Assembly (NCBI GenBank): GCA_963675755.2 | Contig: CAXXMD010000002.1 | Coordinates: 1,664,001 to 1,728,000, forward strand | Direction: 5' to 3' | DNA from: a bacterium | GTDB taxonomy: Bacteria > Zhuqueibacterota > Zhuqueibacteria > Residuimicrobiales > Krinioviventaceae | Length of the DNA: 64,000 bases | Shown here: positions 1-64,000 of the stretch, one piece after another | Layout of the letters: every line of letters begins with the position of its first letter | Numbering within the stretch: the first letter of the stretch is position 1 | Notes under the pieces: generated by a model | Databases searched by the model: none | The model's input: the letters and a program-made list of their open reading frames with translations, nothing else | What the model was told of the DNA's origin: nothing | Position numbers and translations under genes: made by a program

Positions 1-248
1 TCACGACGAAAAATATTGTGGCGAGTCAACTCTACGCGTTTTTTGGGGATCCGGATATAATTTACCAACCGAATCACACTGGGCATTGGCCAGGAGCTGT
101 ATTGCGACCTTACCAAAAGCTCTCGTTTTTCAATGATCTCAACTTTTTGCAGACATACCAATATTAAAGCCTTTTTGGCATTAACTACACAAACTGGCTC
201 ATAATTCTGATTCAACAAAAGAACTTTTTTGCTCATTGTTTCCATCAT
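1..248 (-). CDS. HNH endonuclease family protein, N-terminal part (runs off window start; not in ORF track)
   Basis: Manual translation from ATG at 248 gives MMETMSKKVLLLNQNYEPVCVVNAKKALILV...MPSVIRLVNYIRIPKKRVELTRHNIFRR. This matches the VLxLNxxYEP...PSVIRL...RxNIFxRD N-terminus typical of small bacterial HNH proteins. Confidence 0.8.
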   Translation of the reverse strand, partial: MMETMSKKVLLLNQNYEPVCVVNAKKALILVCLQKVEIIEKRELLVRSQYSSWPMPSVIRLVNYIRIPKKRVELTRHNIFRR

Positions 249-348
249 ATGCCTTATAGCAAAAAGCCATAAACAGAAATTTATGATAAATAATCTAAAG
301 AGTCAAGACAATTTATTAAAACATGGGTAATAAAGGTATGATTGCAGA

Positions 349-1305
349 TTATTCTTTCCAGGCTCCCATCTTGCCGAATTTTTCAACTCGCTGGTCTAAC
401 AATTCGTTTACCGGTATTTTCTCCAGTTCCGCCAGTTCTTCTTTTACCGCAGCTTTGACAATTGCAGCAACCTGGTCATAGTCACCATGTGCCCCGCCAA
501 CAGGCTCTTTGAGTACACGATCAATAACATTCATCTTTACCAGATCATCGGGAACGACCTTGAGCGATTCTGCCATTATATCTGCCTTTGATGCATCTTT
601 GTACAAAATAGACGCACAACCTTCAGGAGATATTACCGAGTACCAGGTATTTTCCAGCATTAGCACACGGTCACCAACACCTATTCCCAGAGCTCCACCG
701 CTGGCTCCCTCGCCAATGATAACAACAATGATTGGAACTGGCAAGTGTGACATTTCAAAAAGATTCCGTGCTATAGCCTCAGCCTGACCGCGTTCTTCAG
801 CACCCAAACCGGGGTATGCTCCAATTGTATCAACTAGCGTCAAAATAGGACGATTAAACTTGGCAGCCAATTGCATTACCCGCAATGCTTTACGATAACC
901 TTCCGGGTGCGGCATACCAAAATTCCTGCGCAGTTTTTCTTTGGTCTCGCGGGCTTTTTGATGCCCAATAATTGCTATTGGCGTACCATCCAGCTTGCCA
1001 ATGCCGGCAACAATTGCAGGATCATCTCCAAAAGCTCGATCACCATGCAGCTCTACAAAATCTGTCAGCATTCGGTCTACATAATCCAGAGTATAAGGAC
1101 GCTCCGGGTGCCGTGCCAGCTGAACTCGCTGCCAACGTGACAATTTATTATATATATCGAGTTTTAATTTCTGCGCCTTGCTTTCAAGACGTTCAATTTC
1201 GTTCTTTACTTCAAGATTCTCATTTACCGAATACTCTTTTAATTCGGCAATTTTTTGCTGAATCTCTACTATGGGTCGTTCAAACTCTAATACAAATTTA
1301 TTCAT
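349..1305 (-). CDS. accA: Acetyl-CoA carboxylase carboxyltransferase subunit alpha
   Basis: Motifs LEFERP, ARHPERP, ELHGDR, NFGMPHPEGYRKA, GAEERGQ, GEGASGGALG and YSVISPEGCASIL. Confidence 0.98.
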   Translation of the reverse strand: MNKFVLEFERPIVEIQQKIAELKEYSVNENLEVKNEIERLESKAQKLKLDIYNKLSRWQRVQLARHPERPYTLDYVDRMLTDFVELHGDRAFGDDPAIVAGIGKLDGTPIAIIGHQKARETKEKLRRNFGMPHPEGYRKALRVMQLAAKFNRPILTLVDTIGAYPGLGAEERGQAEAIARNLFEMSHLPVPIIVVIIGEGASGGALGIGVGDRVLMLENTWYSVISPEGCASILYKDASKADIMAESLKVVPDDLVKMNVIDRVLKEPVGGAHGDYDQVAAIVKAAVKEELAELEKIPVNELLDQRVEKFGKMGAWKE

Positions 1306-1316
1306 AGCCCAACCAA

Positions 1317-3392
1317 TTATGGATGTTTGCGTTGTAACAAAGATTTTAATAAAATCTGCACATCAAAAACCATTGAATAATTTTTCAGATAATAAATATT
1401 GTATTTATTACGATCTTTATCGGTTTCCGAGTGACGGTTTATTTGTTCATATCCGGTTATGCCGGGTTTTAAAGATAATACCACAGGATTTTCCAAATCC
1501 GTATTTCCAGCGTAAATATCACGCCCTACAAAGCTGATTGTTCCATTTAGAATCGCGCTTAACCGGGGTAAATATTTCAATAAAATCTTTTTTTCATCTT
1601 TAAAGTGATACAATGTATATTCACGATTTGCGGAATAGTAATGGGTTTCTGCAGTTAAACTTTTTCTATTTATCCAGCGCAGCCACACATATAGCGGCGC
1701 GGTAACAATCATGAGCAGTAAAGCCAAAGTAAAATCAAAGCTCCGTTTTACTCCGCGATAAAAGTTGATGTGAAGTTTGTAATCGATATCCACAAACGGC
1801 AAATCATCAATATAATCTATAGATGCTTTACCAATGATCACATCCAGATTACTGGGGACCATTTTAAAACTTACGCCTCCGTTTGAGCCGGCGATTACTG
1901 AGAGCATCTTGTTATAATCGATACGGTCCGTAGCAAAAATCACTTCCTGTACTTTTTCCCGACGAATGATCTCATTAATATGCTGAAACGTTCCCAACAC
2001 GGGCAGTCCGGCAACCTCTTCATAATCCATCTGATTAGAAGTTAAAATGATACCGGTGATATGGTACGAATCCTGTAGATTTTTCTGTATGCGATCAACC
2101 AATGCCTTGCTTGCCTGGGCATCTCCCACAATCACTGAACGACGATGCCAGATGGAATCTCCAATCTTGTTCATAACAGAACCAAAAGACCGTCTGGCAA
2201 ACCACTTTAACAGTACCCGCCATCCCGGTAAAAAGACCAGATTTAATCCACCGGCAACCAGCACAACAAAACGGGAGAATCCCCACTGGTTCAGAAAAAA
2301 GGTAAGTGCACTGTTAACAACCCAGCCCAACAACACCGCAGAGGTACATTTGGAACCTGAATACTTGTATCGGTAATATACGCCATGGGCGGTCATGCTG
2401 AATATCCATACCAGGGTATATAACAAATGGACTTTGAGAAAAGGTAGCCAGGGAAATTCGGGATAAAATCGAAACAGGATTGCCAGAGAAAGCGACAAGG
2501 TTAGAAAAAGGAAATCAATGCCGGGTAATATCATATAGCGAATTAACGCACTGAAAAACGCAAGCATGGCACGCGCCTTGACAGCAGCGTTGAGAAACCA
2601 TGACGGTAAAATTGCATTGCTTCCGGAGAAATGCTTGTTAACAAACAAGTTCATGGCCTCATAAAACAACTTGCGCTGGGCCAAAGGACTCTTTTTAGAA
2701 CTTTCTCCTTTAAAATGGATGATCTGGGTATCAGGAACATAGTAAATCTTGTATCCACCCTGACGGATGCGATAGCACCAGTCCAGATCTTCTCCATACA
2801 TGAAAAAATCTTCATCAAAACCGCCTACCTTGTCAACGGTCTCTTTGCGTACAAGCATAAAGGAACCTGAAATGGCCTCTACTTCGTAAAACTGCTCAGG
2901 ATCAAGATAGGTCAAATTGTATCGACCGAATAATCGACTTTTGGGGAACAGGTTTGCCAGTCCCGAAATCTTGGTAAAAGCAACCCACGGTGTGGGAAAA
3001 CTGCGCCTGCATGCAAGCTGCAGCGTACCATCAGGATTCAGGATCTTGCAGGTCAGCGCACCTGCATCCGGATATGTGTCAAAGAACGATAACAATGTTG
3101 TAAAGGTGTCTTCCTGTACAATGGTATCGGGATTAATGACGCAAAGATAATCGCCCTTACTCTGCTGTATCGCCTGGTTATTGGCTTTACCAAAACCAAA
3201 GTTTTCGGTATTGGCAATCAGCTTAACATCGGGGAATCGTTTTTCAACCAATTCAACCGTACCATCAGAAGACGCATTATCAACAACGAAAATTTCGTGT
3301 TCAATATTTCGCAATGCTTTTTTTAGAGAAGTAATTGCCTGCCCTAAAAAATCGCGAACGTTGTAACTGACTATAATAACAGAAAGTGTCAA
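1317..3392 (-). CDS. GT2 glycosyltransferase fused to membrane segment, CoA-binding-like domain and degenerate bacterial sugar transferase domain
   Basis: N-terminal SVIIVSYN, VVDNASSDG, NPD and FFMYGEDLD (WbbL-like GT2); several TM helices; C-terminal KRSFD...KPGITG..QIN...YLKNYS..FDVQIL resembling Bac_transf. Confidence 0.85.
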   Translation of the reverse strand: MTLSVIIVSYNVRDFLGQAITSLKKALRNIEHEIFVVDNASSDGTVELVEKRFPDVKLIANTENFGFGKANNQAIQQSKGDYLCVINPDTIVQEDTFTTLLSFFDTYPDAGALTCKILNPDGTLQLACRRSFPTPWVAFTKISGLANLFPKSRLFGRYNLTYLDPEQFYEVEAISGSFMLVRKETVDKVGGFDEDFFMYGEDLDWCYRIRQGGYKIYYVPDTQIIHFKGESSKKSPLAQRKLFYEAMNLFVNKHFSGSNAILPSWFLNAAVKARAMLAFFSALIRYMILPGIDFLFLTLSLSLAILFRFYPEFPWLPFLKVHLLYTLVWIFSMTAHGVYYRYKYSGSKCTSAVLLGWVVNSALTFFLNQWGFSRFVVLVAGGLNLVFLPGWRVLLKWFARRSFGSVMNKIGDSIWHRRSVIVGDAQASKALVDRIQKNLQDSYHITGIILTSNQMDYEEVAGLPVLGTFQHINEIIRREKVQEVIFATDRIDYNKMLSVIAGSNGGVSFKMVPSNLDVIIGKASIDYIDDLPFVDIDYKLHINFYRGVKRSFDFTLALLLMIVTAPLYVWLRWINRKSLTAETHYYSANREYTLYHFKDEKKILLKYLPRLSAILNGTISFVGRDIYAGNTDLENPVVLSLKPGITGYEQINRHSETDKDRNKYNIYYLKNYSMVFDVQILLKSLLQRKHP

Positions 3393-3618
3393 ATCAGTCC
3401 TGTCGGGTTTCCGTTTTAATCACAGTGCCAAACTTATTAAAAATAAAAAACAATACCAAACAATTTCTGAATGATTTTCATTTTTTAACATTCACTAATT
3501 TAGCATATATTGAGGAAAAATACAACCGTGGAATTGTAAAATTACAGTAAAGGGAAAAAGTGAAAAGATAAAATACAGACCTACAATACAAAAAGGATTT
3601 GCATGTATGTGCCATTTT

Positions 3619-3808
3619 ATTCTGGTTCCAAGTCTCTGTTATTGTACGGTATTTATAATTTATTGGCCCCAAGGCAGAGCCTTGGAACCAGAATGAGTTG
3701 CTTTTTTCTCGTTCCGAGACCAACTCTTCTCTTCCCCTCTCGTTCAGGGGCTCTGCCCTGGAACGAGCTTTTTTGTAAGACCCAAGGCAAAGCATTGGAG
3801 CCAAAATA
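3619..3808. repeat. Cluster of REP-like palindromes (REPIN-like doublets)
   Basis: 14-bp inverted repeat attctggttccaag (3619) / cttggaaccagaat (3681); hairpins ccaaggcagagccttgg, ctcgttcaggggctctgccctggaacgag and cccaaggcaaagcattgg. Confidence 0.6.
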
Positions 3809-3811
3809 AAC

Positions 3812-6419
3812 TTAACTACTTTCCCCTGCCAGTGTAACCTCTACCTTGTTCTTTGCGGTTACATTTCCGTTCAAGTCTTCAACCTTGACCACCAGCTCGT
3901 ATGTGCCGGATTTAACATTACCCAGATCCAGATTGACATACACCGGCTCATCCCGGGAAGCGCCCTGGTATTCAAATGACTTACCCGTAATACCCTTGTC
4001 CCGCCTCATGATCGTATTGAACAATCCGTGCAAAACGGTAGGAGGTTCATCAATAACTACATTTTGTATAGTACAAGTCACACGATATTTTGTCTGGTCA
4101 TTTTGTCCGTAAAGCAGGTTATAGATTTCAAAATAGAGCCCTACCATCTGTCCCTTGGAAAAGGCGTTAAACATGTGAGGATAATAATAAACCTCGCCTT
4201 TTTTAAATTTCTCGCCCTGACCTTCTCCACCAATCTCAGAGGATAGTAAGATATCGCTAATTTCCAGTTGGTTGTTACTGTAATCTTTGATCTTTAAAGT
4301 ATCACGAAAGACAGCACGGCGTTTGGAGACCTGATCATAGACCTGCATTTCGTAATTATAAGTTGCGGGACCAAGATTAAAACGTTCCACATCAACTATA
4401 TTACTTTTTGCCCAACGGTTCATATCCATTTGCACATCAAGAATGGTATTTTCGTTAACGCGTTCAACCTCGTTCCAGTTGCTGTCATAAAAATTGTAAT
4501 AATTGGCCAGCTTGATTATACTTAAACCATGCGTTGTATCCAGCTGCACATTTTGTCCATCCACACTGTAATACAACTCGGTTTCGGTTTTGCCGTACTC
4601 TCCCTTGAAACTGAGATAAGTAAAAGGAACAGTCATGGGCTCGTCATCATAACGATATTTTGTGGTTTCAGTTTGTAACGCCATTTCAACGGATTCAATA
4701 CTTTTTTCTTTGATTTCTGTGCTAAAATGCTGAACAACTCCAGGTTTGGGGTGTTTATTTAAAAATGACTCCCTGCCCAGCTTTTCAAATGCAGGATCCA
4801 GGACTTCCCGATTGGCCACAGTATAGGGTACCGCTTCAATGATCCAGCCGCTTTTACCGGTGTATTTTTTAAAATGCAGGTTCAAAACACCTCTTTCATC
4901 ATTGGCATAATACTGCCATGAAATATTCATGGGCATGTTGAAGAAATATCCCGGTGCTGCAAGATTGTCACCATTTCCGGGTTTGGGGACTTTGAATTGA
5001 TTCCCTGGATTATTATTAGGACCTGAAGATCCTGCTCCTGAATAAGATTGCATATTATTGTATTGCATGCCCCCAAATCCGCTGGTAGCCATGTTTTCTA
5101 ATTTCAATCCATCAGTGATATGTTCCCTTCCATCTTCAAAGGTAAAGCTACCTTGTGATGGATGGTAATAGGTGGGTAATCCGTCACTTGATGTCACCTT
5201 ACGGTCAGGTTCACCGTGGCGTAAAAAGATCACACCCATATCATCAAACTGACGCTCTCTTGGCAAAGCGGCAATGTTATAGTAATCCCTTAAAAGCCGA
5301 TCCCCTTCAACATTAAATTGAGTATAAGGGTGATCAGAGCAATGCATTTTGTACAAGGTATCAATCTCATCCTGGCTATATAACCGCATAAAGTATTTGT
5401 GTGCTACATCCAAACGGTTATAATATTCTGCTAAAAACTCGTTGTCCGAGGTACTCAAATTGGGATCGCGCTTGTTCCAGAATCGTTTGTAAAAGTTTAA
5501 CAAAACTGAATTATCAGTTTCTTTATATTCGGTAAATTCGGTATTATCCATCAAATAACAGACCTGTTGAAACAATACGTCTCTTTCAGCATCATCTGAT
5601 ATTTCCCGTAGAGCATTCCAGTAATAATTTTCAGCAATTTTCGGTCTGCCCAATTCAAAATAATTCCTTGCGCTTAAAAGGTTGATCTCGAATTGTGAAG
5701 ACTGGGGAAAATTCTGCCGCATGGCATCCAGCCTTTTCAGGCTTGTTTTGTATTCGTCCAGATAAAACTCTATTTTGGCCATACCCAACTGGAGTTCATA
5801 GTATCCGGGATTATCATTAATGAGTTTATTTAAATCGTTCAAACAGTCATCATACTGTTGAAAAGTAATTGACAAATCAATGAGTTTTTTCAATTAATAT
5901 GTGACTGTCAGGATTATTTGCAATGCCTTCTGTCAGGGCTTTCAAGGCCTCTCCACGCCACTCTGTCTCTATATGCAGCCTGGTAATCTCGAGATATCCA
6001 TCTATAAGATGTTCGTCACGCCGGACCGCTTTTTTAAAATTATCCAACGCCTTTAAACTACCGTTTTCCATAGTCGCATAGGTTTTGCCTATCTGATAAT
6101 AAGCCATTGTGTAATCATTATCATACCGGATTGCGCGTTCAAATTTCTTAATCGCTTCATCAGGCACTCCCTGGGCTCGCTTTAGCAGTCCCATTCCATA
6201 CCAGGCCTGGGGTAATTTTTTGTTTTCATCAAGCAGCTCTTGCAGAATGCTTTCAGCTTGTTCATAGTTTTGATTTTCGATGTATTGTAAAGCGGATTGA
6301 TAAGCGGTTTGCCAGGAATTTTCACTCGCAGCAAAAAGTAATGATGAGTTTAAAAATAAATAAATCCCCAATAAGAAAACACTTTTCAAACTGACTGCAC
6401 AACGAATAAAATACAACAT
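3812..6419 (-). pseudogene. TPR + GWxTD-like domain secreted protein, split by a +1 frameshift (ORFs 5877..6419 and 3812..5893)
   Basis: The two ORFs are colinear with the intact paralog 6646..9258. Removing one A from the A6 run (plus-strand t6 at 5885-5890) gives ...LIEKLIDLS, matching the paralog's LIESLIDIA. Could equally be a sequencing error. Confidence 0.75.
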
Positions 6420-6522
6420 ACTACCCCTCCTTGTACTCGTTCATTCATTGAATCAAATGTAAAATGTTGATAAATTTCCGCAGGTATATTTAAAAACAAT
6501 CCCCTTGAATTCAAAATTTCAT

Positions 6523-6557
6523 AAAAAAGGGAAGCAAGATTAGCTCCGGCTTCCCTT
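6523..6557 (-). terminator. Probable intrinsic terminator of 6646..9258
   Basis: aagggaagc...gcttccctt stem followed by a U-run on the minus strand. Confidence 0.6.
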
Positions 6558-6571
6558 AATAATATATCACT

Positions 6572-6643
6572 TCTCGTTCATGAGCTCTGCCCAGTAACGA
6601 TCTTATTTATTGGCCCCAGGATAAAACCCTGAAACCAGAATAG
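6572..6643. repeat. Decayed REP-like doublet related to 3619..3808
   Basis: tctcgttcatgagctctgcccagtaacga and ttattggccccagg...gaaaccagaat resemble the elements downstream of the paralog. Confidence 0.5.
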
Positions 6644-6645
6644 TC

Positions 6646-9258
6646 TTAACTACTTTCCCCTGCCAGTGTAACCTCTACCTTGTTCTTTGCGGTTACATTT
6701 CCGTTCATATCCTCAACTTTGACAACCAGCTCGTATGTGCCGGGTTTGACATTACCCAGATCCAGATTGACATACACCGGCTCATCCCGGGAAGCGCCCT
6801 GGTATTCAAATGACGTACCCGTAATACCTTTGTCCCGTCTCATGATCGTATTGAACAATCCGTGCAAAACGGTGGGAGGTTCATCAATGCCTACATTTTG
6901 TATAGTACAAGTCACACGATATTTTGTCTGGTCATTTTGTCCGTAAAGCAGGTTATAGATTTCAAAATAGAGCCCTACCATCTGCCCTTTAGAAAAGGCG
7001 TTAAACATGTGAGGATAATAATAAACCTCGCCTTTTTTAAATTTTTCGCCCTGGCCTTCTCCCCCAATCTCAGAGGAAAGTAAGATATCACTAATTTCCA
7101 GTTGGTTGTTGCTGTAATCTTTAATCTCTAAAGTATCACGAAAGACAGCACGGCGTTTGGAGACCTGGTCATAGACCTGCATTTCGTAATTATAAGTTGC
7201 GGGACCAAGATTAAAACGTTCCACATCAACTATATTACTTTTTGCCCAACGGTTCATATCCATTTGTACATCAAGAATGGTATTTTCGTTAACGCGTTCA
7301 ACCTCGTTCCAGTTGCTGTCATAAAAATTGTAATAATTGGCCAGCTTGATTATACTTAAACCATGCGTCGTATCCAGCTGCACATTTTGTCCATCCACAC
7401 TGTAATACAACTCGGTTTCGGTTTTGCCGTCCTCTCCCTTGAAACTGAGATAAGTAAAGGGAACGGTCATGGGGTCTTCTGCATAGCGATATTTACTGGA
7501 TTCGGTTTGCATAGCAGCTTTAACAGATTCTATAGATTCTTCTTTGATTGTATTGGTATACTGCTGAATTACACTTGCAACCGGCTGCATACTGTTAAAT
7601 GATTCTTCACCCAGGCGTTGATAAATGGGATCCAGAAACTCGCGATTCGCAACTGTATAAGGTACAGCTTCAATAATCCAGCCGCTTTTGCCTGTATATT
7701 TCTTGAAATGAAATGTCATTACATCGTGATCATCAGTGGCATAATACTGCCATGAAATATTCATGGGCATATTGTGAAAAAAGCCATTAGATGCAAGCGA
7801 TTCACCATTAAAAGGTTGGGGGACTTTAAAATGACGGCTTGCGGTAAGCATATTACCATCCACACCTGAACCCGACGAAGTAACACCGGTGGCTTCTGTC
7901 ATGCTGGTATATTGTGTTCCGCCAAAACCGCTTGTGCCTTGGTTACCCAATTCCGCTTTTTCATTGAGGTAAGGTTGGCCGTTTACAAGAGTATTAGCAG
8001 CAGCAGATGGATGATAATAAACAGGAATTCCATCACCGGAAGTAACTTTATTATCGGGAGCGCCATGACGCATAAAAATAACACCCATGTCATCAAGCTG
8101 CCGGTCACGCGGCAGGGCAACAATGTTGTAATATTCTCTTAACAGCTTGTCACCTTCAATATTGAATTGAGAATAGGGGTGCATGGTAGCGTGGACCATA
8201 TACATCTTGTCTATATCATCCTGTGAAAAATAACGGATAAAGTATTTATGCGCAAAATCCAAACGATCGTAATACTCGGCTATAAACTCGTTATTCGATG
8301 TACTCAGATTGGGATCACGCTTGTTCCAGAAACGTTTGTAGAATGCGAACAAATCAGACATGTCCGTTTTTTGATACTCGGCATATTCATCATTATCCAT
8401 CAAATAACACACCTCATTAAACAGAATATTTACAGATGCGCTGTCTTGTAGAGCCTTTAACGCTGTCCAGTAATAGTTTTCAGCAATTTTGGGGCGCTCA
8501 AGTTGGAAATAATTTTTAGCACTTAGCAGATTAATATCAAATTGGGAAGCATCAGGGAAATTTTGGCACATTGCATCTAAACGTCTCAGGCTTTCTTTGA
8601 ATTTATCCTGATAAAACTCCATCTTTGCCATACCCAACTGGAGCTCGTAATACTCGGGATTGTCTTTTACCAGTTTATCAAAAATGGATAAACAATCATC
8701 ATATTTCTGATAAATGATTGCAATATCAATTAACGATTCGATCAATCTGGAATTATCCGGATTTTTCTTGATACCATCCTCTAACGCACCAATAGCTTCA
8801 CCAACCCATTCTACCCCTACATGCAATTTGGCAATTTCAAGATAGGCATCAATTAGGTGCTCGTCACGTCGAACAGCTTTTTTCAAATTATCGAGAGCTT
8901 TGAGATTACCGTTTTCCATGTATTTGTATGTCATACCGATTTGATAATAAGCCATTGCATAATTTTTATCATAACGGATGGCACGTTCAAATTTTTCTAT
9001 AGCGTCATCAGATTCACCCTGAGCACGCTTTAAAAGTCCCATACCATACCAGGCCTGGGGCAGCTTTTTGTTCTTGTTGAGCAGAGACTGTAATACAGTT
9101 TCAGCGTTATTATAATCCTGGTTTTCAATATAATTCAGTGCTTGTTTATAGTCACTTTTCCAGGCAGTATCAGTTTCGTTTTGAGCAAGTAGAGCAATAG
9201 AGAAAACCATAACAAGAGCAAAAATTAATAGTACATTGAATCTTTTCAAATCATACAT
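6646..9258 (-). CDS. TPR-repeat GWxTD-like domain secreted protein
   Basis: Signal peptide, N-terminal TPRs, FWNKRDPNLSTSNNEF..EYY.R...A..YF and G.IFMRHGAPD (GWxTD-family core), C-terminal ISDILL...Ig-like domain. Confidence 0.8.
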   Translation of the reverse strand: MYDLKRFNVLLIFALVMVFSIALLAQNETDTAWKSDYKQALNYIENQDYNNAETVLQSLLNKNKKLPQAWYGMGLLKRAQGESDDAIEKFERAIRYDKNYAMAYYQIGMTYKYMENGNLKALDNLKKAVRRDEHLIDAYLEIAKLHVGVEWVGEAIGALEDGIKKNPDNSRLIESLIDIAIIYQKYDDCLSIFDKLVKDNPEYYELQLGMAKMEFYQDKFKESLRRLDAMCQNFPDASQFDINLLSAKNYFQLERPKIAENYYWTALKALQDSASVNILFNEVCYLMDNDEYAEYQKTDMSDLFAFYKRFWNKRDPNLSTSNNEFIAEYYDRLDFAHKYFIRYFSQDDIDKMYMVHATMHPYSQFNIEGDKLLREYYNIVALPRDRQLDDMGVIFMRHGAPDNKVTSGDGIPVYYHPSAAANTLVNGQPYLNEKAELGNQGTSGFGGTQYTSMTEATGVTSSGSGVDGNMLTASRHFKVPQPFNGESLASNGFFHNMPMNISWQYYATDDHDVMTFHFKKYTGKSGWIIEAVPYTVANREFLDPIYQRLGEESFNSMQPVASVIQQYTNTIKEESIESVKAAMQTESSKYRYAEDPMTVPFTYLSFKGEDGKTETELYYSVDGQNVQLDTTHGLSIIKLANYYNFYDSNWNEVERVNENTILDVQMDMNRWAKSNIVDVERFNLGPATYNYEMQVYDQVSKRRAVFRDTLEIKDYSNNQLEISDILLSSEIGGEGQGEKFKKGEVYYYPHMFNAFSKGQMVGLYFEIYNLLYGQNDQTKYRVTCTIQNVGIDEPPTVLHGLFNTIMRRDKGITGTSFEYQGASRDEPVYVNLDLGNVKPGTYELVVKVEDMNGNVTAKNKVEVTLAGESS

Positions 9259-9598
9259 AGTTGTTACTCCATGGTTTACATTACGTTACTAGTATAACGA
9301 TTTAGATTGAAAAATGTTTACATATTTATCAAAACAATCCCAAAAACATTACGCATTTCGCATTAATGCTATTACACTATATTTGACAATAGAGTATAAT
9401 ACGACATTCCCAAAAAAATTCAAATAATAACAGAACTTGCTTATTCTACCAAAGTTATTATAAAAAAAACAATAGTTACTTGATCCTGGTTTAGCAAATG
9501 ACTATGTTGAATATGCTTCAGAGAAAAAATTTGTTATTTTTAAAATTGCCGCAATTTTTCCATGCGTAAAATTATTATGTAAACAATAATTCAAGTGA

Positions 9599-10504
9599 AT
9601 GGGGAATACAATGGAAAGTAAAGCTGGTCAAGAAATTCGTGCGTTTCATATTTTTCTTGTCATTTTATATATACTCTCATTTATTTCAATCATTTACTTT
9701 TTTTATAAAGGCTGGGATTATTACTCCACTCCCTTTCCCGAAAGACCCCGCCATGACGGTTACACCCTCTTGAAACCCGGTGGAGATTACGGACATGGAT
9801 TTGGCATTATTGGTTCACTCATGATGCTTGTTATGTTATTGTACTCTATACGCAAGCGTTCGCAAATATTTTCAAAACTTGGAAATATTACCAAGTGGCT
9901 TGACATTCATATCTATCTTGGAATTTTTGGTCCCTTGTTAATTATACTGCACAGTTCATTCAAAGTATATGGCCTGGTTGCAATCAGCTTTTACTCTATG
10001 CTGGCGGTTGCACTTAGTGGAATAATTGGCCGTTATCTGTATTTACAAATCCCCCATAATATTCAGGGACACGAGTTGTCATTACTTGAACTCAAAAACA
10101 TGGATACTCTACTTTCAGAAAAATTAAAAACCGAGTTTGATTTTTCAGATGAAATGATTTCGAAACTGGAGCATTTGACCAAAAGCAGCCACCTTGAATC
10201 CCGCAATTCAATGGTTTTTCTGGTTAAATTGTTATTGGATGATATATACAGAGCCAGAGTTTTCCGCAAATTTAAAAAAGAAAATGCTTTTATAAAGAAA
10301 TTGCCACCAAAACAGGTAAAAGACCTTGTAAAAATAGCACGCAATAAAGTGATCCTTCATCGTAGAATTCTTGCATTAAATAAAATACAACAGATCTTTC
10401 ACTATTGGCACGTTATTCATAAACCTTTTGCTATCATTATGATCATAATCATGTTTGTTCATATTGCAATTGCAATCACATTTGGATATAAATGGATTTT
10501 CTAA
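9599..10504 (+). CDS. His-rich polytopic membrane protein, putative cytochrome b-like partner of multiheme cluster
   Basis: About 5 TM helices with His in or near membrane segments (GHGFG, WLDIHIYLG, LHSS, YWHVIHKP, VHIAI); first gene of the cytochrome operon. Confidence 0.65.
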   Translation: MGNTMESKAGQEIRAFHIFLVILYILSFISIIYFFYKGWDYYSTPFPERPRHDGYTLLKPGGDYGHGFGIIGSLMMLVMLLYSIRKRSQIFSKLGNITKWLDIHIYLGIFGPLLIILHSSFKVYGLVAISFYSMLAVALSGIIGRYLYLQIPHNIQGHELSLLELKNMDTLLSEKLKTEFDFSDEMISKLEHLTKSSHLESRNSMVFLVKLLLDDIYRARVFRKFKKENAFIKKLPPKQVKDLVKIARNKVILHRRILALNKIQQIFHYWHVIHKPFAIIMIIIMFVHIAIAITFGYKWIF

Positions 10505-10505
10505 A

Positions 10506-12185
10506 ATGAAAGCACAAATCTTTGCTGCACTGCTCCTGCTTTTATCGATACCTGCCTTTGCACAATTGTCACCGGGAAAACTGCACCAATCCCATGCGGA
10601 TCTGGAAGGTCTGGAAAACTGTTCCAATTGTCATCAATTTAAAAGAAAAATAAGTGCTGACAATTGCCTGGATTGCCACACAATATTAAATAATAGAATT
10701 GCATCCGGTAAGGGCCTACATGCCAACAACGAGTATAATGAATGTGAAAAATGCCATATAGAACATCAGGGCCGTGATTATGATCTGGTATACTGGCCTG
10801 ATGGAAAAGACAATTTTAAACATGAACTGACAGGATATCATCTAGAAGACAAGCATTCACAACTCAATTGCAGCCAGTGCCATCAATCCAAAAACATAAC
10901 CAACAAAGCACTGTTTCTTGAAAAGAATAAAGATTTAAATAAAACCCTGCTGGGCCTTGATCAGGATTGCCTTTCGTGCCACATGGATGAACATCGTTCT
11001 CAATTTACTCAGGAATGTACTAATTGCCATACTATGGAGGGTTGGAAGCCTGCTAATAAATTCAATCATCAAAACACAAATTTCATATTAACCGGAAAAC
11101 ACCAGCAAGTGGATTGCGGAAAATGCCACCCACAAGTCACTGACAATAAATACAATAACCATCCTTCTTTTTCAAAATACACCCATCTCGAGTATCAAAA
11201 TTGCGTCAACTGCCATCAGGATGTACATAACAACAAATTCGGTCCTAATTGCGAATCCTGCCACAATACAGCAGGATGGAAAACAGTGAACCGAAACCAG
11301 TTTGATCATAACCGTACCTCTTTCCCATTAAAAGGGAAACACATCACAACGGCTTGTGAACAGTGTCATTTACCCGGAATGCCTATTAAAATTAACCAAT
11401 ATGACAGGTGTGTTGATTGTCATACAGATTACCATAAAAACCAGTTTACCAAAATCGAACATATTGGTAATTGTGAACAATGCCACACAGAACAGGGCTT
11501 TACTCCCGCTCTTTTTACAATTGAAAAGCATAACAGTCTGAATTTCCATTTGGAGGGTAGTCATAAAGCAGTTCCTTGTATAGCCTGCCACAAAAAAACC
11601 AATACCGGCACCGACTATGAAACCATTCAATTCTATTATCCTGATAAAAAATGCAGTTCCTGCCACAAAGATCCACATAACGGTCAAGTTAACAAATTCA
11701 CCACAAAGCAGGGATGTGAAGCATGCCATTCGGTTGCCAGTTGGTATACAATCAATTTTGATCACAATCAAACAAAATTCGCTCTCGAGGGTCGTCATAA
11801 AAATGTTTCCTGCGTACAATGCCACGTGGAAGAGGATCTGTCGAACTACAAAACCTATGCATTTGTTAACCTCGCATCAGATTGCCAGTCATGTCACAAT
11901 GATGTTCACCTGGGGCAATTTCGGGAAGACCGGCTTGTAGACGGAAAAAATCACACCAACTGTGACAGATGCCATACTCCCGCAAACTGGATTGCAGAAA
12001 AGTTTGAGCACAATAGAGACGCATCATTCAAACTTGATGGTGCTCACCAGTCAGTCCCATGTAATGACTGTCATAAAGAATTATCATTAAAAGGCAACAA
12101 TTTTAGATTATATAAACCCCTGCGCTCGGATTGCAAATTCTGTCATACACCTTCTAAAAAAGTCAATGATAACGGGTCTAACTAA
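10506..12185 (+). CDS. Secreted multiheme cytochrome c, 20 CxxCH motifs
   Basis: ATG at 10506 begins signal peptide MKAQIFAALLLLLSIPAFA; 20 CxxCH counted; repeated FdH..T.F.L.G.H modules. Confidence 0.93.
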   Translation: MKAQIFAALLLLLSIPAFAQLSPGKLHQSHADLEGLENCSNCHQFKRKISADNCLDCHTILNNRIASGKGLHANNEYNECEKCHIEHQGRDYDLVYWPDGKDNFKHELTGYHLEDKHSQLNCSQCHQSKNITNKALFLEKNKDLNKTLLGLDQDCLSCHMDEHRSQFTQECTNCHTMEGWKPANKFNHQNTNFILTGKHQQVDCGKCHPQVTDNKYNNHPSFSKYTHLEYQNCVNCHQDVHNNKFGPNCESCHNTAGWKTVNRNQFDHNRTSFPLKGKHITTACEQCHLPGMPIKINQYDRCVDCHTDYHKNQFTKIEHIGNCEQCHTEQGFTPALFTIEKHNSLNFHLEGSHKAVPCIACHKKTNTGTDYETIQFYYPDKKCSSCHKDPHNGQVNKFTTKQGCEACHSVASWYTINFDHNQTKFALEGRHKNVSCVQCHVEEDLSNYKTYAFVNLASDCQSCHNDVHLGQFREDRLVDGKNHTNCDRCHTPANWIAEKFEHNRDASFKLDGAHQSVPCNDCHKELSLKGNNFRLYKPLRSDCKFCHTPSKKVNDNGSN

Positions 12186-14083
12186 TGAAAGCTGTATCTA
12201 TGAAATATTTATTATTTCTACTTTTACTGCTGAATTCAATGTTGTTAGCGGTAACCAGTCCTCATGGGGATATAAAAATACCCTGCGAAACCTGTCATAC
12301 TCCTGCTAACTGGCAGGTTGACAGGGAAACCCTGAAATTTGATCATAACAGCACAGGGTATCCGTTAACGGGTGTGCATAGCCAGACTGACTGTAAAGAT
12401 TGCCATGAAAGCTTGGTTTTTCATCAAACCGGTGTGCAATGTATGGATTGCCATACAGATATTCACCTGGGACAGTTGGGTAAAGAATGTGAATCCTGCC
12501 ATACCCCCTTAAACTGGGAAAACCGACAGGACTTGCTAAAGGACCACTCTCTATTACGCTTTCCCCTGTATGGCGCACATGAACGCATTGATTGCGACGA
12601 CTGTCACCATACCGGTTTGACAGAATACGCCAACACCCCTGTTGAATGTATCTATTGCCATGCAGATGACTATAACGCTACCCAAAATCCTGATCATAAA
12701 GAAGCACAATTTCCAACAACCTGTGATGACTGCCACCCCATACAATCTCTTTCCTGGCAAACCCGTGAATTTGATCATTCATTTTACCCTTTGACCGGTG
12801 CGCATCAAAATGTATCCTGCATGGATTGCCACCAGGGCACATATAACAATACGCCCAATACATGTTACGGCTGCCATGACACGGATTTTGCGGCTACCAG
12901 TGATCCTAACCATCAGGCATTTGGATTCGATACAGACTGTTCACAATGTCACACCACAGATACCTGGCCCCGGACTGACTTTGACCACTATCAGACATCC
13001 GGTTTTGAATTGATTGGCGTACACCAGACATTACAATGCAGTCAATGCCATATTAACAATAAAGTGACCGGATTACAAAGGGATTGTTATGGCTGCCATT
13101 TAACAGATTATAATTCCGTCAAAGAACCTGACCATCAACTTGGCCAATATCCTCACGAATGTACAATGTGCCATAACGAGAATACCTGGAGCCCTGCAAC
13201 ATTTGATCATAACCAGACCGGATTTCCCCTTACCGGTTCTCACCAGGCTGTTGAATGCACAGATTGTCACGAAAATAATGTTTATGCCGGCACCCCCTCA
13301 GATTGTTACTCGTGTCACGAACCGGACTTCAAGTCGGCAACCGAACCCAATCACGTCACCGGCAATTTTGATCATACGTGCACCATCTGTCATTCCACAA
13401 CCGCGTGGTCGCCTGCAACTTTTGATCATAACCAGACAGGATTTCCCCTTACCGGTGCTCACCAGGCTGTTGAATGTTCGGATTGCCATGAAAACAACGT
13501 TTATGCCGGTACACCTTCAGATTGCTACTCGTGTCACGAACCGGAATTTAAATCCGTGACCGAACCCAATCACGTCACCGGTAATTTTGATCACGTGTGC
13601 ACCATCTGTCACTCCACAACCGCGTGGTCGCCAGCAACATTTGATCATAACCTGACGAATTTTCCGCTTACCGGAGCGCACACAACAGCAGCTTGTCTGG
13701 ATTGCCATGAGAACGGTTATACCAATACACCATCGGATTGTTTTTTCTGTCATGAAACCGAGTACAACAATACAACAGATCCCAATCATAAAGCTTCTCA
13801 ATTCCCTGTTACCTGTCAGGATTGTCACAATACAAACAACTGGGAGCAAACCACCTGGGACCATGATGCCCGGTATTTCCCGATATATTCCGGCGAGCAT
13901 CGCGGAGAATGGGATGCCTGCTCTGACTGTCACACCAATTCATCAAATTATACCGCATTTGAATGCATCAACTGCCATGCGCATCAAAAATCTGAAATGG
14001 ACAACGAACATGATGAAGTAAGAAATTATCAATATCTAAGTACGGCTTGTTATAATTGTCATCCAAATGGGAAAGAAGATTAA
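12185..14083 (+). CDS. Secreted multiheme cytochrome c, 25 CxxCH motifs
   Basis: Signal peptide; 25 CxxCH counted; TAATG overlap with both neighbours. Confidence 0.93.
   Translation: MKAVSMKYLLFLLLLLNSMLLAVTSPHGDIKIPCETCHTPANWQVDRETLKFDHNSTGYPLTGVHSQTDCKDCHESLVFHQTGVQCMDCHTDIHLGQLGKECESCHTPLNWENRQDLLKDHSLLRFPLYGAHERIDCDDCHHTGLTEYANTPVECIYCHADDYNATQNPDHKEAQFPTTCDDCHPIQSLSWQTREFDHSFYPLTGAHQNVSCMDCHQGTYNNTPNTCYGCHDTDFAATSDPNHQAFGFDTDCSQCHTTDTWPRTDFDHYQTSGFELIGVHQTLQCSQCHINNKVTGLQRDCYGCHLTDYNSVKEPDHQLGQYPHECTMCHNENTWSPATFDHNQTGFPLTGSHQAVECTDCHENNVYAGTPSDCYSCHEPDFKSATEPNHVTGNFDHTCTICHSTTAWSPATFDHNQTGFPLTGAHQAVECSDCHENNVYAGTPSDCYSCHEPEFKSVTEPNHVTGNFDHVCTICHSTTAWSPATFDHNLTNFPLTGAHTTAACLDCHENGYTNTPSDCFFCHETEYNNTTDPNHKASQFPVTCQDCHNTNNWEQTTWDHDARYFPIYSGEHRGEWDACSDCHTNSSNYTAFECINCHAHQKSEMDNEHDEVRNYQYLSTACYNCHPNGKED
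13187..13650 (+). repeat. Intragenic 219-bp (73-aa, three-heme) tandem repeat
   Basis: WSPATFDHN begins at 13187, 13406 and 13625; the first two units are nearly identical in DNA and protein. Confidence 0.9.
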
Positions 14084-14886
14084 TGAAAACAGCATTTAAA
14101 ATCTTGATTTTCCTCAGTATTCCTGCAGCATTTATTATCAATTCTGTGCACTCGGAAGACATACCCCACAAGGAATTGAAACTGGAATGCAGCAATTGTC
14201 ACCTGACAGAAAACTGGAATACCATTACCTTTGACCACAAGTCAACACGATTTCCACTGGATGGCAGGCACCAAAACCTGGAGTGCGTTGACTGCCACAA
14301 TCTTGAGGATTTTTCACAAATCAGGATGGAATGCAAACAATGTCACCTCGATGTGCACCAGGGGAAATTAACATATTCCTGTGACCAGTGTCATACAACT
14401 CTGGGGTGGCAGGTCAAAGATATTTTCAAAGTCCATGCCAATACAACATTCCCGGTACTGGGCGCGCACAGTCGTTTGGATTGCGATGCCTGTCATAAAT
14501 CAGAGATTGTGGGTGAATTTACCCGAATTCAATCCGATTGTTATACCTGCCATGAACAGGATTACAAAAACACGACTGATCCCTCACACCAGAATTTTGG
14601 ATTCAATCACAGATGCGAAGATTGCCACAGTATGCTTGCCTGGCTTCCGGCAATGTTTGCCGAGCACGAATCCCGCTTCCCCATCTCTTCCGGTGCGCAT
14701 GCGGGTGAATGGGAAAATTGCAATATCTGCCATACCAATCCCGGTAATTTCCAGATATTCAGTTGCCTCAACTGTCACGAGCATAATCAATCCAGTATGG
14801 TTGGGGAACATGATGAAATAAGTGGATTCAGCTATAATAGTGATGCGTGTTACCGTTGTCATCATGATGGCAAAGCGGAGGATTAA
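14083..14886 (+). CDS. Secreted decaheme cytochrome c, 10 CxxCH motifs
   Basis: ATG at 14083 (MKTAFKILIFLSIPAAFII); 10 CxxCH; N- and C-termini resemble those of the 25-heme protein (CYRCHHDGKAED vs CYNCHPNGKED). Confidence 0.92.
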   Translation: MKTAFKILIFLSIPAAFIINSVHSEDIPHKELKLECSNCHLTENWNTITFDHKSTRFPLDGRHQNLECVDCHNLEDFSQIRMECKQCHLDVHQGKLTYSCDQCHTTLGWQVKDIFKVHANTTFPVLGAHSRLDCDACHKSEIVGEFTRIQSDCYTCHEQDYKNTTDPSHQNFGFNHRCEDCHSMLAWLPAMFAEHESRFPISSGAHAGEWENCNICHTNPGNFQIFSCLNCHEHNQSSMVGEHDEISGFSYNSDACYRCHHDGKAED

Positions 14887-14888
14887 TC

Positions 14889-16487
14889 ATGAATTTTATA
14901 AAAAATATTATTTTCTTTTTGATTTTGGTTTCCATTTCGAGTATTTCCGCGCAAGTTTCTGTTAAGGACTTTACCATTAAATATATCTCGAATGAAAACA
15001 TTTATATTGATGGCGGTAATTTAGATGGACTTGCAGTTGGAGATACAATAATCGTAATGCGCAAAAACACCCGAATAGCGGTCATGACGATTAATTACAC
15101 AGCAGATCATTCAGCGGCATGTACAATTGTATCTGAAAATATTAAAGTTCAGCAGGGAGACTTGGCAAGACCGTTGGTTCTACGTCAACAGGAAAAATCC
15201 GAAACCGTGTCCCCTCCGCTCAAGACAAGAAAAACCACGCTGCGACAAAAGACCCAGACAAAACAAAATGAAATGAGAATCAGAGGCAGCGTTTCTTTGC
15301 AATGGTACCATTTTGAGGACATGTCTGAAGGGAATTTCAGTTTTGATCAACCGGGTGGGCGATTAAATCTAAGAATGCAGAATGTATTCACCAAAAACCT
15401 GAATTTCAGGATCAAGACCAAAAGCCGCTATAACAAACGAATGACCCATCTAAGCGGTACAACAGCCAAAAACGAATGGCGTAACCGCATTTATACCGTC
15501 AGTTTGAGCTTTGATGATGAAAATGCAGCAATTAACTATAAACTGGGACGTATCATCTCGAATAAATTTAGCGGCATCGGTTATATAGACGGTGCATTGG
15601 TTCAACACAATGCAACCGAAAATCTGCGCTATGGTGCTTTTGCCGGTACGCAGCCCCAGTGGCAATATGCAGATTTCCAAACATCTATACAAAAATATGG
15701 TGCATATATTAATTATTTACAGGGCCAATATGGAGGCAAGCGATTTGAATCTACCCTGGCCGCTGCGGGAGAATATCATGGCGCGGAAGTCAGCCGCGAG
15801 TTTGTCTATCTGCAAAACAGCTATTCTTCTCAACATTTTAATCTCTATAGCAGTGCAGAGCTCGATGTAAACCGTGACTGGCGCAAAGATAAAAGCGGCG
15901 AAAATATATCCCTCACCAATCTTTATCTCAACTTTTCTTATACAATTACCCAAAGCATTACAACGGGATTGAGTTTTGACGACCGGAAAAATTATTATAC
16001 ATACGAAATCCGTTCTGTTGCAGACAGCCTGTTTGATGATGCCATGCGCTACGGGGCCCGCTGGAACCTGAATCTCCGTTTGCCGGGCAATTATCGGGTG
16101 TATGCCAACGCAGGCGTACGTGCCAGAGAAACCGATACGGAAAATACATATTCTGGGGCATTGGGCGTCAGTAAAAACAATATTACTGATCACAACCTGT
16201 ATGTGAATTTTTATGGATCAGGATTTCAAAATTATTTTTCGACAGGATTTAATGTATCTTTAAGAATGGGCAAATACTTTAGGGCCGGACACAATGTAAA
16301 CATGAGTTATGGAAACTATTCGTATGTGTTGAGCACAACCAATACGACACGTTCTAATCACTGGCTGCGTTTAAACGGAAATTTACAAATTTTCAGACAC
16401 ATTTATCTCGATGAGAATTATGAATATATCTGGGGATCCGATTCACCAGGACACCGGATATATATTGAAATGGGTTACCGATTCTAG
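14889..16487 (+). CDS. Putative outer-membrane beta-barrel (porin) with N-terminal soluble domain
   Basis: Signal peptide, alternating amphipathic beta-strands rich in Tyr/Gly/Asn, C-terminal IEMGYRF barrel signature. Confidence 0.75.
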   Translation: MNFIKNIIFFLILVSISSISAQVSVKDFTIKYISNENIYIDGGNLDGLAVGDTIIVMRKNTRIAVMTINYTADHSAACTIVSENIKVQQGDLARPLVLRQQEKSETVSPPLKTRKTTLRQKTQTKQNEMRIRGSVSLQWYHFEDMSEGNFSFDQPGGRLNLRMQNVFTKNLNFRIKTKSRYNKRMTHLSGTTAKNEWRNRIYTVSLSFDDENAAINYKLGRIISNKFSGIGYIDGALVQHNATENLRYGAFAGTQPQWQYADFQTSIQKYGAYINYLQGQYGGKRFESTLAAAGEYHGAEVSREFVYLQNSYSSQHFNLYSSAELDVNRDWRKDKSGENISLTNLYLNFSYTITQSITTGLSFDDRKNYYTYEIRSVADSLFDDAMRYGARWNLNLRLPGNYRVYANAGVRARETDTENTYSGALGVSKNNITDHNLYVNFYGSGFQNYFSTGFNVSLRMGKYFRAGHNVNMSYGNYSYVLSTTNTTRSNHWLRLNGNLQIFRHIYLDENYEYIWGSDSPGHRIYIEMGYRF

Positions 16488-16513
16488 TTTTATTACGCTG
16501 ATTATTAAACAGG

Positions 16514-17842
16514 ATGTACACTATGGAATCACTTTTTATATGGATAGCAGCAATACTTTTAATGGGGATTGTATTCATCCCCTATTTTATAAAATTCCGT
16601 AAACAACAAAAAGCGGATTTTGACAGACACCAGGAAGCGGTTTCTTTGGGAGCAGATAAACCCATAGCGCAATTCCCGCAAATCGATCTCATGCGATGCT
16701 TTGGGTGCGGTTCTTGTGTAAGAGCGTGTCCTGAAGGAGATGTCTTGGGTGTTGTAATGGGCAAATCCACTGTAATCAACGGATTAAAATGCGTGGGGCA
16801 TGCGCGTTGCGCTGAAGCGTGCCTGGTCAATGCCATAACCGTAGGACTGGGTGACATTAAACAACGGGATGACATTCCCGTTATGGATGATTATAATGAA
16901 ACCTCGATTCCGGGAATATACATAGCCGGAGAACTGGGTGGATTGGCGCTTATTAAAAACGCCATTGGGCAAGGCAGAAAGGTGATTGAAAAGATTGCGT
17001 CATCCCTTTCACAACAGGATGATATTCTGGATGTCATCATTGTCGGTGCAGGGCCTGCGGGAATCAGCGCCGCGTTGACTGCCATTCAGCACAGACTCTC
17101 TTATCTGATCCTTGATCAACAGGGTTTTGGGGGTACAATATTGCAATATCCCCGCAAAAAAGTGGTCATGACCCATCCCGTAGAAATACCGCTTTACGGC
17201 TGGTTAAATAACAGTGAATACACAAAAGAAGAACTGCTTGCAATCTGGGACGATATTCATCAACAGTATCATTTAAACATTAAAATCGGTGAAAAATTAG
17301 AGCATGTAACCCGGCATGATGGGTATTTTAATATCAGAACGCAGAACGGAAGCTTTCGGGCACAGCGGATTGTTCTGGCACTGGGACGCCGTGGCACGCC
17401 CAGAAAACTGGGTGTCCCCGGAGAAGAGTTGTCCAAAGTCATGTATAAACTGGTTGATGCCGAAAGCTTTCAAAATAACCATATTCTGGTTGTGGGTGGT
17501 GGTGACAGTGCCATTGAGGCTGCTGTAGGCCTTGCCATGCAGCCCGGCAATACCGTAACTATCTCTTATCGCAAATCTAAATTTTTTAGATTAAAAAAGA
17601 AAAACCAGCACAATATAGACCAACTTGTTAATGACGGCAAGGTTAATATAATCTTTGATTCAAATGTAAAAGAAATTAATACAGATTCTGTATTCGTGCA
17701 AACGGATAAAGAAATAATTCAACTCGACAATGATTATATATTGATCTTTGCCGGGGGTGAACCGCCATTCAAGCTGTTAAAGGATATGGGCATTACCTTT
17801 GGCGGCAGTGAAAAAGCAGAGGTATTACGGGAGGTTTTTTAA
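16514..17842 (+). CDS. Membrane-anchored 4Fe-4S dicluster + FAD/NAD(P)-dependent oxidoreductase (thioredoxin-reductase fold)
   Basis: N-terminal TM helix; CFGCGSCVRACP and CVGHARCAEAC; GAGPAG FAD motif; VGGGDSA NAD(P) motif. Confidence 0.88.
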   Translation: MYTMESLFIWIAAILLMGIVFIPYFIKFRKQQKADFDRHQEAVSLGADKPIAQFPQIDLMRCFGCGSCVRACPEGDVLGVVMGKSTVINGLKCVGHARCAEACLVNAITVGLGDIKQRDDIPVMDDYNETSIPGIYIAGELGGLALIKNAIGQGRKVIEKIASSLSQQDDILDVIIVGAGPAGISAALTAIQHRLSYLILDQQGFGGTILQYPRKKVVMTHPVEIPLYGWLNNSEYTKEELLAIWDDIHQQYHLNIKIGEKLEHVTRHDGYFNIRTQNGSFRAQRIVLALGRRGTPRKLGVPGEELSKVMYKLVDAESFQNNHILVVGGGDSAIEAAVGLAMQPGNTVTISYRKSKFFRLKKKNQHNIDQLVNDGKVNIIFDSNVKEINTDSVFVQTDKEIIQLDNDYILIFAGGEPPFKLLKDMGITFGGSEKAEVLREVF

Positions 17843-17920
17843 GCGGGATTAACTCACTCCTACACTTGCTCAATAGAAATATTCACTAAATTTTATTTAC
17901 TGATGACTGAGAACTTGAAT

Positions 17921-17964
17921 CCTTCCTTCAATACTCTGCCTGTTGCATATACCTGGGTACTGTT
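17921..17964. repeat. Strongly decayed copy of the insert found in the tRNA-linked repeat
   Basis: ccttcaatactctgcctgttgcatatacctggg aligns with ccttcgatactctgcatgcggcagatactcagg at about 24682 and 24974. Confidence 0.55.
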
Positions 17965-18023
17965 ATTCTATAATTTGCGCACCACCTATTTGGCTGCTCT
18001 TACAAATCATTTGAAAATTTTCC

Positions 18024-20120
18024 TTATTTCAATAATAAACATTTTTCTATTTTTTGAAAACCATTTGCTTTCATTTTTATAAAATATGTTCCGGAAGGAT
18101 AAACAGATGCATTCCACATAATACGATAATAACCTGCAGGTGTCTCTTTATTATAGATTATCTCAACAAGCTGCCCTTGAATATTATAAATCGAAATTTG
18201 TATGTCAGACAACTGTGGAACTGAAAAATGGATTTGAGTTTCAGGATTGAATGGATTCGGGTAATTTTTTTCCAAAGCATATTCAAAGGGTAAACTTTTA
18301 ATTTCACTATCAACGAATGTAATTACTTCAAACAAGGGTCGTTTCCAGACACTTCCAAATTGAGTTCCAGCATAAATATTTAAATCTGAAATTACAAGAG
18401 ATTGCACACGTTGACGAAAAAAATCTGCACCAGTGGAAATATCCATCCATGATTCCCCAGAGTCAGTCGAAAGAAAAACACCATTAGCGGTTCCGAGAAA
18501 CAGATTGGTACCTGATGAAACAAAAGAACTTGTATGAAAATTGGTTAAACCAGTATTAACTTGAGTCCAGGTAACTCCCTTATCAGCAGAACGATATATA
18601 CCACATCCATCAGCAGTAGCTACAAACAGGTAAGAATTTAAAACAATTAACGATTCGACAAGTTCGCAAGTTATACCTGTATTTATTGTTGACCAGGTTT
18701 CACCCCTGTCGGTTGTCAGCAAAACACCTCCTCCATCAGTTCCTACAAAAAGATGAGAATCCATTACAGCTAACGAAGTAACAAAATAATTAGACATACC
18801 ATAACTTATATTTTCCCAGGTATCGCCGTTATTTTTGGAAAGATACACACCTTTGGTAGTAGTTCCGGCAAATAGCATTGAATCCATAACAACCAGAGAA
18901 TTAATTGTAGATTGCTCTAAGCCGTTGTTTAATTTTTCCCAAGAAGAACCATTTAGCATTGACCGATAAACAAAACAACCGCTGGTTGCAACAAAAATAT
19001 TTGAATCTTTGACTGCAAAATCTTTAATTCTTAAACAATCCAGTCCCAAACTGGTCACATCCCAGAAATCGCCTTTATTAAAAGAAGTAAAAATGCCTCC
19101 AGACTCTGTTCCCGCAAAAAGCAATGAATCTGTGGCAGCCAATGCAACAATTGAATGCATTTGTAATCCTTGATTCACAGTCTCCCATGTAGCGCCAGCA
19201 TCAGTGGACAATAATACACCCACATTTTCGGTTCCGGCTAACAGATTGGTATCAATAATACTTAGAGCCTGAATTTTATCATATGCAAACCCCGTATCAA
19301 AAGTTGTCCAAGAATCTCCATTATTTTCTGATGATAAAATTTCCCCTCTGGCTGTACCGGCAAAAATAGTAGAATCCTTAACAACCATACACTCGATTGA
19401 GGGTTTCATTGTTCCTGAATGTAATGCTTGCCATGATACACCATTGTCTGTGGAACGAAAAATACCTTCAAAAGTCCCTGCATATATAGTTGTATCAGAG
19501 TTTATTAAACAACGTATATGATCTGCCCATATACCATTGTTAGAGTTTTCCCAGGATTCACCATTGTCTGTCGATACAAAGATGCCATTGCCATGACTAC
19601 CGGCAAAAATAATAGTATCCAGAACTGCAATTGTATTAATACGGGTATTGGTTAATCCTGTATTCACCTCTTCCCAGGAATTCCCCTTATCCGCAGAACG
19701 AAAAATGCCTCCTCCATAGGTTCCTGCAAATAACATTGTATCATACACTACAAGCGTACGAACATCCAGCTCTGTCAAGCCAGAACTTGCATGAGTCCAT
19801 GTTGTACCATTATCCGATGAATAATATATACCATCATGCCCTGTTCCCGCAAACAAGATTGAATCTAAAAAAACAATCGTATTTACATCCTGCATTAGAT
19901 ATTCGGGACTCGTCTTGCTCCAGGATTTGGCATTATTTGTAGACAGAAAAACACCGTCACCATGAGTGCCAATAAAAATGTTTGTATCGGAAACAGCAAA
20001 GGCTCTTACATCTCCACCAAAGGGTCCGTTTGTCTGCAACCATTGAGAATAACTGGTATTAAAAATTGCACCTATAAACAGGAGAAAAAAGCAAAAGATA
20101 AAAAAATAAGCTTTTTGCAC
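18024..20120 (-). CDS. Secreted BNR/Asp-box beta-propeller protein with C-terminal sorting (T9SS-type) domain
   Basis: GTG start, signal peptide, about 14 repeats of FAGT..G.F.S.D.G.TW, C-terminal NYPNPFNP...YNIQGQLV...LLLK. Confidence 0.85.
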   Translation of the reverse strand: MQKAYFFIFCFFLLFIGAIFNTSYSQWLQTNGPFGGDVRAFAVSDTNIFIGTHGDGVFLSTNNAKSWSKTSPEYLMQDVNTIVFLDSILFAGTGHDGIYYSSDNGTTWTHASSGLTELDVRTLVVYDTMLFAGTYGGGIFRSADKGNSWEEVNTGLTNTRINTIAVLDTIIFAGSHGNGIFVSTDNGESWENSNNGIWADHIRCLINSDTTIYAGTFEGIFRSTDNGVSWQALHSGTMKPSIECMVVKDSTIFAGTARGEILSSENNGDSWTTFDTGFAYDKIQALSIIDTNLLAGTENVGVLLSTDAGATWETVNQGLQMHSIVALAATDSLLFAGTESGGIFTSFNKGDFWDVTSLGLDCLRIKDFAVKDSNIFVATSGCFVYRSMLNGSSWEKLNNGLEQSTINSLVVMDSMLFAGTTTKGVYLSKNNGDTWENISYGMSNYFVTSLAVMDSHLFVGTDGGGVLLTTDRGETWSTINTGITCELVESLIVLNSYLFVATADGCGIYRSADKGVTWTQVNTGLTNFHTSSFVSSGTNLFLGTANGVFLSTDSGESWMDISTGADFFRQRVQSLVISDLNIYAGTQFGSVWKRPLFEVITFVDSEIKSLPFEYALEKNYPNPFNPETQIHFSVPQLSDIQISIYNIQGQLVEIIYNKETPAGYYRIMWNASVYPSGTYFIKMKANGFQKIEKCLLLK

Positions 20121-20215
20121 TTATTACTCCCAATTTGTAAAAATATCAAAATGTGTATTTTAAAACAAAAAAAGGCATGTTTTATATTTCATGATAAACA
20201 ATAATCAAACTAGTC

Positions 20216-20335
20216 GAGTCCGGACTAAAGGGCGATACACTTAAAGCTAGCCCGGCCCTTCGAAACTCTGCCTACGGCATATACTCAGGGCCCGTTTTCT
20301 CCTAAAACGTTAAAAGGCCGCTTAATTAATGAACC
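20216..20335. repeat. Degenerate copy of the long tRNA-linked repeat unit
   Basis: gagtccggac...gcgatacact...cccggcccttcgaaactctgcctacggcatatactcagg...cctaaaacgttaaaaggccgc aligns over about 110 nt with the unit at about 24641-24745. Confidence 0.75.
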
Positions 20336-20724
20336 TTGATTAAATATCCCCAAAGGTTGAATTTTCAAACTTTTAATAAAATCTTGAATCCATGATATGA
20401 GCTGAAGAAAATGAAATAGATCAAGATGTAATCATTTAAAAACCAGTGTTTTAAGGGATTTCTAAATCAGGATATCATTATCCTAATAGTATCAGCAAGT
20501 CTTGCGAATACATAAAGTTTGTATTTCTCTGATAAAATACGAAGCTCGAGTTTTTTGGATTTCAAATTATATTCCGGAATTAATATGCATATTTATTTGT
20601 ATATTGATGTATACCAAAGGGCTCAACACGAATTTTCACACTGGACATTAATTTTGCGTTGCGGTATTATGTCGCCATTCACGCCTGTTAACATTCATGT
20701 TATATAGTTGAATCAAATTAACAT

Positions 20725-21285
20725 ATGAAACTATACATTAAATACATGGTAAGCTTGCGATGCAAGATGATGGTAGAAGAAGAGTTGAAAAAACTTGGAC
20801 TCCATCACTCAAAAATTGAATTGGGTATGGTTGATATTATAGAAAACCTATCCATAGAACAACGTGAGCAATTTAAAAAAAACCTGTCAAGGTCTGGTCT
20901 TGAGCTGCTGGACGATAAAAAGAGTATCCTGATTGAAAAAATTAAAAATGTAATTATAGAAATGATCCATCATTCTAATGAATTACCCAAAGTAAATTAT
21001 TCGGATTATATCAGTGAACAATTAGGCTATGATTATACCTATCTGGCAAATACATTTTCAGAGGTCAAGGGCATAACCATACAGCAGTATATTATCAATC
21101 ATAAAATCGAAAAGGTCAAAGAATTACTTTTATATGACGAGTTGAATCTTACGGAAATTTCCTATAAATTACACTATAGCAGTGTTGCCCATTTGTCCAA
21201 TCAATTCAAAAAAGTCACAGGCCTATCTCCTTCCTTTTACAAACAATTGAAACAAAAACGTAAAAAGAACCTGGAAAACATGTGA
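20725..21285 (+). CDS. AraC family transcriptional regulator with N-terminal HMA-like domain
   Basis: KYMVSLRCKMMV N-terminus; YDYTYLANTFS and LTEISYKLHYSSVAHLSNQFKKVTG AraC HTH. Confidence 0.92.
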   Translation: MKLYIKYMVSLRCKMMVEEELKKLGLHHSKIELGMVDIIENLSIEQREQFKKNLSRSGLELLDDKKSILIEKIKNVIIEMIHHSNELPKVNYSDYISEQLGYDYTYLANTFSEVKGITIQQYIINHKIEKVKELLLYDELNLTEISYKLHYSSVAHLSNQFKKVTGLSPSFYKQLKQKRKKNLENM

Positions 21286-21288
21286 TAT

Positions 21289-21317
21289 ATGTAACATTTA
21301 GCCATTATTATGTAACA
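21289..21317 (+). promoter_or_regulatory. Candidate AraC-type binding site (direct repeat)
   Basis: ATGTAACA at 21289 and 21310, 21 bp apart, just after the regulator's stop codon and upstream of the DUF1611 operon. Confidence 0.45.
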
Positions 21318-21494
21318 CAATAATGGTTTGACAAGCCTACATTCATATGCAAGTATTTCTTGTCTATCTCGACAAATCCAGATTGTTTGGGACCTCTCGT
21401 ATAGTTATGTGTACCTGTTTTTATTTTTTTTTTTACAATAACAGCTAATCTTGGGTTTATAAATCAATCTATTCTCCTTAACCAACCCAACCAC

Positions 21495-22667
21495 ATGAAG
21501 CTACAAGTAAATACTTTAAAATACGTATATTCAATTATGAATACTGGTATTAACCTAATCAAAGGGTACCCATTGAAAACAAAAGCAATTGTTTATAGTG
21601 AAAATGAATTCGGCAAGTTGGATGGCAAAGTTGCTAATGGACTGGCCAGACAATCAGAAAAATATGATATTCTTGGTATAATCGACAGTTCCAAAGCAGG
21701 GCTTGATGCCGGAGAGTATCTTGATGGTATAAGGAACGGAATTCCGATCTTTAAAAATATTAAAGATGCGATTAAAAAGCTGGGGTTTGTTCCCGAATCT
21801 TTTATTTATGGCATTGCCCCTCTCTCAACTTTGCTTGATGATGACCAAAGGAATATATTATTTGATGCTATGAAAACAGGCATGAACATTATAAGCGGAC
21901 TGCCCGAATACTTTACAGATGATAAAGAATTTATACAAAAAGCACAAAAATATAATGTGAAAATAGTCGATGTCAGAAAACCCCCGGCACGTAAAGATTT
22001 GCATCTATTCTCTGGACGTATTGTTAATGTCAATGTACCGGTCATCACTGTATTGGGCACAGATTGTGCCGTTGGCAAAAGGACTACCGCACTCAAAATT
22101 GTTGAAGCCTTGAGACAAAATGGTTTAAAGGCCTCATTCGTAACAACAGGGCAAACCGGTTTGCTTCAGGGATCAAAGTTTGGTATAGCGGTAGATGTTT
22201 TAACAACTGGATACTCTACCGGAGAAGTTGAAAATGCAGTTGTAAATGCTTATGAACAAGAAAATCCGGATATAATCGTGGTCGAAGGTCAGGGCTCTTT
22301 GGGGCATCCGGCATTTACCTCTTCGGTTGCAATTATAAGGGGGTCTATGCCAAATGCAATTATACTTCAACACCCGCCAAAAAGAAAAAGCCGGTGCGAT
22401 TTTTCCAGTTTTCCCATGCCCACACTTGAAAGTGAGATCGAACTCTTGCAAGTATTTTCTAAATCAAAAGTTATTGCCATCACAATCAATCATGAAGACA
22501 TGACTGACAATGAAGTGAGTACTAAAATAAAAGAATATGAATATAGATTTGAAATCCCTGCAACTGATGTTTTAAAATTTGGATGTGATAAAATTGTTGA
22601 ACAGTTGTTTAACACTTTTCCGGAATTACAGGAAAGCGCTCCGCTGGTATGTCAACTCCAAGATTAG
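21495..22667 (+). CDS. DUF1611 family P-loop protein (DgcN-like); true start may be TTG 21573
   Basis: GKVANGL, GTDCAVGKRTT, TGQTG and VEGQGSLGHPAF motifs. Confidence 0.88.
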   Translation: MKLQVNTLKYVYSIMNTGINLIKGYPLKTKAIVYSENEFGKLDGKVANGLARQSEKYDILGIIDSSKAGLDAGEYLDGIRNGIPIFKNIKDAIKKLGFVPESFIYGIAPLSTLLDDDQRNILFDAMKTGMNIISGLPEYFTDDKEFIQKAQKYNVKIVDVRKPPARKDLHLFSGRIVNVNVPVITVLGTDCAVGKRTTALKIVEALRQNGLKASFVTTGQTGLLQGSKFGIAVDVLTTGYSTGEVENAVVNAYEQENPDIIVVEGQGSLGHPAFTSSVAIIRGSMPNAIILQHPPKRKSRCDFSSFPMPTLESEIELLQVFSKSKVIAITINHEDMTDNEVSTKIKEYEYRFEIPATDVLKFGCDKIVEQLFNTFPELQESAPLVCQLQD

Positions 22668-23713
22668 AAATAGACCTCAATAAAATCACTCATAATGCAA
22701 CAATGCTGAAAGAGCTGTATGGTTCAAAAGGCATTGATGTTATTGGGGTGACAAAAGCCATTTGCGGAGAACCTGTCATTGCTGATGCTTTACTACAAGC
22801 AGGTATAAACATCCTTGCTGATTCAAGAATAGACAATATCATAAAAATGCGCAATTCAGGAATAGATGCCAGGTTTATGCTTTTAAGGACTCCCTGCCTC
22901 AGTCAGTCCCAAGGTGTTGTAAAATTTGCGGACATTAGTCTGAATTCTGAACTCATTGTTATTCAAAAACTTGCACATTTTGCAATACAATCTCAAACCA
23001 CGCATCAAATCATTTTAATGGTAGAACTAGGAGATTTAAGAGAAGGTCTCATGCCAAAGGATTTAGATCGTACTATTCAACAGGTATTAAAGCTTGAAGG
23101 TATTGAGCTTGTAGGATTAGGGACAAATCTGGCCTGTTTTGGCGGCATTAAACCTGATAATGAAAAAATGGAAATGCTGTCATCCATTGCTATAGATGTT
23201 GAAAAAAAATTCGACCTTTTATTGGAATTCATTTCCGGTGGCAACTCGGCTAATTATAATTGGTTCATGTCAGCTACAAATATAGGAAAAATTAACAACC
23301 TGCGGCTTGGAGAATCAATTTATTTGGGATGTGAGACACTTGACAGGGAACCCATTGCCGGATTGGTAACTGACGCGTTTACCCTGGTAGCAGAAGTGAT
23401 TGAATCTAAAACAAAACCCTCTCTTCCCTATGGAAAAACAGGTCAGGATGCCTTTGGAAACACACCTGTATTTCAAGACCAAGGTTCTATGAGGAGAGCT
23501 ATATTGGGGATTGGTTTGCAGGATATTCCGGTTTCTGGATTAACTCCCAGAATGGATATTGATATTCTGGGAGCAAGTAGTGATCACATGATCATTAACA
23601 CAAAAAACATAAAACTACAGGTGGGAGACGAATTGACATTTAATTTGAATTATGGAGCTTTGCTTGCAGCAATGACTTCGTCATACGTATATAAAGAGGT
23701 TAAAAGCATATGA
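22649..23713 (+). CDS. Alanine/ornithine racemase family PLP-dependent enzyme
   Basis: GVTK PLP lysine, ADSRIDN, MVELGDLREG, GTNLAC, SGGNS, NNLRLGES and GASSDH. Confidence 0.9.
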   Translation: MSTPRLEIDLNKITHNATMLKELYGSKGIDVIGVTKAICGEPVIADALLQAGINILADSRIDNIIKMRNSGIDARFMLLRTPCLSQSQGVVKFADISLNSELIVIQKLAHFAIQSQTTHQIILMVELGDLREGLMPKDLDRTIQQVLKLEGIELVGLGTNLACFGGIKPDNEKMEMLSSIAIDVEKKFDLLLEFISGGNSANYNWFMSATNIGKINNLRLGESIYLGCETLDREPIAGLVTDAFTLVAEVIESKTKPSLPYGKTGQDAFGNTPVFQDQGSMRRAILGIGLQDIPVSGLTPRMDIDILGASSDHMIINTKNIKLQVGDELTFNLNYGALLAAMTSSYVYKEVKSI

Positions 23714-24384
23714 ATACCCGAGAATATTGCATAAAAGCTGAGCAAAAAGAAAAAAGAATCAAACAGCTTTATCCTACTTTTCCTGTCAAAGAAGATAATT
23801 CTCCACTGGTTAGTCTAAAAGATTCGGGATTTAGTTTAATGTTTGAGCCCACAATTATAGAAAATTATCAATATTTGGTAAGAGAAGCTGTTTATGAAAA
23901 AATTGGTCGCATAAGTAAAATACTGGCCCGGGACGATAAAGAATTGATCATTCGTTCAGCCTGGAGATCTTTTGAACATCAGCGTTTTTTATGGGAAAAT
24001 AAAGTTGTCTTTATGCAACAAACACATCCGGACAAATCATTGGAAGAAATAGCAGAGATCGTTTCATTTTATATCGCTCCTGATACCTTGTCGATGCATG
24101 CAACCGGTGGCGCTGTGGATGCGTTGATATTCGATTTGAAAAACAATTGTGTTATGGATTTTGGAACGAATGAGGGTTTAAAAATAGACCTGAATGAAAG
24201 ATGTTACCCCTACCATCCGGATATATCATTCAATGCCCAAAAGAACAGAAAATTATTAATTGATCTGTTTGAAAATGAAGATTTTGTCGTTGATGTTATA
24301 GAATACTGGCATTTCAACTATGGCAATGCCTGTTGGGCAATAGAAACAGGAAATGAAGCAATATATGATGTTATAAATCCGTAA
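23710..24384 (+). CDS. D-alanyl-D-alanine dipeptidase (M15/VanX-like)
   Basis: SAWRS, SMHATGGAVD, MDFGT and EYWHF zinc motifs. Confidence 0.85.
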   Translation: MNTREYCIKAEQKEKRIKQLYPTFPVKEDNSPLVSLKDSGFSLMFEPTIIENYQYLVREAVYEKIGRISKILARDDKELIIRSAWRSFEHQRFLWENKVVFMQQTHPDKSLEEIAEIVSFYIAPDTLSMHATGGAVDALIFDLKNNCVMDFGTNEGLKIDLNERCYPYHPDISFNAQKNRKLLIDLFENEDFVVDVIEYWHFNYGNACWAIETGNEAIYDVINP

Positions 24385-24499
24385 ATACCCATTTATCCTT
24401 TAATCATTCCGATTATTTACATAAAAATATATTCAATTGTGTGACACCTTTTCCAATTCAAGAACGTCATTAATGCATTGCGAAGGCGAGGTGGCCTCT

Positions 24500-25179
24500 T
24501 GTTGCTGGAATGATAAAACCAGACTCGGTACCACTGGACGATACTTAATACTCTTAAACGCAAAAAGGCTATCATTTCTGATAGCCTTTCAAAGCATCCC
24601 CTAGGGGAGTCGAACCCCTGTTGCTGGAAAGATAAAACCAGAGTCGGGACCACTGGACGATACTCTCAATGTAATCCCGGCCCTTCGATACTCTGCATGC
24701 GGCAGATACTCAGGAACAGGTCCCCCTAAAACGCAAAAAGGCTATCATTTCTGATAGCCTTTTAAAGCATCCCCTAGGGGAGTTGAAAATCTGTTGCTGG
24801 AATGATAAAACCAGAGTCGGGACCACTGGATGATACTCTAATCCCCCTAAACGCAAAAAGGCCGCCTAACTTGGCAGCCTTTTAAAGCATCCCCTAGGGG
24901 AGTCGAACCCCTGTTGCTGGAAAGAAAAACCAGAGTCGGGACCACTGGACGATACTCTCAATGTAATCCCGGCCCTTCGATACTCTGCATGCGGCAGATA
25001 CTCAGGAACAGGTCCCCTTAAAACGCAAAAAGGCTATCATTTCTGATAGCCTTTTAAAGCATCCCCTAGGGGAGTTGAAAATCTGTTGCTGGAATGATAA
25101 AACCAGAGTCGGGACCACTGGATGATACTCTAATCCCCCTAAACGCAAAAAGGCCGCCTAACTTGGCAGCCTTTAAAAG
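24500..25179 (-). repeat. Tandem tRNA-Glu-linked repeat array (pseudo-tRNA + terminator units)
   Basis: gcatcccctagggg at 24594, 24767, 24887 and 25059, plus 25179 in the real tRNA; spacings 173/120/172/120; partial unit at 24500. Each unit carries a hairpin (aaaaaggctatcatttctgatagcctt or aaaaaggccgcctaacttggcagcctt). Confidence 0.92.
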
Positions 25180-25251
25180 CATCCCCTAGGGGAGTCGAAC
25201 CCCTGTTGCAGGAATGAAAATCCTGAGTCCTAACCACTAGACGAAGGGGAC
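25180..25251 (-). tRNA. tRNA-Glu (TTC)
   Basis: Minus strand GTCCCCTTCGTCTAGTGGTTAGGACTCAGGA-TTTTCAT-TCCTGCAACAGGGGTTCGACTCCCCTAGGGGATG folds as a cloverleaf; CCA not encoded. Confidence 0.95.
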
Positions 25252-25278
25252 GTCTAATTATTTTTTGGTGTAAATCAG

Positions 25279-25352
25279 GGTGAGTGACGGGACTTGAACC
25301 CGCGACGACCAGGACCACAACCTAGCGCTCTACCAACTGAGCTACACCCACC
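25279..25352 (-). tRNA. tRNA-His (GTG)
   Basis: Minus strand GGTGGGTGTAGCTCAGTTGGTAGAGCGCTAGG-TTGTGGT-CCTGGTCGTCGCGGGTTCAAGTCCCGTCACTCACC, with G-1 and C discriminator. Confidence 0.95.
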
Positions 25353-25414
25353 ATATTGCTGAGCAGAAAGCTCTCGTACATAGCTATATAATATATAATT
25401 TTTTTTAATTCTAG

Positions 25415-26149
25415 TCAAGTATTTTTTGTATTTTTTAACAACTTTTTTACACGGTCCGGGTAATTACTGATAATTGCTTCTACCCCACTGTCAATTAATG
25501 GCAGAATCTCTGTTTCTGTATTGGGTGTCCACGTCCAGAGGCGCTTTTGCATACTATTCCAAAGTGCTGCATTCTTTTCAGAAATCAGTGTAAATTTTGG
25601 ACAAACATAATCAAATCTTCTGGTATCTGCTTTTTCAAAATCGCTCATTTTTGAAAAAATCAATCCTACAGCAATATGCGGGGCCAAATCTTTAATACTG
25701 TACAAAATTGTATCTGAAAAAGAAGTAATTATAAAGTCGTTAAAGCGGGTCCGTTCCAGCAATTGCAGCAAGGGTTTTACAATATCCAGATCAGCAGCAG
25801 TATGATATTTCACCTCTATATCCAGCAACATTTTACCTTTGACCTGTTCAATCACATTATCAAACAAGGGCACGGTCTCATCCCCAAATTCCGGTGAAAA
25901 CCAGCTACCCGCATCGCCCTGTTTCAACTGCTCCAGCGTAAACTTTTTCAAATGGCCCTTGAGGTTGGTGGTACGATCGAGTTTTTCGTCATGCATAACC
26001 ACAATGCGGTTATCTGCGGTGAGCTGCACATCCAGTTCAATACCATCCGCACCCATTTCAATGGCCTTTTCAAAAGCGGCATGTGTATTTTCCGGTGCGT
26101 ATCCGGATGCGCCACGATGAGCAATGTTTAAAATATCATGATTCGACAT
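25415..26149 (-). CDS. Glycerophosphodiester phosphodiesterase
   Basis: IAHRGAS..APENT, IELDVQLT.D, HD..LDRTT, IEVK and WT.N motifs. Confidence 0.93.
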   Translation of the reverse strand: MSNHDILNIAHRGASGYAPENTHAAFEKAIEMGADGIELDVQLTADNRIVVMHDEKLDRTTNLKGHLKKFTLEQLKQGDAGSWFSPEFGDETVPLFDNVIEQVKGKMLLDIEVKYHTAADLDIVKPLLQLLERTRFNDFIITSFSDTILYSIKDLAPHIAVGLIFSKMSDFEKADTRRFDYVCPKFTLISEKNAALWNSMQKRLWTWTPNTETEILPLIDSGVEAIISNYPDRVKKLLKNTKNT

Positions 26150-26501
26150 ACATCCTCTTGTCCATGAAATAAGCGATTGCCAATCCTATAGCATAAAACA
26201 AAAAATCCAACACATCAAATTGCGATCCCAAAATCCAGATAAATGGAGCAGGTAAATTCAGCGCTTTGGGAATACCCGAAAGTTGAAAACACTCTACAAA
26301 TACTGCAACAGCAGCTATAATAATCAATTTATTAAAAGGCTTTAAACGGGTAAAAAAGGCGCCAAGCACAAAATATAGGCAAGCTACAATACCAACATCT
26401 CCCACCCAGGCATCAACTGCTGAACGAAAAGGACCGGTATACAGTTTAGAGGCAACGGCAAATACCAGAAACAATCCTGCCCAAAACAGATAACGTTTCA
26501 T
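26136..26501 (-). CDS. DUF2809-like small membrane protein
   Basis: Likely start MKRYLFW at 26501; GD..., VE.FQL and ILGSQFD..DF.FY.IG pattern. Confidence 0.65.
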   Translation of the reverse strand: MKRYLFWAGLFLVFAVASKLYTGPFRSAVDAWVGDVGIVACLYFVLGAFFTRLKPFNKLIIIAAVAVFVECFQLSGIPKALNLPAPFIWILGSQFDVLDFLFYAIGLAIAYFMDKRMYVES

Positions 26502-26511
26502 CAATACAACT

Positions 26512-27744
26512 CTATTCAACCTGCCACATGTGAATATAGGCATTGGTAGATCTGTCGCTAAAGGCATAAACAAAGCCATAGCCATAATAAACCATCCTGT
26601 CCCCTCTCATGGCTCCAACAGATAAAATATTCAGACCCGGCACTCCATTCACTGTTCCCTCTGCAAATCCATTGCTGATTGCAAGATTCTGCTCTGAAAT
26701 TGTGGAATAAAACTGGTCCCATAACTCCCGAATATTGCCCCAATTCAGGGCCGCGGTGGTATCTGAACTGTAAAAAATCCGGTCCATTCTGGAATATACA
26801 TCCTGCCAGATTTCATTCTCATAAAAATGAGACGACAGTTCCTCAGATGTCAAGTTTTTTATGGTATCCGATTCCACCATAATATTTGCATCCAGCACTC
26901 CAACACGTACCAGATCAAATTCCTCGTACTGCATTGAGGTACGAATAACCAGCTCGTCAATATATCCATTTAAATAGTTTCCAACACCAAAACTACCGGT
27001 AGTACCCGCCCCAATAGTCAGGTTTGAACTGGAAACATTGAGGTTGATTCTGTCAGACTCGAAGGTAAAAGTAGTATCAACCGCATTGGTAATCTGCAGA
27101 TAAGGCGGACTGGGGGAAAACTGTCCACGCAGAGAGTACCATTGGTTTGGGTTTAAAGCTGAATTTGCTGTAATTCGCGTAGCAACATTGTCTTTACTGA
27201 TCTCAAAATAAGGTACCCTGTCAATCAGCCCCATTCGGTAACCGTCACCTTTGTAATCGATTTTATCAACAATAATTTGGTGTGAGAGTTGTGAATCAAA
27301 CACATTCAGCACAACATCAACCGACACACCATAAATACCGCTCAATTGATAATAATAATCATAAATCTGACCATACGAGTTCAAACCGGACAATGCAACA
27401 GTCCGTCTGACTTTATCTCCATCGGTTGAAACATCCCATTCCGTATTTGTGAGAAAGGCATTATTTTCAAATCCCGACTCGTCATGCGCGGTTTCACCGA
27501 TATTTTCATCAAAATTCAAAACAACCACGGGCAATTCCACAATTGCGTTTGCCTTGTTCAGCTTTGCATGGATTGTTTGAACAGCATTATCATCCAAAAT
27601 TGCACCAAACGGTGCATTGTGGAACTCGAGTTCAAGAGCAAGTTCCGGCTCGGAAGCCACAGGCGTATTGGGAGATTTCATACAGCCAATCCCAATAAAG
27701 ATCAATATGAGTATACTACCAACAATTCCAGTATATTTAGACAT
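26512..27744 (-). CDS. Lipoprotein with LamG/concanavalin-like domain
   Basis: Lipobox IGIGC; NQWYSL...LTIGA...NYLNGYIDEL LamG-type motif. Confidence 0.6.
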   Translation of the reverse strand: MSKYTGIVGSILILIFIGIGCMKSPNTPVASEPELALELEFHNAPFGAILDDNAVQTIHAKLNKANAIVELPVVVLNFDENIGETAHDESGFENNAFLTNTEWDVSTDGDKVRRTVALSGLNSYGQIYDYYYQLSGIYGVSVDVVLNVFDSQLSHQIIVDKIDYKGDGYRMGLIDRVPYFEISKDNVATRITANSALNPNQWYSLRGQFSPSPPYLQITNAVDTTFTFESDRINLNVSSSNLTIGAGTTGSFGVGNYLNGYIDELVIRTSMQYEEFDLVRVGVLDANIMVESDTIKNLTSEELSSHFYENEIWQDVYSRMDRIFYSSDTTAALNWGNIRELWDQFYSTISEQNLAISNGFAEGTVNGVPGLNILSVGAMRGDRMVYYGYGFVYAFSDRSTNAYIHMWQVE

Positions 27745-27765
27745 ATATTACCTCAGTCATCTAGA

Positions 27766-28872
27766 TTACAAATAAAATTTAAAACCACCAAGCGCCTGAA
27801 ACCCGCTCAAGCCAACACTTTCCGTAGCGGCATTGATAGAACCAAAATAATAACGCAAATCCATATCGATATAAAACCGGTCTGTCAATTTGCGGTCACC
27901 TCCGCCTCCCAATCCGAATATGGTTGCACCGCCAATATCATACGCATTGTTTGAATAAATTCTGGATTCAATCACACCGGTTACACGAGTTGCAGGATTC
28001 AGTTTATAAAGACCGGTTGCACTCAACTCAAACTCGTTTCCATTACTGTTTTGACGTTCAGGGATCAATTCTCCCGAACCCGTCTGATTCTTACCCTGAA
28101 TACGATTGCGTGCAAGAAAAACCCATGATAAAAACTCGCGTTCCATTACCCACAAAGCCTGCAATGTTAAACGATTCCCGGATTTAAATACCTGAATATC
28201 ATTTGCCTGGTCTTTACCATAGATTGTATAACTGACGTCTATCATTAATTTATCATCACGACCCACAAAATAATCAATACCACCGGAAATAGAGAATTCA
28301 TCACCCGGATTATAATTAAAGTCATAATCACTGAACGGCTCATAAGCTCCCCGGTAAAGGAAACCGGCGCCAAAACCAAGTACCAGATCATTCCAGTTTT
28401 GCACCATAACAAATCCCGTGCTTACATCCAGGCCCTGGCCTAACAAGGGTGATTGAAAATTCAGAGCATGGTTGGCAAGTATATTGGCAACCGTATATTC
28501 TTCCTGATTTAGAGAACTTTTACCTAAAGGCAGGTTCACACCAAAGGTTAACAGCATAACCTCGTTGTTAAATAAATATGAACCTCTTATTCGGGTATCA
28601 GACATTCCACCCAGCTTGGTTTCGGTTTGTGTAATCAATGTACTGAATGCAGGAGAGGTAATAACATCCAGTTTCAGTTGGTCATTAACAGAATAAGCAA
28701 ACGTAACCGGAATTGACATTTGCTCTACCTGATCATCTCCGGCGCTCCAGTATTGATATCCAACTTTGGCAGAAGCAGTACGATACTGCTGAAAAGATTG
28801 AACACCCACTTGTGAAAAAGCTACAGAACAGGAAAAGAGAAAAATCATCAATATATAAAACCATCTATTCAT
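27766..28872 (-). CDS. Putative outer-membrane beta-barrel protein
   Basis: Signal peptide from MNRWF; GMSDTRIRGSY, FGVNLPLGK and YNPGDEF (MetA-pathway/transporter-like barrel); ends GGFKFYL. Confidence 0.65.
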   Translation of the reverse strand: MNRWFYILMIFLFSCSVAFSQVGVQSFQQYRTASAKVGYQYWSAGDDQVEQMSIPVTFAYSVNDQLKLDVITSPAFSTLITQTETKLGGMSDTRIRGSYLFNNEVMLLTFGVNLPLGKSSLNQEEYTVANILANHALNFQSPLLGQGLDVSTGFVMVQNWNDLVLGFGAGFLYRGAYEPFSDYDFNYNPGDEFSISGGIDYFVGRDDKLMIDVSYTIYGKDQANDIQVFKSGNRLTLQALWVMEREFLSWVFLARNRIQGKNQTGSGELIPERQNSNGNEFELSATGLYKLNPATRVTGVIESRIYSNNAYDIGGATIFGLGGGGDRKLTDRFYIDMDLRYYFGSINAATESVGLSGFQALGGFKFYL

Positions 28873-28888
28873 CACATCAACTCTCAAA

Positions 28889-30307
28889 TTATGGTTGCAC
28901 TACAGGAATTGGTATTTTTAATGTTATAGGTGCCGAAGATCCGAATGTTGTAGCATTTTCTTCGGTAGTGGCTTCACGTGACTCAACACCCGGTAAAAAT
29001 CCGGATGATACACTCAAAGCGGTACGGTCAAGACGGCTTCCTAAAGCGTCAGTAATTGAAGCATCTGAGCCTGTATTAGAAGAGGATGTTTTTCTTGTAG
29101 CTTTTACAGACTTGTTAGCTTGAGATCCTTTGCCTCCTCGACCTCCACGGGCAGTCACTGCGGCATATTTCGGTTTTTGAGTTCCTGCTGTTTTTTGATA
29201 ATTTGAATATGCCTGAGAACGTTCAATTCCCTGGGTAGCAGCAGTAAAACCGGGATCTTTGGTCAATGCAGCTTTGTAGCTCAACTCGGCCTGGTCAAAC
29301 AGCCCTCTGTCCTCCTGATCGAGCGCTTTACAATAATACATATAAGCGACGAGATTTTTAGTCGGAACACGTTCAATGGCCCGCCGTTCCTGAGGACTGA
29401 TCTTTATTCCCATTTCATCGATTATATTAAAAACCATATCTTTTTCAAGTTTGAACAATTCACGCAAACTACCGGCAGCATTGGTGGTGGTAGTTAATCC
29501 ACCGCCTTTAATATTGGTAATTCCGGCATCCACCCGCAATTGATTATTATCCAGTTGTGTCAAGGTACCCTGAACAACTTTGGATGCACCCAGCAATTTA
29601 CCAAACCGGGCTGCAGTGGCTTCATCAACAACGCCTGCCTGGCTCATCCCCATTTCTTCCATCAGGGTTTGCAAACGCGCGCGTTCTACAACGGTTAGCC
29701 CTTCAATCTGCGACAAATCGGTTATCAGCATCTCGGTTAAACCTTTTTGCAGCGGAGTTAATGCACCGGACTTGTTCATGTTGAGAAAATACAAAACCGC
29801 AATGGCATTGTCCGGTATGGAAGCAACTTCTAGTTGATCTTCCTGGGTCAAGGTCTTTTGCAGTTCCTGTTTGAGCCGCAATTTTACAAGTGCAACCAAC
29901 CTTTTTTCTAACTGTTGACGAAAAGGGTTCAATGGAGAAAGATTTACATAATTTTTATAAAGTGCAATAGCTTCTTTCAACTGTCCCGCTTCTTCATAAA
30001 CCTGACCGAGATAATAAGACACAACAGGATCATCCGGGTTTTTCAGCGCTGCAATCTTTAACAAACGCAGGGCAATCTTGCTATTCCCCTTGTGATACAA
30101 TGCAATTCCCAGATCCCGAATAGCATCGATATTTTTAGGATTCTCTCCAACCGCTTGTTTCAATTCTCGAATGGCCTGATTATAATTTTCATCTTTTAAA
30201 GCCTGTTGCCCCCGTGAATAATAGGTAGAGGCACAACCGGACAGCAATATGATTATGAGCGGCAGTAAAACATATTTTAAATATTTGAAATTCATCATGT
30301 TGATCAC
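28889..30307 (-). CDS. TPR + CsgG/HfaB-like domain lipoprotein
   Basis: Lipobox LLSGC, TPRs, IAVLYF...GLTEMLITDL...VVER..LQ.LMEE...GKLLGA. Confidence 0.75.
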   Translation of the reverse strand: MINMMNFKYLKYVLLPLIIILLSGCASTYYSRGQQALKDENYNQAIRELKQAVGENPKNIDAIRDLGIALYHKGNSKIALRLLKIAALKNPDDPVVSYYLGQVYEEAGQLKEAIALYKNYVNLSPLNPFRQQLEKRLVALVKLRLKQELQKTLTQEDQLEVASIPDNAIAVLYFLNMNKSGALTPLQKGLTEMLITDLSQIEGLTVVERARLQTLMEEMGMSQAGVVDEATAARFGKLLGASKVVQGTLTQLDNNQLRVDAGITNIKGGGLTTTTNAAGSLRELFKLEKDMVFNIIDEMGIKISPQERRAIERVPTKNLVAYMYYCKALDQEDRGLFDQAELSYKAALTKDPGFTAATQGIERSQAYSNYQKTAGTQKPKYAAVTARGGRGGKGSQANKSVKATRKTSSSNTGSDASITDALGSRLDRTALSVSSGFLPGVESREATTEENATTFGSSAPITLKIPIPVVQP

Positions 30308-30993
30308 TTGGCTTTCAATTCCTGAATTTTTTGAGTAGCTTTGGAAAACTGTTTATTCTTTTTCAGCGCGCGTTCATACATCTTAATCGCGTTTTTAACA
30401 TCACCCGCATCTTCGTACTCGAGCCCTCTGGCATAAAACAACGATGCTTCAAAATTGGTATTATCTACATCCCGTAATTTGGCAATTTCGGCCTTGGAAA
30501 TACGAACATCAAGATCTTTGATCACTTTGGCAACCAAACGGGTTACAAGTTTGTATAAATCTTTGGGTTTACCGGTTTCTTCTTCAGCTTTAATGGTAAT
30601 TCCGGTCTCAACTTCAACAATGCGAACATCTATACGCATTTTACCGTCAAACATGTGCATAAAAGAACCGAGCACCAGATTTTGAGCTCCTAATAGCTTG
30701 CCAACCTGTTGTGCAGAATTGGGATCAAGCATACCGCTTTGTCCCAGGGACATTTCCTGAAACAACTGCTCCAATTGCCCACGTTCAACCATCTGGAATT
30801 GTTCAATTTTGGAAAACTCTGTTGAAAGCATGTCTGCTAATCCCTTTTTCAGGGGATCCATCTCTTCACGTTTATCCAGACTGTTGTTTTCAAAATACAA
30901 AACTGCCATGGTGCGTTTACCGGTGGTTTGTCCCAAAACCGGTAATGAACACAGCAAAACCAAAATCAAAAAAGAAACTGCAAACTTTTTCAT
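30304..30993 (-). CDS. CsgG/HfaB-like domain protein with C-terminal TPR
   Basis: Signal peptide; MAVLYFEN...GLADML...VERGQLEQL.QEMSLGQSG...VGKLLGA...DVRIVEVETG. Confidence 0.75.
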   Translation of the reverse strand: MKKFAVSFLILVLLCSLPVLGQTTGKRTMAVLYFENNSLDKREEMDPLKKGLADMLSTEFSKIEQFQMVERGQLEQLFQEMSLGQSGMLDPNSAQQVGKLLGAQNLVLGSFMHMFDGKMRIDVRIVEVETGITIKAEEETGKPKDLYKLVTRLVAKVIKDLDVRISKAEIAKLRDVDNTNFEASLFYARGLEYEDAGDVKNAIKMYERALKKNKQFSKATQKIQELKAK

Positions 30994-31009
30994 AAACTAC
31001 ATTCCTATC

Positions 31010-32065
31010 TTAAACAAGACTCTTCAATTTCTGAATTTGTTTATCATTGCCCAAAGACAATAATTTATCATCTTTATCTAAAACTGTATATCCCGGAGGA
31101 TTGATCTCCATGGTTCTGTCTTTTTTTTCAATACCAATGATCATGGCGCCTTCTGTATCTCGTTTGATATAAGATTCATCAAGACGTTTTCCAATCAATT
31201 TGCTATTTTCTGATATAGCCATCTTTTCCAATCGCAAACCATAATCTGCGGCTTGGTTAAAAGAATCCATAAACTCTACCACATCAGGATTAATCAATAA
31301 CGAAGCCATACGCCTTCCACCAATTTCAAAAGGCGATACAACCTTGTCAGCACCCGCCAAAATCATTTTTTTACGAGAGGCATCATCTACACCACGGGCA
31401 ATAATACGTATTTTGGAATTCAATGCCCTTGCGGTCAATACCAGATACACATTGGCAGCATCATCAGAGATAGCGCTAATAAGGCCACTGGCATTCTGAA
31501 TACCGCTTTTTAACAAAATATCATCATCTGTGGCCTCTCCTATTGCGGCAATATACCCCATACCCAAAGCAGTGTCTATTTTATCATCATCCGTATCAAT
31601 AACAATAAACTCTTTATTTGCGTTTATCAATTGCTCGCATACTGATCGTCCAATTTTACCAAAACCGCAGACAATAATATGTTCTTGTAAACCCGTTATT
31701 GCTTTAACCATTTGTCTTCCTTTTAATAAATCTAAAAGGTGCCCTTGCACAAAAAAAGCTGCTATATTACCTATTGCATACCCGCCAATACCAATACCTA
31801 AAAAGATCATCAGCATGGTAAACAACCGACCGCCATCACTCAACTCTACAACTTCGTGAAAACCTACGGTAGCAATCGTGATAACCGTCATATACAACGC
31901 ATCAAGCAGCGGGATTTTTTCAATGATCCGATAACCCATAGTGCCGGTAACCAAGACAGCCAAAATGAGGAATGCCGCATAGATCAAACGCCTGAATGTT
32001 TCATGGCTCAGCAATGCTGACTTTGAAAGAGAAGTGAACGAGCGAATATGACGGGTACTATTCAT
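31010..32065 (-). CDS. Potassium channel protein (pore + RCK/TrkA-N/TrkA-C)
   Basis: TVGF selectivity filter, HIIVCGFGKIG, GEATDD and AGADKVVSP. Confidence 0.92.
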   Translation of the reverse strand: MNSTRHIRSFTSLSKSALLSHETFRRLIYAAFLILAVLVTGTMGYRIIEKIPLLDALYMTVITIATVGFHEVVELSDGGRLFTMLMIFLGIGIGGYAIGNIAAFFVQGHLLDLLKGRQMVKAITGLQEHIIVCGFGKIGRSVCEQLINANKEFIVIDTDDDKIDTALGMGYIAAIGEATDDDILLKSGIQNASGLISAISDDAANVYLVLTARALNSKIRIIARGVDDASRKKMILAGADKVVSPFEIGGRRMASLLINPDVVEFMDSFNQAADYGLRLEKMAISENSKLIGKRLDESYIKRDTEGAMIIGIEKKDRTMEINPPGYTVLDKDDKLLSLGNDKQIQKLKSLV

Positions 32066-32149
32066 AGCAATCTTTTTTATACAAAATTATTTTCAAAGAT
32101 ATGTATATTATTGGTTTAGCACAATATTTTTTTTCAATATAATGCAAGA

Positions 32150-33400
32150 TCAATCAAGCTGCTCAGGCATTGATGTCTTGAGGGGAAACAGTAAGCGTGT
32201 TCGCATCTCTTTATTTAACTTTAGCTTACCCGTCATTTGTTCATAATACGGCGCATCCCACGCATTTGCGGAACGTCGCAACAATAAAAATAATCCTTCG
32301 GCATTGGTATCAATATAATGTTCTATGCCACCGAGTTGTTCAAACTCCCAGGGTTCTCCATTAAGTGGACGCAATAAATAATCCATTGCTTTGCGCATGG
32401 AATGTCCGTCTTGAGAATAATTCCACAAATCCACCCCAACTTTATCTCCCATTGATGCCAGCTCAAACATACCTCGTAAATTCATCACGCTATAACTATA
32501 CGATTTGGTTCTATCAAGCTCATGGGGCTGGCCACCGTCCGGTTCTATATGTTTAGCAATACGGCATTCTTTGGCATCCTCAAGAATAGCAATTGCCAAA
32601 CTATCCTGACCGGTATACAATGCCATACTTACAGCCTGAACATCCCACCAGGTTCCATGATTATTGAAATAATAATGTTCATCTTTACCTTTTTCGCTGT
32701 TTATTAACCAATCCAGATAATCTTTGAACCAGGCCTGCATTCCCGTGTCATCCTTGGCAGTCCATGCCGGAGTAGTCTTGAGTATACATATCGCATCAAT
32801 ACAATTCATCAAATTCCGTGTACCGATGATACCAATCCCGCGCCCTGTAACACGCCCGGGTATAGCCTGCCCGAACTCGAGATGAGGATTCATACGGGTA
32901 GAATCATCAAGAAAAAATACACGCAACAAATGAGAAGCCTTTTCCGCGTAAACATCTTTATCAGAGAAAAAAGCCGCCAAAGCGAGTGTTTCAACTGTAT
33001 TTATCAATTTATTAAGAGTAGGCGCATCAGAACGACTGTCAATGCTTGCGGGATTCACCTCTCCATCTCTACGAATAAATGGCAGACCGTCTGGCTTTTC
33101 GGGATCAGGCCACCAGTATGGACCATAGCTCATAAAGTCATGTTTATCACCACTGGGCGGAACAATGCTTTTGTTTATGATTGTTAAATCAGGGCAACTT
33201 AAAGCCGCATCCGCATCTGCCAGCAACGCATTAAACGCAGGGATATACTCGGGGTCCGCAGCAACAATCCGTTCTTTGACATAATTCAGATCAGAAGGAT
33301 CCAGACGAAACGTTTTGCAATTTTTATCCAGCACAGAATCAGTTTGAAAACAATTCAAAAACATCAGGGGAAACAACAATACAAACAATCGTTTTTGCAT
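32150..33400 (-). CDS. Alginate lyase family protein
   Basis: PPSGDKHDF.S..PYWWP, RRDGEVNP, NNHGTW and QPHELDRT.S..YS..NL. Confidence 0.85.
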   Translation of the reverse strand: MQKRLFVLLFPLMFLNCFQTDSVLDKNCKTFRLDPSDLNYVKERIVAADPEYIPAFNALLADADAALSCPDLTIINKSIVPPSGDKHDFMSYGPYWWPDPEKPDGLPFIRRDGEVNPASIDSRSDAPTLNKLINTVETLALAAFFSDKDVYAEKASHLLRVFFLDDSTRMNPHLEFGQAIPGRVTGRGIGIIGTRNLMNCIDAICILKTTPAWTAKDDTGMQAWFKDYLDWLINSEKGKDEHYYFNNHGTWWDVQAVSMALYTGQDSLAIAILEDAKECRIAKHIEPDGGQPHELDRTKSYSYSVMNLRGMFELASMGDKVGVDLWNYSQDGHSMRKAMDYLLRPLNGEPWEFEQLGGIEHYIDTNAEGLFLLLRRSANAWDAPYYEQMTGKLKLNKEMRTRLLFPLKTSMPEQLD

Positions 33401-33622
33401 GACATCTCCGATAAATTTTGATTATTTATAGTATAATCAAAATTTTAGAGGAAAGCAAAATCAATTCAAAGCAGCTTGTAAAAATGGCTTGCATTTCAAA
33501 AAATCTATTATAAATTTATATTATCAAATCTTTGGGTAGATGTTTTAGGGTAAATATTTATAACAGAAAAAACGGGGACGATCAATCAGGAGCACATTTT
33601 CTGTTAGAAAGGGGTAACAAAA

Positions 33623-34537
33623 ATGATTTTTCTGGTTGAAGATGAACCAATCTATCAAAAATTAATATCCAGTGCTTTACAGCCTCTGCACTGTGAAATT
33701 GATATTGCCAATGATGGCTATTCGGCAATTGAAAAATTTAAACCCGATATTCACAAGCTTGCAATAATTGATCTGGTTTTACCAGGCCCCATGAATGGTA
33801 TTGAAGTAATCCGAAAACTGTTACAGTTAAAACCTGACCTAACAGTACTGGTTTGCTCTGGCTACGGAAACCACACCATCCAAACCAAAATTAAAAAAGC
33901 CGGTGCGCACGATTTTATCTATAAACCCTTTACTCCGGATCAAATGCTTGATAAAGTTGCAGCATTTTTGGATTTGCAAACACCAACAAGCAGACAACAG
34001 GCTGAAAAAGTCAACAACAGTCAACTTGAAAACAACGCTCATGATACCACCACAATACAAAAAGACACCAGTATAGATACTACAAAATCAACAGCACAAA
34101 TGACTTTTCCTCAAATATTTGAGAAATTTCCCACACCGATTATTAAAGAAATCTTTAAAATTGGTTCACAACTTCGTTTACTAAAACAATGCCGAGATAC
34201 CATCAATTATACCGAATCGATAATAACAGTTACATCCGGTCAATTGCGATGCTATTGTAAAAACCAGGTAATAGGTATACTGGAAGCCGGCCAAAGCCTG
34301 GGCTTTGAATCACTAACAAAAGAATACGATTCCCACTGTAATATTGAAATTGAAGCATTAACAACAACTACTTTGTTAATTATACCCAAAATCCATTTTT
34401 TACAATTCTTTTGCAATCATAGTGAGAATCTACTCGCCCAACTTGAACAAAATCTCAAACATGCAATGCCACAAAACTTGTTATACAAAGCGGGGATGCT
34501 GAATCCAAAACAAAGCCAGGTAAAAATACTCCACTAA
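33623..34537 (+). CDS. Response regulator receiver + degenerate cNMP-binding-like domain
   Basis: VEDE, DLVLPG and KPF receiver motifs; C-terminal G.L.C..G.LEAGQSLG. Confidence 0.75.
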   Translation: MIFLVEDEPIYQKLISSALQPLHCEIDIANDGYSAIEKFKPDIHKLAIIDLVLPGPMNGIEVIRKLLQLKPDLTVLVCSGYGNHTIQTKIKKAGAHDFIYKPFTPDQMLDKVAAFLDLQTPTSRQQAEKVNNSQLENNAHDTTTIQKDTSIDTTKSTAQMTFPQIFEKFPTPIIKEIFKIGSQLRLLKQCRDTINYTESIITVTSGQLRCYCKNQVIGILEAGQSLGFESLTKEYDSHCNIEIEALTTTTLLIIPKIHFLQFFCNHSENLLAQLEQNLKHAMPQNLLYKAGMLNPKQSQVKILH

Positions 34538-34650
34538 CATCATGAACCTTTCTTTGAATCAACCTGGTCTGAAAATTATTTCTTGTTAAATGTTTTAAAA
34601 ATTGTATATTAGGTTTGTTGTAATTTAGAATTGGTTGAATTGGTGATGGA

Positions 34651-35634
34651 ATGATCCTAATTGTAGAAGATGAGGCCTTGTTCAGTCAAGCAATCGCAGA
34701 AATGCTTGATGGATTTGGTAAAAGAGTCATAATCGCTACTGATGGCGACCAGGCTCTTGAAAAAATGGAAAAATATCATTACTCTCTTGCTGTTATTGAT
34801 TTGGTTTTACCGGGACCAATGAATGGGTTAGAAGTGATTAAAAAGATAAAACTTCATACTCCAAGTACCCGTGTAATTGCTATTTCAGGTTATGGAAATC
34901 AATCTCTGATTCAAAAAACATACAAAGCCGGTGCGGATGTATTCATAGCTAAACCATTCAAACCTGTTGAATTGATTGATCATGTTGAAAAATTGTTATT
35001 CAAGCGTAAAACCGTTGAAACAGAAGAATCTCTGCCAGATATGGAAAAACCTACAACTCCGCCCTCAGCAACACCCGAGCTTGTAGCAGAGCCTGTTATC
35101 CCCCCACAACCTCAACCTGTTGTCAATCAACCCGAACCTGCAAGAGCTGGTAGCAATACTATACCAGAACTTTTTAAAAATTTTCCACAAAAATCTTTGG
35201 TCGAGTTAGTCAAACTGGGTAAAATCACAAAAATCAACCAGGGACAAAAACTTAAAATCAATTATACTGAAAATATTGTTATTGTTGCCGGGGGTATGGT
35301 AGGATGCTCAAAAGATAATATGCATGTAGGCATGTTGAACGTACGCGAATCCATAGGGCAGGAATCTCTCACCCAGGATATTGATCCCAATGCCTGGGTC
35401 ATCATTGAAACAACTGTTCCCAGCAGGCTCTTTATCATCTCCAAAGTACAACTGTTACGATACCTCAGCAATCATTCCGAACTGCTTTTAGAGACATTCA
35501 AGGCCAATTTGAAGGATTCGTTAAAGCACAATATCATCCTCAAAGCGGCCCGGCATATGGATGCATCCGGAGAATCTGGAATATCAAAAGATTCCACTGA
35601 AAACCGGAACCCACAGGACGATTTAATATTATAA
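34651..35634 (+). CDS. Response regulator receiver + Pro-rich linker + cNMP-binding-like domain (paralog of 33623..34537)
   Basis: Shares IDLVLPGPMNG, SGYGN and KAGA with the upstream paralog. Confidence 0.75.
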   Translation: MILIVEDEALFSQAIAEMLDGFGKRVIIATDGDQALEKMEKYHYSLAVIDLVLPGPMNGLEVIKKIKLHTPSTRVIAISGYGNQSLIQKTYKAGADVFIAKPFKPVELIDHVEKLLFKRKTVETEESLPDMEKPTTPPSATPELVAEPVIPPQPQPVVNQPEPARAGSNTIPELFKNFPQKSLVELVKLGKITKINQGQKLKINYTENIVIVAGGMVGCSKDNMHVGMLNVRESIGQESLTQDIDPNAWVIIETTVPSRLFIISKVQLLRYLSNHSELLLETFKANLKDSLKHNIILKAARHMDASGESGISKDSTENRNPQDDLIL

Positions 35635-35682
35635 TATTCTAAACTCCAATCTAACAGACCAAAATATAAAAACGAGGAAACT

Positions 35683-36540
35683 ATGAAGAAAATCTTGTTT
35701 ATAGTTGTAATGGTTTTAATAGCATTACCCGCTTTTTCATCAGGTAATTCCGATACACAGAATATTATGACCTTTAATTTACGGTTCAACAATCCCAATG
35801 ATGGTGAAAACGCATGGCCCTTGAGAAAAGATAATGCTGTTAGTATGATTCGATTTTACGATGCAGATATTGTAGGTTGTCAGGAAGCATTAATTGATCA
35901 GGTTGAATATTTGGATGAAAAACTGGACGATTATTCCTGGTATGGATTGGGAAGAGATGATGGTAAAAAAGACGGTGAGATTATGGCCGTTTTTTATAAA
36001 ACTGATAGATACAAAGTACTGATGGATTCAACAATCTGGCTTTCTCAAACACCTACCCAACCAGGAAAAGGCTGGGATGCCGCTTGTAATCGTACAATTA
36101 CCGTATTGAAATTCCAAGACAAAAATAACCAAAAGATCTTTTATCTGTTCAATACACATTTTGACCACAGAGGCCAGGAAGCACGCCGCAAAAGTGCACA
36201 ATTGTTAATTAAATCGGTCAAGGAAATTGCCGGTAAAACCCCATTTGTGATCACAGGTGATTTTAATATGGTTCCCGAGAGTGAACCTTATCAAATCATA
36301 ACCAGTAGTAAATCACCCAAAATTATAGACGCAAAAACAATTACACAGCTTCCACACCATGGACCAACAGGTACTTCAACTGGATTTAAAATAGAAAATA
36401 TTGACAAAAAGAAACGTATCGATTATATTTTTACTGGAACAGGCATTCAGGTATTGAGGCATGCAACGCTTTCAGATACCTTTGACGGGAAACTTCCATC
36501 AGACCATTTCCCGGTATTGGCAGAAATTAAACTACCATAA
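35683..36540 (+). CDS. Endonuclease/exonuclease/phosphatase family secreted protein
   Basis: MTFNLR, GCQE, NTHFDH, TGDFN, RIDYIF and SDHFPV. Confidence 0.9.
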   Translation: MKKILFIVVMVLIALPAFSSGNSDTQNIMTFNLRFNNPNDGENAWPLRKDNAVSMIRFYDADIVGCQEALIDQVEYLDEKLDDYSWYGLGRDDGKKDGEIMAVFYKTDRYKVLMDSTIWLSQTPTQPGKGWDAACNRTITVLKFQDKNNQKIFYLFNTHFDHRGQEARRKSAQLLIKSVKEIAGKTPFVITGDFNMVPESEPYQIITSSKSPKIIDAKTITQLPHHGPTGTSTGFKIENIDKKKRIDYIFTGTGIQVLRHATLSDTFDGKLPSDHFPVLAEIKLP

Positions 36541-36565
36541 ATAAAATGATCAAAAAGGAGCAGAT

Positions 36566-37585
36566 ATGAAAAAGGTATTAATAGCATTACTTTCCTTGCT
36601 TTTTATCCTGGTTGCTTGCAGTACCCAAAATGCAGATAAACCTGCAGAAACAATTGTAAAACAACAGTTTATTTTTTCAATGGAATACCCTCCAACCCCG
36701 GAGTGCCACGCATCTACTATTGAAGAAACACCGGAAGGTCTTATTGCCGCATGGTTTGCAGGTACCAAGGAAAAAGATCCTGATGTAGGAATATGGACAT
36801 CACATTATACCAAAGCAAATGGCTGGTCTGCTCCGGTTGAAGTGATTGATGATCCTACCTACCCATGTTGGAATCCTGTACTGTTTCAGCCTTCCAGCGG
36901 CCCGCTGCTGCTTTTCTACAAAGTTGGTCCTACTCCGCGTGATTGGTGGGGAATGGTCCTCAAATCAAACGATAATGGTAAAACCTGGGGCAAACCGGAA
37001 AGATTGCCCGATGGATTTCTGGGTCCCATTAAAAATAAGCCTATCGAAACCAAACCGGGGATGGTCCTGTGCCCAACAAGTACCGAACACGACGGTTGGG
37101 TAGTACATTTTGAAATTCTGGACCTGTCTGATTGGAGCTGGTGGAAAACAGGTCGTTTAAATGACGCAGAAAAATATGGTGCCATTCAACCCACCCTTTT
37201 GACATATCCTGATGGAAAGATTCAGGCATTGAACCGTAGTCGTCAAAAGGTAATTACCGAATTATGGTCAAGTGATGGCGGAAGAACCTGGAGTGAAATG
37301 ACCGATACCATGCTTCCGAATCCCAACTCGGGTATTGACGGCGTTACATTAAAAGATGGTCGTCAGGTTTTGATCTATAATCATACTCCCAAAGGACGTT
37401 CTCCTATCAATCTGGCAGTATCCAAAGACGGAAAAAACTGGAATCCCGTTCTTGAACTGGAAACCATTGAAGGAGAATTCTCATATCCTGCAGTTATTCA
37501 AAGTTCAGATGGTATGGTACAAATCCTTTATACTTATAAACGCAAAACAATCAAACACGTAATTGTAGATCCTTCTACATTTTAG
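36566..37585 (+). CDS. Sialidase-like (BNR_2) lipoprotein
   Basis: Lipobox LVAC; CHAST, WFAGT.E, WNPVL, GPIKNKP, Asp boxes SNDNGKTW and SSDGGRTW, EFSYP. Confidence 0.85.
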   Translation: MKKVLIALLSLLFILVACSTQNADKPAETIVKQQFIFSMEYPPTPECHASTIEETPEGLIAAWFAGTKEKDPDVGIWTSHYTKANGWSAPVEVIDDPTYPCWNPVLFQPSSGPLLLFYKVGPTPRDWWGMVLKSNDNGKTWGKPERLPDGFLGPIKNKPIETKPGMVLCPTSTEHDGWVVHFEILDLSDWSWWKTGRLNDAEKYGAIQPTLLTYPDGKIQALNRSRQKVITELWSSDGGRTWSEMTDTMLPNPNSGIDGVTLKDGRQVLIYNHTPKGRSPINLAVSKDGKNWNPVLELETIEGEFSYPAVIQSSDGMVQILYTYKRKTIKHVIVDPSTF

Positions 37586-37588
37586 CAT

Positions 37589-37629
37589 AAAAAAGCCCCC
37601 GGATTTATAAAGTCCGGGGGCTTTTTTTT
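37589..37629. terminator. Bidirectional intrinsic terminator
   Basis: aaaaaagcccccgga...tccgggggctttttttt between convergent genes. Confidence 0.88.
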
Positions 37630-37652
37630 AAATATCTGCACAAAAACAAACC

Positions 37653-38495
37653 TTATAACATTGACAATACACCTTTAATATAACCAATAGATTCCGCGGC
37701 ACCTGCCAAAGGATCATCTCCGTCCTTTTCATATTCCAGAGAAACTTTACCTTTATAGCCCAAATCAACCAGTGTTTTGAGGAATCTGGGGATATCAATC
37801 ACACCACGCCCAACTTGCAGGGTACTTCCCTTTTCTGTAGATTCAGTAACGTCTTTGATGTGCACATCAAACAATCGATCAAAGTATTTTTTAGATTCAC
37901 CAGCAGGGTCTAGTCCAATACGTTGCGTATGGCCAATATCCATACACAAGCCAAAACGTTTGTCTAGATTTTTAATGCGGTCATAGGCATCACTGGGCGC
38001 AGGATATCGTTTATCACCAGGTCCATGATTGTGAATTGCCACCATAATATCATATTCTTTGATCTTTTCATTAACCAGTTCTAAGAGATTGTGTTCAGGA
38101 ACACCAATAATCATTTTCATTCCAGCAGTTTTTGCATATTCAAATGCCTGGTTTACCTGTGCTTCATTTTCCATATAAACCACACCGCATCCATATAGGT
38201 TTAATCCTGCAGCTTTGGTTTTTTCAACAGTTTCTTTGATCTTTTCCGGTGAAGAGTCGAGTGGTAAATGCATGCTTTTAAATGCAATATTTTTTACACC
38301 CACTTTATTTGTCATTTCAAGGGTTTCTTCAAGACTGAATTTACGAAAAGTATAAGAAGCCATACCTAAATCCAATGGACAGTCTTTGCTCGTTTTATCA
38401 AACCTGGCGCCATACACTGAAGAAGCCAATGCGCCCGCAGCAGCTACACCAATGCCTGCGGTTTTGAAAAAATCTCTTCTTGATTGATGAGACAT
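37653..38495 (-). CDS. Tat-exported sugar phosphate isomerase/epimerase (AP endonuclease 2 fold)
   Basis: Likely start MSHQSRRDFFK (Tat motif); IHNHG, DIGH, HIKD and LEYE. Confidence 0.85.
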   Translation of the reverse strand: MSHQSRRDFFKTAGIGVAAAGALASSVYGARFDKTSKDCPLDLGMASYTFRKFSLEETLEMTNKVGVKNIAFKSMHLPLDSSPEKIKETVEKTKAAGLNLYGCGVVYMENEAQVNQAFEYAKTAGMKMIIGVPEHNLLELVNEKIKEYDIMVAIHNHGPGDKRYPAPSDAYDRIKNLDKRFGLCMDIGHTQRIGLDPAGESKKYFDRLFDVHIKDVTESTEKGSTLQVGRGVIDIPRFLKTLVDLGYKGKVSLEYEKDGDDPLAGAAESIGYIKGVLSML

Positions 38496-38551
38496 TTTTG
38501 AACCTCCATTTTTTTGAATGGCATAAAGTAACATGAAATTCATGAAATGTC

Positions 38552-38585
38552 AATAAATAATTTGAACCGGTTCAAATTATTTATT
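38552..38585. promoter_or_regulatory. Perfect 34-bp palindrome, candidate LacI-type operator
   Basis: aataaataatttgaacc|ggttcaaattatttatt upstream of the minus-strand epimerase. Confidence 0.55.
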
Positions 38586-39021
38586 TTTCCGGTTTATCGC
38601 TCACCATATATATCAATGCTTCGCCTTCAACACAAACGGTGCCATCCTGTTTTTCACATAAAAGCTTTAATGTTACAATGGGTTTATCTTCTCGCAGGTG
38701 AGATACCGTAGCAGAAGCAGTGATGGTATCACCAATAAATACGGGGGCTTTCATATCAAAATTATAATTGAGAGAAACACCTCCGGGTGTAGTTAACGCA
38801 CTTGTACAGTTTTGAACAAGCGAAGCTGTTAAAAAACCATGTGCAATACGCTGACCAAATTGTGTGGTCTTGGCATAAGTATCATCAACATGAATACGAT
38901 TAAAATCACCTGTAATGCCTGCAAATAAATAAATATCACTTTCTGAAAGCGTTTTTACAAATTCATGCCGTAATCCAATATACATATCAGACATGTGCTT
39001 TTCGGCTATATCTTTAGACAT
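38581..39021 (-). CDS. MaoC family dehydratase
   Basis: FAGITGDFNRIH, IAHG and APVFIGDTI; likely start MSKDIAE. Confidence 0.9.
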   Translation of the reverse strand: MSKDIAEKHMSDMYIGLRHEFVKTLSESDIYLFAGITGDFNRIHVDDTYAKTTQFGQRIAHGFLTASLVQNCTSALTTPGGVSLNYNFDMKAPVFIGDTITASATVSHLREDKPIVTLKLLCEKQDGTVCVEGEALIYMVSDKPEK

Positions 39022-39151
39022 TTGACCTCCTAATACAACACAAATAATCAAGTTGCAATAAACAAGAATTTAATGTATACTATACAAAATTGCACAATCA
39101 AAAACAATCAAGTAATTATAGCTGTTATACCCAATAAACTGGAGAACCAAA

Positions 39152-40411
39152 ATGAAAAAAATTGCAGCAATATTATTATTGATAGTAACGTTGGCAGTAT
39201 CTCAAGAGAAAAATTACGACGAGTCTCTTGTACCTGAATACACACTTCCGGAACTGTTTAAAATGCAAGACGGCACCCCGGTTAAAACAGTCCAGGATTG
39301 GGAGCAAAAACGTCGTCCTGAAATTTTGGCATTATTTGAAAAAGAAGTTTATGGAAAATCTCCCAATTCGCCTAAAAACCTGCGCTATAAAGTATTAGAA
39401 ACAAGTGACAAGGCAATAAACGGCAAAGCCACCCGTAAACAGGTTCGCGTCTATTTTAGCGATCAGGAAAATCCACATATGGATATTCTGATCTATATCC
39501 CAAACAAGGTATCAAAACCCGCACCCGGCTTTCTAACCCTCAACTTTTACGGAAACCATACAATCAGTGATGATCCGGAAATCATAATATCAGATGCCTG
39601 GTCACGCAACAATGAGGATTTTCATATTGAAAACAACAAACTGGATGAACGTTCACGCGGTGTTCGAACAAACCGCTGGGCTGTTGAAAGAATAATTGAT
39701 CGGGGTTACATGCTGTCTACAATCTATTATGGAGATATTGATCCCGATTTTAATGATTTCAGCAATGGTATACATCCACTTTTTTATAAAAATGGTCAAA
39801 CTCAACCGGGTCCCGATGAATGGGGTGCAATTGGTGCATGGGCCTGGGGTCTCTCGAGAGCCATGGATTATTTTGAAAAAGATAATCAAATCGATCAAAA
39901 AAATATTGCAGTTATGGGTCACTCTAGATTGGGTAAAACATCATTATGGACAGGTGCAACTGACCCTCGTTTTGCCATTGCAATTTCAAATTGCTCCGGA
40001 TGTGGTGGAGCGGCAATATCCCGCAGAAAATTTGGAGAAACCGTTAAACTTATCAACAACGCATTTCCCCATTGGTTTTGTGATAATTTCCTGAAATATA
40101 ATGATAACGAAAACAACCTGCCAATCGATCAGCATATGTTGATTGCTCTTATGGCACCCCGCCCTGTTTATATAGCAAGTGCCGAAAAAGACCGTTGGGC
40201 TGATCCCAAAGGTGAATTTTTGTCCGGTAAATATGCCAGCCCCGTCTTTGAATTGTATGGATTTGAAGCAATGCAGGCAGATGAATGGCCGCCTGTTAAC
40301 ACACCTGTCAAGGGTATCATTAGCTATCATGTACGTACTGGTAAACATGATGTAACCGAGTATGATTGGGAACAATATTTAGACTTTGCTGATAAATATT
40401 TAAAAAATTAA
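39152..40411 (+). CDS. CE15 glucuronoyl-esterase-like secreted esterase
   Basis: NYDES.VP.YTLP, WAWGLSRAMD, GHSRLGK, SGCGGA, PIDQH and WADP.GE. Confidence 0.85.
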   Translation: MKKIAAILLLIVTLAVSQEKNYDESLVPEYTLPELFKMQDGTPVKTVQDWEQKRRPEILALFEKEVYGKSPNSPKNLRYKVLETSDKAINGKATRKQVRVYFSDQENPHMDILIYIPNKVSKPAPGFLTLNFYGNHTISDDPEIIISDAWSRNNEDFHIENNKLDERSRGVRTNRWAVERIIDRGYMLSTIYYGDIDPDFNDFSNGIHPLFYKNGQTQPGPDEWGAIGAWAWGLSRAMDYFEKDNQIDQKNIAVMGHSRLGKTSLWTGATDPRFAIAISNCSGCGGAAISRRKFGETVKLINNAFPHWFCDNFLKYNDNENNLPIDQHMLIALMAPRPVYIASAEKDRWADPKGEFLSGKYASPVFELYGFEAMQADEWPPVNTPVKGIISYHVRTGKHDVTEYDWEQYLDFADKYLKN

Positions 40412-40428
40412 CTTTTTTTCTCTATTTC

Positions 40429-40467
40429 AATCCCCCTGACTATTCAGGTATTTTCAGGGGGATTTTT
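40429..40467 (+). terminator. Probable intrinsic terminator
   Basis: aatccccctga...tcagggggattttt downstream of the esterase. Confidence 0.6.
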
Positions 40468-40582
40468 ACATATCAACATCTCTTCTCAAATATATCAATG
40501 ATTAAGTATTGCGTTACATCTTTTTTTTCTGTATTTTATTTGAAATTTTTTCTCACAAAGATGAATTTAATTCAGGGAATTT

Positions 40583-41509
40583 ATGCAAGCAGATAAAAAA
40601 TGGGGTTTTATCGTCAATCCGGTAGCAGGTAATGGTCTTGCAAAAACCTATCTGCCATTGATTGAAAAACACGCAAAAACAAGAAACCTGAATTATGATA
40701 TTGCTTTAACAGAATATCACAATCATGCAGTGGAACTTGCGCATGATTTTGCCGTAAAAGGATATAAATACATTATTGCAGTGGGTGGCGACGGCACTAT
40801 ACATGAAGCTGCTACAGGTTTATTGCAGCATGATCATGATGCAATTTTAGGTGCCATTCCGGCAGGATCAGGTAATGATATTATACCCATGCTGGGCTTC
40901 CCGCATCAATTTACAGACAAAGATTGGGATATTTTTTTTAATTGCAATACTGTGCTTTCCGATGTGGGTGTATGTAATGGTCACTATTTCATCAATGGTA
41001 TGGGCCTGGGTATAGATGCACAGATAGCTGTTTCGAAAACAAAAGCAGAAGAAGATATTAGTAAAAAGCATACATCTTATTTTAGTCATATTATAAAGAC
41101 TATAATGACATTCAAAGAAGAACCCTTTACCCTTATTTTAGGGGAAGAAGAAACCAATGTCAACTGTTTAATATATACCATAGGAAACGGTAGACGTTTT
41201 GGTGGTGGATATTATTTGACACCCAAGGCAATAGCAAATGACAGTACCTTTGACATTTGTTTTGCAGATAAATTATCTATATTAGAAAGAATTTTATTAT
41301 TAGCCAAAGTACCTAGTGGCACACATATTAAAAATAAAAAAGTAATGTATTCACAAGCGGACCGAATATTGCTGCAATTTAATACAAAAGTGCCTTATCA
41401 TCTGGATGGAGAAATTTATTACGATGAACAATTCATTGTCAATATTCTCCCCCAAAAATTAAAGCTCTTGTACAATCCTGAAGGAGATCACTATTTTGGC
41501 AGCAACTGA
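40583..41509 (+). CDS. Diacylglycerol kinase family lipid kinase (YegS/BmrU-like)
   Basis: NPVAG, GGDGT, PAGSGND, GNGRRFGGG and LDGE. Confidence 0.9.
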   Translation: MQADKKWGFIVNPVAGNGLAKTYLPLIEKHAKTRNLNYDIALTEYHNHAVELAHDFAVKGYKYIIAVGGDGTIHEAATGLLQHDHDAILGAIPAGSGNDIIPMLGFPHQFTDKDWDIFFNCNTVLSDVGVCNGHYFINGMGLGIDAQIAVSKTKAEEDISKKHTSYFSHIIKTIMTFKEEPFTLILGEEETNVNCLIYTIGNGRRFGGGYYLTPKAIANDSTFDICFADKLSILERILLLAKVPSGTHIKNKKVMYSQADRILLQFNTKVPYHLDGEIYYDEQFIVNILPQKLKLLYNPEGDHYFGSN

Positions 41510-42161
41510 TAAAAATTATATTGCGCTTTTTGATCTGGATCATACAATATTAAACGACAGTAGCGGAAAGATCCTGGCTTTACAAGCCTTGAAAAAAGAC
41601 ATATTGAAACGTAGAGATATTATGGAAGGGCTGTTTCTCTCCTTTTTATATAAACTGGGTTTAATGGATGGAGACAAGATCCTTGCGCGCATGTCACAAT
41701 GGATGCATGGCATGTCTGAAAAATGGATTAACAATTTCATCGACGAAATGATGAACATGGCCATGAAACCCGCAATCCGTGATAATGCCCTTCGTGAGAT
41801 TGAATATCATCTAAAGAATAATGCGTTAACTGTCATCTTGTCGGCATCTGTTACGCATATATGTAAGCCCATACAGGACCATCTGGGTATGGATGATATT
41901 ATATGCTCAACCCTTGAGGTTTCTAATGGTAAATTTACAGGAACTACCGTTGGACCCTATTGCTATGGTATAGAAAAATTAAATCGTGCTTTTGATTATT
42001 GCAAAAACCACGGCTTTGCACTGGATAATGCATGGTTTTATACAGATTCTGTTTCTGATCTGCCCATGTTAGAGGCGGTAGGGAATCCCATCTGTGTTAC
42101 TCCGGACAGAAAGTTACAAAACATTGCCCGGGAAAAAGGTTGGCCCATTAACTGGTGGTAA
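41496..42161 (+). CDS. HAD-IB family hydrolase
   Basis: FDLDHT, LSAS, G.EK and YTDS.SDLPML. Confidence 0.9.
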   Translation: MAATDKNYIALFDLDHTILNDSSGKILALQALKKDILKRRDIMEGLFLSFLYKLGLMDGDKILARMSQWMHGMSEKWINNFIDEMMNMAMKPAIRDNALREIEYHLKNNALTVILSASVTHICKPIQDHLGMDDIICSTLEVSNGKFTGTTVGPYCYGIEKLNRAFDYCKNHGFALDNAWFYTDSVSDLPMLEAVGNPICVTPDRKLQNIAREKGWPINWW

Positions 42162-42167
42162 TCTTGA

Positions 42168-42410
42168 TTGGGGGGATTATTGTCCGCGTTAATACATTTT
42201 TTCAGATTATTCTTATACATTCCAGAAATATTGCTGTTTTTCATGGCAGGAATTTTCATTCTTAAAACCGGCAGTTTTACAAACCCCTTTTTCTATAAAA
42301 AACAGGTATATGGGCCAGTTGCCTATATTACGGCCATCATTTTATTATTTCTGGCCATATGGTACCTGATTGGATTTGTGATGGTGTTTAAATATTCTCT
42401 CCAAAATTAA
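42168..42410 (+). CDS. Small membrane protein
   Basis: Two hydrophobic segments; paralogous to the next ORF. Confidence 0.55.
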   Translation: MGGLLSALIHFFRLFLYIPEILLFFMAGIFILKTGSFTNPFFYKKQVYGPVAYITAIILLFLAIWYLIGFVMVFKYSLQN

Positions 42411-42425
42411 AAATAACTTGACAGA

Positions 42426-42686
42426 TTGGGTGCACCTGTGTTTAATTCAACTTTTTTTCCACATTATATACTGTTCCTGGGATTTATATTTACAACATTT
42501 AACAGCATATTCATATTTAAAACCGGCTGCTTTAACCATCCCCTGGATCGTAAAAAAACCATAGAAGGCCTGCCTGCGTATGTTGTGGCGGTTTTTCTTC
42601 TATTCTTTGGTTTATGGTGTCTGGCTACTCTCCTTCTGGCATCAAACATGAGCATATCAAGTCTTGCCAGATATTTTCATCTTTAA
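42426..42686 (+). CDS. Small membrane protein (paralog of 42168..42410)
   Basis: Shares IFI.KTG.F..P...KK...G..AY. Confidence 0.55.
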   Translation: MGAPVFNSTFFPHYILFLGFIFTTFNSIFIFKTGCFNHPLDRKKTIEGLPAYVVAVFLLFFGLWCLATLLLASNMSISSLARYFHL

Positions 42687-42779
42687 TTTATAATTATGAG
42701 AAGAAATAAACATTGACCCAATACCTTAATTTATTATATTAATATAGGGAGATTCATATCATCAATTAAGGGGATTCTC

Positions 42780-45389
42780 ATGAAAAAATGGTACTTGACA
42801 TTCTGTATTTATCTTTGCTTCTTACTCAATTCTTTTGCTGCCACTCTAATCGTACCCGATGATTTGGAAACAATACAAAGCGCCATAGATTCCTCAAGTA
42901 TAGGGGATACAATAGTGGTAAAACCGGGGAATTATTTTGAAAATCTGGTAATAATTAATAAAAATATCAATCTCTTTTCATTATACGAGATAGACGGTGA
43001 TACAGCCCATATAAGTAATACAATCATTGACGGGGGAAATACAAATTCAGTTCTTTCTATACAAACCGGGATCGATTCCACTTGTATTATATCAGGATTT
43101 ACAATTACGAATGGATTTCACAGAAGCGCGGGTGCCGGAATCAATCTGGTGAATGCCAGTCCTGTGATTAGAAATTGTATATTGACAAACAATGGTGATG
43201 ATTCTGACACCAGCCCCTCAGGCATTGGTGGAATATCTTGTTATCTGGCGAATCCCAAAATCCAATCTCTGATAATCACCCAAAATTACGGACCTGGGCT
43301 TTCGGCAATATACTCGAAACCTGTTATAACAGATTGCATCATCTCTAAAAATATGGGCAGTGGAATAAATTTATCAGGAACTTCTCAATTAACATGCTCA
43401 GAGACCATTATTAAGGAAAATAAAGGCTTTAGAGGTGGAGGTATTTACAGTACAAACGCAACAATGAGGCTGGACAATATAACAATTTGCAATAATGCCG
43501 CCAGTTATGGTGGAGGTATGTTTTTCACAGAGGACGCAACCATTGAATCATCAAACAATGTCAATATCTATCTCAATAAAGCATATACTGATGGAAATGA
43601 TCTGTTAGTATGGCAGTCCTCGATTTACGATACTGTTATTACCCCGATTGAGATCAATATAGATACTTTTACCGTCAAAGAGCCTGATGATTTTTTTGTA
43701 GCACCTGATTATGGATTTAATTTAAATATTGAAAATGCTAAAATAGAAAAAGTCAGTCATAACCTGTATGTTTCACCCAATGGCAGCGATCAAAATTCAG
43801 GACAAGATGCGAACCAAGCGCTAAAAAGTTTGGATTTCGCTCTGATAAAATCCAACGCAGACAGTCTGAATCCGCAAACCATTTATTTGTCATCAGGAAA
43901 ATACAGCAGTTCAACAACAGGGGAACAATTCCCTGTCAGATTACGCTCATATGTAACACTTGAAGGAGAATCAGATTCTACAACAATTCTGGATATTGAA
44001 AACCAATGGGAAACTGGAATAGTTGTTATTAATTGTGATTCAATCAGTATCTCTAATATGACTGTGCAAAATGGCTTTGAACATGGAGGAATATCTATTA
44101 AAGGATCATCTATCAAGATGAACAATCTATTCATTCATAACAATACAGGTTATACTGGTGGCGGAATTTATTTTGCAAACAGTTACCTGGAGGTTAAAAA
44201 TTTAATCGTGGCAAATAACAGTAGGGTCGTTTCTGGCTGCGGGGGTATTAAAATAGATTATTGTACCGGGTATTTAAAAAACATTTTGTTTGATTCAAAT
44301 GTTGGCGGCAACCAAAATGAAGAAGGTGGCGGCATGGCAGTCTTTAATTCTGCTTTAGAAATGGACAGTCTTGAATTTATCAATAACATTAGCGGCACCA
44401 ATGGTGGTGGCCTTTATATGTATGATTCAGATATTTCTATAAGCAATTCAACATTTGAAAATAATTCTGCCCTTTATGGCGGCGGTTTAGCTTGCGAAAA
44501 TACCAGGCTTTTACTGTCAAACACGCGGGTAACTAACAACCACGCAGAAAATGCAGGTGGCGGTTTGGTATGTTATCAATCCAGTCCCAGGCTGCATCGT
44601 GTTACTTTTGAAGGCAATACTACCGCAAATTGGGGAGCTGCAATCAGTTGTTCTGAAAATTCAAGCCCTGTACTGAGTCATGTTACAACCATTCACAATA
44701 CCGCGGACCAATATGGCGGGGGTATTTTCTGCTGGCGTGGTTCGAATCCTGTTTTGGTTAATTCCATATTATGGGATGATGTTCCTCAATCAATTGCAAT
44801 AATGCATGATGAAATAGCCTGTTCTCTTGCAGTATCTCATTCCATGATTGACAATGGCTATGAAGGAATGCTTTTTAATGATAACGATACAATAAACTGG
44901 ATGGATGGCAACATTGTGCAAGATCCATTATTTTATCAAGACGCAATTCTGTCAAAACATTCTCCCTGTATTGATGCAGGTACAACAGAGCTTATTTTCG
45001 ATTCAGATACGTTATGGATTGATAAAAACTATGACTATATAGGGACCGCTCCCGATATGGGTGCCATAGAATTTGATCCGCTAACGGATATCTCCCCTGC
45101 CCTTATACCAGAAACCTTTTCAGTACATTTATCCAGTTACCCTAATCCTTTCAATTCATCAACAATGATTGAATTTGGAATAGATAAACAGCAGGAATTG
45201 GATGTATCCATATACAATATGCTAGGCCAAAAAGTCAAACAATTGGTCAACAAAACAATGGATGCAGGAGAATATAAATTTCTCTGGGATGGTAAAAATA
45301 ATTACGGAAATGATACAAGTAGTGGTATATATTTGGTAGTGTTTACCGGAAATATCAATAAAAACATAAAAATTCTTTATCTAAAATAG
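42780..45389 (+). CDS. Secreted parallel beta-helix protein (DUF1565-like) with C-terminal sorting/FlgD-Ig domain
   Basis: TIQSAID, repeated N.A..GGG motifs, YVSPNGSD, SPCIDAG, DMGAIE and YPNPFN. Confidence 0.82.
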   Translation: MKKWYLTFCIYLCFLLNSFAATLIVPDDLETIQSAIDSSSIGDTIVVKPGNYFENLVIINKNINLFSLYEIDGDTAHISNTIIDGGNTNSVLSIQTGIDSTCIISGFTITNGFHRSAGAGINLVNASPVIRNCILTNNGDDSDTSPSGIGGISCYLANPKIQSLIITQNYGPGLSAIYSKPVITDCIISKNMGSGINLSGTSQLTCSETIIKENKGFRGGGIYSTNATMRLDNITICNNAASYGGGMFFTEDATIESSNNVNIYLNKAYTDGNDLLVWQSSIYDTVITPIEINIDTFTVKEPDDFFVAPDYGFNLNIENAKIEKVSHNLYVSPNGSDQNSGQDANQALKSLDFALIKSNADSLNPQTIYLSSGKYSSSTTGEQFPVRLRSYVTLEGESDSTTILDIENQWETGIVVINCDSISISNMTVQNGFEHGGISIKGSSIKMNNLFIHNNTGYTGGGIYFANSYLEVKNLIVANNSRVVSGCGGIKIDYCTGYLKNILFDSNVGGNQNEEGGGMAVFNSALEMDSLEFINNISGTNGGGLYMYDSDISISNSTFENNSALYGGGLACENTRLLLSNTRVTNNHAENAGGGLVCYQSSPRLHRVTFEGNTTANWGAAISCSENSSPVLSHVTTIHNTADQYGGGIFCWRGSNPVLVNSILWDDVPQSIAIMHDEIACSLAVSHSMIDNGYEGMLFNDNDTINWMDGNIVQDPLFYQDAILSKHSPCIDAGTTELIFDSDTLWIDKNYDYIGTAPDMGAIEFDPLTDISPALIPETFSVHLSSYPNPFNSSTMIEFGIDKQQELDVSIYNMLGQKVKQLVNKTMDAGEYKFLWDGKNNYGNDTSSGIYLVVFTGNINKNIKILYLK

Positions 45390-45479
45390 CAGGTTAATGC
45401 TTGTTTCCCAATACCTTTTTTAATATATTTATTCGTACACGGGTAGTTTTATATTTTCATATAAATAGAATATAATCAT

Positions 45480-47234
45480 ATGATTAGTATATCAGGCAAA
45501 AAAAGATCAATTCTGTATTTTTTATCAGCATGGAGCGTATTTCTTTTATTCAGTCTGTCTTTACTTGCAATACGCTATAATGCAACAGTCCACTCGATAA
45601 CAAACAACACCAGACTGGTCCAACAGAATGATCTGGATGATGCTGCCAGAAATATTCAATCTGTAATTAATGAGATCTCTTCTGACATTCTCTATCTATC
45701 AAAATCCAAAATAATACAAAACTATATCATTAATGGAAATCGTGAAAACATAATTCAGGATTGGATTATTTTTATCGAGGAAAATCCATACATAGATACC
45801 ATAAGATTAATAGGCACCGATGGTAAAGAAAAAATCTGTATAGAGTATAATAATGGCTTTCCAACCAGTGTACCTGATGATATTCTTGGGAATCTGTCAT
45901 CCGATCAGGAAATTGAACAAATCCTTGAATTAAAACCGGATGAAATCTATCTTTCCTCTTTTCATATCAACACTGAATTTGAACCTGAACACCCGGTTAA
46001 AAACAAAACTGCAAAAATTGCCACTTTGATTATTGATAAAAAAGGTATGTCATATGGCACTTTGATGTTTACATATCATCCCGAAAAGATAATAACCGGT
46101 ATATCTTCCAGCCTGTTTTTGTTAGACGCAAATGGTGATTATTTAATACATCCTTTGGCAGATTCAGTATGGATTAATCCAAAAGAACTCGAGGCCCCCT
46201 TTTCTTCAACCTACCCAATAGTTTGGGATTCCATAAAAACCAGTAATGCCGGAATCCTGAACATGAACGGATTTGAATATCTATACTCTACAATCCAGCA
46301 GGATCTTTATTATATTCAAAAAAAACCAGGCTCAAGAAATTCATCTATCAAAACGGGTTTAAAATTAATTTCAGTTCTCCCCAATAGGGATATTGTTTCC
46401 CAAGTAGATAATACAAAACACAGTTTTTCAATTCTTTTCTTTATTATAACCATTTTCACACTATTGATAGCTGCATTATTTACATGGATAAACCAGAGCA
46501 GAGAAAATGCCGTAGCAATGCTGCAAACAAAAGCAAACGAACTTGAAGCAAATAATAATACTAAAAACAAACTTTTTTCAATCATTGCGCATGATCTTCG
46601 TAATCCCATTGGGGGTATTAAAAACGTTCTTGAGCTTCTGGTAGACAAGAGTTTAAATATTGATGAACAAAAATCTAAAGAACTGACTGTGGAATTATTA
46701 AAATCCGCAGACATGACCTACAACCTGCTCGAAAATCTGTTGCTCTGGGCTAAAAACCAGAAAAATGAAATCAGAGTAGATTTCAAAATATTTGCTTTAA
46801 AAGATGTCATCGATGAAAATGTAAGATTTGTTGCACCAATGGCCAGGAAAAAAGAGATAGAATTAATTTCCCAGGTAAAAGGAAACTGTAAAGTCTATGC
46901 AGACCCGGATCTGACAACCACCGTTATTAGAAATTTGTTAACAAATGCATTGAAATTCACACAACCGGGTGGTTCTGTTACGATAAAAGCAAAAAAAATC
47001 AAAAAACACATCAGAACAAGTATTATAGATACGGGTGTAGGCATTAATCAAGAGGATATTGATAGCATTTTTGCTCTCAACCTCAAATCCACATATGGTA
47101 CCGCAAAAGAAAAAGGCAGTGGCTTGGGTTTGGATATTTGCAAACACTTTGTTGAACTCAATAAAGGCAATATTTGGGCAAACAGTAAAAAAGATCAAGG
47201 AAGCGAATTCCATTTTACCATACCCGTACCCTGA
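45480..47234 (+). CDS. Membrane sensor histidine kinase with extracytoplasmic Cache-like domain
   Basis: Two TMs; AHDLRNP, NLLTNALKF, DTGVG and GSGLGL. Confidence 0.92.
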   Translation: MISISGKKRSILYFLSAWSVFLLFSLSLLAIRYNATVHSITNNTRLVQQNDLDDAARNIQSVINEISSDILYLSKSKIIQNYIINGNRENIIQDWIIFIEENPYIDTIRLIGTDGKEKICIEYNNGFPTSVPDDILGNLSSDQEIEQILELKPDEIYLSSFHINTEFEPEHPVKNKTAKIATLIIDKKGMSYGTLMFTYHPEKIITGISSSLFLLDANGDYLIHPLADSVWINPKELEAPFSSTYPIVWDSIKTSNAGILNMNGFEYLYSTIQQDLYYIQKKPGSRNSSIKTGLKLISVLPNRDIVSQVDNTKHSFSILFFIITIFTLLIAALFTWINQSRENAVAMLQTKANELEANNNTKNKLFSIIAHDLRNPIGGIKNVLELLVDKSLNIDEQKSKELTVELLKSADMTYNLLENLLLWAKNQKNEIRVDFKIFALKDVIDENVRFVAPMARKKEIELISQVKGNCKVYADPDLTTTVIRNLLTNALKFTQPGGSVTIKAKKIKKHIRTSIIDTGVGINQEDIDSIFALNLKSTYGTAKEKGSGLGLDICKHFVELNKGNIWANSKKDQGSEFHFTIPVP

Positions 47235-47390
47235 AATAATTATCCAATATGTACTTTTTATCACATTAATGTAATATCTTCTTGAATACTGCAAGATAGC
47301 AAACAAAAAAAACAACAAGTTACACTAACTTTCTACAATATAATTATGGCTTATTTTTTGCTAATAAATCTATGATGTATTATTTAAAAA

Positions 47391-48917
47391 TTGCAGGTTA
47401 AAATGAATTCTGAAAAATATTATACAGATCTCTTCAACAATGCTCTGACCGGTATTTATCAAAGCTCAACTGATGGAAAATTTTTGCATGTAAATCCGGC
47501 TATGGCCAGAATTATGGGATATTCTAGTGCCAAAGAATTAATAGAATCCATTGATAATGTTCAGAATATTTATGTTTATAAAGAACAGCGACAAAAGTTA
47601 CTTGCAATAATTGACTCTGAGGGGTATGCAGAAAACTTTATTTCACAGATATATACGCAGGACAATTCAGTCATCTGGATTAGTGAAGAAGCCTGGACTA
47701 TACGTGATGAAAGCGGAACGGTTATTGGTTTCCAGGGAATGGTCAGAAATATCAGTCCCAAACGCAATCTGGATGAAAGAATGGCCAAAAAGCAAAAAGT
47801 TGCCAATCAAAATCAAAAGATGGAAGCCATCAAGACTATGGCCAGAGGTATCTCGCATGATTTTAACAACATTCTGAGTCCCATTGTTGGCTATACTGAA
47901 ATGCTGCTTGAATTCAACACCCATGATGAAAAAACAGAAAGATACCTGCAAAATATTCTCAAATCAGTAAACAAGGCATCAGACCTATCTGCACGAATCC
48001 ATACACTTGCACAACCCGCAAATTTCAAGTCCCAACCGGTTTACCTTGATGAGGTGATGGACGATGTAATGAAAAAACTTACAATTTCAATGCCCCCTAC
48101 TATCAATGTAGATATTGATATTGCGCCAGATATGCATCCGGTACTTATGGATGAAAACAATATGTATTATATTTTAATGAATTTGTGTACAAATGCATAC
48201 ATGGCGATGGCCAATAAAGGTGGTACCCTTACTGTAAAAATCCATCAGGGTGAGTTGGATGGACAATTTATAAGTGAAGAACTGTTAGACCTGGCCCCAG
48301 GTGAATTCATCATTTTACATGTTAATGATTCGGGAGTGGGTATTCCACCGCACGCTTTGGAGCGCATATTCGATCCTTATTATTCTACTCAACAAAAAGG
48401 CAAAGGCCTGGGATTATCACTATCCTATAGCCTGATCAAACAGCATGATGGAGATATCCAAATAAAGAGTAAAGAAAACAGCGGTACCAACATTACCTGT
48501 TATCTTCCAACATTTGATACCATGCTGGACAAAAAAAACAGCGCAAAACCATCAAAACACATATTACTGGTAGATGATGACAAGGACGTGTTGGATATTC
48601 AAAAAAAAATGATTGAAAAACTAGGTTATCAGGTAACTGCTTTTATAGAAAGCCCCCTGGCTTTACAAACATTCAAAGATTCGCCTGAATCCTTTGACCT
48701 GATATTAACCGATATGAACATGCCTCAAATGACCGGACTTGATTTATCAAAATCCATATTGAGCATAGATTCTCAAAAACCGATAATATTATGTACGGGC
48801 TTTAGTGACAGCGTAAACGAATCTCTGGTAAAACGAGCAGGTATTAAAAAGTTTATACTTAAACCGTTAACCACACAAAAACTGGCTAACGATCTTAAAT
48901 CTGTTTTTGAAAGTTAA
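47391..48917 (+). CDS. Hybrid PAS histidine kinase / receiver
   Basis: PAS (VNPAMARIMGY), SHDFNN, NLCTNA, IFDPY, GLGL; receiver VDDD, DMNMP and KP. Confidence 0.92.
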   Translation: MQVKMNSEKYYTDLFNNALTGIYQSSTDGKFLHVNPAMARIMGYSSAKELIESIDNVQNIYVYKEQRQKLLAIIDSEGYAENFISQIYTQDNSVIWISEEAWTIRDESGTVIGFQGMVRNISPKRNLDERMAKKQKVANQNQKMEAIKTMARGISHDFNNILSPIVGYTEMLLEFNTHDEKTERYLQNILKSVNKASDLSARIHTLAQPANFKSQPVYLDEVMDDVMKKLTISMPPTINVDIDIAPDMHPVLMDENNMYYILMNLCTNAYMAMANKGGTLTVKIHQGELDGQFISEELLDLAPGEFIILHVNDSGVGIPPHALERIFDPYYSTQQKGKGLGLSLSYSLIKQHDGDIQIKSKENSGTNITCYLPTFDTMLDKKNSAKPSKHILLVDDDKDVLDIQKKMIEKLGYQVTAFIESPLALQTFKDSPESFDLILTDMNMPQMTGLDLSKSILSIDSQKPIILCTGFSDSVNESLVKRAGIKKFILKPLTTQKLANDLKSVFES

Positions 48918-49195
48918 AAATTAAATCATAAAAACATTCTACCGGTAAATTATTTTTCTTCAAACCCGGAATTTTTCTCTATATTATATAATTATAGATG
49001 ATGTTCAATTACATTTTTGTAAATCAATTATATACAATTATGTGATTCCATTCATTTATTTACCGAACCAACTAAAATAAGTACAATAAAAACAATACCG
49101 GAAAGTGCTTGTTTCAGTTTGTAATAACGGTATATAATTTGCATTATACAGTTGTCTAAAACTAGAGCAAAAATAAAAAAAATCGGTAAAAATTT

Positions 49196-52100
49196 ATGAG
49201 CAGTATGCGTATTCGTCTCCCCTTTTTGTCTTTACTCTTAATCCTTTTGTATCAATCTCTTTTTTCTCAAAACCTTGGCCTTGATCCCGAAGCTAATCAA
49301 ATCAATGCAGTACGTTTTGATCCATCGTATTACTATGATTCAGATCTTGAAATCAAAGAGATGGCTCAGTCCCTGCTTCAAGCCTGGAAATCGAACGGAA
49401 TCAATACTGTATTTTACAAAGTATATGATCCTGCCTATGGTGCTAAATATGTTACTGACTATCAATTTAACATCATGGCGGATTATGGCAAACAGGATCT
49501 TTTATCACACATCATTAATGCAGCCCGTGAAACGGGTGATATGCAAATTATTGCATGGATTCCCGCGTTTCTTCATAAATCTGCCTGGGAGAACAATCCT
49601 GATTGGCGCGTTAAAAATTCAGATGGAAGCGATTACCAGCCCAATCCTGAAGATTATTTTCTCTGCCCGGCAAATGATCAGGTCCGTAGTTGGTGGATGG
49701 GTTTTATTAAAGACATTCTGGACAATTACCCAGATCTGGATGGAGTTGATATTGCAGAACCCATTGTCAAGTGGAATGACCATCGCTGCTATGGTGAGCA
49801 ATGTTCCCGATCTGAGGATCCCCTTTATACTTCAAAAGCACTTACAAAAACCTTGAATGAATCTGTTGAACTGATAAATAGCTATAATAAATTATCCTGC
49901 ATTACATCTGTCGTTACCGCAAACGCTAATGGCAGATTATTAACAATTGCTGAACAACAACTAAAATCCGGATTTTACCTGGATGGTGTATTGGATTATA
50001 AATCCCCGCCAGACTGGATCAACCTTGAATTAATGTGGCAGCAATGGGCGGATTACTATAATGCCCCCAATATTTTTACACCAGAATGGACAACAAATGC
50101 CGCTAAAACGGTTGTCAAATTTGTAGATGACCGTGCAACATTGATCGCACATCTTGAACAAACCTCATTTGGACAGATCAAGGTAGATGCTGAACAGTTG
50201 AACAATGCAATACAGTATAGCAAAGATGCAGGTATAGAACATGTAGATATTTACGATACCCATTTACTGGATGAAATGAACGCATGGTCAGTAATTAAAC
50301 CGTCTTTGGAATATGTGCCAACAAAGAATATTCTGGTATTAACGGATCCTAGTGGAGAAAATGACGCAAAACAAATTGCCAGCCTTCTCAGCCATTTTAA
50401 AACAAATATAGAATTTATCCAATTGGGTAATGATATTCAATTACCTGCTATGGACTCGTTACAAACCATATTTTATATTGGTATTGATGAAAAATTTCAG
50501 ATTCCCAATTCGGTCCTCACTGCATTGAAAAGCTTTGACGGAGATCTGTGCTGGATCAATTACGGAGTTGATCAATATATTAAAAATATTGGACTGGAAA
50601 AGACCGGTTTTTATGTAAATGCTATTCATCATGATTCATTATATCAGACAGTGCCCTTTAAAGGATATGACCTGCCCCGATTTGACCCATCTTATGTAGA
50701 AACAACCATTACTGACAGCAGTAAATGTCGCGTATTGGTTGAAATGCAGGGCAATCAAGGCAGCCTCCCTTATGTTATTAAAAGCAGTAATCTCTGGTAT
50801 TTTGCGGATTTACCGACCGCTTTTGTAACCGAAGGCGGAAGACACATTGTTATCAGTGATATGCTGCATGACATTGTAAGAGAAGACCATAAACCGAAAA
50901 AACTCGCACTGATCCGAATTGAAGATATTCATCCCATTTCAGACATAAAAGCGCTTGAACAAGTAACCGGTTACCTGAAATCTCAGGATGCACCTTATAG
51001 CATTGGTATTGTTCCCTATTACCTGGATCCTGAATCCAATTTAACAGCCACATTGAATGACATGCCGGATTTTGTTGATTTTGTGCACAAATCCATGAAA
51101 TCGGGTGCAACCATAATTATGCATGGATCAACCCATCAGTTCAGAGGTGAAACCACAGCAGATTACGAGTTCTGGGATGGTATGACCGAAGAGGTACTGT
51201 TCTCAGACTCGAAGGAATATGTAAGACAAAAGTTACTGTCAGGCTTGCAGGCATTTAAAGAAAATGGTATATATCCAATCATTTGGGAAACGCCTCATTA
51301 TGCTGCATCACAAATGGATTATGGCGTCATTAATAAGTTTTTCAATACCGCTTATGAACGCAGACAAACAGTAGATAAACATGGTTCGGATCAATTATTG
51401 CCCTATATGATTTATAATCATACTGCGGGCAACAAGATCATTCCAGAAAATTTGGGTTATATCCCTCTTGACGATCCGAATCCCGCACCCATGCTTCAAG
51501 CTGCCGAACATAATCTTGCAATTCGTGACGGAGTAGCCAGTTTCTTTTTCCACACATTTGTTGATCATAATGCTTTAAAAACCATTGTGCCCGGACTGAA
51601 AAAAATGGGTTACACGTTTACGTCTCCCCGCTATACAGCATCCAAGGTTATAGCTCCGGAATACCAGGCGCTAACCGGTGATGGTTCGATAAGCCTTACA
51701 TTAGATGGACAGTATTACCATGAATTTTATATGGACATAAAGGGCAGGAAAAAGAACGAATTTTATTCAGACTCTAGCCTGACTGAAACAATTAATAAAG
51801 ATGTCAAGGTGCCCACCGGCTGGATTTTCATTGCAGAAAAACTGGATGATAAACCCAAAGGACTGTTTGCAAGAGCAGTTAGTACAATAACACCCAATGT
51901 TCCCGAACTTTCTGAAACCATCTTTAACACAAACTCAAAATCATTAATAGATGAAGGTTCTTTTCCAATAAGTGCCGGAATTATTGTTGATTCTACCGCA
52001 ACAGGCCCTGCGGGTATTTCACAAAACAATCTGATCAAATCATTACAGGTAGTTGGCATTGATGTACAAATTTTACCTTTTGAAAACCTGATAGAGATTC

Positions 52101-54166
52101 CTGATGATATCAACATGCTGGTTGTACCCAAGGCAGCAGCAGACAGGTTAACAGAGCAGCAAAATCTTTTCATCTCGTATGCTTTACAAAACGGTCTAAA
52201 TGTCGTTTTTGAAAAGCACTCAAATATTGCCAATAATATTGGCATTATTGAACTCGATCAGGAAATCGTTATCAATAATGTGTATGATGAATATTATCCC
52301 GGTGTAAACATGACCTGGAAAACGCCAGATACCCTGCGTGCGTTTGATGTTGATATTGATTATGTTTCATATTACAGCATTCAAGATTCTGGTGATCCTG
52401 TGGTCATTGGCGGTGAATACGGTGAGGGTAAGTACCTGTTTATGGGTACATTATTTGATCCGATTACTGATTATGGATATGCTCGTTTCCCCTATTTTAT
52501 TGATCTATTGAAAAGACAGTTTAACCTGGTTCCTACAGTTCGCAGAAATACAGTAGAAATCTATTTTGAGCCGGGTGACCGTGAAGATATCAGCATTGAA
52601 GAACTCGTTAAAATGTGGCGCAACTTTGGTGTTCGTCGAATATATGTTTCAACCTGGCATTTTTATGAAGAATATACCTATGATTATGAACGTCTTATAG
52701 AACTTGCTCACCAGAACGCCATGCTGGTTTATGCATGGCTTGAAATTCCGCATGTTAGTCAAAAATTTTGGGATAAACACCCGGAATGGAGAGAAATAAC
52801 TGCAACCGGAGAAGAAGCACATATTGACTGGCGTCGTAATATGGCTGTAGATTTGCCCGAATGCCGGCAAGCCATTTTTGATGAATTACAAAAAGCCCTG
52901 TTGGAATATGACTGGGACGGGATCAATTTTGCTGAACTTTATTATGAATCTCCGGAAGGATTCAAAGCTCCACAAAATATGACTCCCATGAACGATTATG
53001 TTCGTAACATGTACTCGCAAAAATATGGTTACGATCCCAAAAGCTTGTTTGCTACGGCCTCCCCCTATTACTGGAAACGCAATAAACAAGCAGTTGAACA
53101 ATTCCAGCAATTTAGAGAAGACAGGGTCTTTTATCTGCATGGTGAATTTTTAAAATTCATGCACGAGCTTCGTCGTAAAAATGGTCGTGAATGGGAAATT
53201 CTGGTTACAACGCTTGAAAATATTTTCTCGCCGGAAATTGGTAAAGCAACAGCAACAAACACCAAGAGAATTCTACAATGGATAGATGAATACCCCTTTA
53301 CTATTCAAATTGAAGATCCGCAGCCATTATGGGCACTGGGTCCGGAACGTTACACCAAGATTCTGGATGAATACTCGTCTCTTGACTATCATAATAACAT
53401 GATTCTGGATATAAATGTGGTACCCTGGCGCGATACCAATATTACGCTGGCCCCAACAAGACAACCTACAGGACTGGAACTATTTCAACTGGCAAAAGCT
53501 GCGTCTGCAAATAATACACGTGTTGCTGTTTATTCTGAAGCCAGTTTATATGAGGTTGATTTCCCCATGCTCACGTATGTTTTTGCAAATAATGCCCGGG
53601 AAAGTATAAACAATAACGAATGGCTGATTGAAACACCTTATACAGTCAATACCCTGCTTGACAGAGATGCTCATAAAGACATCATGTTGAATGGTGTAAT
53701 CTGGCCGGCTTATTATCAGGGACGTGCAATCATTCCCGCAGGATTACACAAAATTCAACCGATATCACGGTATAACGGATTTATCAAAAAATTCAAATCG
53801 GATGTTCGTCTGGTGGAACTGTCGGGTGAATTGCTTGATGCGCAATCCATTTCACGTGGAATCGAAATCACCTATCGCTCAGACGCACCCAATATTTTAG
53901 TATTATCTGAAAATCCAATTTCTATCATTATTAATGAAGAAGAGTTGAACATCCCCGCTATCAAAGGTGAACTGGGCTATTCATTACGTCTACCCGCCGG
54001 TGAACATACAGTAACCATCTATACACAAACAAATGGTACCCAAACGCTCAAATACACCAGTGTTGTCATTTCAGGTATGATTGTAATACTGGGCATTTTG
54101 GCAGGTTTGTTCTTGTCAACTTTATATCTGCAAAATACAATTCGTCGTAAACGCGCTTCAATTTAA
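49196..54166 (+). CDS. Large periplasmic, C-terminally anchored protein: GH-like TIM barrel + DUF2334 polysaccharide deacetylase + second GH-like barrel
   Basis: Signal peptide; AW..HPxWR...DGV/DGI motifs twice (GHL10/GHL13-like); RIEDIHP, MHGSTHQ, WETPHY and SFFFH (DUF2334); C-terminal TM + RRKR. Confidence 0.72.
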   Translation: MSSMRIRLPFLSLLLILLYQSLFSQNLGLDPEANQINAVRFDPSYYYDSDLEIKEMAQSLLQAWKSNGINTVFYKVYDPAYGAKYVTDYQFNIMADYGKQDLLSHIINAARETGDMQIIAWIPAFLHKSAWENNPDWRVKNSDGSDYQPNPEDYFLCPANDQVRSWWMGFIKDILDNYPDLDGVDIAEPIVKWNDHRCYGEQCSRSEDPLYTSKALTKTLNESVELINSYNKLSCITSVVTANANGRLLTIAEQQLKSGFYLDGVLDYKSPPDWINLELMWQQWADYYNAPNIFTPEWTTNAAKTVVKFVDDRATLIAHLEQTSFGQIKVDAEQLNNAIQYSKDAGIEHVDIYDTHLLDEMNAWSVIKPSLEYVPTKNILVLTDPSGENDAKQIASLLSHFKTNIEFIQLGNDIQLPAMDSLQTIFYIGIDEKFQIPNSVLTALKSFDGDLCWINYGVDQYIKNIGLEKTGFYVNAIHHDSLYQTVPFKGYDLPRFDPSYVETTITDSSKCRVLVEMQGNQGSLPYVIKSSNLWYFADLPTAFVTEGGRHIVISDMLHDIVREDHKPKKLALIRIEDIHPISDIKALEQVTGYLKSQDAPYSIGIVPYYLDPESNLTATLNDMPDFVDFVHKSMKSGATIIMHGSTHQFRGETTADYEFWDGMTEEVLFSDSKEYVRQKLLSGLQAFKENGIYPIIWETPHYAASQMDYGVINKFFNTAYERRQTVDKHGSDQLLPYMIYNHTAGNKIIPENLGYIPLDDPNPAPMLQAAEHNLAIRDGVASFFFHTFVDHNALKTIVPGLKKMGYTFTSPRYTASKVIAPEYQALTGDGSISLTLDGQYYHEFYMDIKGRKKNEFYSDSSLTETINKDVKVPTGWIFIAEKLDDKPKGLFARAVSTITPNVPELSETIFNTNSKSLIDEGSFPISAGIIVDSTATGPAGISQNNLIKSLQVVGIDVQILPFENLIEIPDDINMLVVPKAAADRLTEQQNLFISYALQNGLNVVFEKHSNIANNIGIIELDQEIVINNVYDEYYPGVNMTWKTPDTLRAFDVDIDYVSYYSIQDSGDPVVIGGEYGEGKYLFMGTLFDPITDYGYARFPYFIDLLKRQFNLVPTVRRNTVEIYFEPGDREDISIEELVKMWRNFGVRRIYVSTWHFYEEYTYDYERLIELAHQNAMLVYAWLEIPHVSQKFWDKHPEWREITATGEEAHIDWRRNMAVDLPECRQAIFDELQKALLEYDWDGINFAELYYESPEGFKAPQNMTPMNDYVRNMYSQKYGYDPKSLFATASPYYWKRNKQAVEQFQQFREDRVFYLHGEFLKFMHELRRKNGREWEILVTTLENIFSPEIGKATATNTKRILQWIDEYPFTIQIEDPQPLWALGPERYTKILDEYSSLDYHNNMILDINVVPWRDTNITLAPTRQPTGLELFQLAKAASANNTRVAVYSEASLYEVDFPMLTYVFANNARESINNNEWLIETPYTVNTLLDRDAHKDIMLNGVIWPAYYQGRAIIPAGLHKIQPISRYNGFIKKFKSDVRLVELSGELLDAQSISRGIEITYRSDAPNILVLSENPISIIINEEELNIPAIKGELGYSLRLPAGEHTVTIYTQTNGTQTLKYTSVVISGMIVILGILAGLFLSTLYLQNTIRRKRASI

Positions 54167-54182
54167 AACAGCAGGAGTTATT

Positions 54183-55460
54183 TTGCCTTTTTCGCACACA
54201 TCTCTAGATATACTCTTTTTACTGAGTGTTTCCATAACGTGGGCTATGATTCTTTACCAGTTATTTCTAACCATTGCAGGTAACAGATACAGGTTCGATA
54301 TTATGAAAACCGATAAAGAGTTGGAACAAACCCCGGTTAATCCCCAACCGATATCTATCATGATCCCAGCACATAATGAAGAACTGGTTATCGAGAAAAC
54401 CATAGAACGTATCCAAAGTCTGGATTATCCTCCTGAAATGCTTCAAGTGGTAGTAATTAATGACGCATCTCAAGACAACACAGCAGCTCTGGTGGAAGCT
54501 CTGGCTGAAAAGGATAAACGTATCAAACTGGTTACGCTTGAAGGTGACCGGGGACACGGCAAAGCATATGCCCTGAATATTGGGTTAACGCATTGCAGTC
54601 ATGATCTCATTACAATTTACGATGCAGATAATAATCCCTCAAAGGATTCCTTAAAAATTCTTGTTTCTCATCTCAGTCAGGATGATGGACTGGCAGCGGT
54701 TATTGGTAAATTTAGAACCATCAATCGCGCTAAAAACAGTTTGACCCGTTTTATCAATATCGAAACCATGGCCTTTCAATGGATCTTACAGGCCGGGCGT
54801 TACAAAACTTCTCGGATTGCAATTCTGCCGGGGACCAATTATGTTGTTCGTAAATCTGTCATTGAAGAATGCGGCGGCTGGGACCCCAAAGCGATCACTG
54901 AAGATTCCGAAATCAGTGTAAGAATTTACAGATTGGGTTACAAGATCAAATTTGTACCCACCAGTGTTACCTGGGAACAGGAACCCGAAAAAATATCAAC
55001 CTGGATCAGACAACGTACTCGCTGGGTGCGTGGTAATAACTATGTATTGCAAAAATTTGCTCCCGATACATTCAAGTTTAAAAGCCGTTTTCTGTTAATG
55101 GAATTCTTTTATTTATTTGCACTGTACTACCTCTTTCTGGCTGCAATTGTCATTTCACACATGTTGTTCCTCCTGAGCGCTACCGGAGTTGTGGCATTGA
55201 ATGTTCCAGGGCCTTATTTCGGAGTATGGGTTTCTGCATACATCCTGTTTGTTTTGGAAATTGTGGTCGTTTTATCTTATGAACATGAAGATTCAGGCAT
55301 CAATTTATTATACACCCTGTTAATGTATTTTACATATTGTCAATTATGGCTATATGTAGTTTTCAAAGCCCTCTCGCTCGATTTCAGGCGTCACAAGGTT
55401 GGCGAATGGGACAAAACCGAACGATTTGAGGTAAATGTACCGAGCGAGCAGGAAGCCTGA
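54183..55460 (+). CDS. Processive GT2 polysaccharide synthase (IcaA/PgaC/PssC-like)
   Basis: IPAHNEE, INDAS.D, GKA.ALN, DAD, TED and QRTRW (QxxRW); flanking TMs. Confidence 0.9.
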   Translation: MPFSHTSLDILFLLSVSITWAMILYQLFLTIAGNRYRFDIMKTDKELEQTPVNPQPISIMIPAHNEELVIEKTIERIQSLDYPPEMLQVVVINDASQDNTAALVEALAEKDKRIKLVTLEGDRGHGKAYALNIGLTHCSHDLITIYDADNNPSKDSLKILVSHLSQDDGLAAVIGKFRTINRAKNSLTRFINIETMAFQWILQAGRYKTSRIAILPGTNYVVRKSVIEECGGWDPKAITEDSEISVRIYRLGYKIKFVPTSVTWEQEPEKISTWIRQRTRWVRGNNYVLQKFAPDTFKFKSRFLLMEFFYLFALYYLFLAAIVISHMLFLLSATGVVALNVPGPYFGVWVSAYILFVLEIVVVLSYEHEDSGINLLYTLLMYFTYCQLWLYVVFKALSLDFRRHKVGEWDKTERFEVNVPSEQEA

Positions 55461-56305
55461 TGAAATTCTCATTACAAAAAATTGCATTATATAATTGCAT
55501 CCTGGGTCTATTTTTTAGCACATGTGCCTACTCGTTACCGGGTTTGAATCCCAAATTCTTTGCGGAAGCCTATGATGAAACCGTAAATTTTGAACGGGAA
55601 GGTAATAATACCATTACTGCGGGCCATCTCATTCAAGGTGTAAAATTCCCTGAACTGGGGCTTGTTAAATCCGCTGAATTTTATTTTAAACAGCGTTATG
55701 GCAGCGATGCTAACAAAGATTATTGGAACAATCGCGGTGAATTGATCACCGGAACCCGCATTCGTTTTTTTTCCAAAATTTATGTTGCAGTTTTTTATGA
55801 ATATATTCGCGGCTGGTATATGGGTGATAACAATACAAATAATCCCAATCCATATGGCGATACTTATGAAGATATGCGATACGGATTTATTTTCTGGCAG
55901 GGTCTGGATAACGAGTATAAAAAGAAATGGAAAACCAACATCCCCCTCAGTTTTTGGGATGAGATCTATGCAGACGCAGTAAGGTACAAACGGGATGATA
56001 ACAACTTTGCATCATATACCAATATTCGAGCGGGTGAACGTCTGGTAAGAGTTGGTAAAATGGCATTTGATGTTTACGGTGCATTCTATTACGCGTGGGA
56101 TACAAATAAAGATTATTGGAACAATAAATTTGAATATGGACTGGGTTTCAGGCTTAAACCCTGGTCTGATTTGGATCTAAGTTTATTTTACGAAACACTG
56201 GATGGCCAGTATTTAAAACGAAAAGGACGGTATCCTTTACATCATGGTCTCAACTACTCGGACCACCGGTTTGGGATACTCTTTTGGTATGGATTAGGAT
56301 TTTAA
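55460..56305 (+). CDS. Putative outer-membrane beta-barrel export protein
   Basis: Signal peptide, aromatic amphipathic strands, duplicated D.NKDYWNN motif, ends FWYGLGF. Confidence 0.6.
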   Translation: MKFSLQKIALYNCILGLFFSTCAYSLPGLNPKFFAEAYDETVNFEREGNNTITAGHLIQGVKFPELGLVKSAEFYFKQRYGSDANKDYWNNRGELITGTRIRFFSKIYVAVFYEYIRGWYMGDNNTNNPNPYGDTYEDMRYGFIFWQGLDNEYKKKWKTNIPLSFWDEIYADAVRYKRDDNNFASYTNIRAGERLVRVGKMAFDVYGAFYYAWDTNKDYWNNKFEYGLGFRLKPWSDLDLSLFYETLDGQYLKRKGRYPLHHGLNYSDHRFGILFWYGLGF

Positions 56306-56326
56306 CAGCATTTCAAGGAGTTCAAA

Positions 56327-58105
56327 ATGAAAAAAATGCTACTCTTGCTCATTTTATTGATATCAAATCAATTTATATTTGCCCAGGACCAACTCTGGGA
56401 GTTTTCAGCCGATTGGTGGGTTAATTCTATTTATCCCATCAATAGCGTAAATGACAACAGTTTACAGGACGTACTGGTTGCTGCATCTGACAACCGTTTG
56501 TATTGTGTTGAAGGCGGTGGAGATGCCAAAGGAACAATCATCTGGTCCGCTACCTTTACCGGAGATGTCTGGGCAACAGAATCCATACTGGACGTTAACA
56601 ATGACGGTATTGATGATGCCATAGCCGGTGCTGCCGATAATACGGTCTATTGCATATCCGGAGATCCCACTTATGAAGGTGCAGAGATTTGGTCTTATAC
56701 CATCGGCGGTGATGCGTATTGTGTTGACGTAACAAACGATGTCGATTACGATGGAGTTCAGGATTGTGTTGTGGGCAGTAATGATGATTATGTTTACTGT
56801 CTTTCAGGCGCTAATGGCAGCTTAATCTGGAGTTACAAGACTGGAAGTACCGTTTATGATGTTACCCGCGCGGGTGATGTTGATAATGACGGTTATGATG
56901 ATATTTTTGCAGTATCTGTTGATGATAATACTTATTGTCTTTCCGGTAAAATGAATATACCGGGACAACGAGTAATATGGCAAACCACAACGGGCGATGT
57001 CCGCTCGGTCGCCATGATCTCTGATCTGAACAAGGATGGAGAAAATGAATGTCTCGCTGGTGGTGAAAATGATAAAGTAACCTGCCTGTCTGGTACCGAT
57101 GGAACAATTCTCTGGACATTTACTGCTGGTGCATCCATACACAGTATTGCCAGTACTGACGATGCAAATAGTGATGGAAAACCCGATGTATTGGCCGGAT
57201 CTGCAGATAATAAAGTATACATGATTTCGGGACACGATGGCTCTACCATTTGGTATAAACAATACAATGGTGATGTTTGGGATGTTGCGGCTATCCCGGA
57301 TGTGAATAATGACAACGTTCAGGACTGTCTGCTGGGTACGGGTAATAACGATATTGCAGTAATCAGTGGCGCTTCAAGTGGAACGGGAGATGTCATCTGG
57401 TCTGATTCATTCCTGGGTGATGTTTTGACTGTATCGTCATTAAGAGATGTTACCGGCAATGGTATTGTAGAAGTCTTGGGAGGTTCAAACGACAGCCGGG
57501 TTCTTGCATTTGAAGGGAATTCAACAATAACTCCTGTAGAATTGGCAAGCTTTACGGCAATTGTCAACAATAATACTGTAGAGTTGTATTGGGAAACAGC
57601 AACCGAACACAACAATTATGGTTACAAAATACAACGTTCGACGGACAATAAAACCTTTGACACCATTGGTTTTATAAGTGGAAACGGTACCAGCCATAAA
57701 AACGAAGCCTATGAGTATGTTGATGAAAATGTTGGGCCAAACCAGTATTATTACCGATTACTTCAAATAGATTACAATGGTTCAGTCTCAACACTGGATA
57801 CATTACATGTTAATGTAAATGTTCCCGAGACCTTTGCAATACAAAACAATTACCCCAATCCCTTTAATGCAGGAACAGTAATTTCATACTCACTGCCCAA
57901 TCCAGGATATGTGGAAATCAAGATCCATAATATTCGTGGTGAATACATAACAACCCTGTATGAAGGTCAACAACATGCCGGTTACCATAATATTCACTGG
58001 TATGGTAAAAACAACAATGGCATGCTGGTCTCCAGCGGTATATATCTATGCACCATTAAAAATGGAATTCAGAGCCAGACGATCCAAATGTCGTACATAA
58101 AATAA
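56327..58105 (+). CDS. Secreted FG-GAP/Ca-binding beta-propeller with C-terminal sorting domain
   Basis: About 8 repeats with D.N.DG..D motifs and SG..G..IW; PVELASF...W.TATE.NNYG and NYPNPFN tail. Confidence 0.82.
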   Translation: MKKMLLLLILLISNQFIFAQDQLWEFSADWWVNSIYPINSVNDNSLQDVLVAASDNRLYCVEGGGDAKGTIIWSATFTGDVWATESILDVNNDGIDDAIAGAADNTVYCISGDPTYEGAEIWSYTIGGDAYCVDVTNDVDYDGVQDCVVGSNDDYVYCLSGANGSLIWSYKTGSTVYDVTRAGDVDNDGYDDIFAVSVDDNTYCLSGKMNIPGQRVIWQTTTGDVRSVAMISDLNKDGENECLAGGENDKVTCLSGTDGTILWTFTAGASIHSIASTDDANSDGKPDVLAGSADNKVYMISGHDGSTIWYKQYNGDVWDVAAIPDVNNDNVQDCLLGTGNNDIAVISGASSGTGDVIWSDSFLGDVLTVSSLRDVTGNGIVEVLGGSNDSRVLAFEGNSTITPVELASFTAIVNNNTVELYWETATEHNNYGYKIQRSTDNKTFDTIGFISGNGTSHKNEAYEYVDENVGPNQYYYRLLQIDYNGSVSTLDTLHVNVNVPETFAIQNNYPNPFNAGTVISYSLPNPGYVEIKIHNIRGEYITTLYEGQQHAGYHNIHWYGKNNNGMLVSSGIYLCTIKNGIQSQTIQMSYIK

Positions 58106-58122
58106 ATAAAGGATGTTTTTAT

Positions 58123-59244
58123 ATGAAACCCATTGATGTTATGGTCATTTTTGGTACACGCCCGGAAGCGATCAAAATGGCGCCGGTAATTTTGGAATTG
58201 CAAAAACGATCAACCATCAACACGATTACCGTTTCCACATCACAGCATCGGGAAATGCTGGACCAGGTACTTGACATTTTTGACATAAAACCGGACTTTG
58301 ATTTAAAGATCATGCAGCCGGGACAGACATTGAACCAGATTGTAGAAAGATCAGTTAAAGGATTCAGGGATGTGTTTGAACAAACACGTCCCGATCTTGT
58401 TCTCGTTCAGGGAGATACCACCACAGCATTTACCGGTGCATTGGCTGCCTTTTATGAACGGATCCCGGTTGGGCATATTGAAGCGGGATTACGCAGCGGT
58501 GATATGTATTCTCCTTATCCGGAAGAGGCAAACCGCAGAATGATAAGTGTAATTACTGAATTTCACTTTGCTCCAACCCAGGGCAATCATGAATCTTTGA
58601 TCCAGGAAGGTACAGAACCGGAACGCATACATGTAACCGGAAACACTGTTATTGATGCTTTACACTATGTGTTGCAACACAAACCGGTTCAAGGATTCAC
58701 GGAACAATTTTGCAGCAATGGAGATAAACTGGTTCTGGTTACCGCGCACAGGCGGGAAAACTTTGGTGAACCTATTCGCAATATCTGCAAAGCTTTGATT
58801 GAACTAACTGAAACCCACAAAGACATTCAGATAGTCTATCCGGTACATCTTAACAACAATATTCAAAAACCGGTACATGAATTACTGGACAGTAAAGAAC
58901 GTATCCACTTGCTTGAACCGGTGGATTACAGACATCTTACCACATTGATGAAAGACGCCCATATTGTGCTGACAGATTCTGGTGGTCTACAGGAAGAGGC
59001 TCCCGCACTGGGAAAACCGGTGGTTGTTATGCGTACTGAAACAGAACGCCCCGAAGCGGTAAAAGCCGGAACGGCTGTTTTGGTTGGCATTGAACAGGAA
59101 GCAATTGTGAGTAAAATGACACAGCTTTTAACTGACAATACAGCATATCAGTCCATGGCCAAAGCAGTGAATCCCTATGGCGATGGAAAAGCGGCACATC
59201 GGATTGCGGATATTATTGAAACATCCGGATTAAATAAAAATTAA
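58123..59244 (+). CDS. wecB: UDP-N-acetylglucosamine 2-epimerase (non-hydrolysing)
   Basis: GTRPEAIKMAP, QHREMLDQV, QGDTTT, HIEAGLRS, PYPEEANR, HRREN, DSGGLQEE and NPYGDG. Confidence 0.95.
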   Translation: MKPIDVMVIFGTRPEAIKMAPVILELQKRSTINTITVSTSQHREMLDQVLDIFDIKPDFDLKIMQPGQTLNQIVERSVKGFRDVFEQTRPDLVLVQGDTTTAFTGALAAFYERIPVGHIEAGLRSGDMYSPYPEEANRRMISVITEFHFAPTQGNHESLIQEGTEPERIHVTGNTVIDALHYVLQHKPVQGFTEQFCSNGDKLVLVTAHRRENFGEPIRNICKALIELTETHKDIQIVYPVHLNNNIQKPVHELLDSKERIHLLEPVDYRHLTTLMKDAHIVLTDSGGLQEEAPALGKPVVVMRTETERPEAVKAGTAVLVGIEQEAIVSKMTQLLTDNTAYQSMAKAVNPYGDGKAAHRIADIIETSGLNKN

Positions 59245-59250
59245 TATCAA

Positions 59251-59769
59251 CTAGTCCTGGTTGATGGTAGATATCCATTTTCCATCTTCCAGGGCAATCT
59301 CGTCAATATTTCGATTAACCCAGGCGTTTTCCACATCAATACGGTTTACATTTACACCATCGATCAAAGTTACAACATATTTGATACCGGCATTTATAAT
59401 CAATCGCTTGCATATCTTGCAGGGTTCAGAGATCGCTAGTGTCTCTCCACTCTCTGAATCAATCCCCAGTAAATAAAGTGTAGAATCCAGCATATCCAGA
59501 CGTGATGCATGAATGATAGCATTTTGTTCCGCATGAACTGAACGGCACCATTCATAATGCTGGCCATGTTTTATATTCATTTCTTTACGGATGCAAACAC
59601 CAATATCCACACAATTTTTAGTATTTCGCGGCGCACCACAGTATCCGGTTGAAATGATCTGATCATTTTTAACAATCACCGCACCATACATCCGGCGTAA
59701 ACAAGTACTTCGTCCTGCTACTTCGCGGGCAATGTTCAGGTAATATTCATCTTTGGAAATTCGTCCCAT
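59251..59769 (-). CDS. dCMP deaminase family protein
   Basis: RSTCLRR..GAVIV, VHAEQNA and EPCKIC zinc motifs. Confidence 0.9.
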   Translation of the reverse strand: MGRISKDEYYLNIAREVAGRSTCLRRMYGAVIVKNDQIISTGYCGAPRNTKNCVDIGVCIRKEMNIKHGQHYEWCRSVHAEQNAIIHASRLDMLDSTLYLLGIDSESGETLAISEPCKICKRLIINAGIKYVVTLIDGVNVNRIDVENAWVNRNIDEIALEDGKWISTINQD

Positions 59770-59926
59770 GTCACCAACCTCGTATTCAAATGAAAAAACA
59801 AAGTAATGGTTTTAGCATTATAATTCAAGTGCAATTCAAATAAAATATTCAATTTTAATTAAATTGAAACCTTTTTTAGCAGTGATCGTACTAGTTCTAT
59901 AAAGCAACTAATACACAGGATTATAA

Positions 59927-60772
59927 ATGAAAGAAACTGAAATCGCAAATCTGGTCCAATTCGGGTTAACCAAACTGGAAGCCGAGATCTATTTGGTATT
60001 ACTGCAAAATCCCAATTCCACAGGATATCGAATAGCGCAAATTCTCAACAAGCCGGTTCCAAATACTTATAAAGCATTGAATTCACTGCAGGCAAAACAA
60101 CTCATACTTGCAGATTCAAGCCAAAAAACCCGTATCTATACGGCAGTTCCCATTGCCGAATATCTGGACTATAAGACAATCGAGTTTAATACAAAACGTC
60201 AGGAACTTGAAAAGCAGCTTGAACATTACAAAACGCCAACCGTAGAAGGCGGTATTTATCGGCTAGAAAACATACAGGATATTCTGTCCCGGGCCAGCAC
60301 ACTCATTACCAAAGCACAGGATATTTTGTTGATCGATATTTTTCCAGCCCTGCTTCCCCTATTGCGTGACGAGATTGAAAAAGTAGCGGCATCAGGCACC
60401 AGGGTGATGGTGAAAACGTATGAACCCACAGAAATCAAGAATTGCCTGGTCGTCAATAATAAAACAGATAGTCAGCTGGTTGAAAAATTTTATGGAGAGT
60501 GGCTCAACATTATTGCGGATGGGCGCGAATACCTGTTATCGTTTATCAATCTGAACAAAGAACGTGTTTATGAGGCTTTCTGGAGTAAAAACCTGTTTTT
60601 ATCGCTCATGATGCACAATGGTTTTTCCGATGAATTCATCTTTACCCAAATTCGCAGTATGATTGAAAATGGAACGGATTATAAAGAACTATTGGGTTAT
60701 CTGGACCACTATGATACCATCAAAACCAGCAGTACCCATGCATTCCATGACTTTATGGAACAATTTTCATAA
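59927..60772 (+). CDS. TrmB family transcriptional regulator
   Basis: GLTKLEAEIYLVLL...TGYRIA...NTYKAL wHTH plus C-terminal effector domain. Confidence 0.85.
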   Translation: MKETEIANLVQFGLTKLEAEIYLVLLQNPNSTGYRIAQILNKPVPNTYKALNSLQAKQLILADSSQKTRIYTAVPIAEYLDYKTIEFNTKRQELEKQLEHYKTPTVEGGIYRLENIQDILSRASTLITKAQDILLIDIFPALLPLLRDEIEKVAASGTRVMVKTYEPTEIKNCLVVNNKTDSQLVEKFYGEWLNIIADGREYLLSFINLNKERVYEAFWSKNLFLSLMMHNGFSDEFIFTQIRSMIENGTDYKELLGYLDHYDTIKTSSTHAFHDFMEQFS

Positions 60773-60796
60773 CCATTATCATTTGAGGAGGACACT

Positions 60797-62644
60797 TTGA
60801 AATTCAATTTAATCATTACATCTCTGATATTGTTTGTCATATCCCAAACCGGTATATCAAACCCAATGACCGATCCATTGCAGATTTTACAAAAACATTA
60901 CGAGGCTACCGGTGGATTGGAAAAGCATAAACAGGAAAAAACAACTTTTATGGAAGCCAAGCTATCTCTTGCAGGACTGGAAGGCACTGTGAAGCAATGG
61001 AACGAGATTCCCGGAAAAAGCAGACAGGAACTCGATCTTCAAATTTTGAAACAGGTTGAAGGAGATGACGGGAATACAAGTTGGATTGTGGATTCGAATG
61101 GCAAACTAAAAATTAATCGTGATAAAGCCACTTTGGAAAAGCGGGAAATATCACAGGCTATGGAACAAATGGAATTTATGGATCCCAATACTGAAATGTT
61201 TACACTGAAATTTGGAGGTATTGAACCGGTTGGAGGAACCGATTGCTATAAAATCACTATTTCAAATTCAATCAATAAAAATCTCAAAGTACGATACTAT
61301 AGCACAATAGACTTTTACGAGCTCAAATCCTGTGATTTTGAAAACAACTATGAAACCCAAACTCTATATTCAGATTTTAGAACTGTAAATGGATTAATCA
61401 AACCCTTTTTATACAATATCACAGAAGTGAATACTGGGCAAGAACAAAAAATAGAGGTAATGAACTGGGAATCCAATATGGAAATTGATCAATCCTTATT
61501 TCAGATCCCGGATCAAGATGTCAAAGACTTTGAATTCATCAAAGGCAACAGTTCAGAAAACATTCCTTTTAAATATATATACAATCATGTCTTTTTATAT
61601 GTAACCATTGATAATGATGTACAATTATGGGTTCTTGATAACGGCGCGGACGTGACCTGTATCAACCGCCAATACGCGGAAAGAATGGGTTGGGAGATCA
61701 GCGGAAATCTCAAGGGAGAAGGTGTAAACAATACCGTTGAATTTGGATTTTTAGAGATTCCTGAATACAGCATAAAAGGTATTCGATTAAAAAGTCAGAC
61801 AGTAGCAGCATTGGATTTTACGTTTATCGAAAAAGGTTTGGGAATCAAGCTGGCAGGAATTCTGGGCTATGATTTTCTCTCACGATTTGTTACCAAAATT
61901 GATTATGCCAACGAAACCCTATCGTTTTACGATCCCGATGCCTTTGAATATGCCGGAGACGGCAGCCAATTAGACGCACCTCTTTCCGGTAAAATGTTTA
62001 GCTTCCCTGCCACTGTTGATGGTAAATACACTGGCATATGGGGAGTTGATATTGGTTCAGGTTCTCTCTCCTTTCACTATCCCTTTGCCAGCGAGAACAA
62101 TCTGCTTGGTAAGGATGGCGTATTGTATATGGGCGGTGGTGCCGGTGGTGAAATGCAGGAAAAGCGTTCTAAATTTAAAACCCTCTCTTTTGCCGGTTTT
62201 ACCATCGATAATCCCTACATAGATCTGCCAACGGATTCATCAACAGGTGCATATGCCAACGATCGATTAATTGGCGAAATGGGTAATCCCTTATTTAGCA
62301 ACTTTATCTTTTATATGGATTATAAAAACCAGAGATTAATCTTTGAAAAAGGAGAAAATTTCAACAAACCGAAACCGGTTGATAAAAGCGGTATTCAACT
62401 CTATTACAATGATAACGATCAACTCTATATTCATTATCTTTCACCAAACTGTCCTGGTGAAAAAGCAGGATTTAAAAAAGGAGATATACTTCTCACAATT
62501 AATGATATAGGCATAGAGAGTTTTAACAAACTGGAAGCCATTCAAAAATTGTTTAAAAAACAGAGCGGTACAAAATATAAAATTAAAGTTCAGCGGGGGG
62601 ATAAAGAAAAAACGATAAAGCTCGAATTAAAGGATCTGTATTAA
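60797..62644 (+). CDS. Secreted protein: LolA-like domain + double retropepsin-like aspartyl protease + PDZ
   Basis: IL.KHYEATGG, VLDNGA, GILGYDFL, VDIGS, DY..QRL; C-terminal PGEKAGFKKGD PDZ. Confidence 0.8.
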   Translation: MKFNLIITSLILFVISQTGISNPMTDPLQILQKHYEATGGLEKHKQEKTTFMEAKLSLAGLEGTVKQWNEIPGKSRQELDLQILKQVEGDDGNTSWIVDSNGKLKINRDKATLEKREISQAMEQMEFMDPNTEMFTLKFGGIEPVGGTDCYKITISNSINKNLKVRYYSTIDFYELKSCDFENNYETQTLYSDFRTVNGLIKPFLYNITEVNTGQEQKIEVMNWESNMEIDQSLFQIPDQDVKDFEFIKGNSSENIPFKYIYNHVFLYVTIDNDVQLWVLDNGADVTCINRQYAERMGWEISGNLKGEGVNNTVEFGFLEIPEYSIKGIRLKSQTVAALDFTFIEKGLGIKLAGILGYDFLSRFVTKIDYANETLSFYDPDAFEYAGDGSQLDAPLSGKMFSFPATVDGKYTGIWGVDIGSGSLSFHYPFASENNLLGKDGVLYMGGGAGGEMQEKRSKFKTLSFAGFTIDNPYIDLPTDSSTGAYANDRLIGEMGNPLFSNFIFYMDYKNQRLIFEKGENFNKPKPVDKSGIQLYYNDNDQLYIHYLSPNCPGEKAGFKKGDILLTINDIGIESFNKLEAIQKLFKKQSGTKYKIKVQRGDKEKTIKLELKDLY

Positions 62645-62647
62645 TCC

Positions 62648-62683
62648 AAAAGGCTGCACAATATTTTTTGTGCAGCCTTTTTT
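62648..62683 (+). terminator. Intrinsic terminator
   Basis: aaaaggctgcacaa...ttgtgcagcctttttt. Confidence 0.88.
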
Positions 62684-62773
62684 CACATACAAAAAAAAGT
62701 AAAAAAAGCTTTTCCAAATTCAATTAATTGTTGTATAGTATTAAGATAAGGGAAGTCATAATTTGGGGCTTGT

Positions 62774-64000
62774 ATGCAAAAAATCAATCCTGCCAAGGCA
62801 GGAAAACGGAGATCGGCCAACATTAATGAAAACGGTTTGATCTGGGGTCTGGCAATTATAAAGCTGGCAATTATTCTAATTGCGGCTAATCATTATCACT
62901 ATAATCCTAAAGAGCTCTATTATCTGGCTTGCAGTCATAATCCAAGTTGGGGTTACGCAGATGTTCCTCCATTTTCAATCTTGTTATTATGGCTGGTCAG
63001 AAATACCATAGGTACATCTATTATTGCACTGCACATACTTCCCGCCCTAAGCGGAGCACTGACTGTTTTTATGATTGGTCAAATCACCCGTGAACTGGGT
63101 GGTAACCGATTTGCGATTACCCTTGCCTGCACGGCCTATATTCTTACTCCTTTATATTTATCGATTCACAGTTTTTTTTCTCCTGCTGCATTTGATGGTC
63201 TGTTTTATGTATTGGTTTTATATTTCTTTATCAAATCCATTCATACCGAAAATTATCTAAATTGGTTTCTTGTCGGATTTTTTATGGGGCTGGCAGTTTT
63301 GAACGCCTTTAGCAGTATGAGTCTGGTTCTGGGACTGTTTGCAGGTCTTTTTATTCTGAAAAAAAGAGCAGCATTTCGTCATAAAGAAGTATGGTACGCC
63401 GCTTTGCTTGTGATTTGCGCATTATTACCTCATATCACATGGCAGCTTGATCACAACCTGCCAATCAATCACTGGTTCAACAACCATTCTGTCTGGTCTT
63501 CATCAAACAACTCCTTGGCAGGATTTTTCAGCAAACAGTTTATATTCAACAATATATTTGTAATTCCGATATATATAGCAGGTATAATTGCGCCTTTTAA
63601 AAGCAAAGTACTAAAAGAATATTCAATTTTTCAATTTATATTCCTTACTGTTTTTGTACTTCACCTTGTTGCAGGAACGAATGATGGCACATCATTATTC
63701 TCTGCTTATCCCATGCTTTTAATCCCCGGTGCAATATATATGGAAGAAACACTGGTGGAAAATCTGGGCAATTCATTTAAACTGATTATATTACTACCCA
63801 TCATGTTATTTGGTTTGCTGCTGCTCCCCTTTTCCTCACCTGTCCTTCCAATTAATGGGTTAAAAATATACCAGCAAAAAATATCAGAATACATGCCCGT
63901 AATAACCCCATTATATATATCACATCATTCGCTTGAATATGGTGCGCAATTGGATACGGATTTAAAAACAAAAGCGATCCATTCGTTTATAAAAGAACAG
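62774..64000 (+). CDS. GT39/PMT_2-like membrane glycosyltransferase, apparently running off window end (not in ORF track)
   Basis: Manual translation of the first ~180 codons: MQKINPAK...IIKLAIILIAANHYHYNPKELYYLACSHNPSWGYADVPPFS...ITRELGGNRFA, with multiple TMs. The remainder was not translated by hand. Confidence 0.75.
   Translation, partial: MQKINPAKAGKRRSANINENGLIWGLAIIKLAIILIAANHYHYNPKELYYLACSHNPSWGYADVPPFSILLLWLVRNTIGTSIIALHILPALSGALTVFMIGQITRELGGNRFAITLACTAYILTPLYLSIHSFFSPAAFDGLFYVLVLYFFIKSIHTENYLNWFLVGFFMGLAVLNAFSSMSLVLGLFAGLFILKKRAAFRHKEVWYAALLVICALLPHITWQLDHNLPINHWFNNHSVWSSSNNSLAGFFSKQFIFNNIFVIPIYIAGIIAPFKSKVLKEYSIFQFIFLTVFVLHLVAGTNDGTSLFSAYPMLLIPGAIYMEETLVENLGNSFKLIILLPIMLFGLLLLPFSSPVLPINGLKIYQQKISEYMPVITPLYISHHSLEYGAQLDTDLKTKAIHSFIKEQ

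Follow-up and report, generated by a model that had tools for sequence, protein, structure and literature searches.

The described systems closest to the locus analysed here are integron cassette arrays, homology-anchored insertions, REP/BIME/REPIN elements and tRNA-linked islands. In integrons, a uniform attC site is expected after each cassette. Campbell-type single crossover and homology-facilitated illegitimate recombination yield inserts flanked by direct repeats of the common segment. Integration in tRNA genes results in a complete tRNA copy at one end of the element and a partial one at the other (PMC9897764).

The first-pass annotation of our window, which is the whole stretch of 64,000 nucleotides of bacterial DNA analysed, had proposed an integron-like array beside a tRNA-Glu gene. 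In place of this unsupported tRNA-anchored integron, our analysis puts a tRNA-side plasticity zone, a picture that is for the most part ordinary and can be tested. The zone combines an array of pseudo-tRNAs and terminators, a REP family that is new and lineage-specific, and a putative D-amino-acid/peptide operon that was probably acquired horizontally. It is probable that the repeat found in this zone represents composite passive DNA, with no dedicated capture system.

The tRNA-Glu array and its detached unit

A functional tRNA-Glu (TTC) gene (25179..25251, minus strand; Rfam tRNA 59.2 bits) heads the array, next to a tRNA-His (GTG) gene (25278..25351, minus strand; Rfam tRNA 61.1 bits), both identified with ARAGORN. 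Downstream of tRNA-Glu, TRF, repeat, unit-profile, Rfam and hairpin searches delineated a tandem array of ~120-nt units (24434..25178, minus strand). Each unit consists of a degenerate tRNA-Glu, whose 5' acceptor strand has been replaced, and an intrinsic-terminator hairpin. Two unit types alternate, resulting in a 292-nt period, and one of them harbours a 45-60-nt REP-type hairpin. TRF reported 2.6 copies of period 292 with 93% matches, and the repeat search found a 114-nt repeat in six copies, the tRNA-Glu itself included. The units match their own profile at E values of 1e-24 to 1e-38, and one unit matches Rfam tRNA at 21.8 bits, below the gathering score of 29 bits. Over positions 17000-26000, with a limit of E 1, Rfam recovered the tRNAs and a single weak pseudo-tRNA match but nothing else, and no family corresponded to the REP copies in that interval. 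Terminator-like hairpins are located at 25174-25149, 25055-25028 and 24763-24736. The REP-type hairpins, at 24677..24720 and 24969..25012 (both plus strand), are the first and second copies of a tandem duplication; an hmm profile derived from 16 REPs of other genome regions detects each of them at E 2.1e-9.

All units of the array share the derived motif 'cgatac' with a detached copy described below, at the place where the real tRNA has 'cgaagg', and such common derived states point to one founder unit. At another site, every unit has 'ttgcTgga' in this genome (G000) and 'ttgcGgga' in the sister species (G001), with 'ttgcAgga' in the real tRNA of both. These letters, specific to the units of each species, indicate putative ongoing homogenisation or separate expansions.

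A detached, decayed array unit was delineated at 20213..20335 (plus strand) by the repeat search, a genome DNA search, hmm and unit profiles and flank comparison. It contains the D-arm part of the pseudo-tRNA, a REP (20252-20295) and the start of the terminator, and by eye its right end may extend to about 20385. With a 296-nt array period as query against the whole genome, positions 20216-20335 were retrieved at 77% identity (query 45-146, E 4.4e-14), as the sole match outside the array to reach beyond the hairpin core. The repeat search aligned the same segment with the array in the same orientation at 80% over 74 nt. In register, its left flank agrees with the array at 26/40 positions, for a background of 10.8 ± 3.3 (mean and standard deviation over 2,628 pairs of 73 hairpin copies), and its next best flank partner among the 73 copies scores 17. 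A hairpin-free profile of the array unit also matches 20213-20246, with an E value of 0.021 that is valid for a 26-kb search only. The similarity of the flank to the array is modest, and a flank-only BLAST of the relic against the whole genome gave no significant result and did not rank the array first.

Thus, the same-orientation repeat noticed at 20216-20335 in the first-pass annotation is real. On the sequence evidence, this copy is a derivative of the tRNA-linked array, which places the adjacent four-gene block between array-derived direct repeats. As for whether the unit is confined to this locus, matches beyond the core are found in the array and at 20216-20335 only, but the hairpin core is found genome-wide.

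A lineage-specific REP family

The alternative that the first-pass annotation had offered for the CCCTTCGA...CTCAGG core, namely a genome-wide REP element, proved correct for the core. The element has the form CCGGnCC-TTCGATAC-variable hairpin-ACTCAGGnnCCGG. Under a strict definition, the genome contains 49 copies in unrelated intergenic regions, compared with 0 in a reversed-genome control. The 3-bp arm is fully paired in 49/49 strict copies, and the outer stem covaries, with four compensatory arm types (CCC/GGG in 23 copies, TGC/GCA in 11, GCC/GGC in 8 and TCC/GGA in 7). Only 3 of the 49 REP centres fall in open frames of at least 150 residues, versus 91.6% of 500 random sites. The pattern occurs 49 times in G000, 17 times in G001, 4 times in G017 and once in G014, with no occurrence in any of the other 27 genomes. 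This REP family is new and lineage-specific, with a covarying stem. None of the four Y1_Tnp (RAYT-like) loci of the genome has a copy of this REP within 1.5 kb. Another REP family flanks the Y1_Tnp gene at C3:340749.

A solo REP of the array-REP subfamily, with a decayed right arm, is found at 17922..17964 (plus strand), between the convergent ends of a cytochrome/oxidoreductase operon and of the propeller gene described below. It matches 20257-20284 at 23/28 positions; among 13 million genome positions, 6 sites reach at least 23/28, all of them REPs, and the reversed-genome control yielded 0 matches at 21/28 or more. The segment 17921-17964 had initially been viewed as a short, diverged copy of the long unit. 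This holds for its hairpin core but not for the unit as a whole, since its flanks agree with the array at 10-11/40 positions, as expected by chance, and the family hmm gives only a weak match (E 0.3). At the orthologous site of G001, the REP hmm profiles detected no REP, and only the left-arm letters CCGGCCCTT are visible.

These data bear on the hypothesis that the array, the relic and the REPs have no causal role, the gene blocks having arrived by unrelated illegitimate events and the REPs settling intergenically near terminators. The intergenic location of the REPs genome-wide agrees with it, as does the position of the solo REP between convergent genes, a typical REP site. However, four of the six members of the array-REP subfamily are found within 7.3 kb at the tRNA-Glu locus. 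Considering also the comparisons with the sister species below, we regard this hypothesis as unlikely.

Genes between the repeats

As initially described, the repeat copies bracket a beta-propeller gene and then an AraC-DUF1611-racemase-M15 block. The former (18024..20120, minus strand) codes for a BNR/Sortilin-type protein with a T9SS type A sorting domain (Pfam Sortilin-Vps10, BNR and Por_Secre_tail); it scores 177.4 bits with the NCBIfam entry for F510_1955 family glycosylhydrolases, for a cut-off of 175. The latter, on the plus strand, encodes an AraC-family regulator (20725..21285; Pfam HTH_18/HTH_AraC), a DgcN-like DUF1611 protein (21495..22667; Pfam DUF1611 and DUF1611_N; NCBIfam DgcN at 164.6 bits, below the cut-off of 480), an ornithine-racemase-like PLP racemase (22649..23713; Pfam Ala_racemase_N; NCBIfam Orr at 408.7 bits, below the cut-off of 480) and an M15 D-Ala-D-Ala dipeptidase-like peptidase (23710..24384; Pfam Peptidase_M15/VanY; NCBIfam PRK10178, below cut-off). 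This operon probably serves D-amino-acid or peptide salvage. In a literature search for a pairing of DUF1611 with a racemase or with D-glutamate, none of the papers listed named DUF1611.

The DUF1611-racemase-M15 trio is co-linear in 4/4 foreign contigs examined, which belong to other phyla, at 54-68% amino-acid identity. The best matches are at 39% or lower in the 29 relatives that fall outside the genus. The conservation of the trio at 54-68% identity in other phyla suggests that it was probably acquired horizontally. GC3 values are 0.26-0.31 for the propeller and trio genes, 0.37 for the AraC gene and 0.34-0.47 for the flanking genes. The GC content is 31-39% across 17.7-24.5 kb and 40-46% beside this interval, a modest deviation.

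The tRNA-Glu slot in related genomes

The ancestral downstream neighbour of tRNA-Glu is a GT2/Bac_transf glycosyltransferase gene (1317..3392, minus strand; identified by Pfam and by tblastn at 54% identity to its G010 counterpart). The two are separated by 130-215 bp in G002, G010 and G006 and by 1-1.5 kb in G018 and G004, and tRNA-Glu adjoins GT2-AccA-ScpA in G010 and G006 and GT2 in G002. The gap amounts to 21.8 kb in our genome and about 30 kb in G001, and the position of the GT2/Bac_transf gene in relatives thus defines a genus-specific interval from tRNA-Glu to that neighbour (3393..25178). In G014 and G005, the slot is filled by defence genes. These comparisons support the proposal that the genes between the repeats are accessory genes accumulated next to tRNA-Glu.

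Within the genus, the comparison is with one sister genome, sequencing run X4 being G001-like and providing no independent evidence. The four-gene block is syntenic in G001, at 92-98% nucleotide identity per 200 nt. The genes are not fixed in relatives devoid of the repeats, which would have spoken against a link between the two: G001 shares the genes, the array and a decayed relic at the orthologous place, and distant relatives lack both genes and repeats. The REP itself is absent from both the array and the relic of G001; either it was lost in that species, or it entered G000 twice at the same place.

The flanks of the locus are mostly 85-98% identical between the two species, with three windows at 74-85% inside the oxidoreductase gene. 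A divergence trough extends over 17800-20600, with identities of 57-83% in all 200-nt windows but one. It coincides with the propeller segment, which is bounded by two REP-bearing copies and where divergence between the sister species is highest; in G001, as seen in this one sister genome, the segment carries about 2.5 kb of extra DNA. The unchanged gene order between the species would suit repeats that are mere bystanders, but a trough bounded by two REP-bearing copies would not.

Recombinases and island-like features

As stated in the first-pass annotation, the window contains no integrase: 4/4 genomic matches to Phage_integrase (PF00589) are located elsewhere, and a scan of 45 window ORFs revealed no recombinase domain. 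The lineage has very few classical mobile-element genes.

In the integron-like capture originally proposed, a recombinase encoded elsewhere would add cassettes successively at tRNA-derived repeats by tRNA-Glu. Same-orientation repeats do bracket the blocks and decay with distance from the tRNA, the tRNA-side slot varies across genera, and integrase-less segments with direct repeats differ between the sister species at tRNA-Gln and elsewhere. However, the three boundaries differ in kind, being a solo REP (10-11/40), a decayed unit (26/40) and a six-unit tandem array, and their core is a REP dispersed over the genome. The propeller gene is encoded by the minus strand, and the other 'cassette' is a plus-strand operon of four genes with its own AraC regulator, fixed at 92-98% in the sister species. 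Given the lack of a recombinase domain, the heterogeneous sites and the mixed gene orientation, this mechanism is unsupported, and we consider it highly improbable.

Classical tandem accretion would instead involve one or several integrase-bearing islands inserted in the 3' half of tRNA-Glu, with subsequent loss of the integrases and most of the DNA; the pseudo-tRNA units and the relic would then be old att-site duplicates. The pattern of integration at tRNA ends described in PMC9897764 lends some credit to this scenario, as does the fact that the units keep the tRNA 3' half and downstream sequence. The genome also harbours a textbook case, which served as a positive control: beside an ordinary tRNA-Asp island, one of the Phage_integrase genes lies next to a 49-nt exact 3' repeat of tRNA-Asp, 22.5 kb away from it. 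At the tRNA-Glu locus, the interval is missing from the slot in relatives and the composition is modestly deviant, but neither an integrase nor a distal 3' repeat was found. The detached copy has the 5' D-arm, the REP and the terminator start rather than the expected distal tRNA 3' end, the common derived 5' replacement fits amplification of one founder and not repeated integrations, and no integrase remnant was seen among the 45 window ORFs. Island accretion is therefore quite improbable.

Other repeat-flanked loci and proposed mechanism

Elsewhere in the genome, a 146-nt direct repeat of 90% identity surrounds a 1.96-kb segment at tRNA-Gln, and a 466-nt REP-bearing direct repeat of 97% identity is found at an LRR-gene locus. 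Both single-gene segments are present in G000 and absent in G001, the differences being bounded exactly by the repeat copies, of which the sister species retains one, which argues against a non-causal role of the repeats. A third locus varies as well.

These cases raise the possibility, doubtful in our opinion, that repeat-rich intergenic modules (tRNA 3' part, terminator and REP hairpin) serve as portable homology arms with which gene-sized segments are inserted, swapped and deleted in an integrase-free manner. The segments may be mostly single surface-protein genes, along with small genes of the GIY-YIG type next to tRNA-Met and tRNA-Lys; the window itself shows no remnant of such a gene. 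The modules may form a cassette system that does without a recombinase and is anchored by preference at tRNA genes. The tRNA-Gln and LRR loci may be fresh examples of it, and the tRNA-Glu locus an old one with several layers. If such differences between the two sister species held genome-wide, they would show REP-type repeats and tRNA flanks to drive gene turnover in this uncultured lineage.

Accretion at a tRNA-side hotspot, aided by repeat homology, fits the data best. To the observed anatomy, copy numbers, synteny and foreign affinity of the operon, we add an inferred order of events and a role for homologous recombination. A single degenerate founder, comprising tRNA-Glu and the terminator, would have been duplicated in tandem to form an array that would still be turning over, and the lineage-specific REP-type hairpin would have been inserted into one unit type. 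The AraC-DUF1611-racemase-M15 operon, presumably acquired horizontally, would then have come between the array and one REP-bearing unit, and the unit thus cut off (20213-20335) would have decayed after its separation from the array. This separation would predate the split of the two known species of the genus. The solo REP at 17922-17964 separates the propeller gene from the cytochrome/oxidoreductase operon, whose end converges on that of the propeller gene. The repeats would act as terminators and, by inference, as stretches of homology for RecA-type insertion, deletion or replacement of adjoining segments, which would explain why divergence between the sister species peaks in the propeller segment.

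Against this order of events, the array may have grown anew next to the tRNA, or gene conversion may have produced the relic; the trough could also simply reflect fast evolution of a surface protein. The contigs of runs X1 and X2 are the same as the window, and those from short reads are interrupted at the array. No contig of the four sequencing runs connects 17964 with 20216, or 20335 with the array, and recombination intermediates were not observed, keeping in mind the interruptions at the array.

Comparison with known systems

Like integron cassette arrays, the locus consists of gene blocks between same-orientation, hairpin-containing repeats. It differs from them by the lack of IntI, by its non-uniform sites and mixed gene orientation, and by the presence of a multi-gene operon block fixed between species.

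As in tRNA-linked islands (PMC9897764; see also PMC4891358), accessory DNA lies by a tRNA gene with partial tRNA copies, and the slot is empty in some relatives and occupied by defence genes in others. Unlike in those islands, there is no integrase, and the distal repeat does not correspond to the tRNA 3' end. Moreover, the partial copies are nearly whole tRNAs with terminators, arranged in tandem with no genes among them.

The repeat family resembles REP/BIME/REPIN elements (see PMC3337134 and PMC3116915) in being short imperfect palindromes with conserved arms, present in tens of copies, intergenic and lineage-restricted. It differs from them in that no copy flanks any of the four RAYT-like genes of this genome, and in having an inner hairpin that varies freely and is enclosed by two conserved internal-loop strands, TTCGATAC and ACTCAG.

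Lastly, the direct-repeat-flanked insert found here, as well as those at tRNA-Gln and at the LRR locus, is reminiscent of homology-anchored insertion, whether by Campbell-type single crossover or by homology-facilitated illegitimate recombination. Such insertion is a mechanism rather than a family of elements, and it may have operated at the tRNA-Glu locus.

A tRNA-Glu-derived tandem array

The genes for tRNA-His (25278–25351, Rfam tRNA 61.1 bits) and tRNA-Glu (25179–25251, 59.2 bits) are both on the minus strand. The DNA immediately downstream of tRNA-Glu is tandemly repeated: Tandem Repeats Finder detected a 292-nt period at 24500–25244 (2.6 copies, 93% matches), and a repeat search resolved six 114-nt copies within 24434–25251, spaced by 119–173 nt, the last copy being tRNA-Glu itself. 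In each array unit, a hairpin and a T-run follow a degenerate tRNA-Glu; three terminator-like hairpins were located on the minus strand at 25174–25149, 25055–25028 and 24763–24736 by a hairpin search. Two unit types alternate, one of which bears an extra insert of ~60 nt. ARAGORN called none of the array units as a tRNA, and one of them reached 21.8 bits to Rfam tRNA (model positions 10–63), for a gathering score of 29. As we read the sequence, the acceptor stem could not form in these units because the 5' acceptor strand appears to have been replaced.

Among the 31 genomes compared, the array is present only in the genome studied (G000) and in a sister species of the same genus (G001, a single contig), where it comprises eight units of ~120 nt each, all devoid of the palindromic element described below. 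A unit sequence of 'ttgcTgga' is found throughout the G000 array and 'ttgcGgga' throughout the G001 array, whereas tRNA-Glu itself reads 'ttgcAgga' in both. Species-specific unit bases beside a common tRNA base argue that the two arrays were homogenised or re-expanded after the species split, a process that one detached unit would have escaped.

A genome-wide palindromic element

The ~60-nt insert, organised as CCGGnCC-TTCGATAC-variable hairpin-ACTCAGGnnCCGG, is a palindromic hairpin element hereafter called REP. Using a strict definition (presence of the two conserved loop strands, complete pairing in the 3-bp arm and three or four of the four outer pairs), we found 49 copies on contigs C2 and C3 and none in the reversed-genome control. 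The arm types of these 49 fully paired copies are compensatory (CCC/GGG 23, TGC/GCA 11, GCC/GGC 8 and TCC/GGA 7), and only three of the REP centres fall within open frames of at least 150 aa, compared with 91.6% of 500 random positions. The first-pass annotation had offered, as the alternative to its own proposal, that the repeat core is a genome-wide REP; given these counts and the mostly intergenic locations, this alternative is correct for the core.

Exact matches to CCTTCGATAC-N10-40-ACTCAG number 49 in G000, 17 in G001, four in G017 and one in G014, with all controls at zero, and the pattern is absent from each of the other 27 relatives. The REP copies in 17000–26000 matched no Rfam family, and no REP was found near the Y1_Tnp genes at any of the four such loci of the genome. 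A second, unrelated palindromic family, GATCGTGACGGAGAT...ATCTCCGTCACGATC, has 97 matches genome-wide at up to two mismatches and forms a dense cluster (C3:339365–343932) around a RAYT-like Y1_Tnp gene (C3:340749–341000). Background on REP, REPIN and RAYT biology comes from two papers (PMC3337134, PMC3116915).

Origin of the two outlying repeat copies

A genome-wide search with the 296-nt array period returned a single match outside the array reaching past the REP core, at 20216–20335 (77% identity over query positions 45–146, E 4.4e-14). An HMM trained on 16 REPs from other parts of the genome placed its REP at 20252–20294 (E 1.9e-8). We then put all 73 REP-anchored copies into a common register and compared the 40 nt on the left of each. 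The flank of the detached copy matches the two array copies at 26 of 40 positions and its next best partner at 17, for a background of 10.8 on average (sd 3.3) over 2,628 pairs. This flanking sequence is found in every array unit, including the REP-free units and all G001 units, which argues that it is array sequence and lies outside the mobile REP. On the right side, 20298–20325 is 79% identical to the terminator start. A profile of the array unit with the REP left out matches 20213–20246 in a 26-kb search, at an E-value (0.021) that would not survive a genome-wide search, and a derived 'cgatac' is common to the array units and the detached copy, while the true tRNA-Glu has 'cgaagg'. A BLAST search of the whole genome with the flanks only did not rank the array first. 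We conclude from these comparisons that 20216–20335 came from a REP-bearing array unit, of which it is a detached and decayed remnant. The orthologous G001 site harbours a more decayed relic, from which the REP part is absent.

The second copy, 17921–17964, matches 20257–20284 at 23 of 28 positions. Scores of at least 23/28 occur at six sites in 13 million genome positions, all of them REPs of one subfamily, and the reversed-genome control has no site at 21/28 or above. Four of the six subfamily members lie within 7.3 kb at the tRNA-Glu locus, two of those four via tandem duplication. The match of 17921–17964 to the family HMM is weak (E 0.3) because the inner hairpin varies across the family, and its flanks match the array at 10–11 of 40 positions, which is the chance level. 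It is a solo REP whose right arm has decayed, located between the convergent ends of an oxidoreductase gene and a propeller gene. Thus, of the two copies reported in the first-pass annotation, 20216–20335 is indeed array-derived by its flank, but 17921–17964 represents REP only and not the long unit.

Gene content and conservation of the locus

By domain search, the product of the propeller gene (18024–20120, minus strand) is a BNR/Sortilin-type propeller that carries a T9SS sorting domain (NCBIfam F510_1955, 177.4 bits for a cut-off of 175). The plus-strand block 20725–24384 comprises genes for an AraC regulator, a DgcN-like DUF1611 protein and an Orr-like PLP racemase (both below cut-off), and an M15 dipeptidase-like protein. 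Outside the genus, the closest DUF1611 homologues (64–66% identity) come from MAGs labelled Chlorobiota, Acidobacteriota, Thermoanaerobaculales and Hyphomicrobiales, and the racemase and M15 genes are adjacent in all four foreign contigs examined (54–68% identity). The best hits among 29 relatives outside the genus do not exceed 39%. GC3 is 0.26 for the propeller gene and 0.30–0.31 for the last three genes of the block, compared with 0.34–0.47 for flanking genes. Co-linear foreign homologues, poor matches in relatives and low GC3 together point to a probable horizontal acquisition of the three-gene module before G000 and G001 diverged. The 45 window ORFs scanned yielded no recombinase or transposase domain, and the four Phage_integrase matches of the genome all lie elsewhere, in agreement with the earlier remark that the window has no integrase.

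The gene order oxidoreductase, propeller, AraC, DUF1611, racemase, M15, array, tRNA-Glu, tRNA-His is kept in G001. Per 200 nt, identity between the two species is 92–98% in the four-gene block, mostly 85–98% in the flanks (three windows at 74–85% inside the oxidoreductase gene) and 57–83% over 17800–20600, except for one window at 93%. Adjoining the solo-REP site, before the propeller gene, G001 has ~2.5 kb of extra DNA (5418–8060 of the extracted locus L021), with ORFs of 371 aa (weak, trypsin-like matches only) and 169 aa (no Pfam match). Among public sequencing runs, seen as assembled contigs, X1 and X2 are equal to the window, and X4 resembles G001. Contigs from short reads are interrupted at the array, and no assembled contig bridges the repeats, which has no bearing on excision.

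The operon at 10455–17842 comprises three multihaem cytochrome c genes (Cytochrome_C7/MtrC-like), a gene for a 532-aa protein without Pfam match and one for a 4Fe-4S/pyridine-nucleotide oxidoreductase. It belongs to the genus-specific interval; in G018 and G009 it is carried by other contigs. A further type of short repeat (…GGCAGAGCCTTGGAACCAG… and variants) occurs at 3600–3800, just past the GT2 gene, and ~3685–6639 represents 3 kb in the window versus 8.4 kb of different DNA in G001. Window 6639 onward has an orthologous stretch in G001, to which 3805–6281 is related at 76%, suggesting tandem paralogues.

The tRNA-His/tRNA-Glu pair beside DUF2809-GDPD is widely conserved (tRNA pair in 26 of 31 genomes, GDPD in 28). 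GT2/Bac_transf lies 130–215 bp downstream of tRNA-Glu in G002, G010 and G006, followed by AccA and ScpA in the latter two, and at ~1 kb in G018 and ~1.5 kb in G004. With GT2 at 1317–3392 of the window, these ancestral neighbours are therefore separated by 21.8 kb in G000, and by ~30 kb in G001. In G003, a T9SS protein and polysaccharide-export genes occupy the slot. Another genus of the family has anti-phage-type genes immediately after tRNA-Glu: G014 shows a 4.6-kb insert (L022 8134–12520) encoding a Type ISP restriction enzyme and a SocA/Panacea pair, and G005 (L026 236–4929) has restriction-modification/helicase-type genes, for an Eco57I-type methylase and a T5orf172/ResIII protein. The first-pass annotation had called for a comparison of gene content between the repeats in related genomes: the slot varies across genera, and G001 keeps the four-gene block.

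Repeat-flanked segments elsewhere in the genome

We scanned 40 kb on either side of all 44 tRNAs, using each tRNA and 100 nt downstream as the query. Two loci are ordinary tRNA islands. The tRNA-Asp island (C3:582602–605216) has a 49-nt exact repeat of the tRNA 3' part 22.5 kb off, beside a Phage_integrase gene (C3:604557–605018), and the tRNA-Met island (C2:158844–187727) a 44-nt repeat (98% identity) 28.8 kb off. At C3:1552512–1554666 (L039 4513–6667), a 146-nt direct repeat (90% identity) begins inside tRNA-Gln(CTG) and spans its terminator and a palindromic REP; the copies flank a 1,961-bp spacing with an RraB-like and a Fib_succ_major gene, and G001 has a single copy without the insert. 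More REP-bounded differences between the two species lie downstream of this segment.

A second pseudo-tRNA array, downstream of tRNA-Met(CAT) (C2:478196–479372), repeats a pseudo-tRNA 3' half, with an extra GC hairpin, and the terminator. Two small GIY-YIG genes (PF01541) are found between its units, with a third, decayed copy discernible by eye. Directly downstream of tRNA-Lys(CTT), at C3:1940028–1940574, a small GIY-YIG gene lies between 86-nt direct repeats (98% identity) of the tRNA downstream region. Another such gene (C2:1863946–1864164) has CCCTTCGATAC-family REPs on both sides. Away from tRNA genes, a 466-nt REP-bearing direct repeat (97% identity) surrounds a single LRR/PKD gene at C3:866739–869498 (L042 1240–3999); G001 lacks the gene and keeps one repeat copy. 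A 224-nt REP-bearing direct repeat (90% identity) surrounds a T9SS-tail gene at C3:1445888–1448405 (L043), and the G001 locus (L045) spans ~7.3 kb versus 2.5 kb in G000, with different content between the repeat copies.

Comparison with tRNA islands and integrons

Genomic islands are described as having tRNA genes as hotspots (PMC4891358). A classical tRNA island that has decayed is a poor fit here, as the tRNA 3' end is missing from the distal copy and a single founder gave rise to all array units. The best reading of the locus is a tRNA-side plasticity zone, in which the pseudo-tRNA/terminator array and the lineage-specific REP supply terminators and, by inference, also homology for insertion, deletion and replacement. 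A bolder reading, that tRNA/terminator/REP modules are portable homology arms for integrase-less cassettes, is speculative and in our estimation improbable; what keeps it alive is that repeat-flanked segments at other loci differ in presence or absence.

General background on what characterises attC sites and homology-facilitated recombination was used for the comparison with integrons. The first-pass annotation was largely right in its observations, but not in the integron-like mechanism that it proposed, with gene capture anchored at the tRNA: the locus has no integrase, its sites are non-uniform, its genes are of mixed orientation, and one of the 'cassettes' is an operon of four genes that is fixed and has a regulator of its own.
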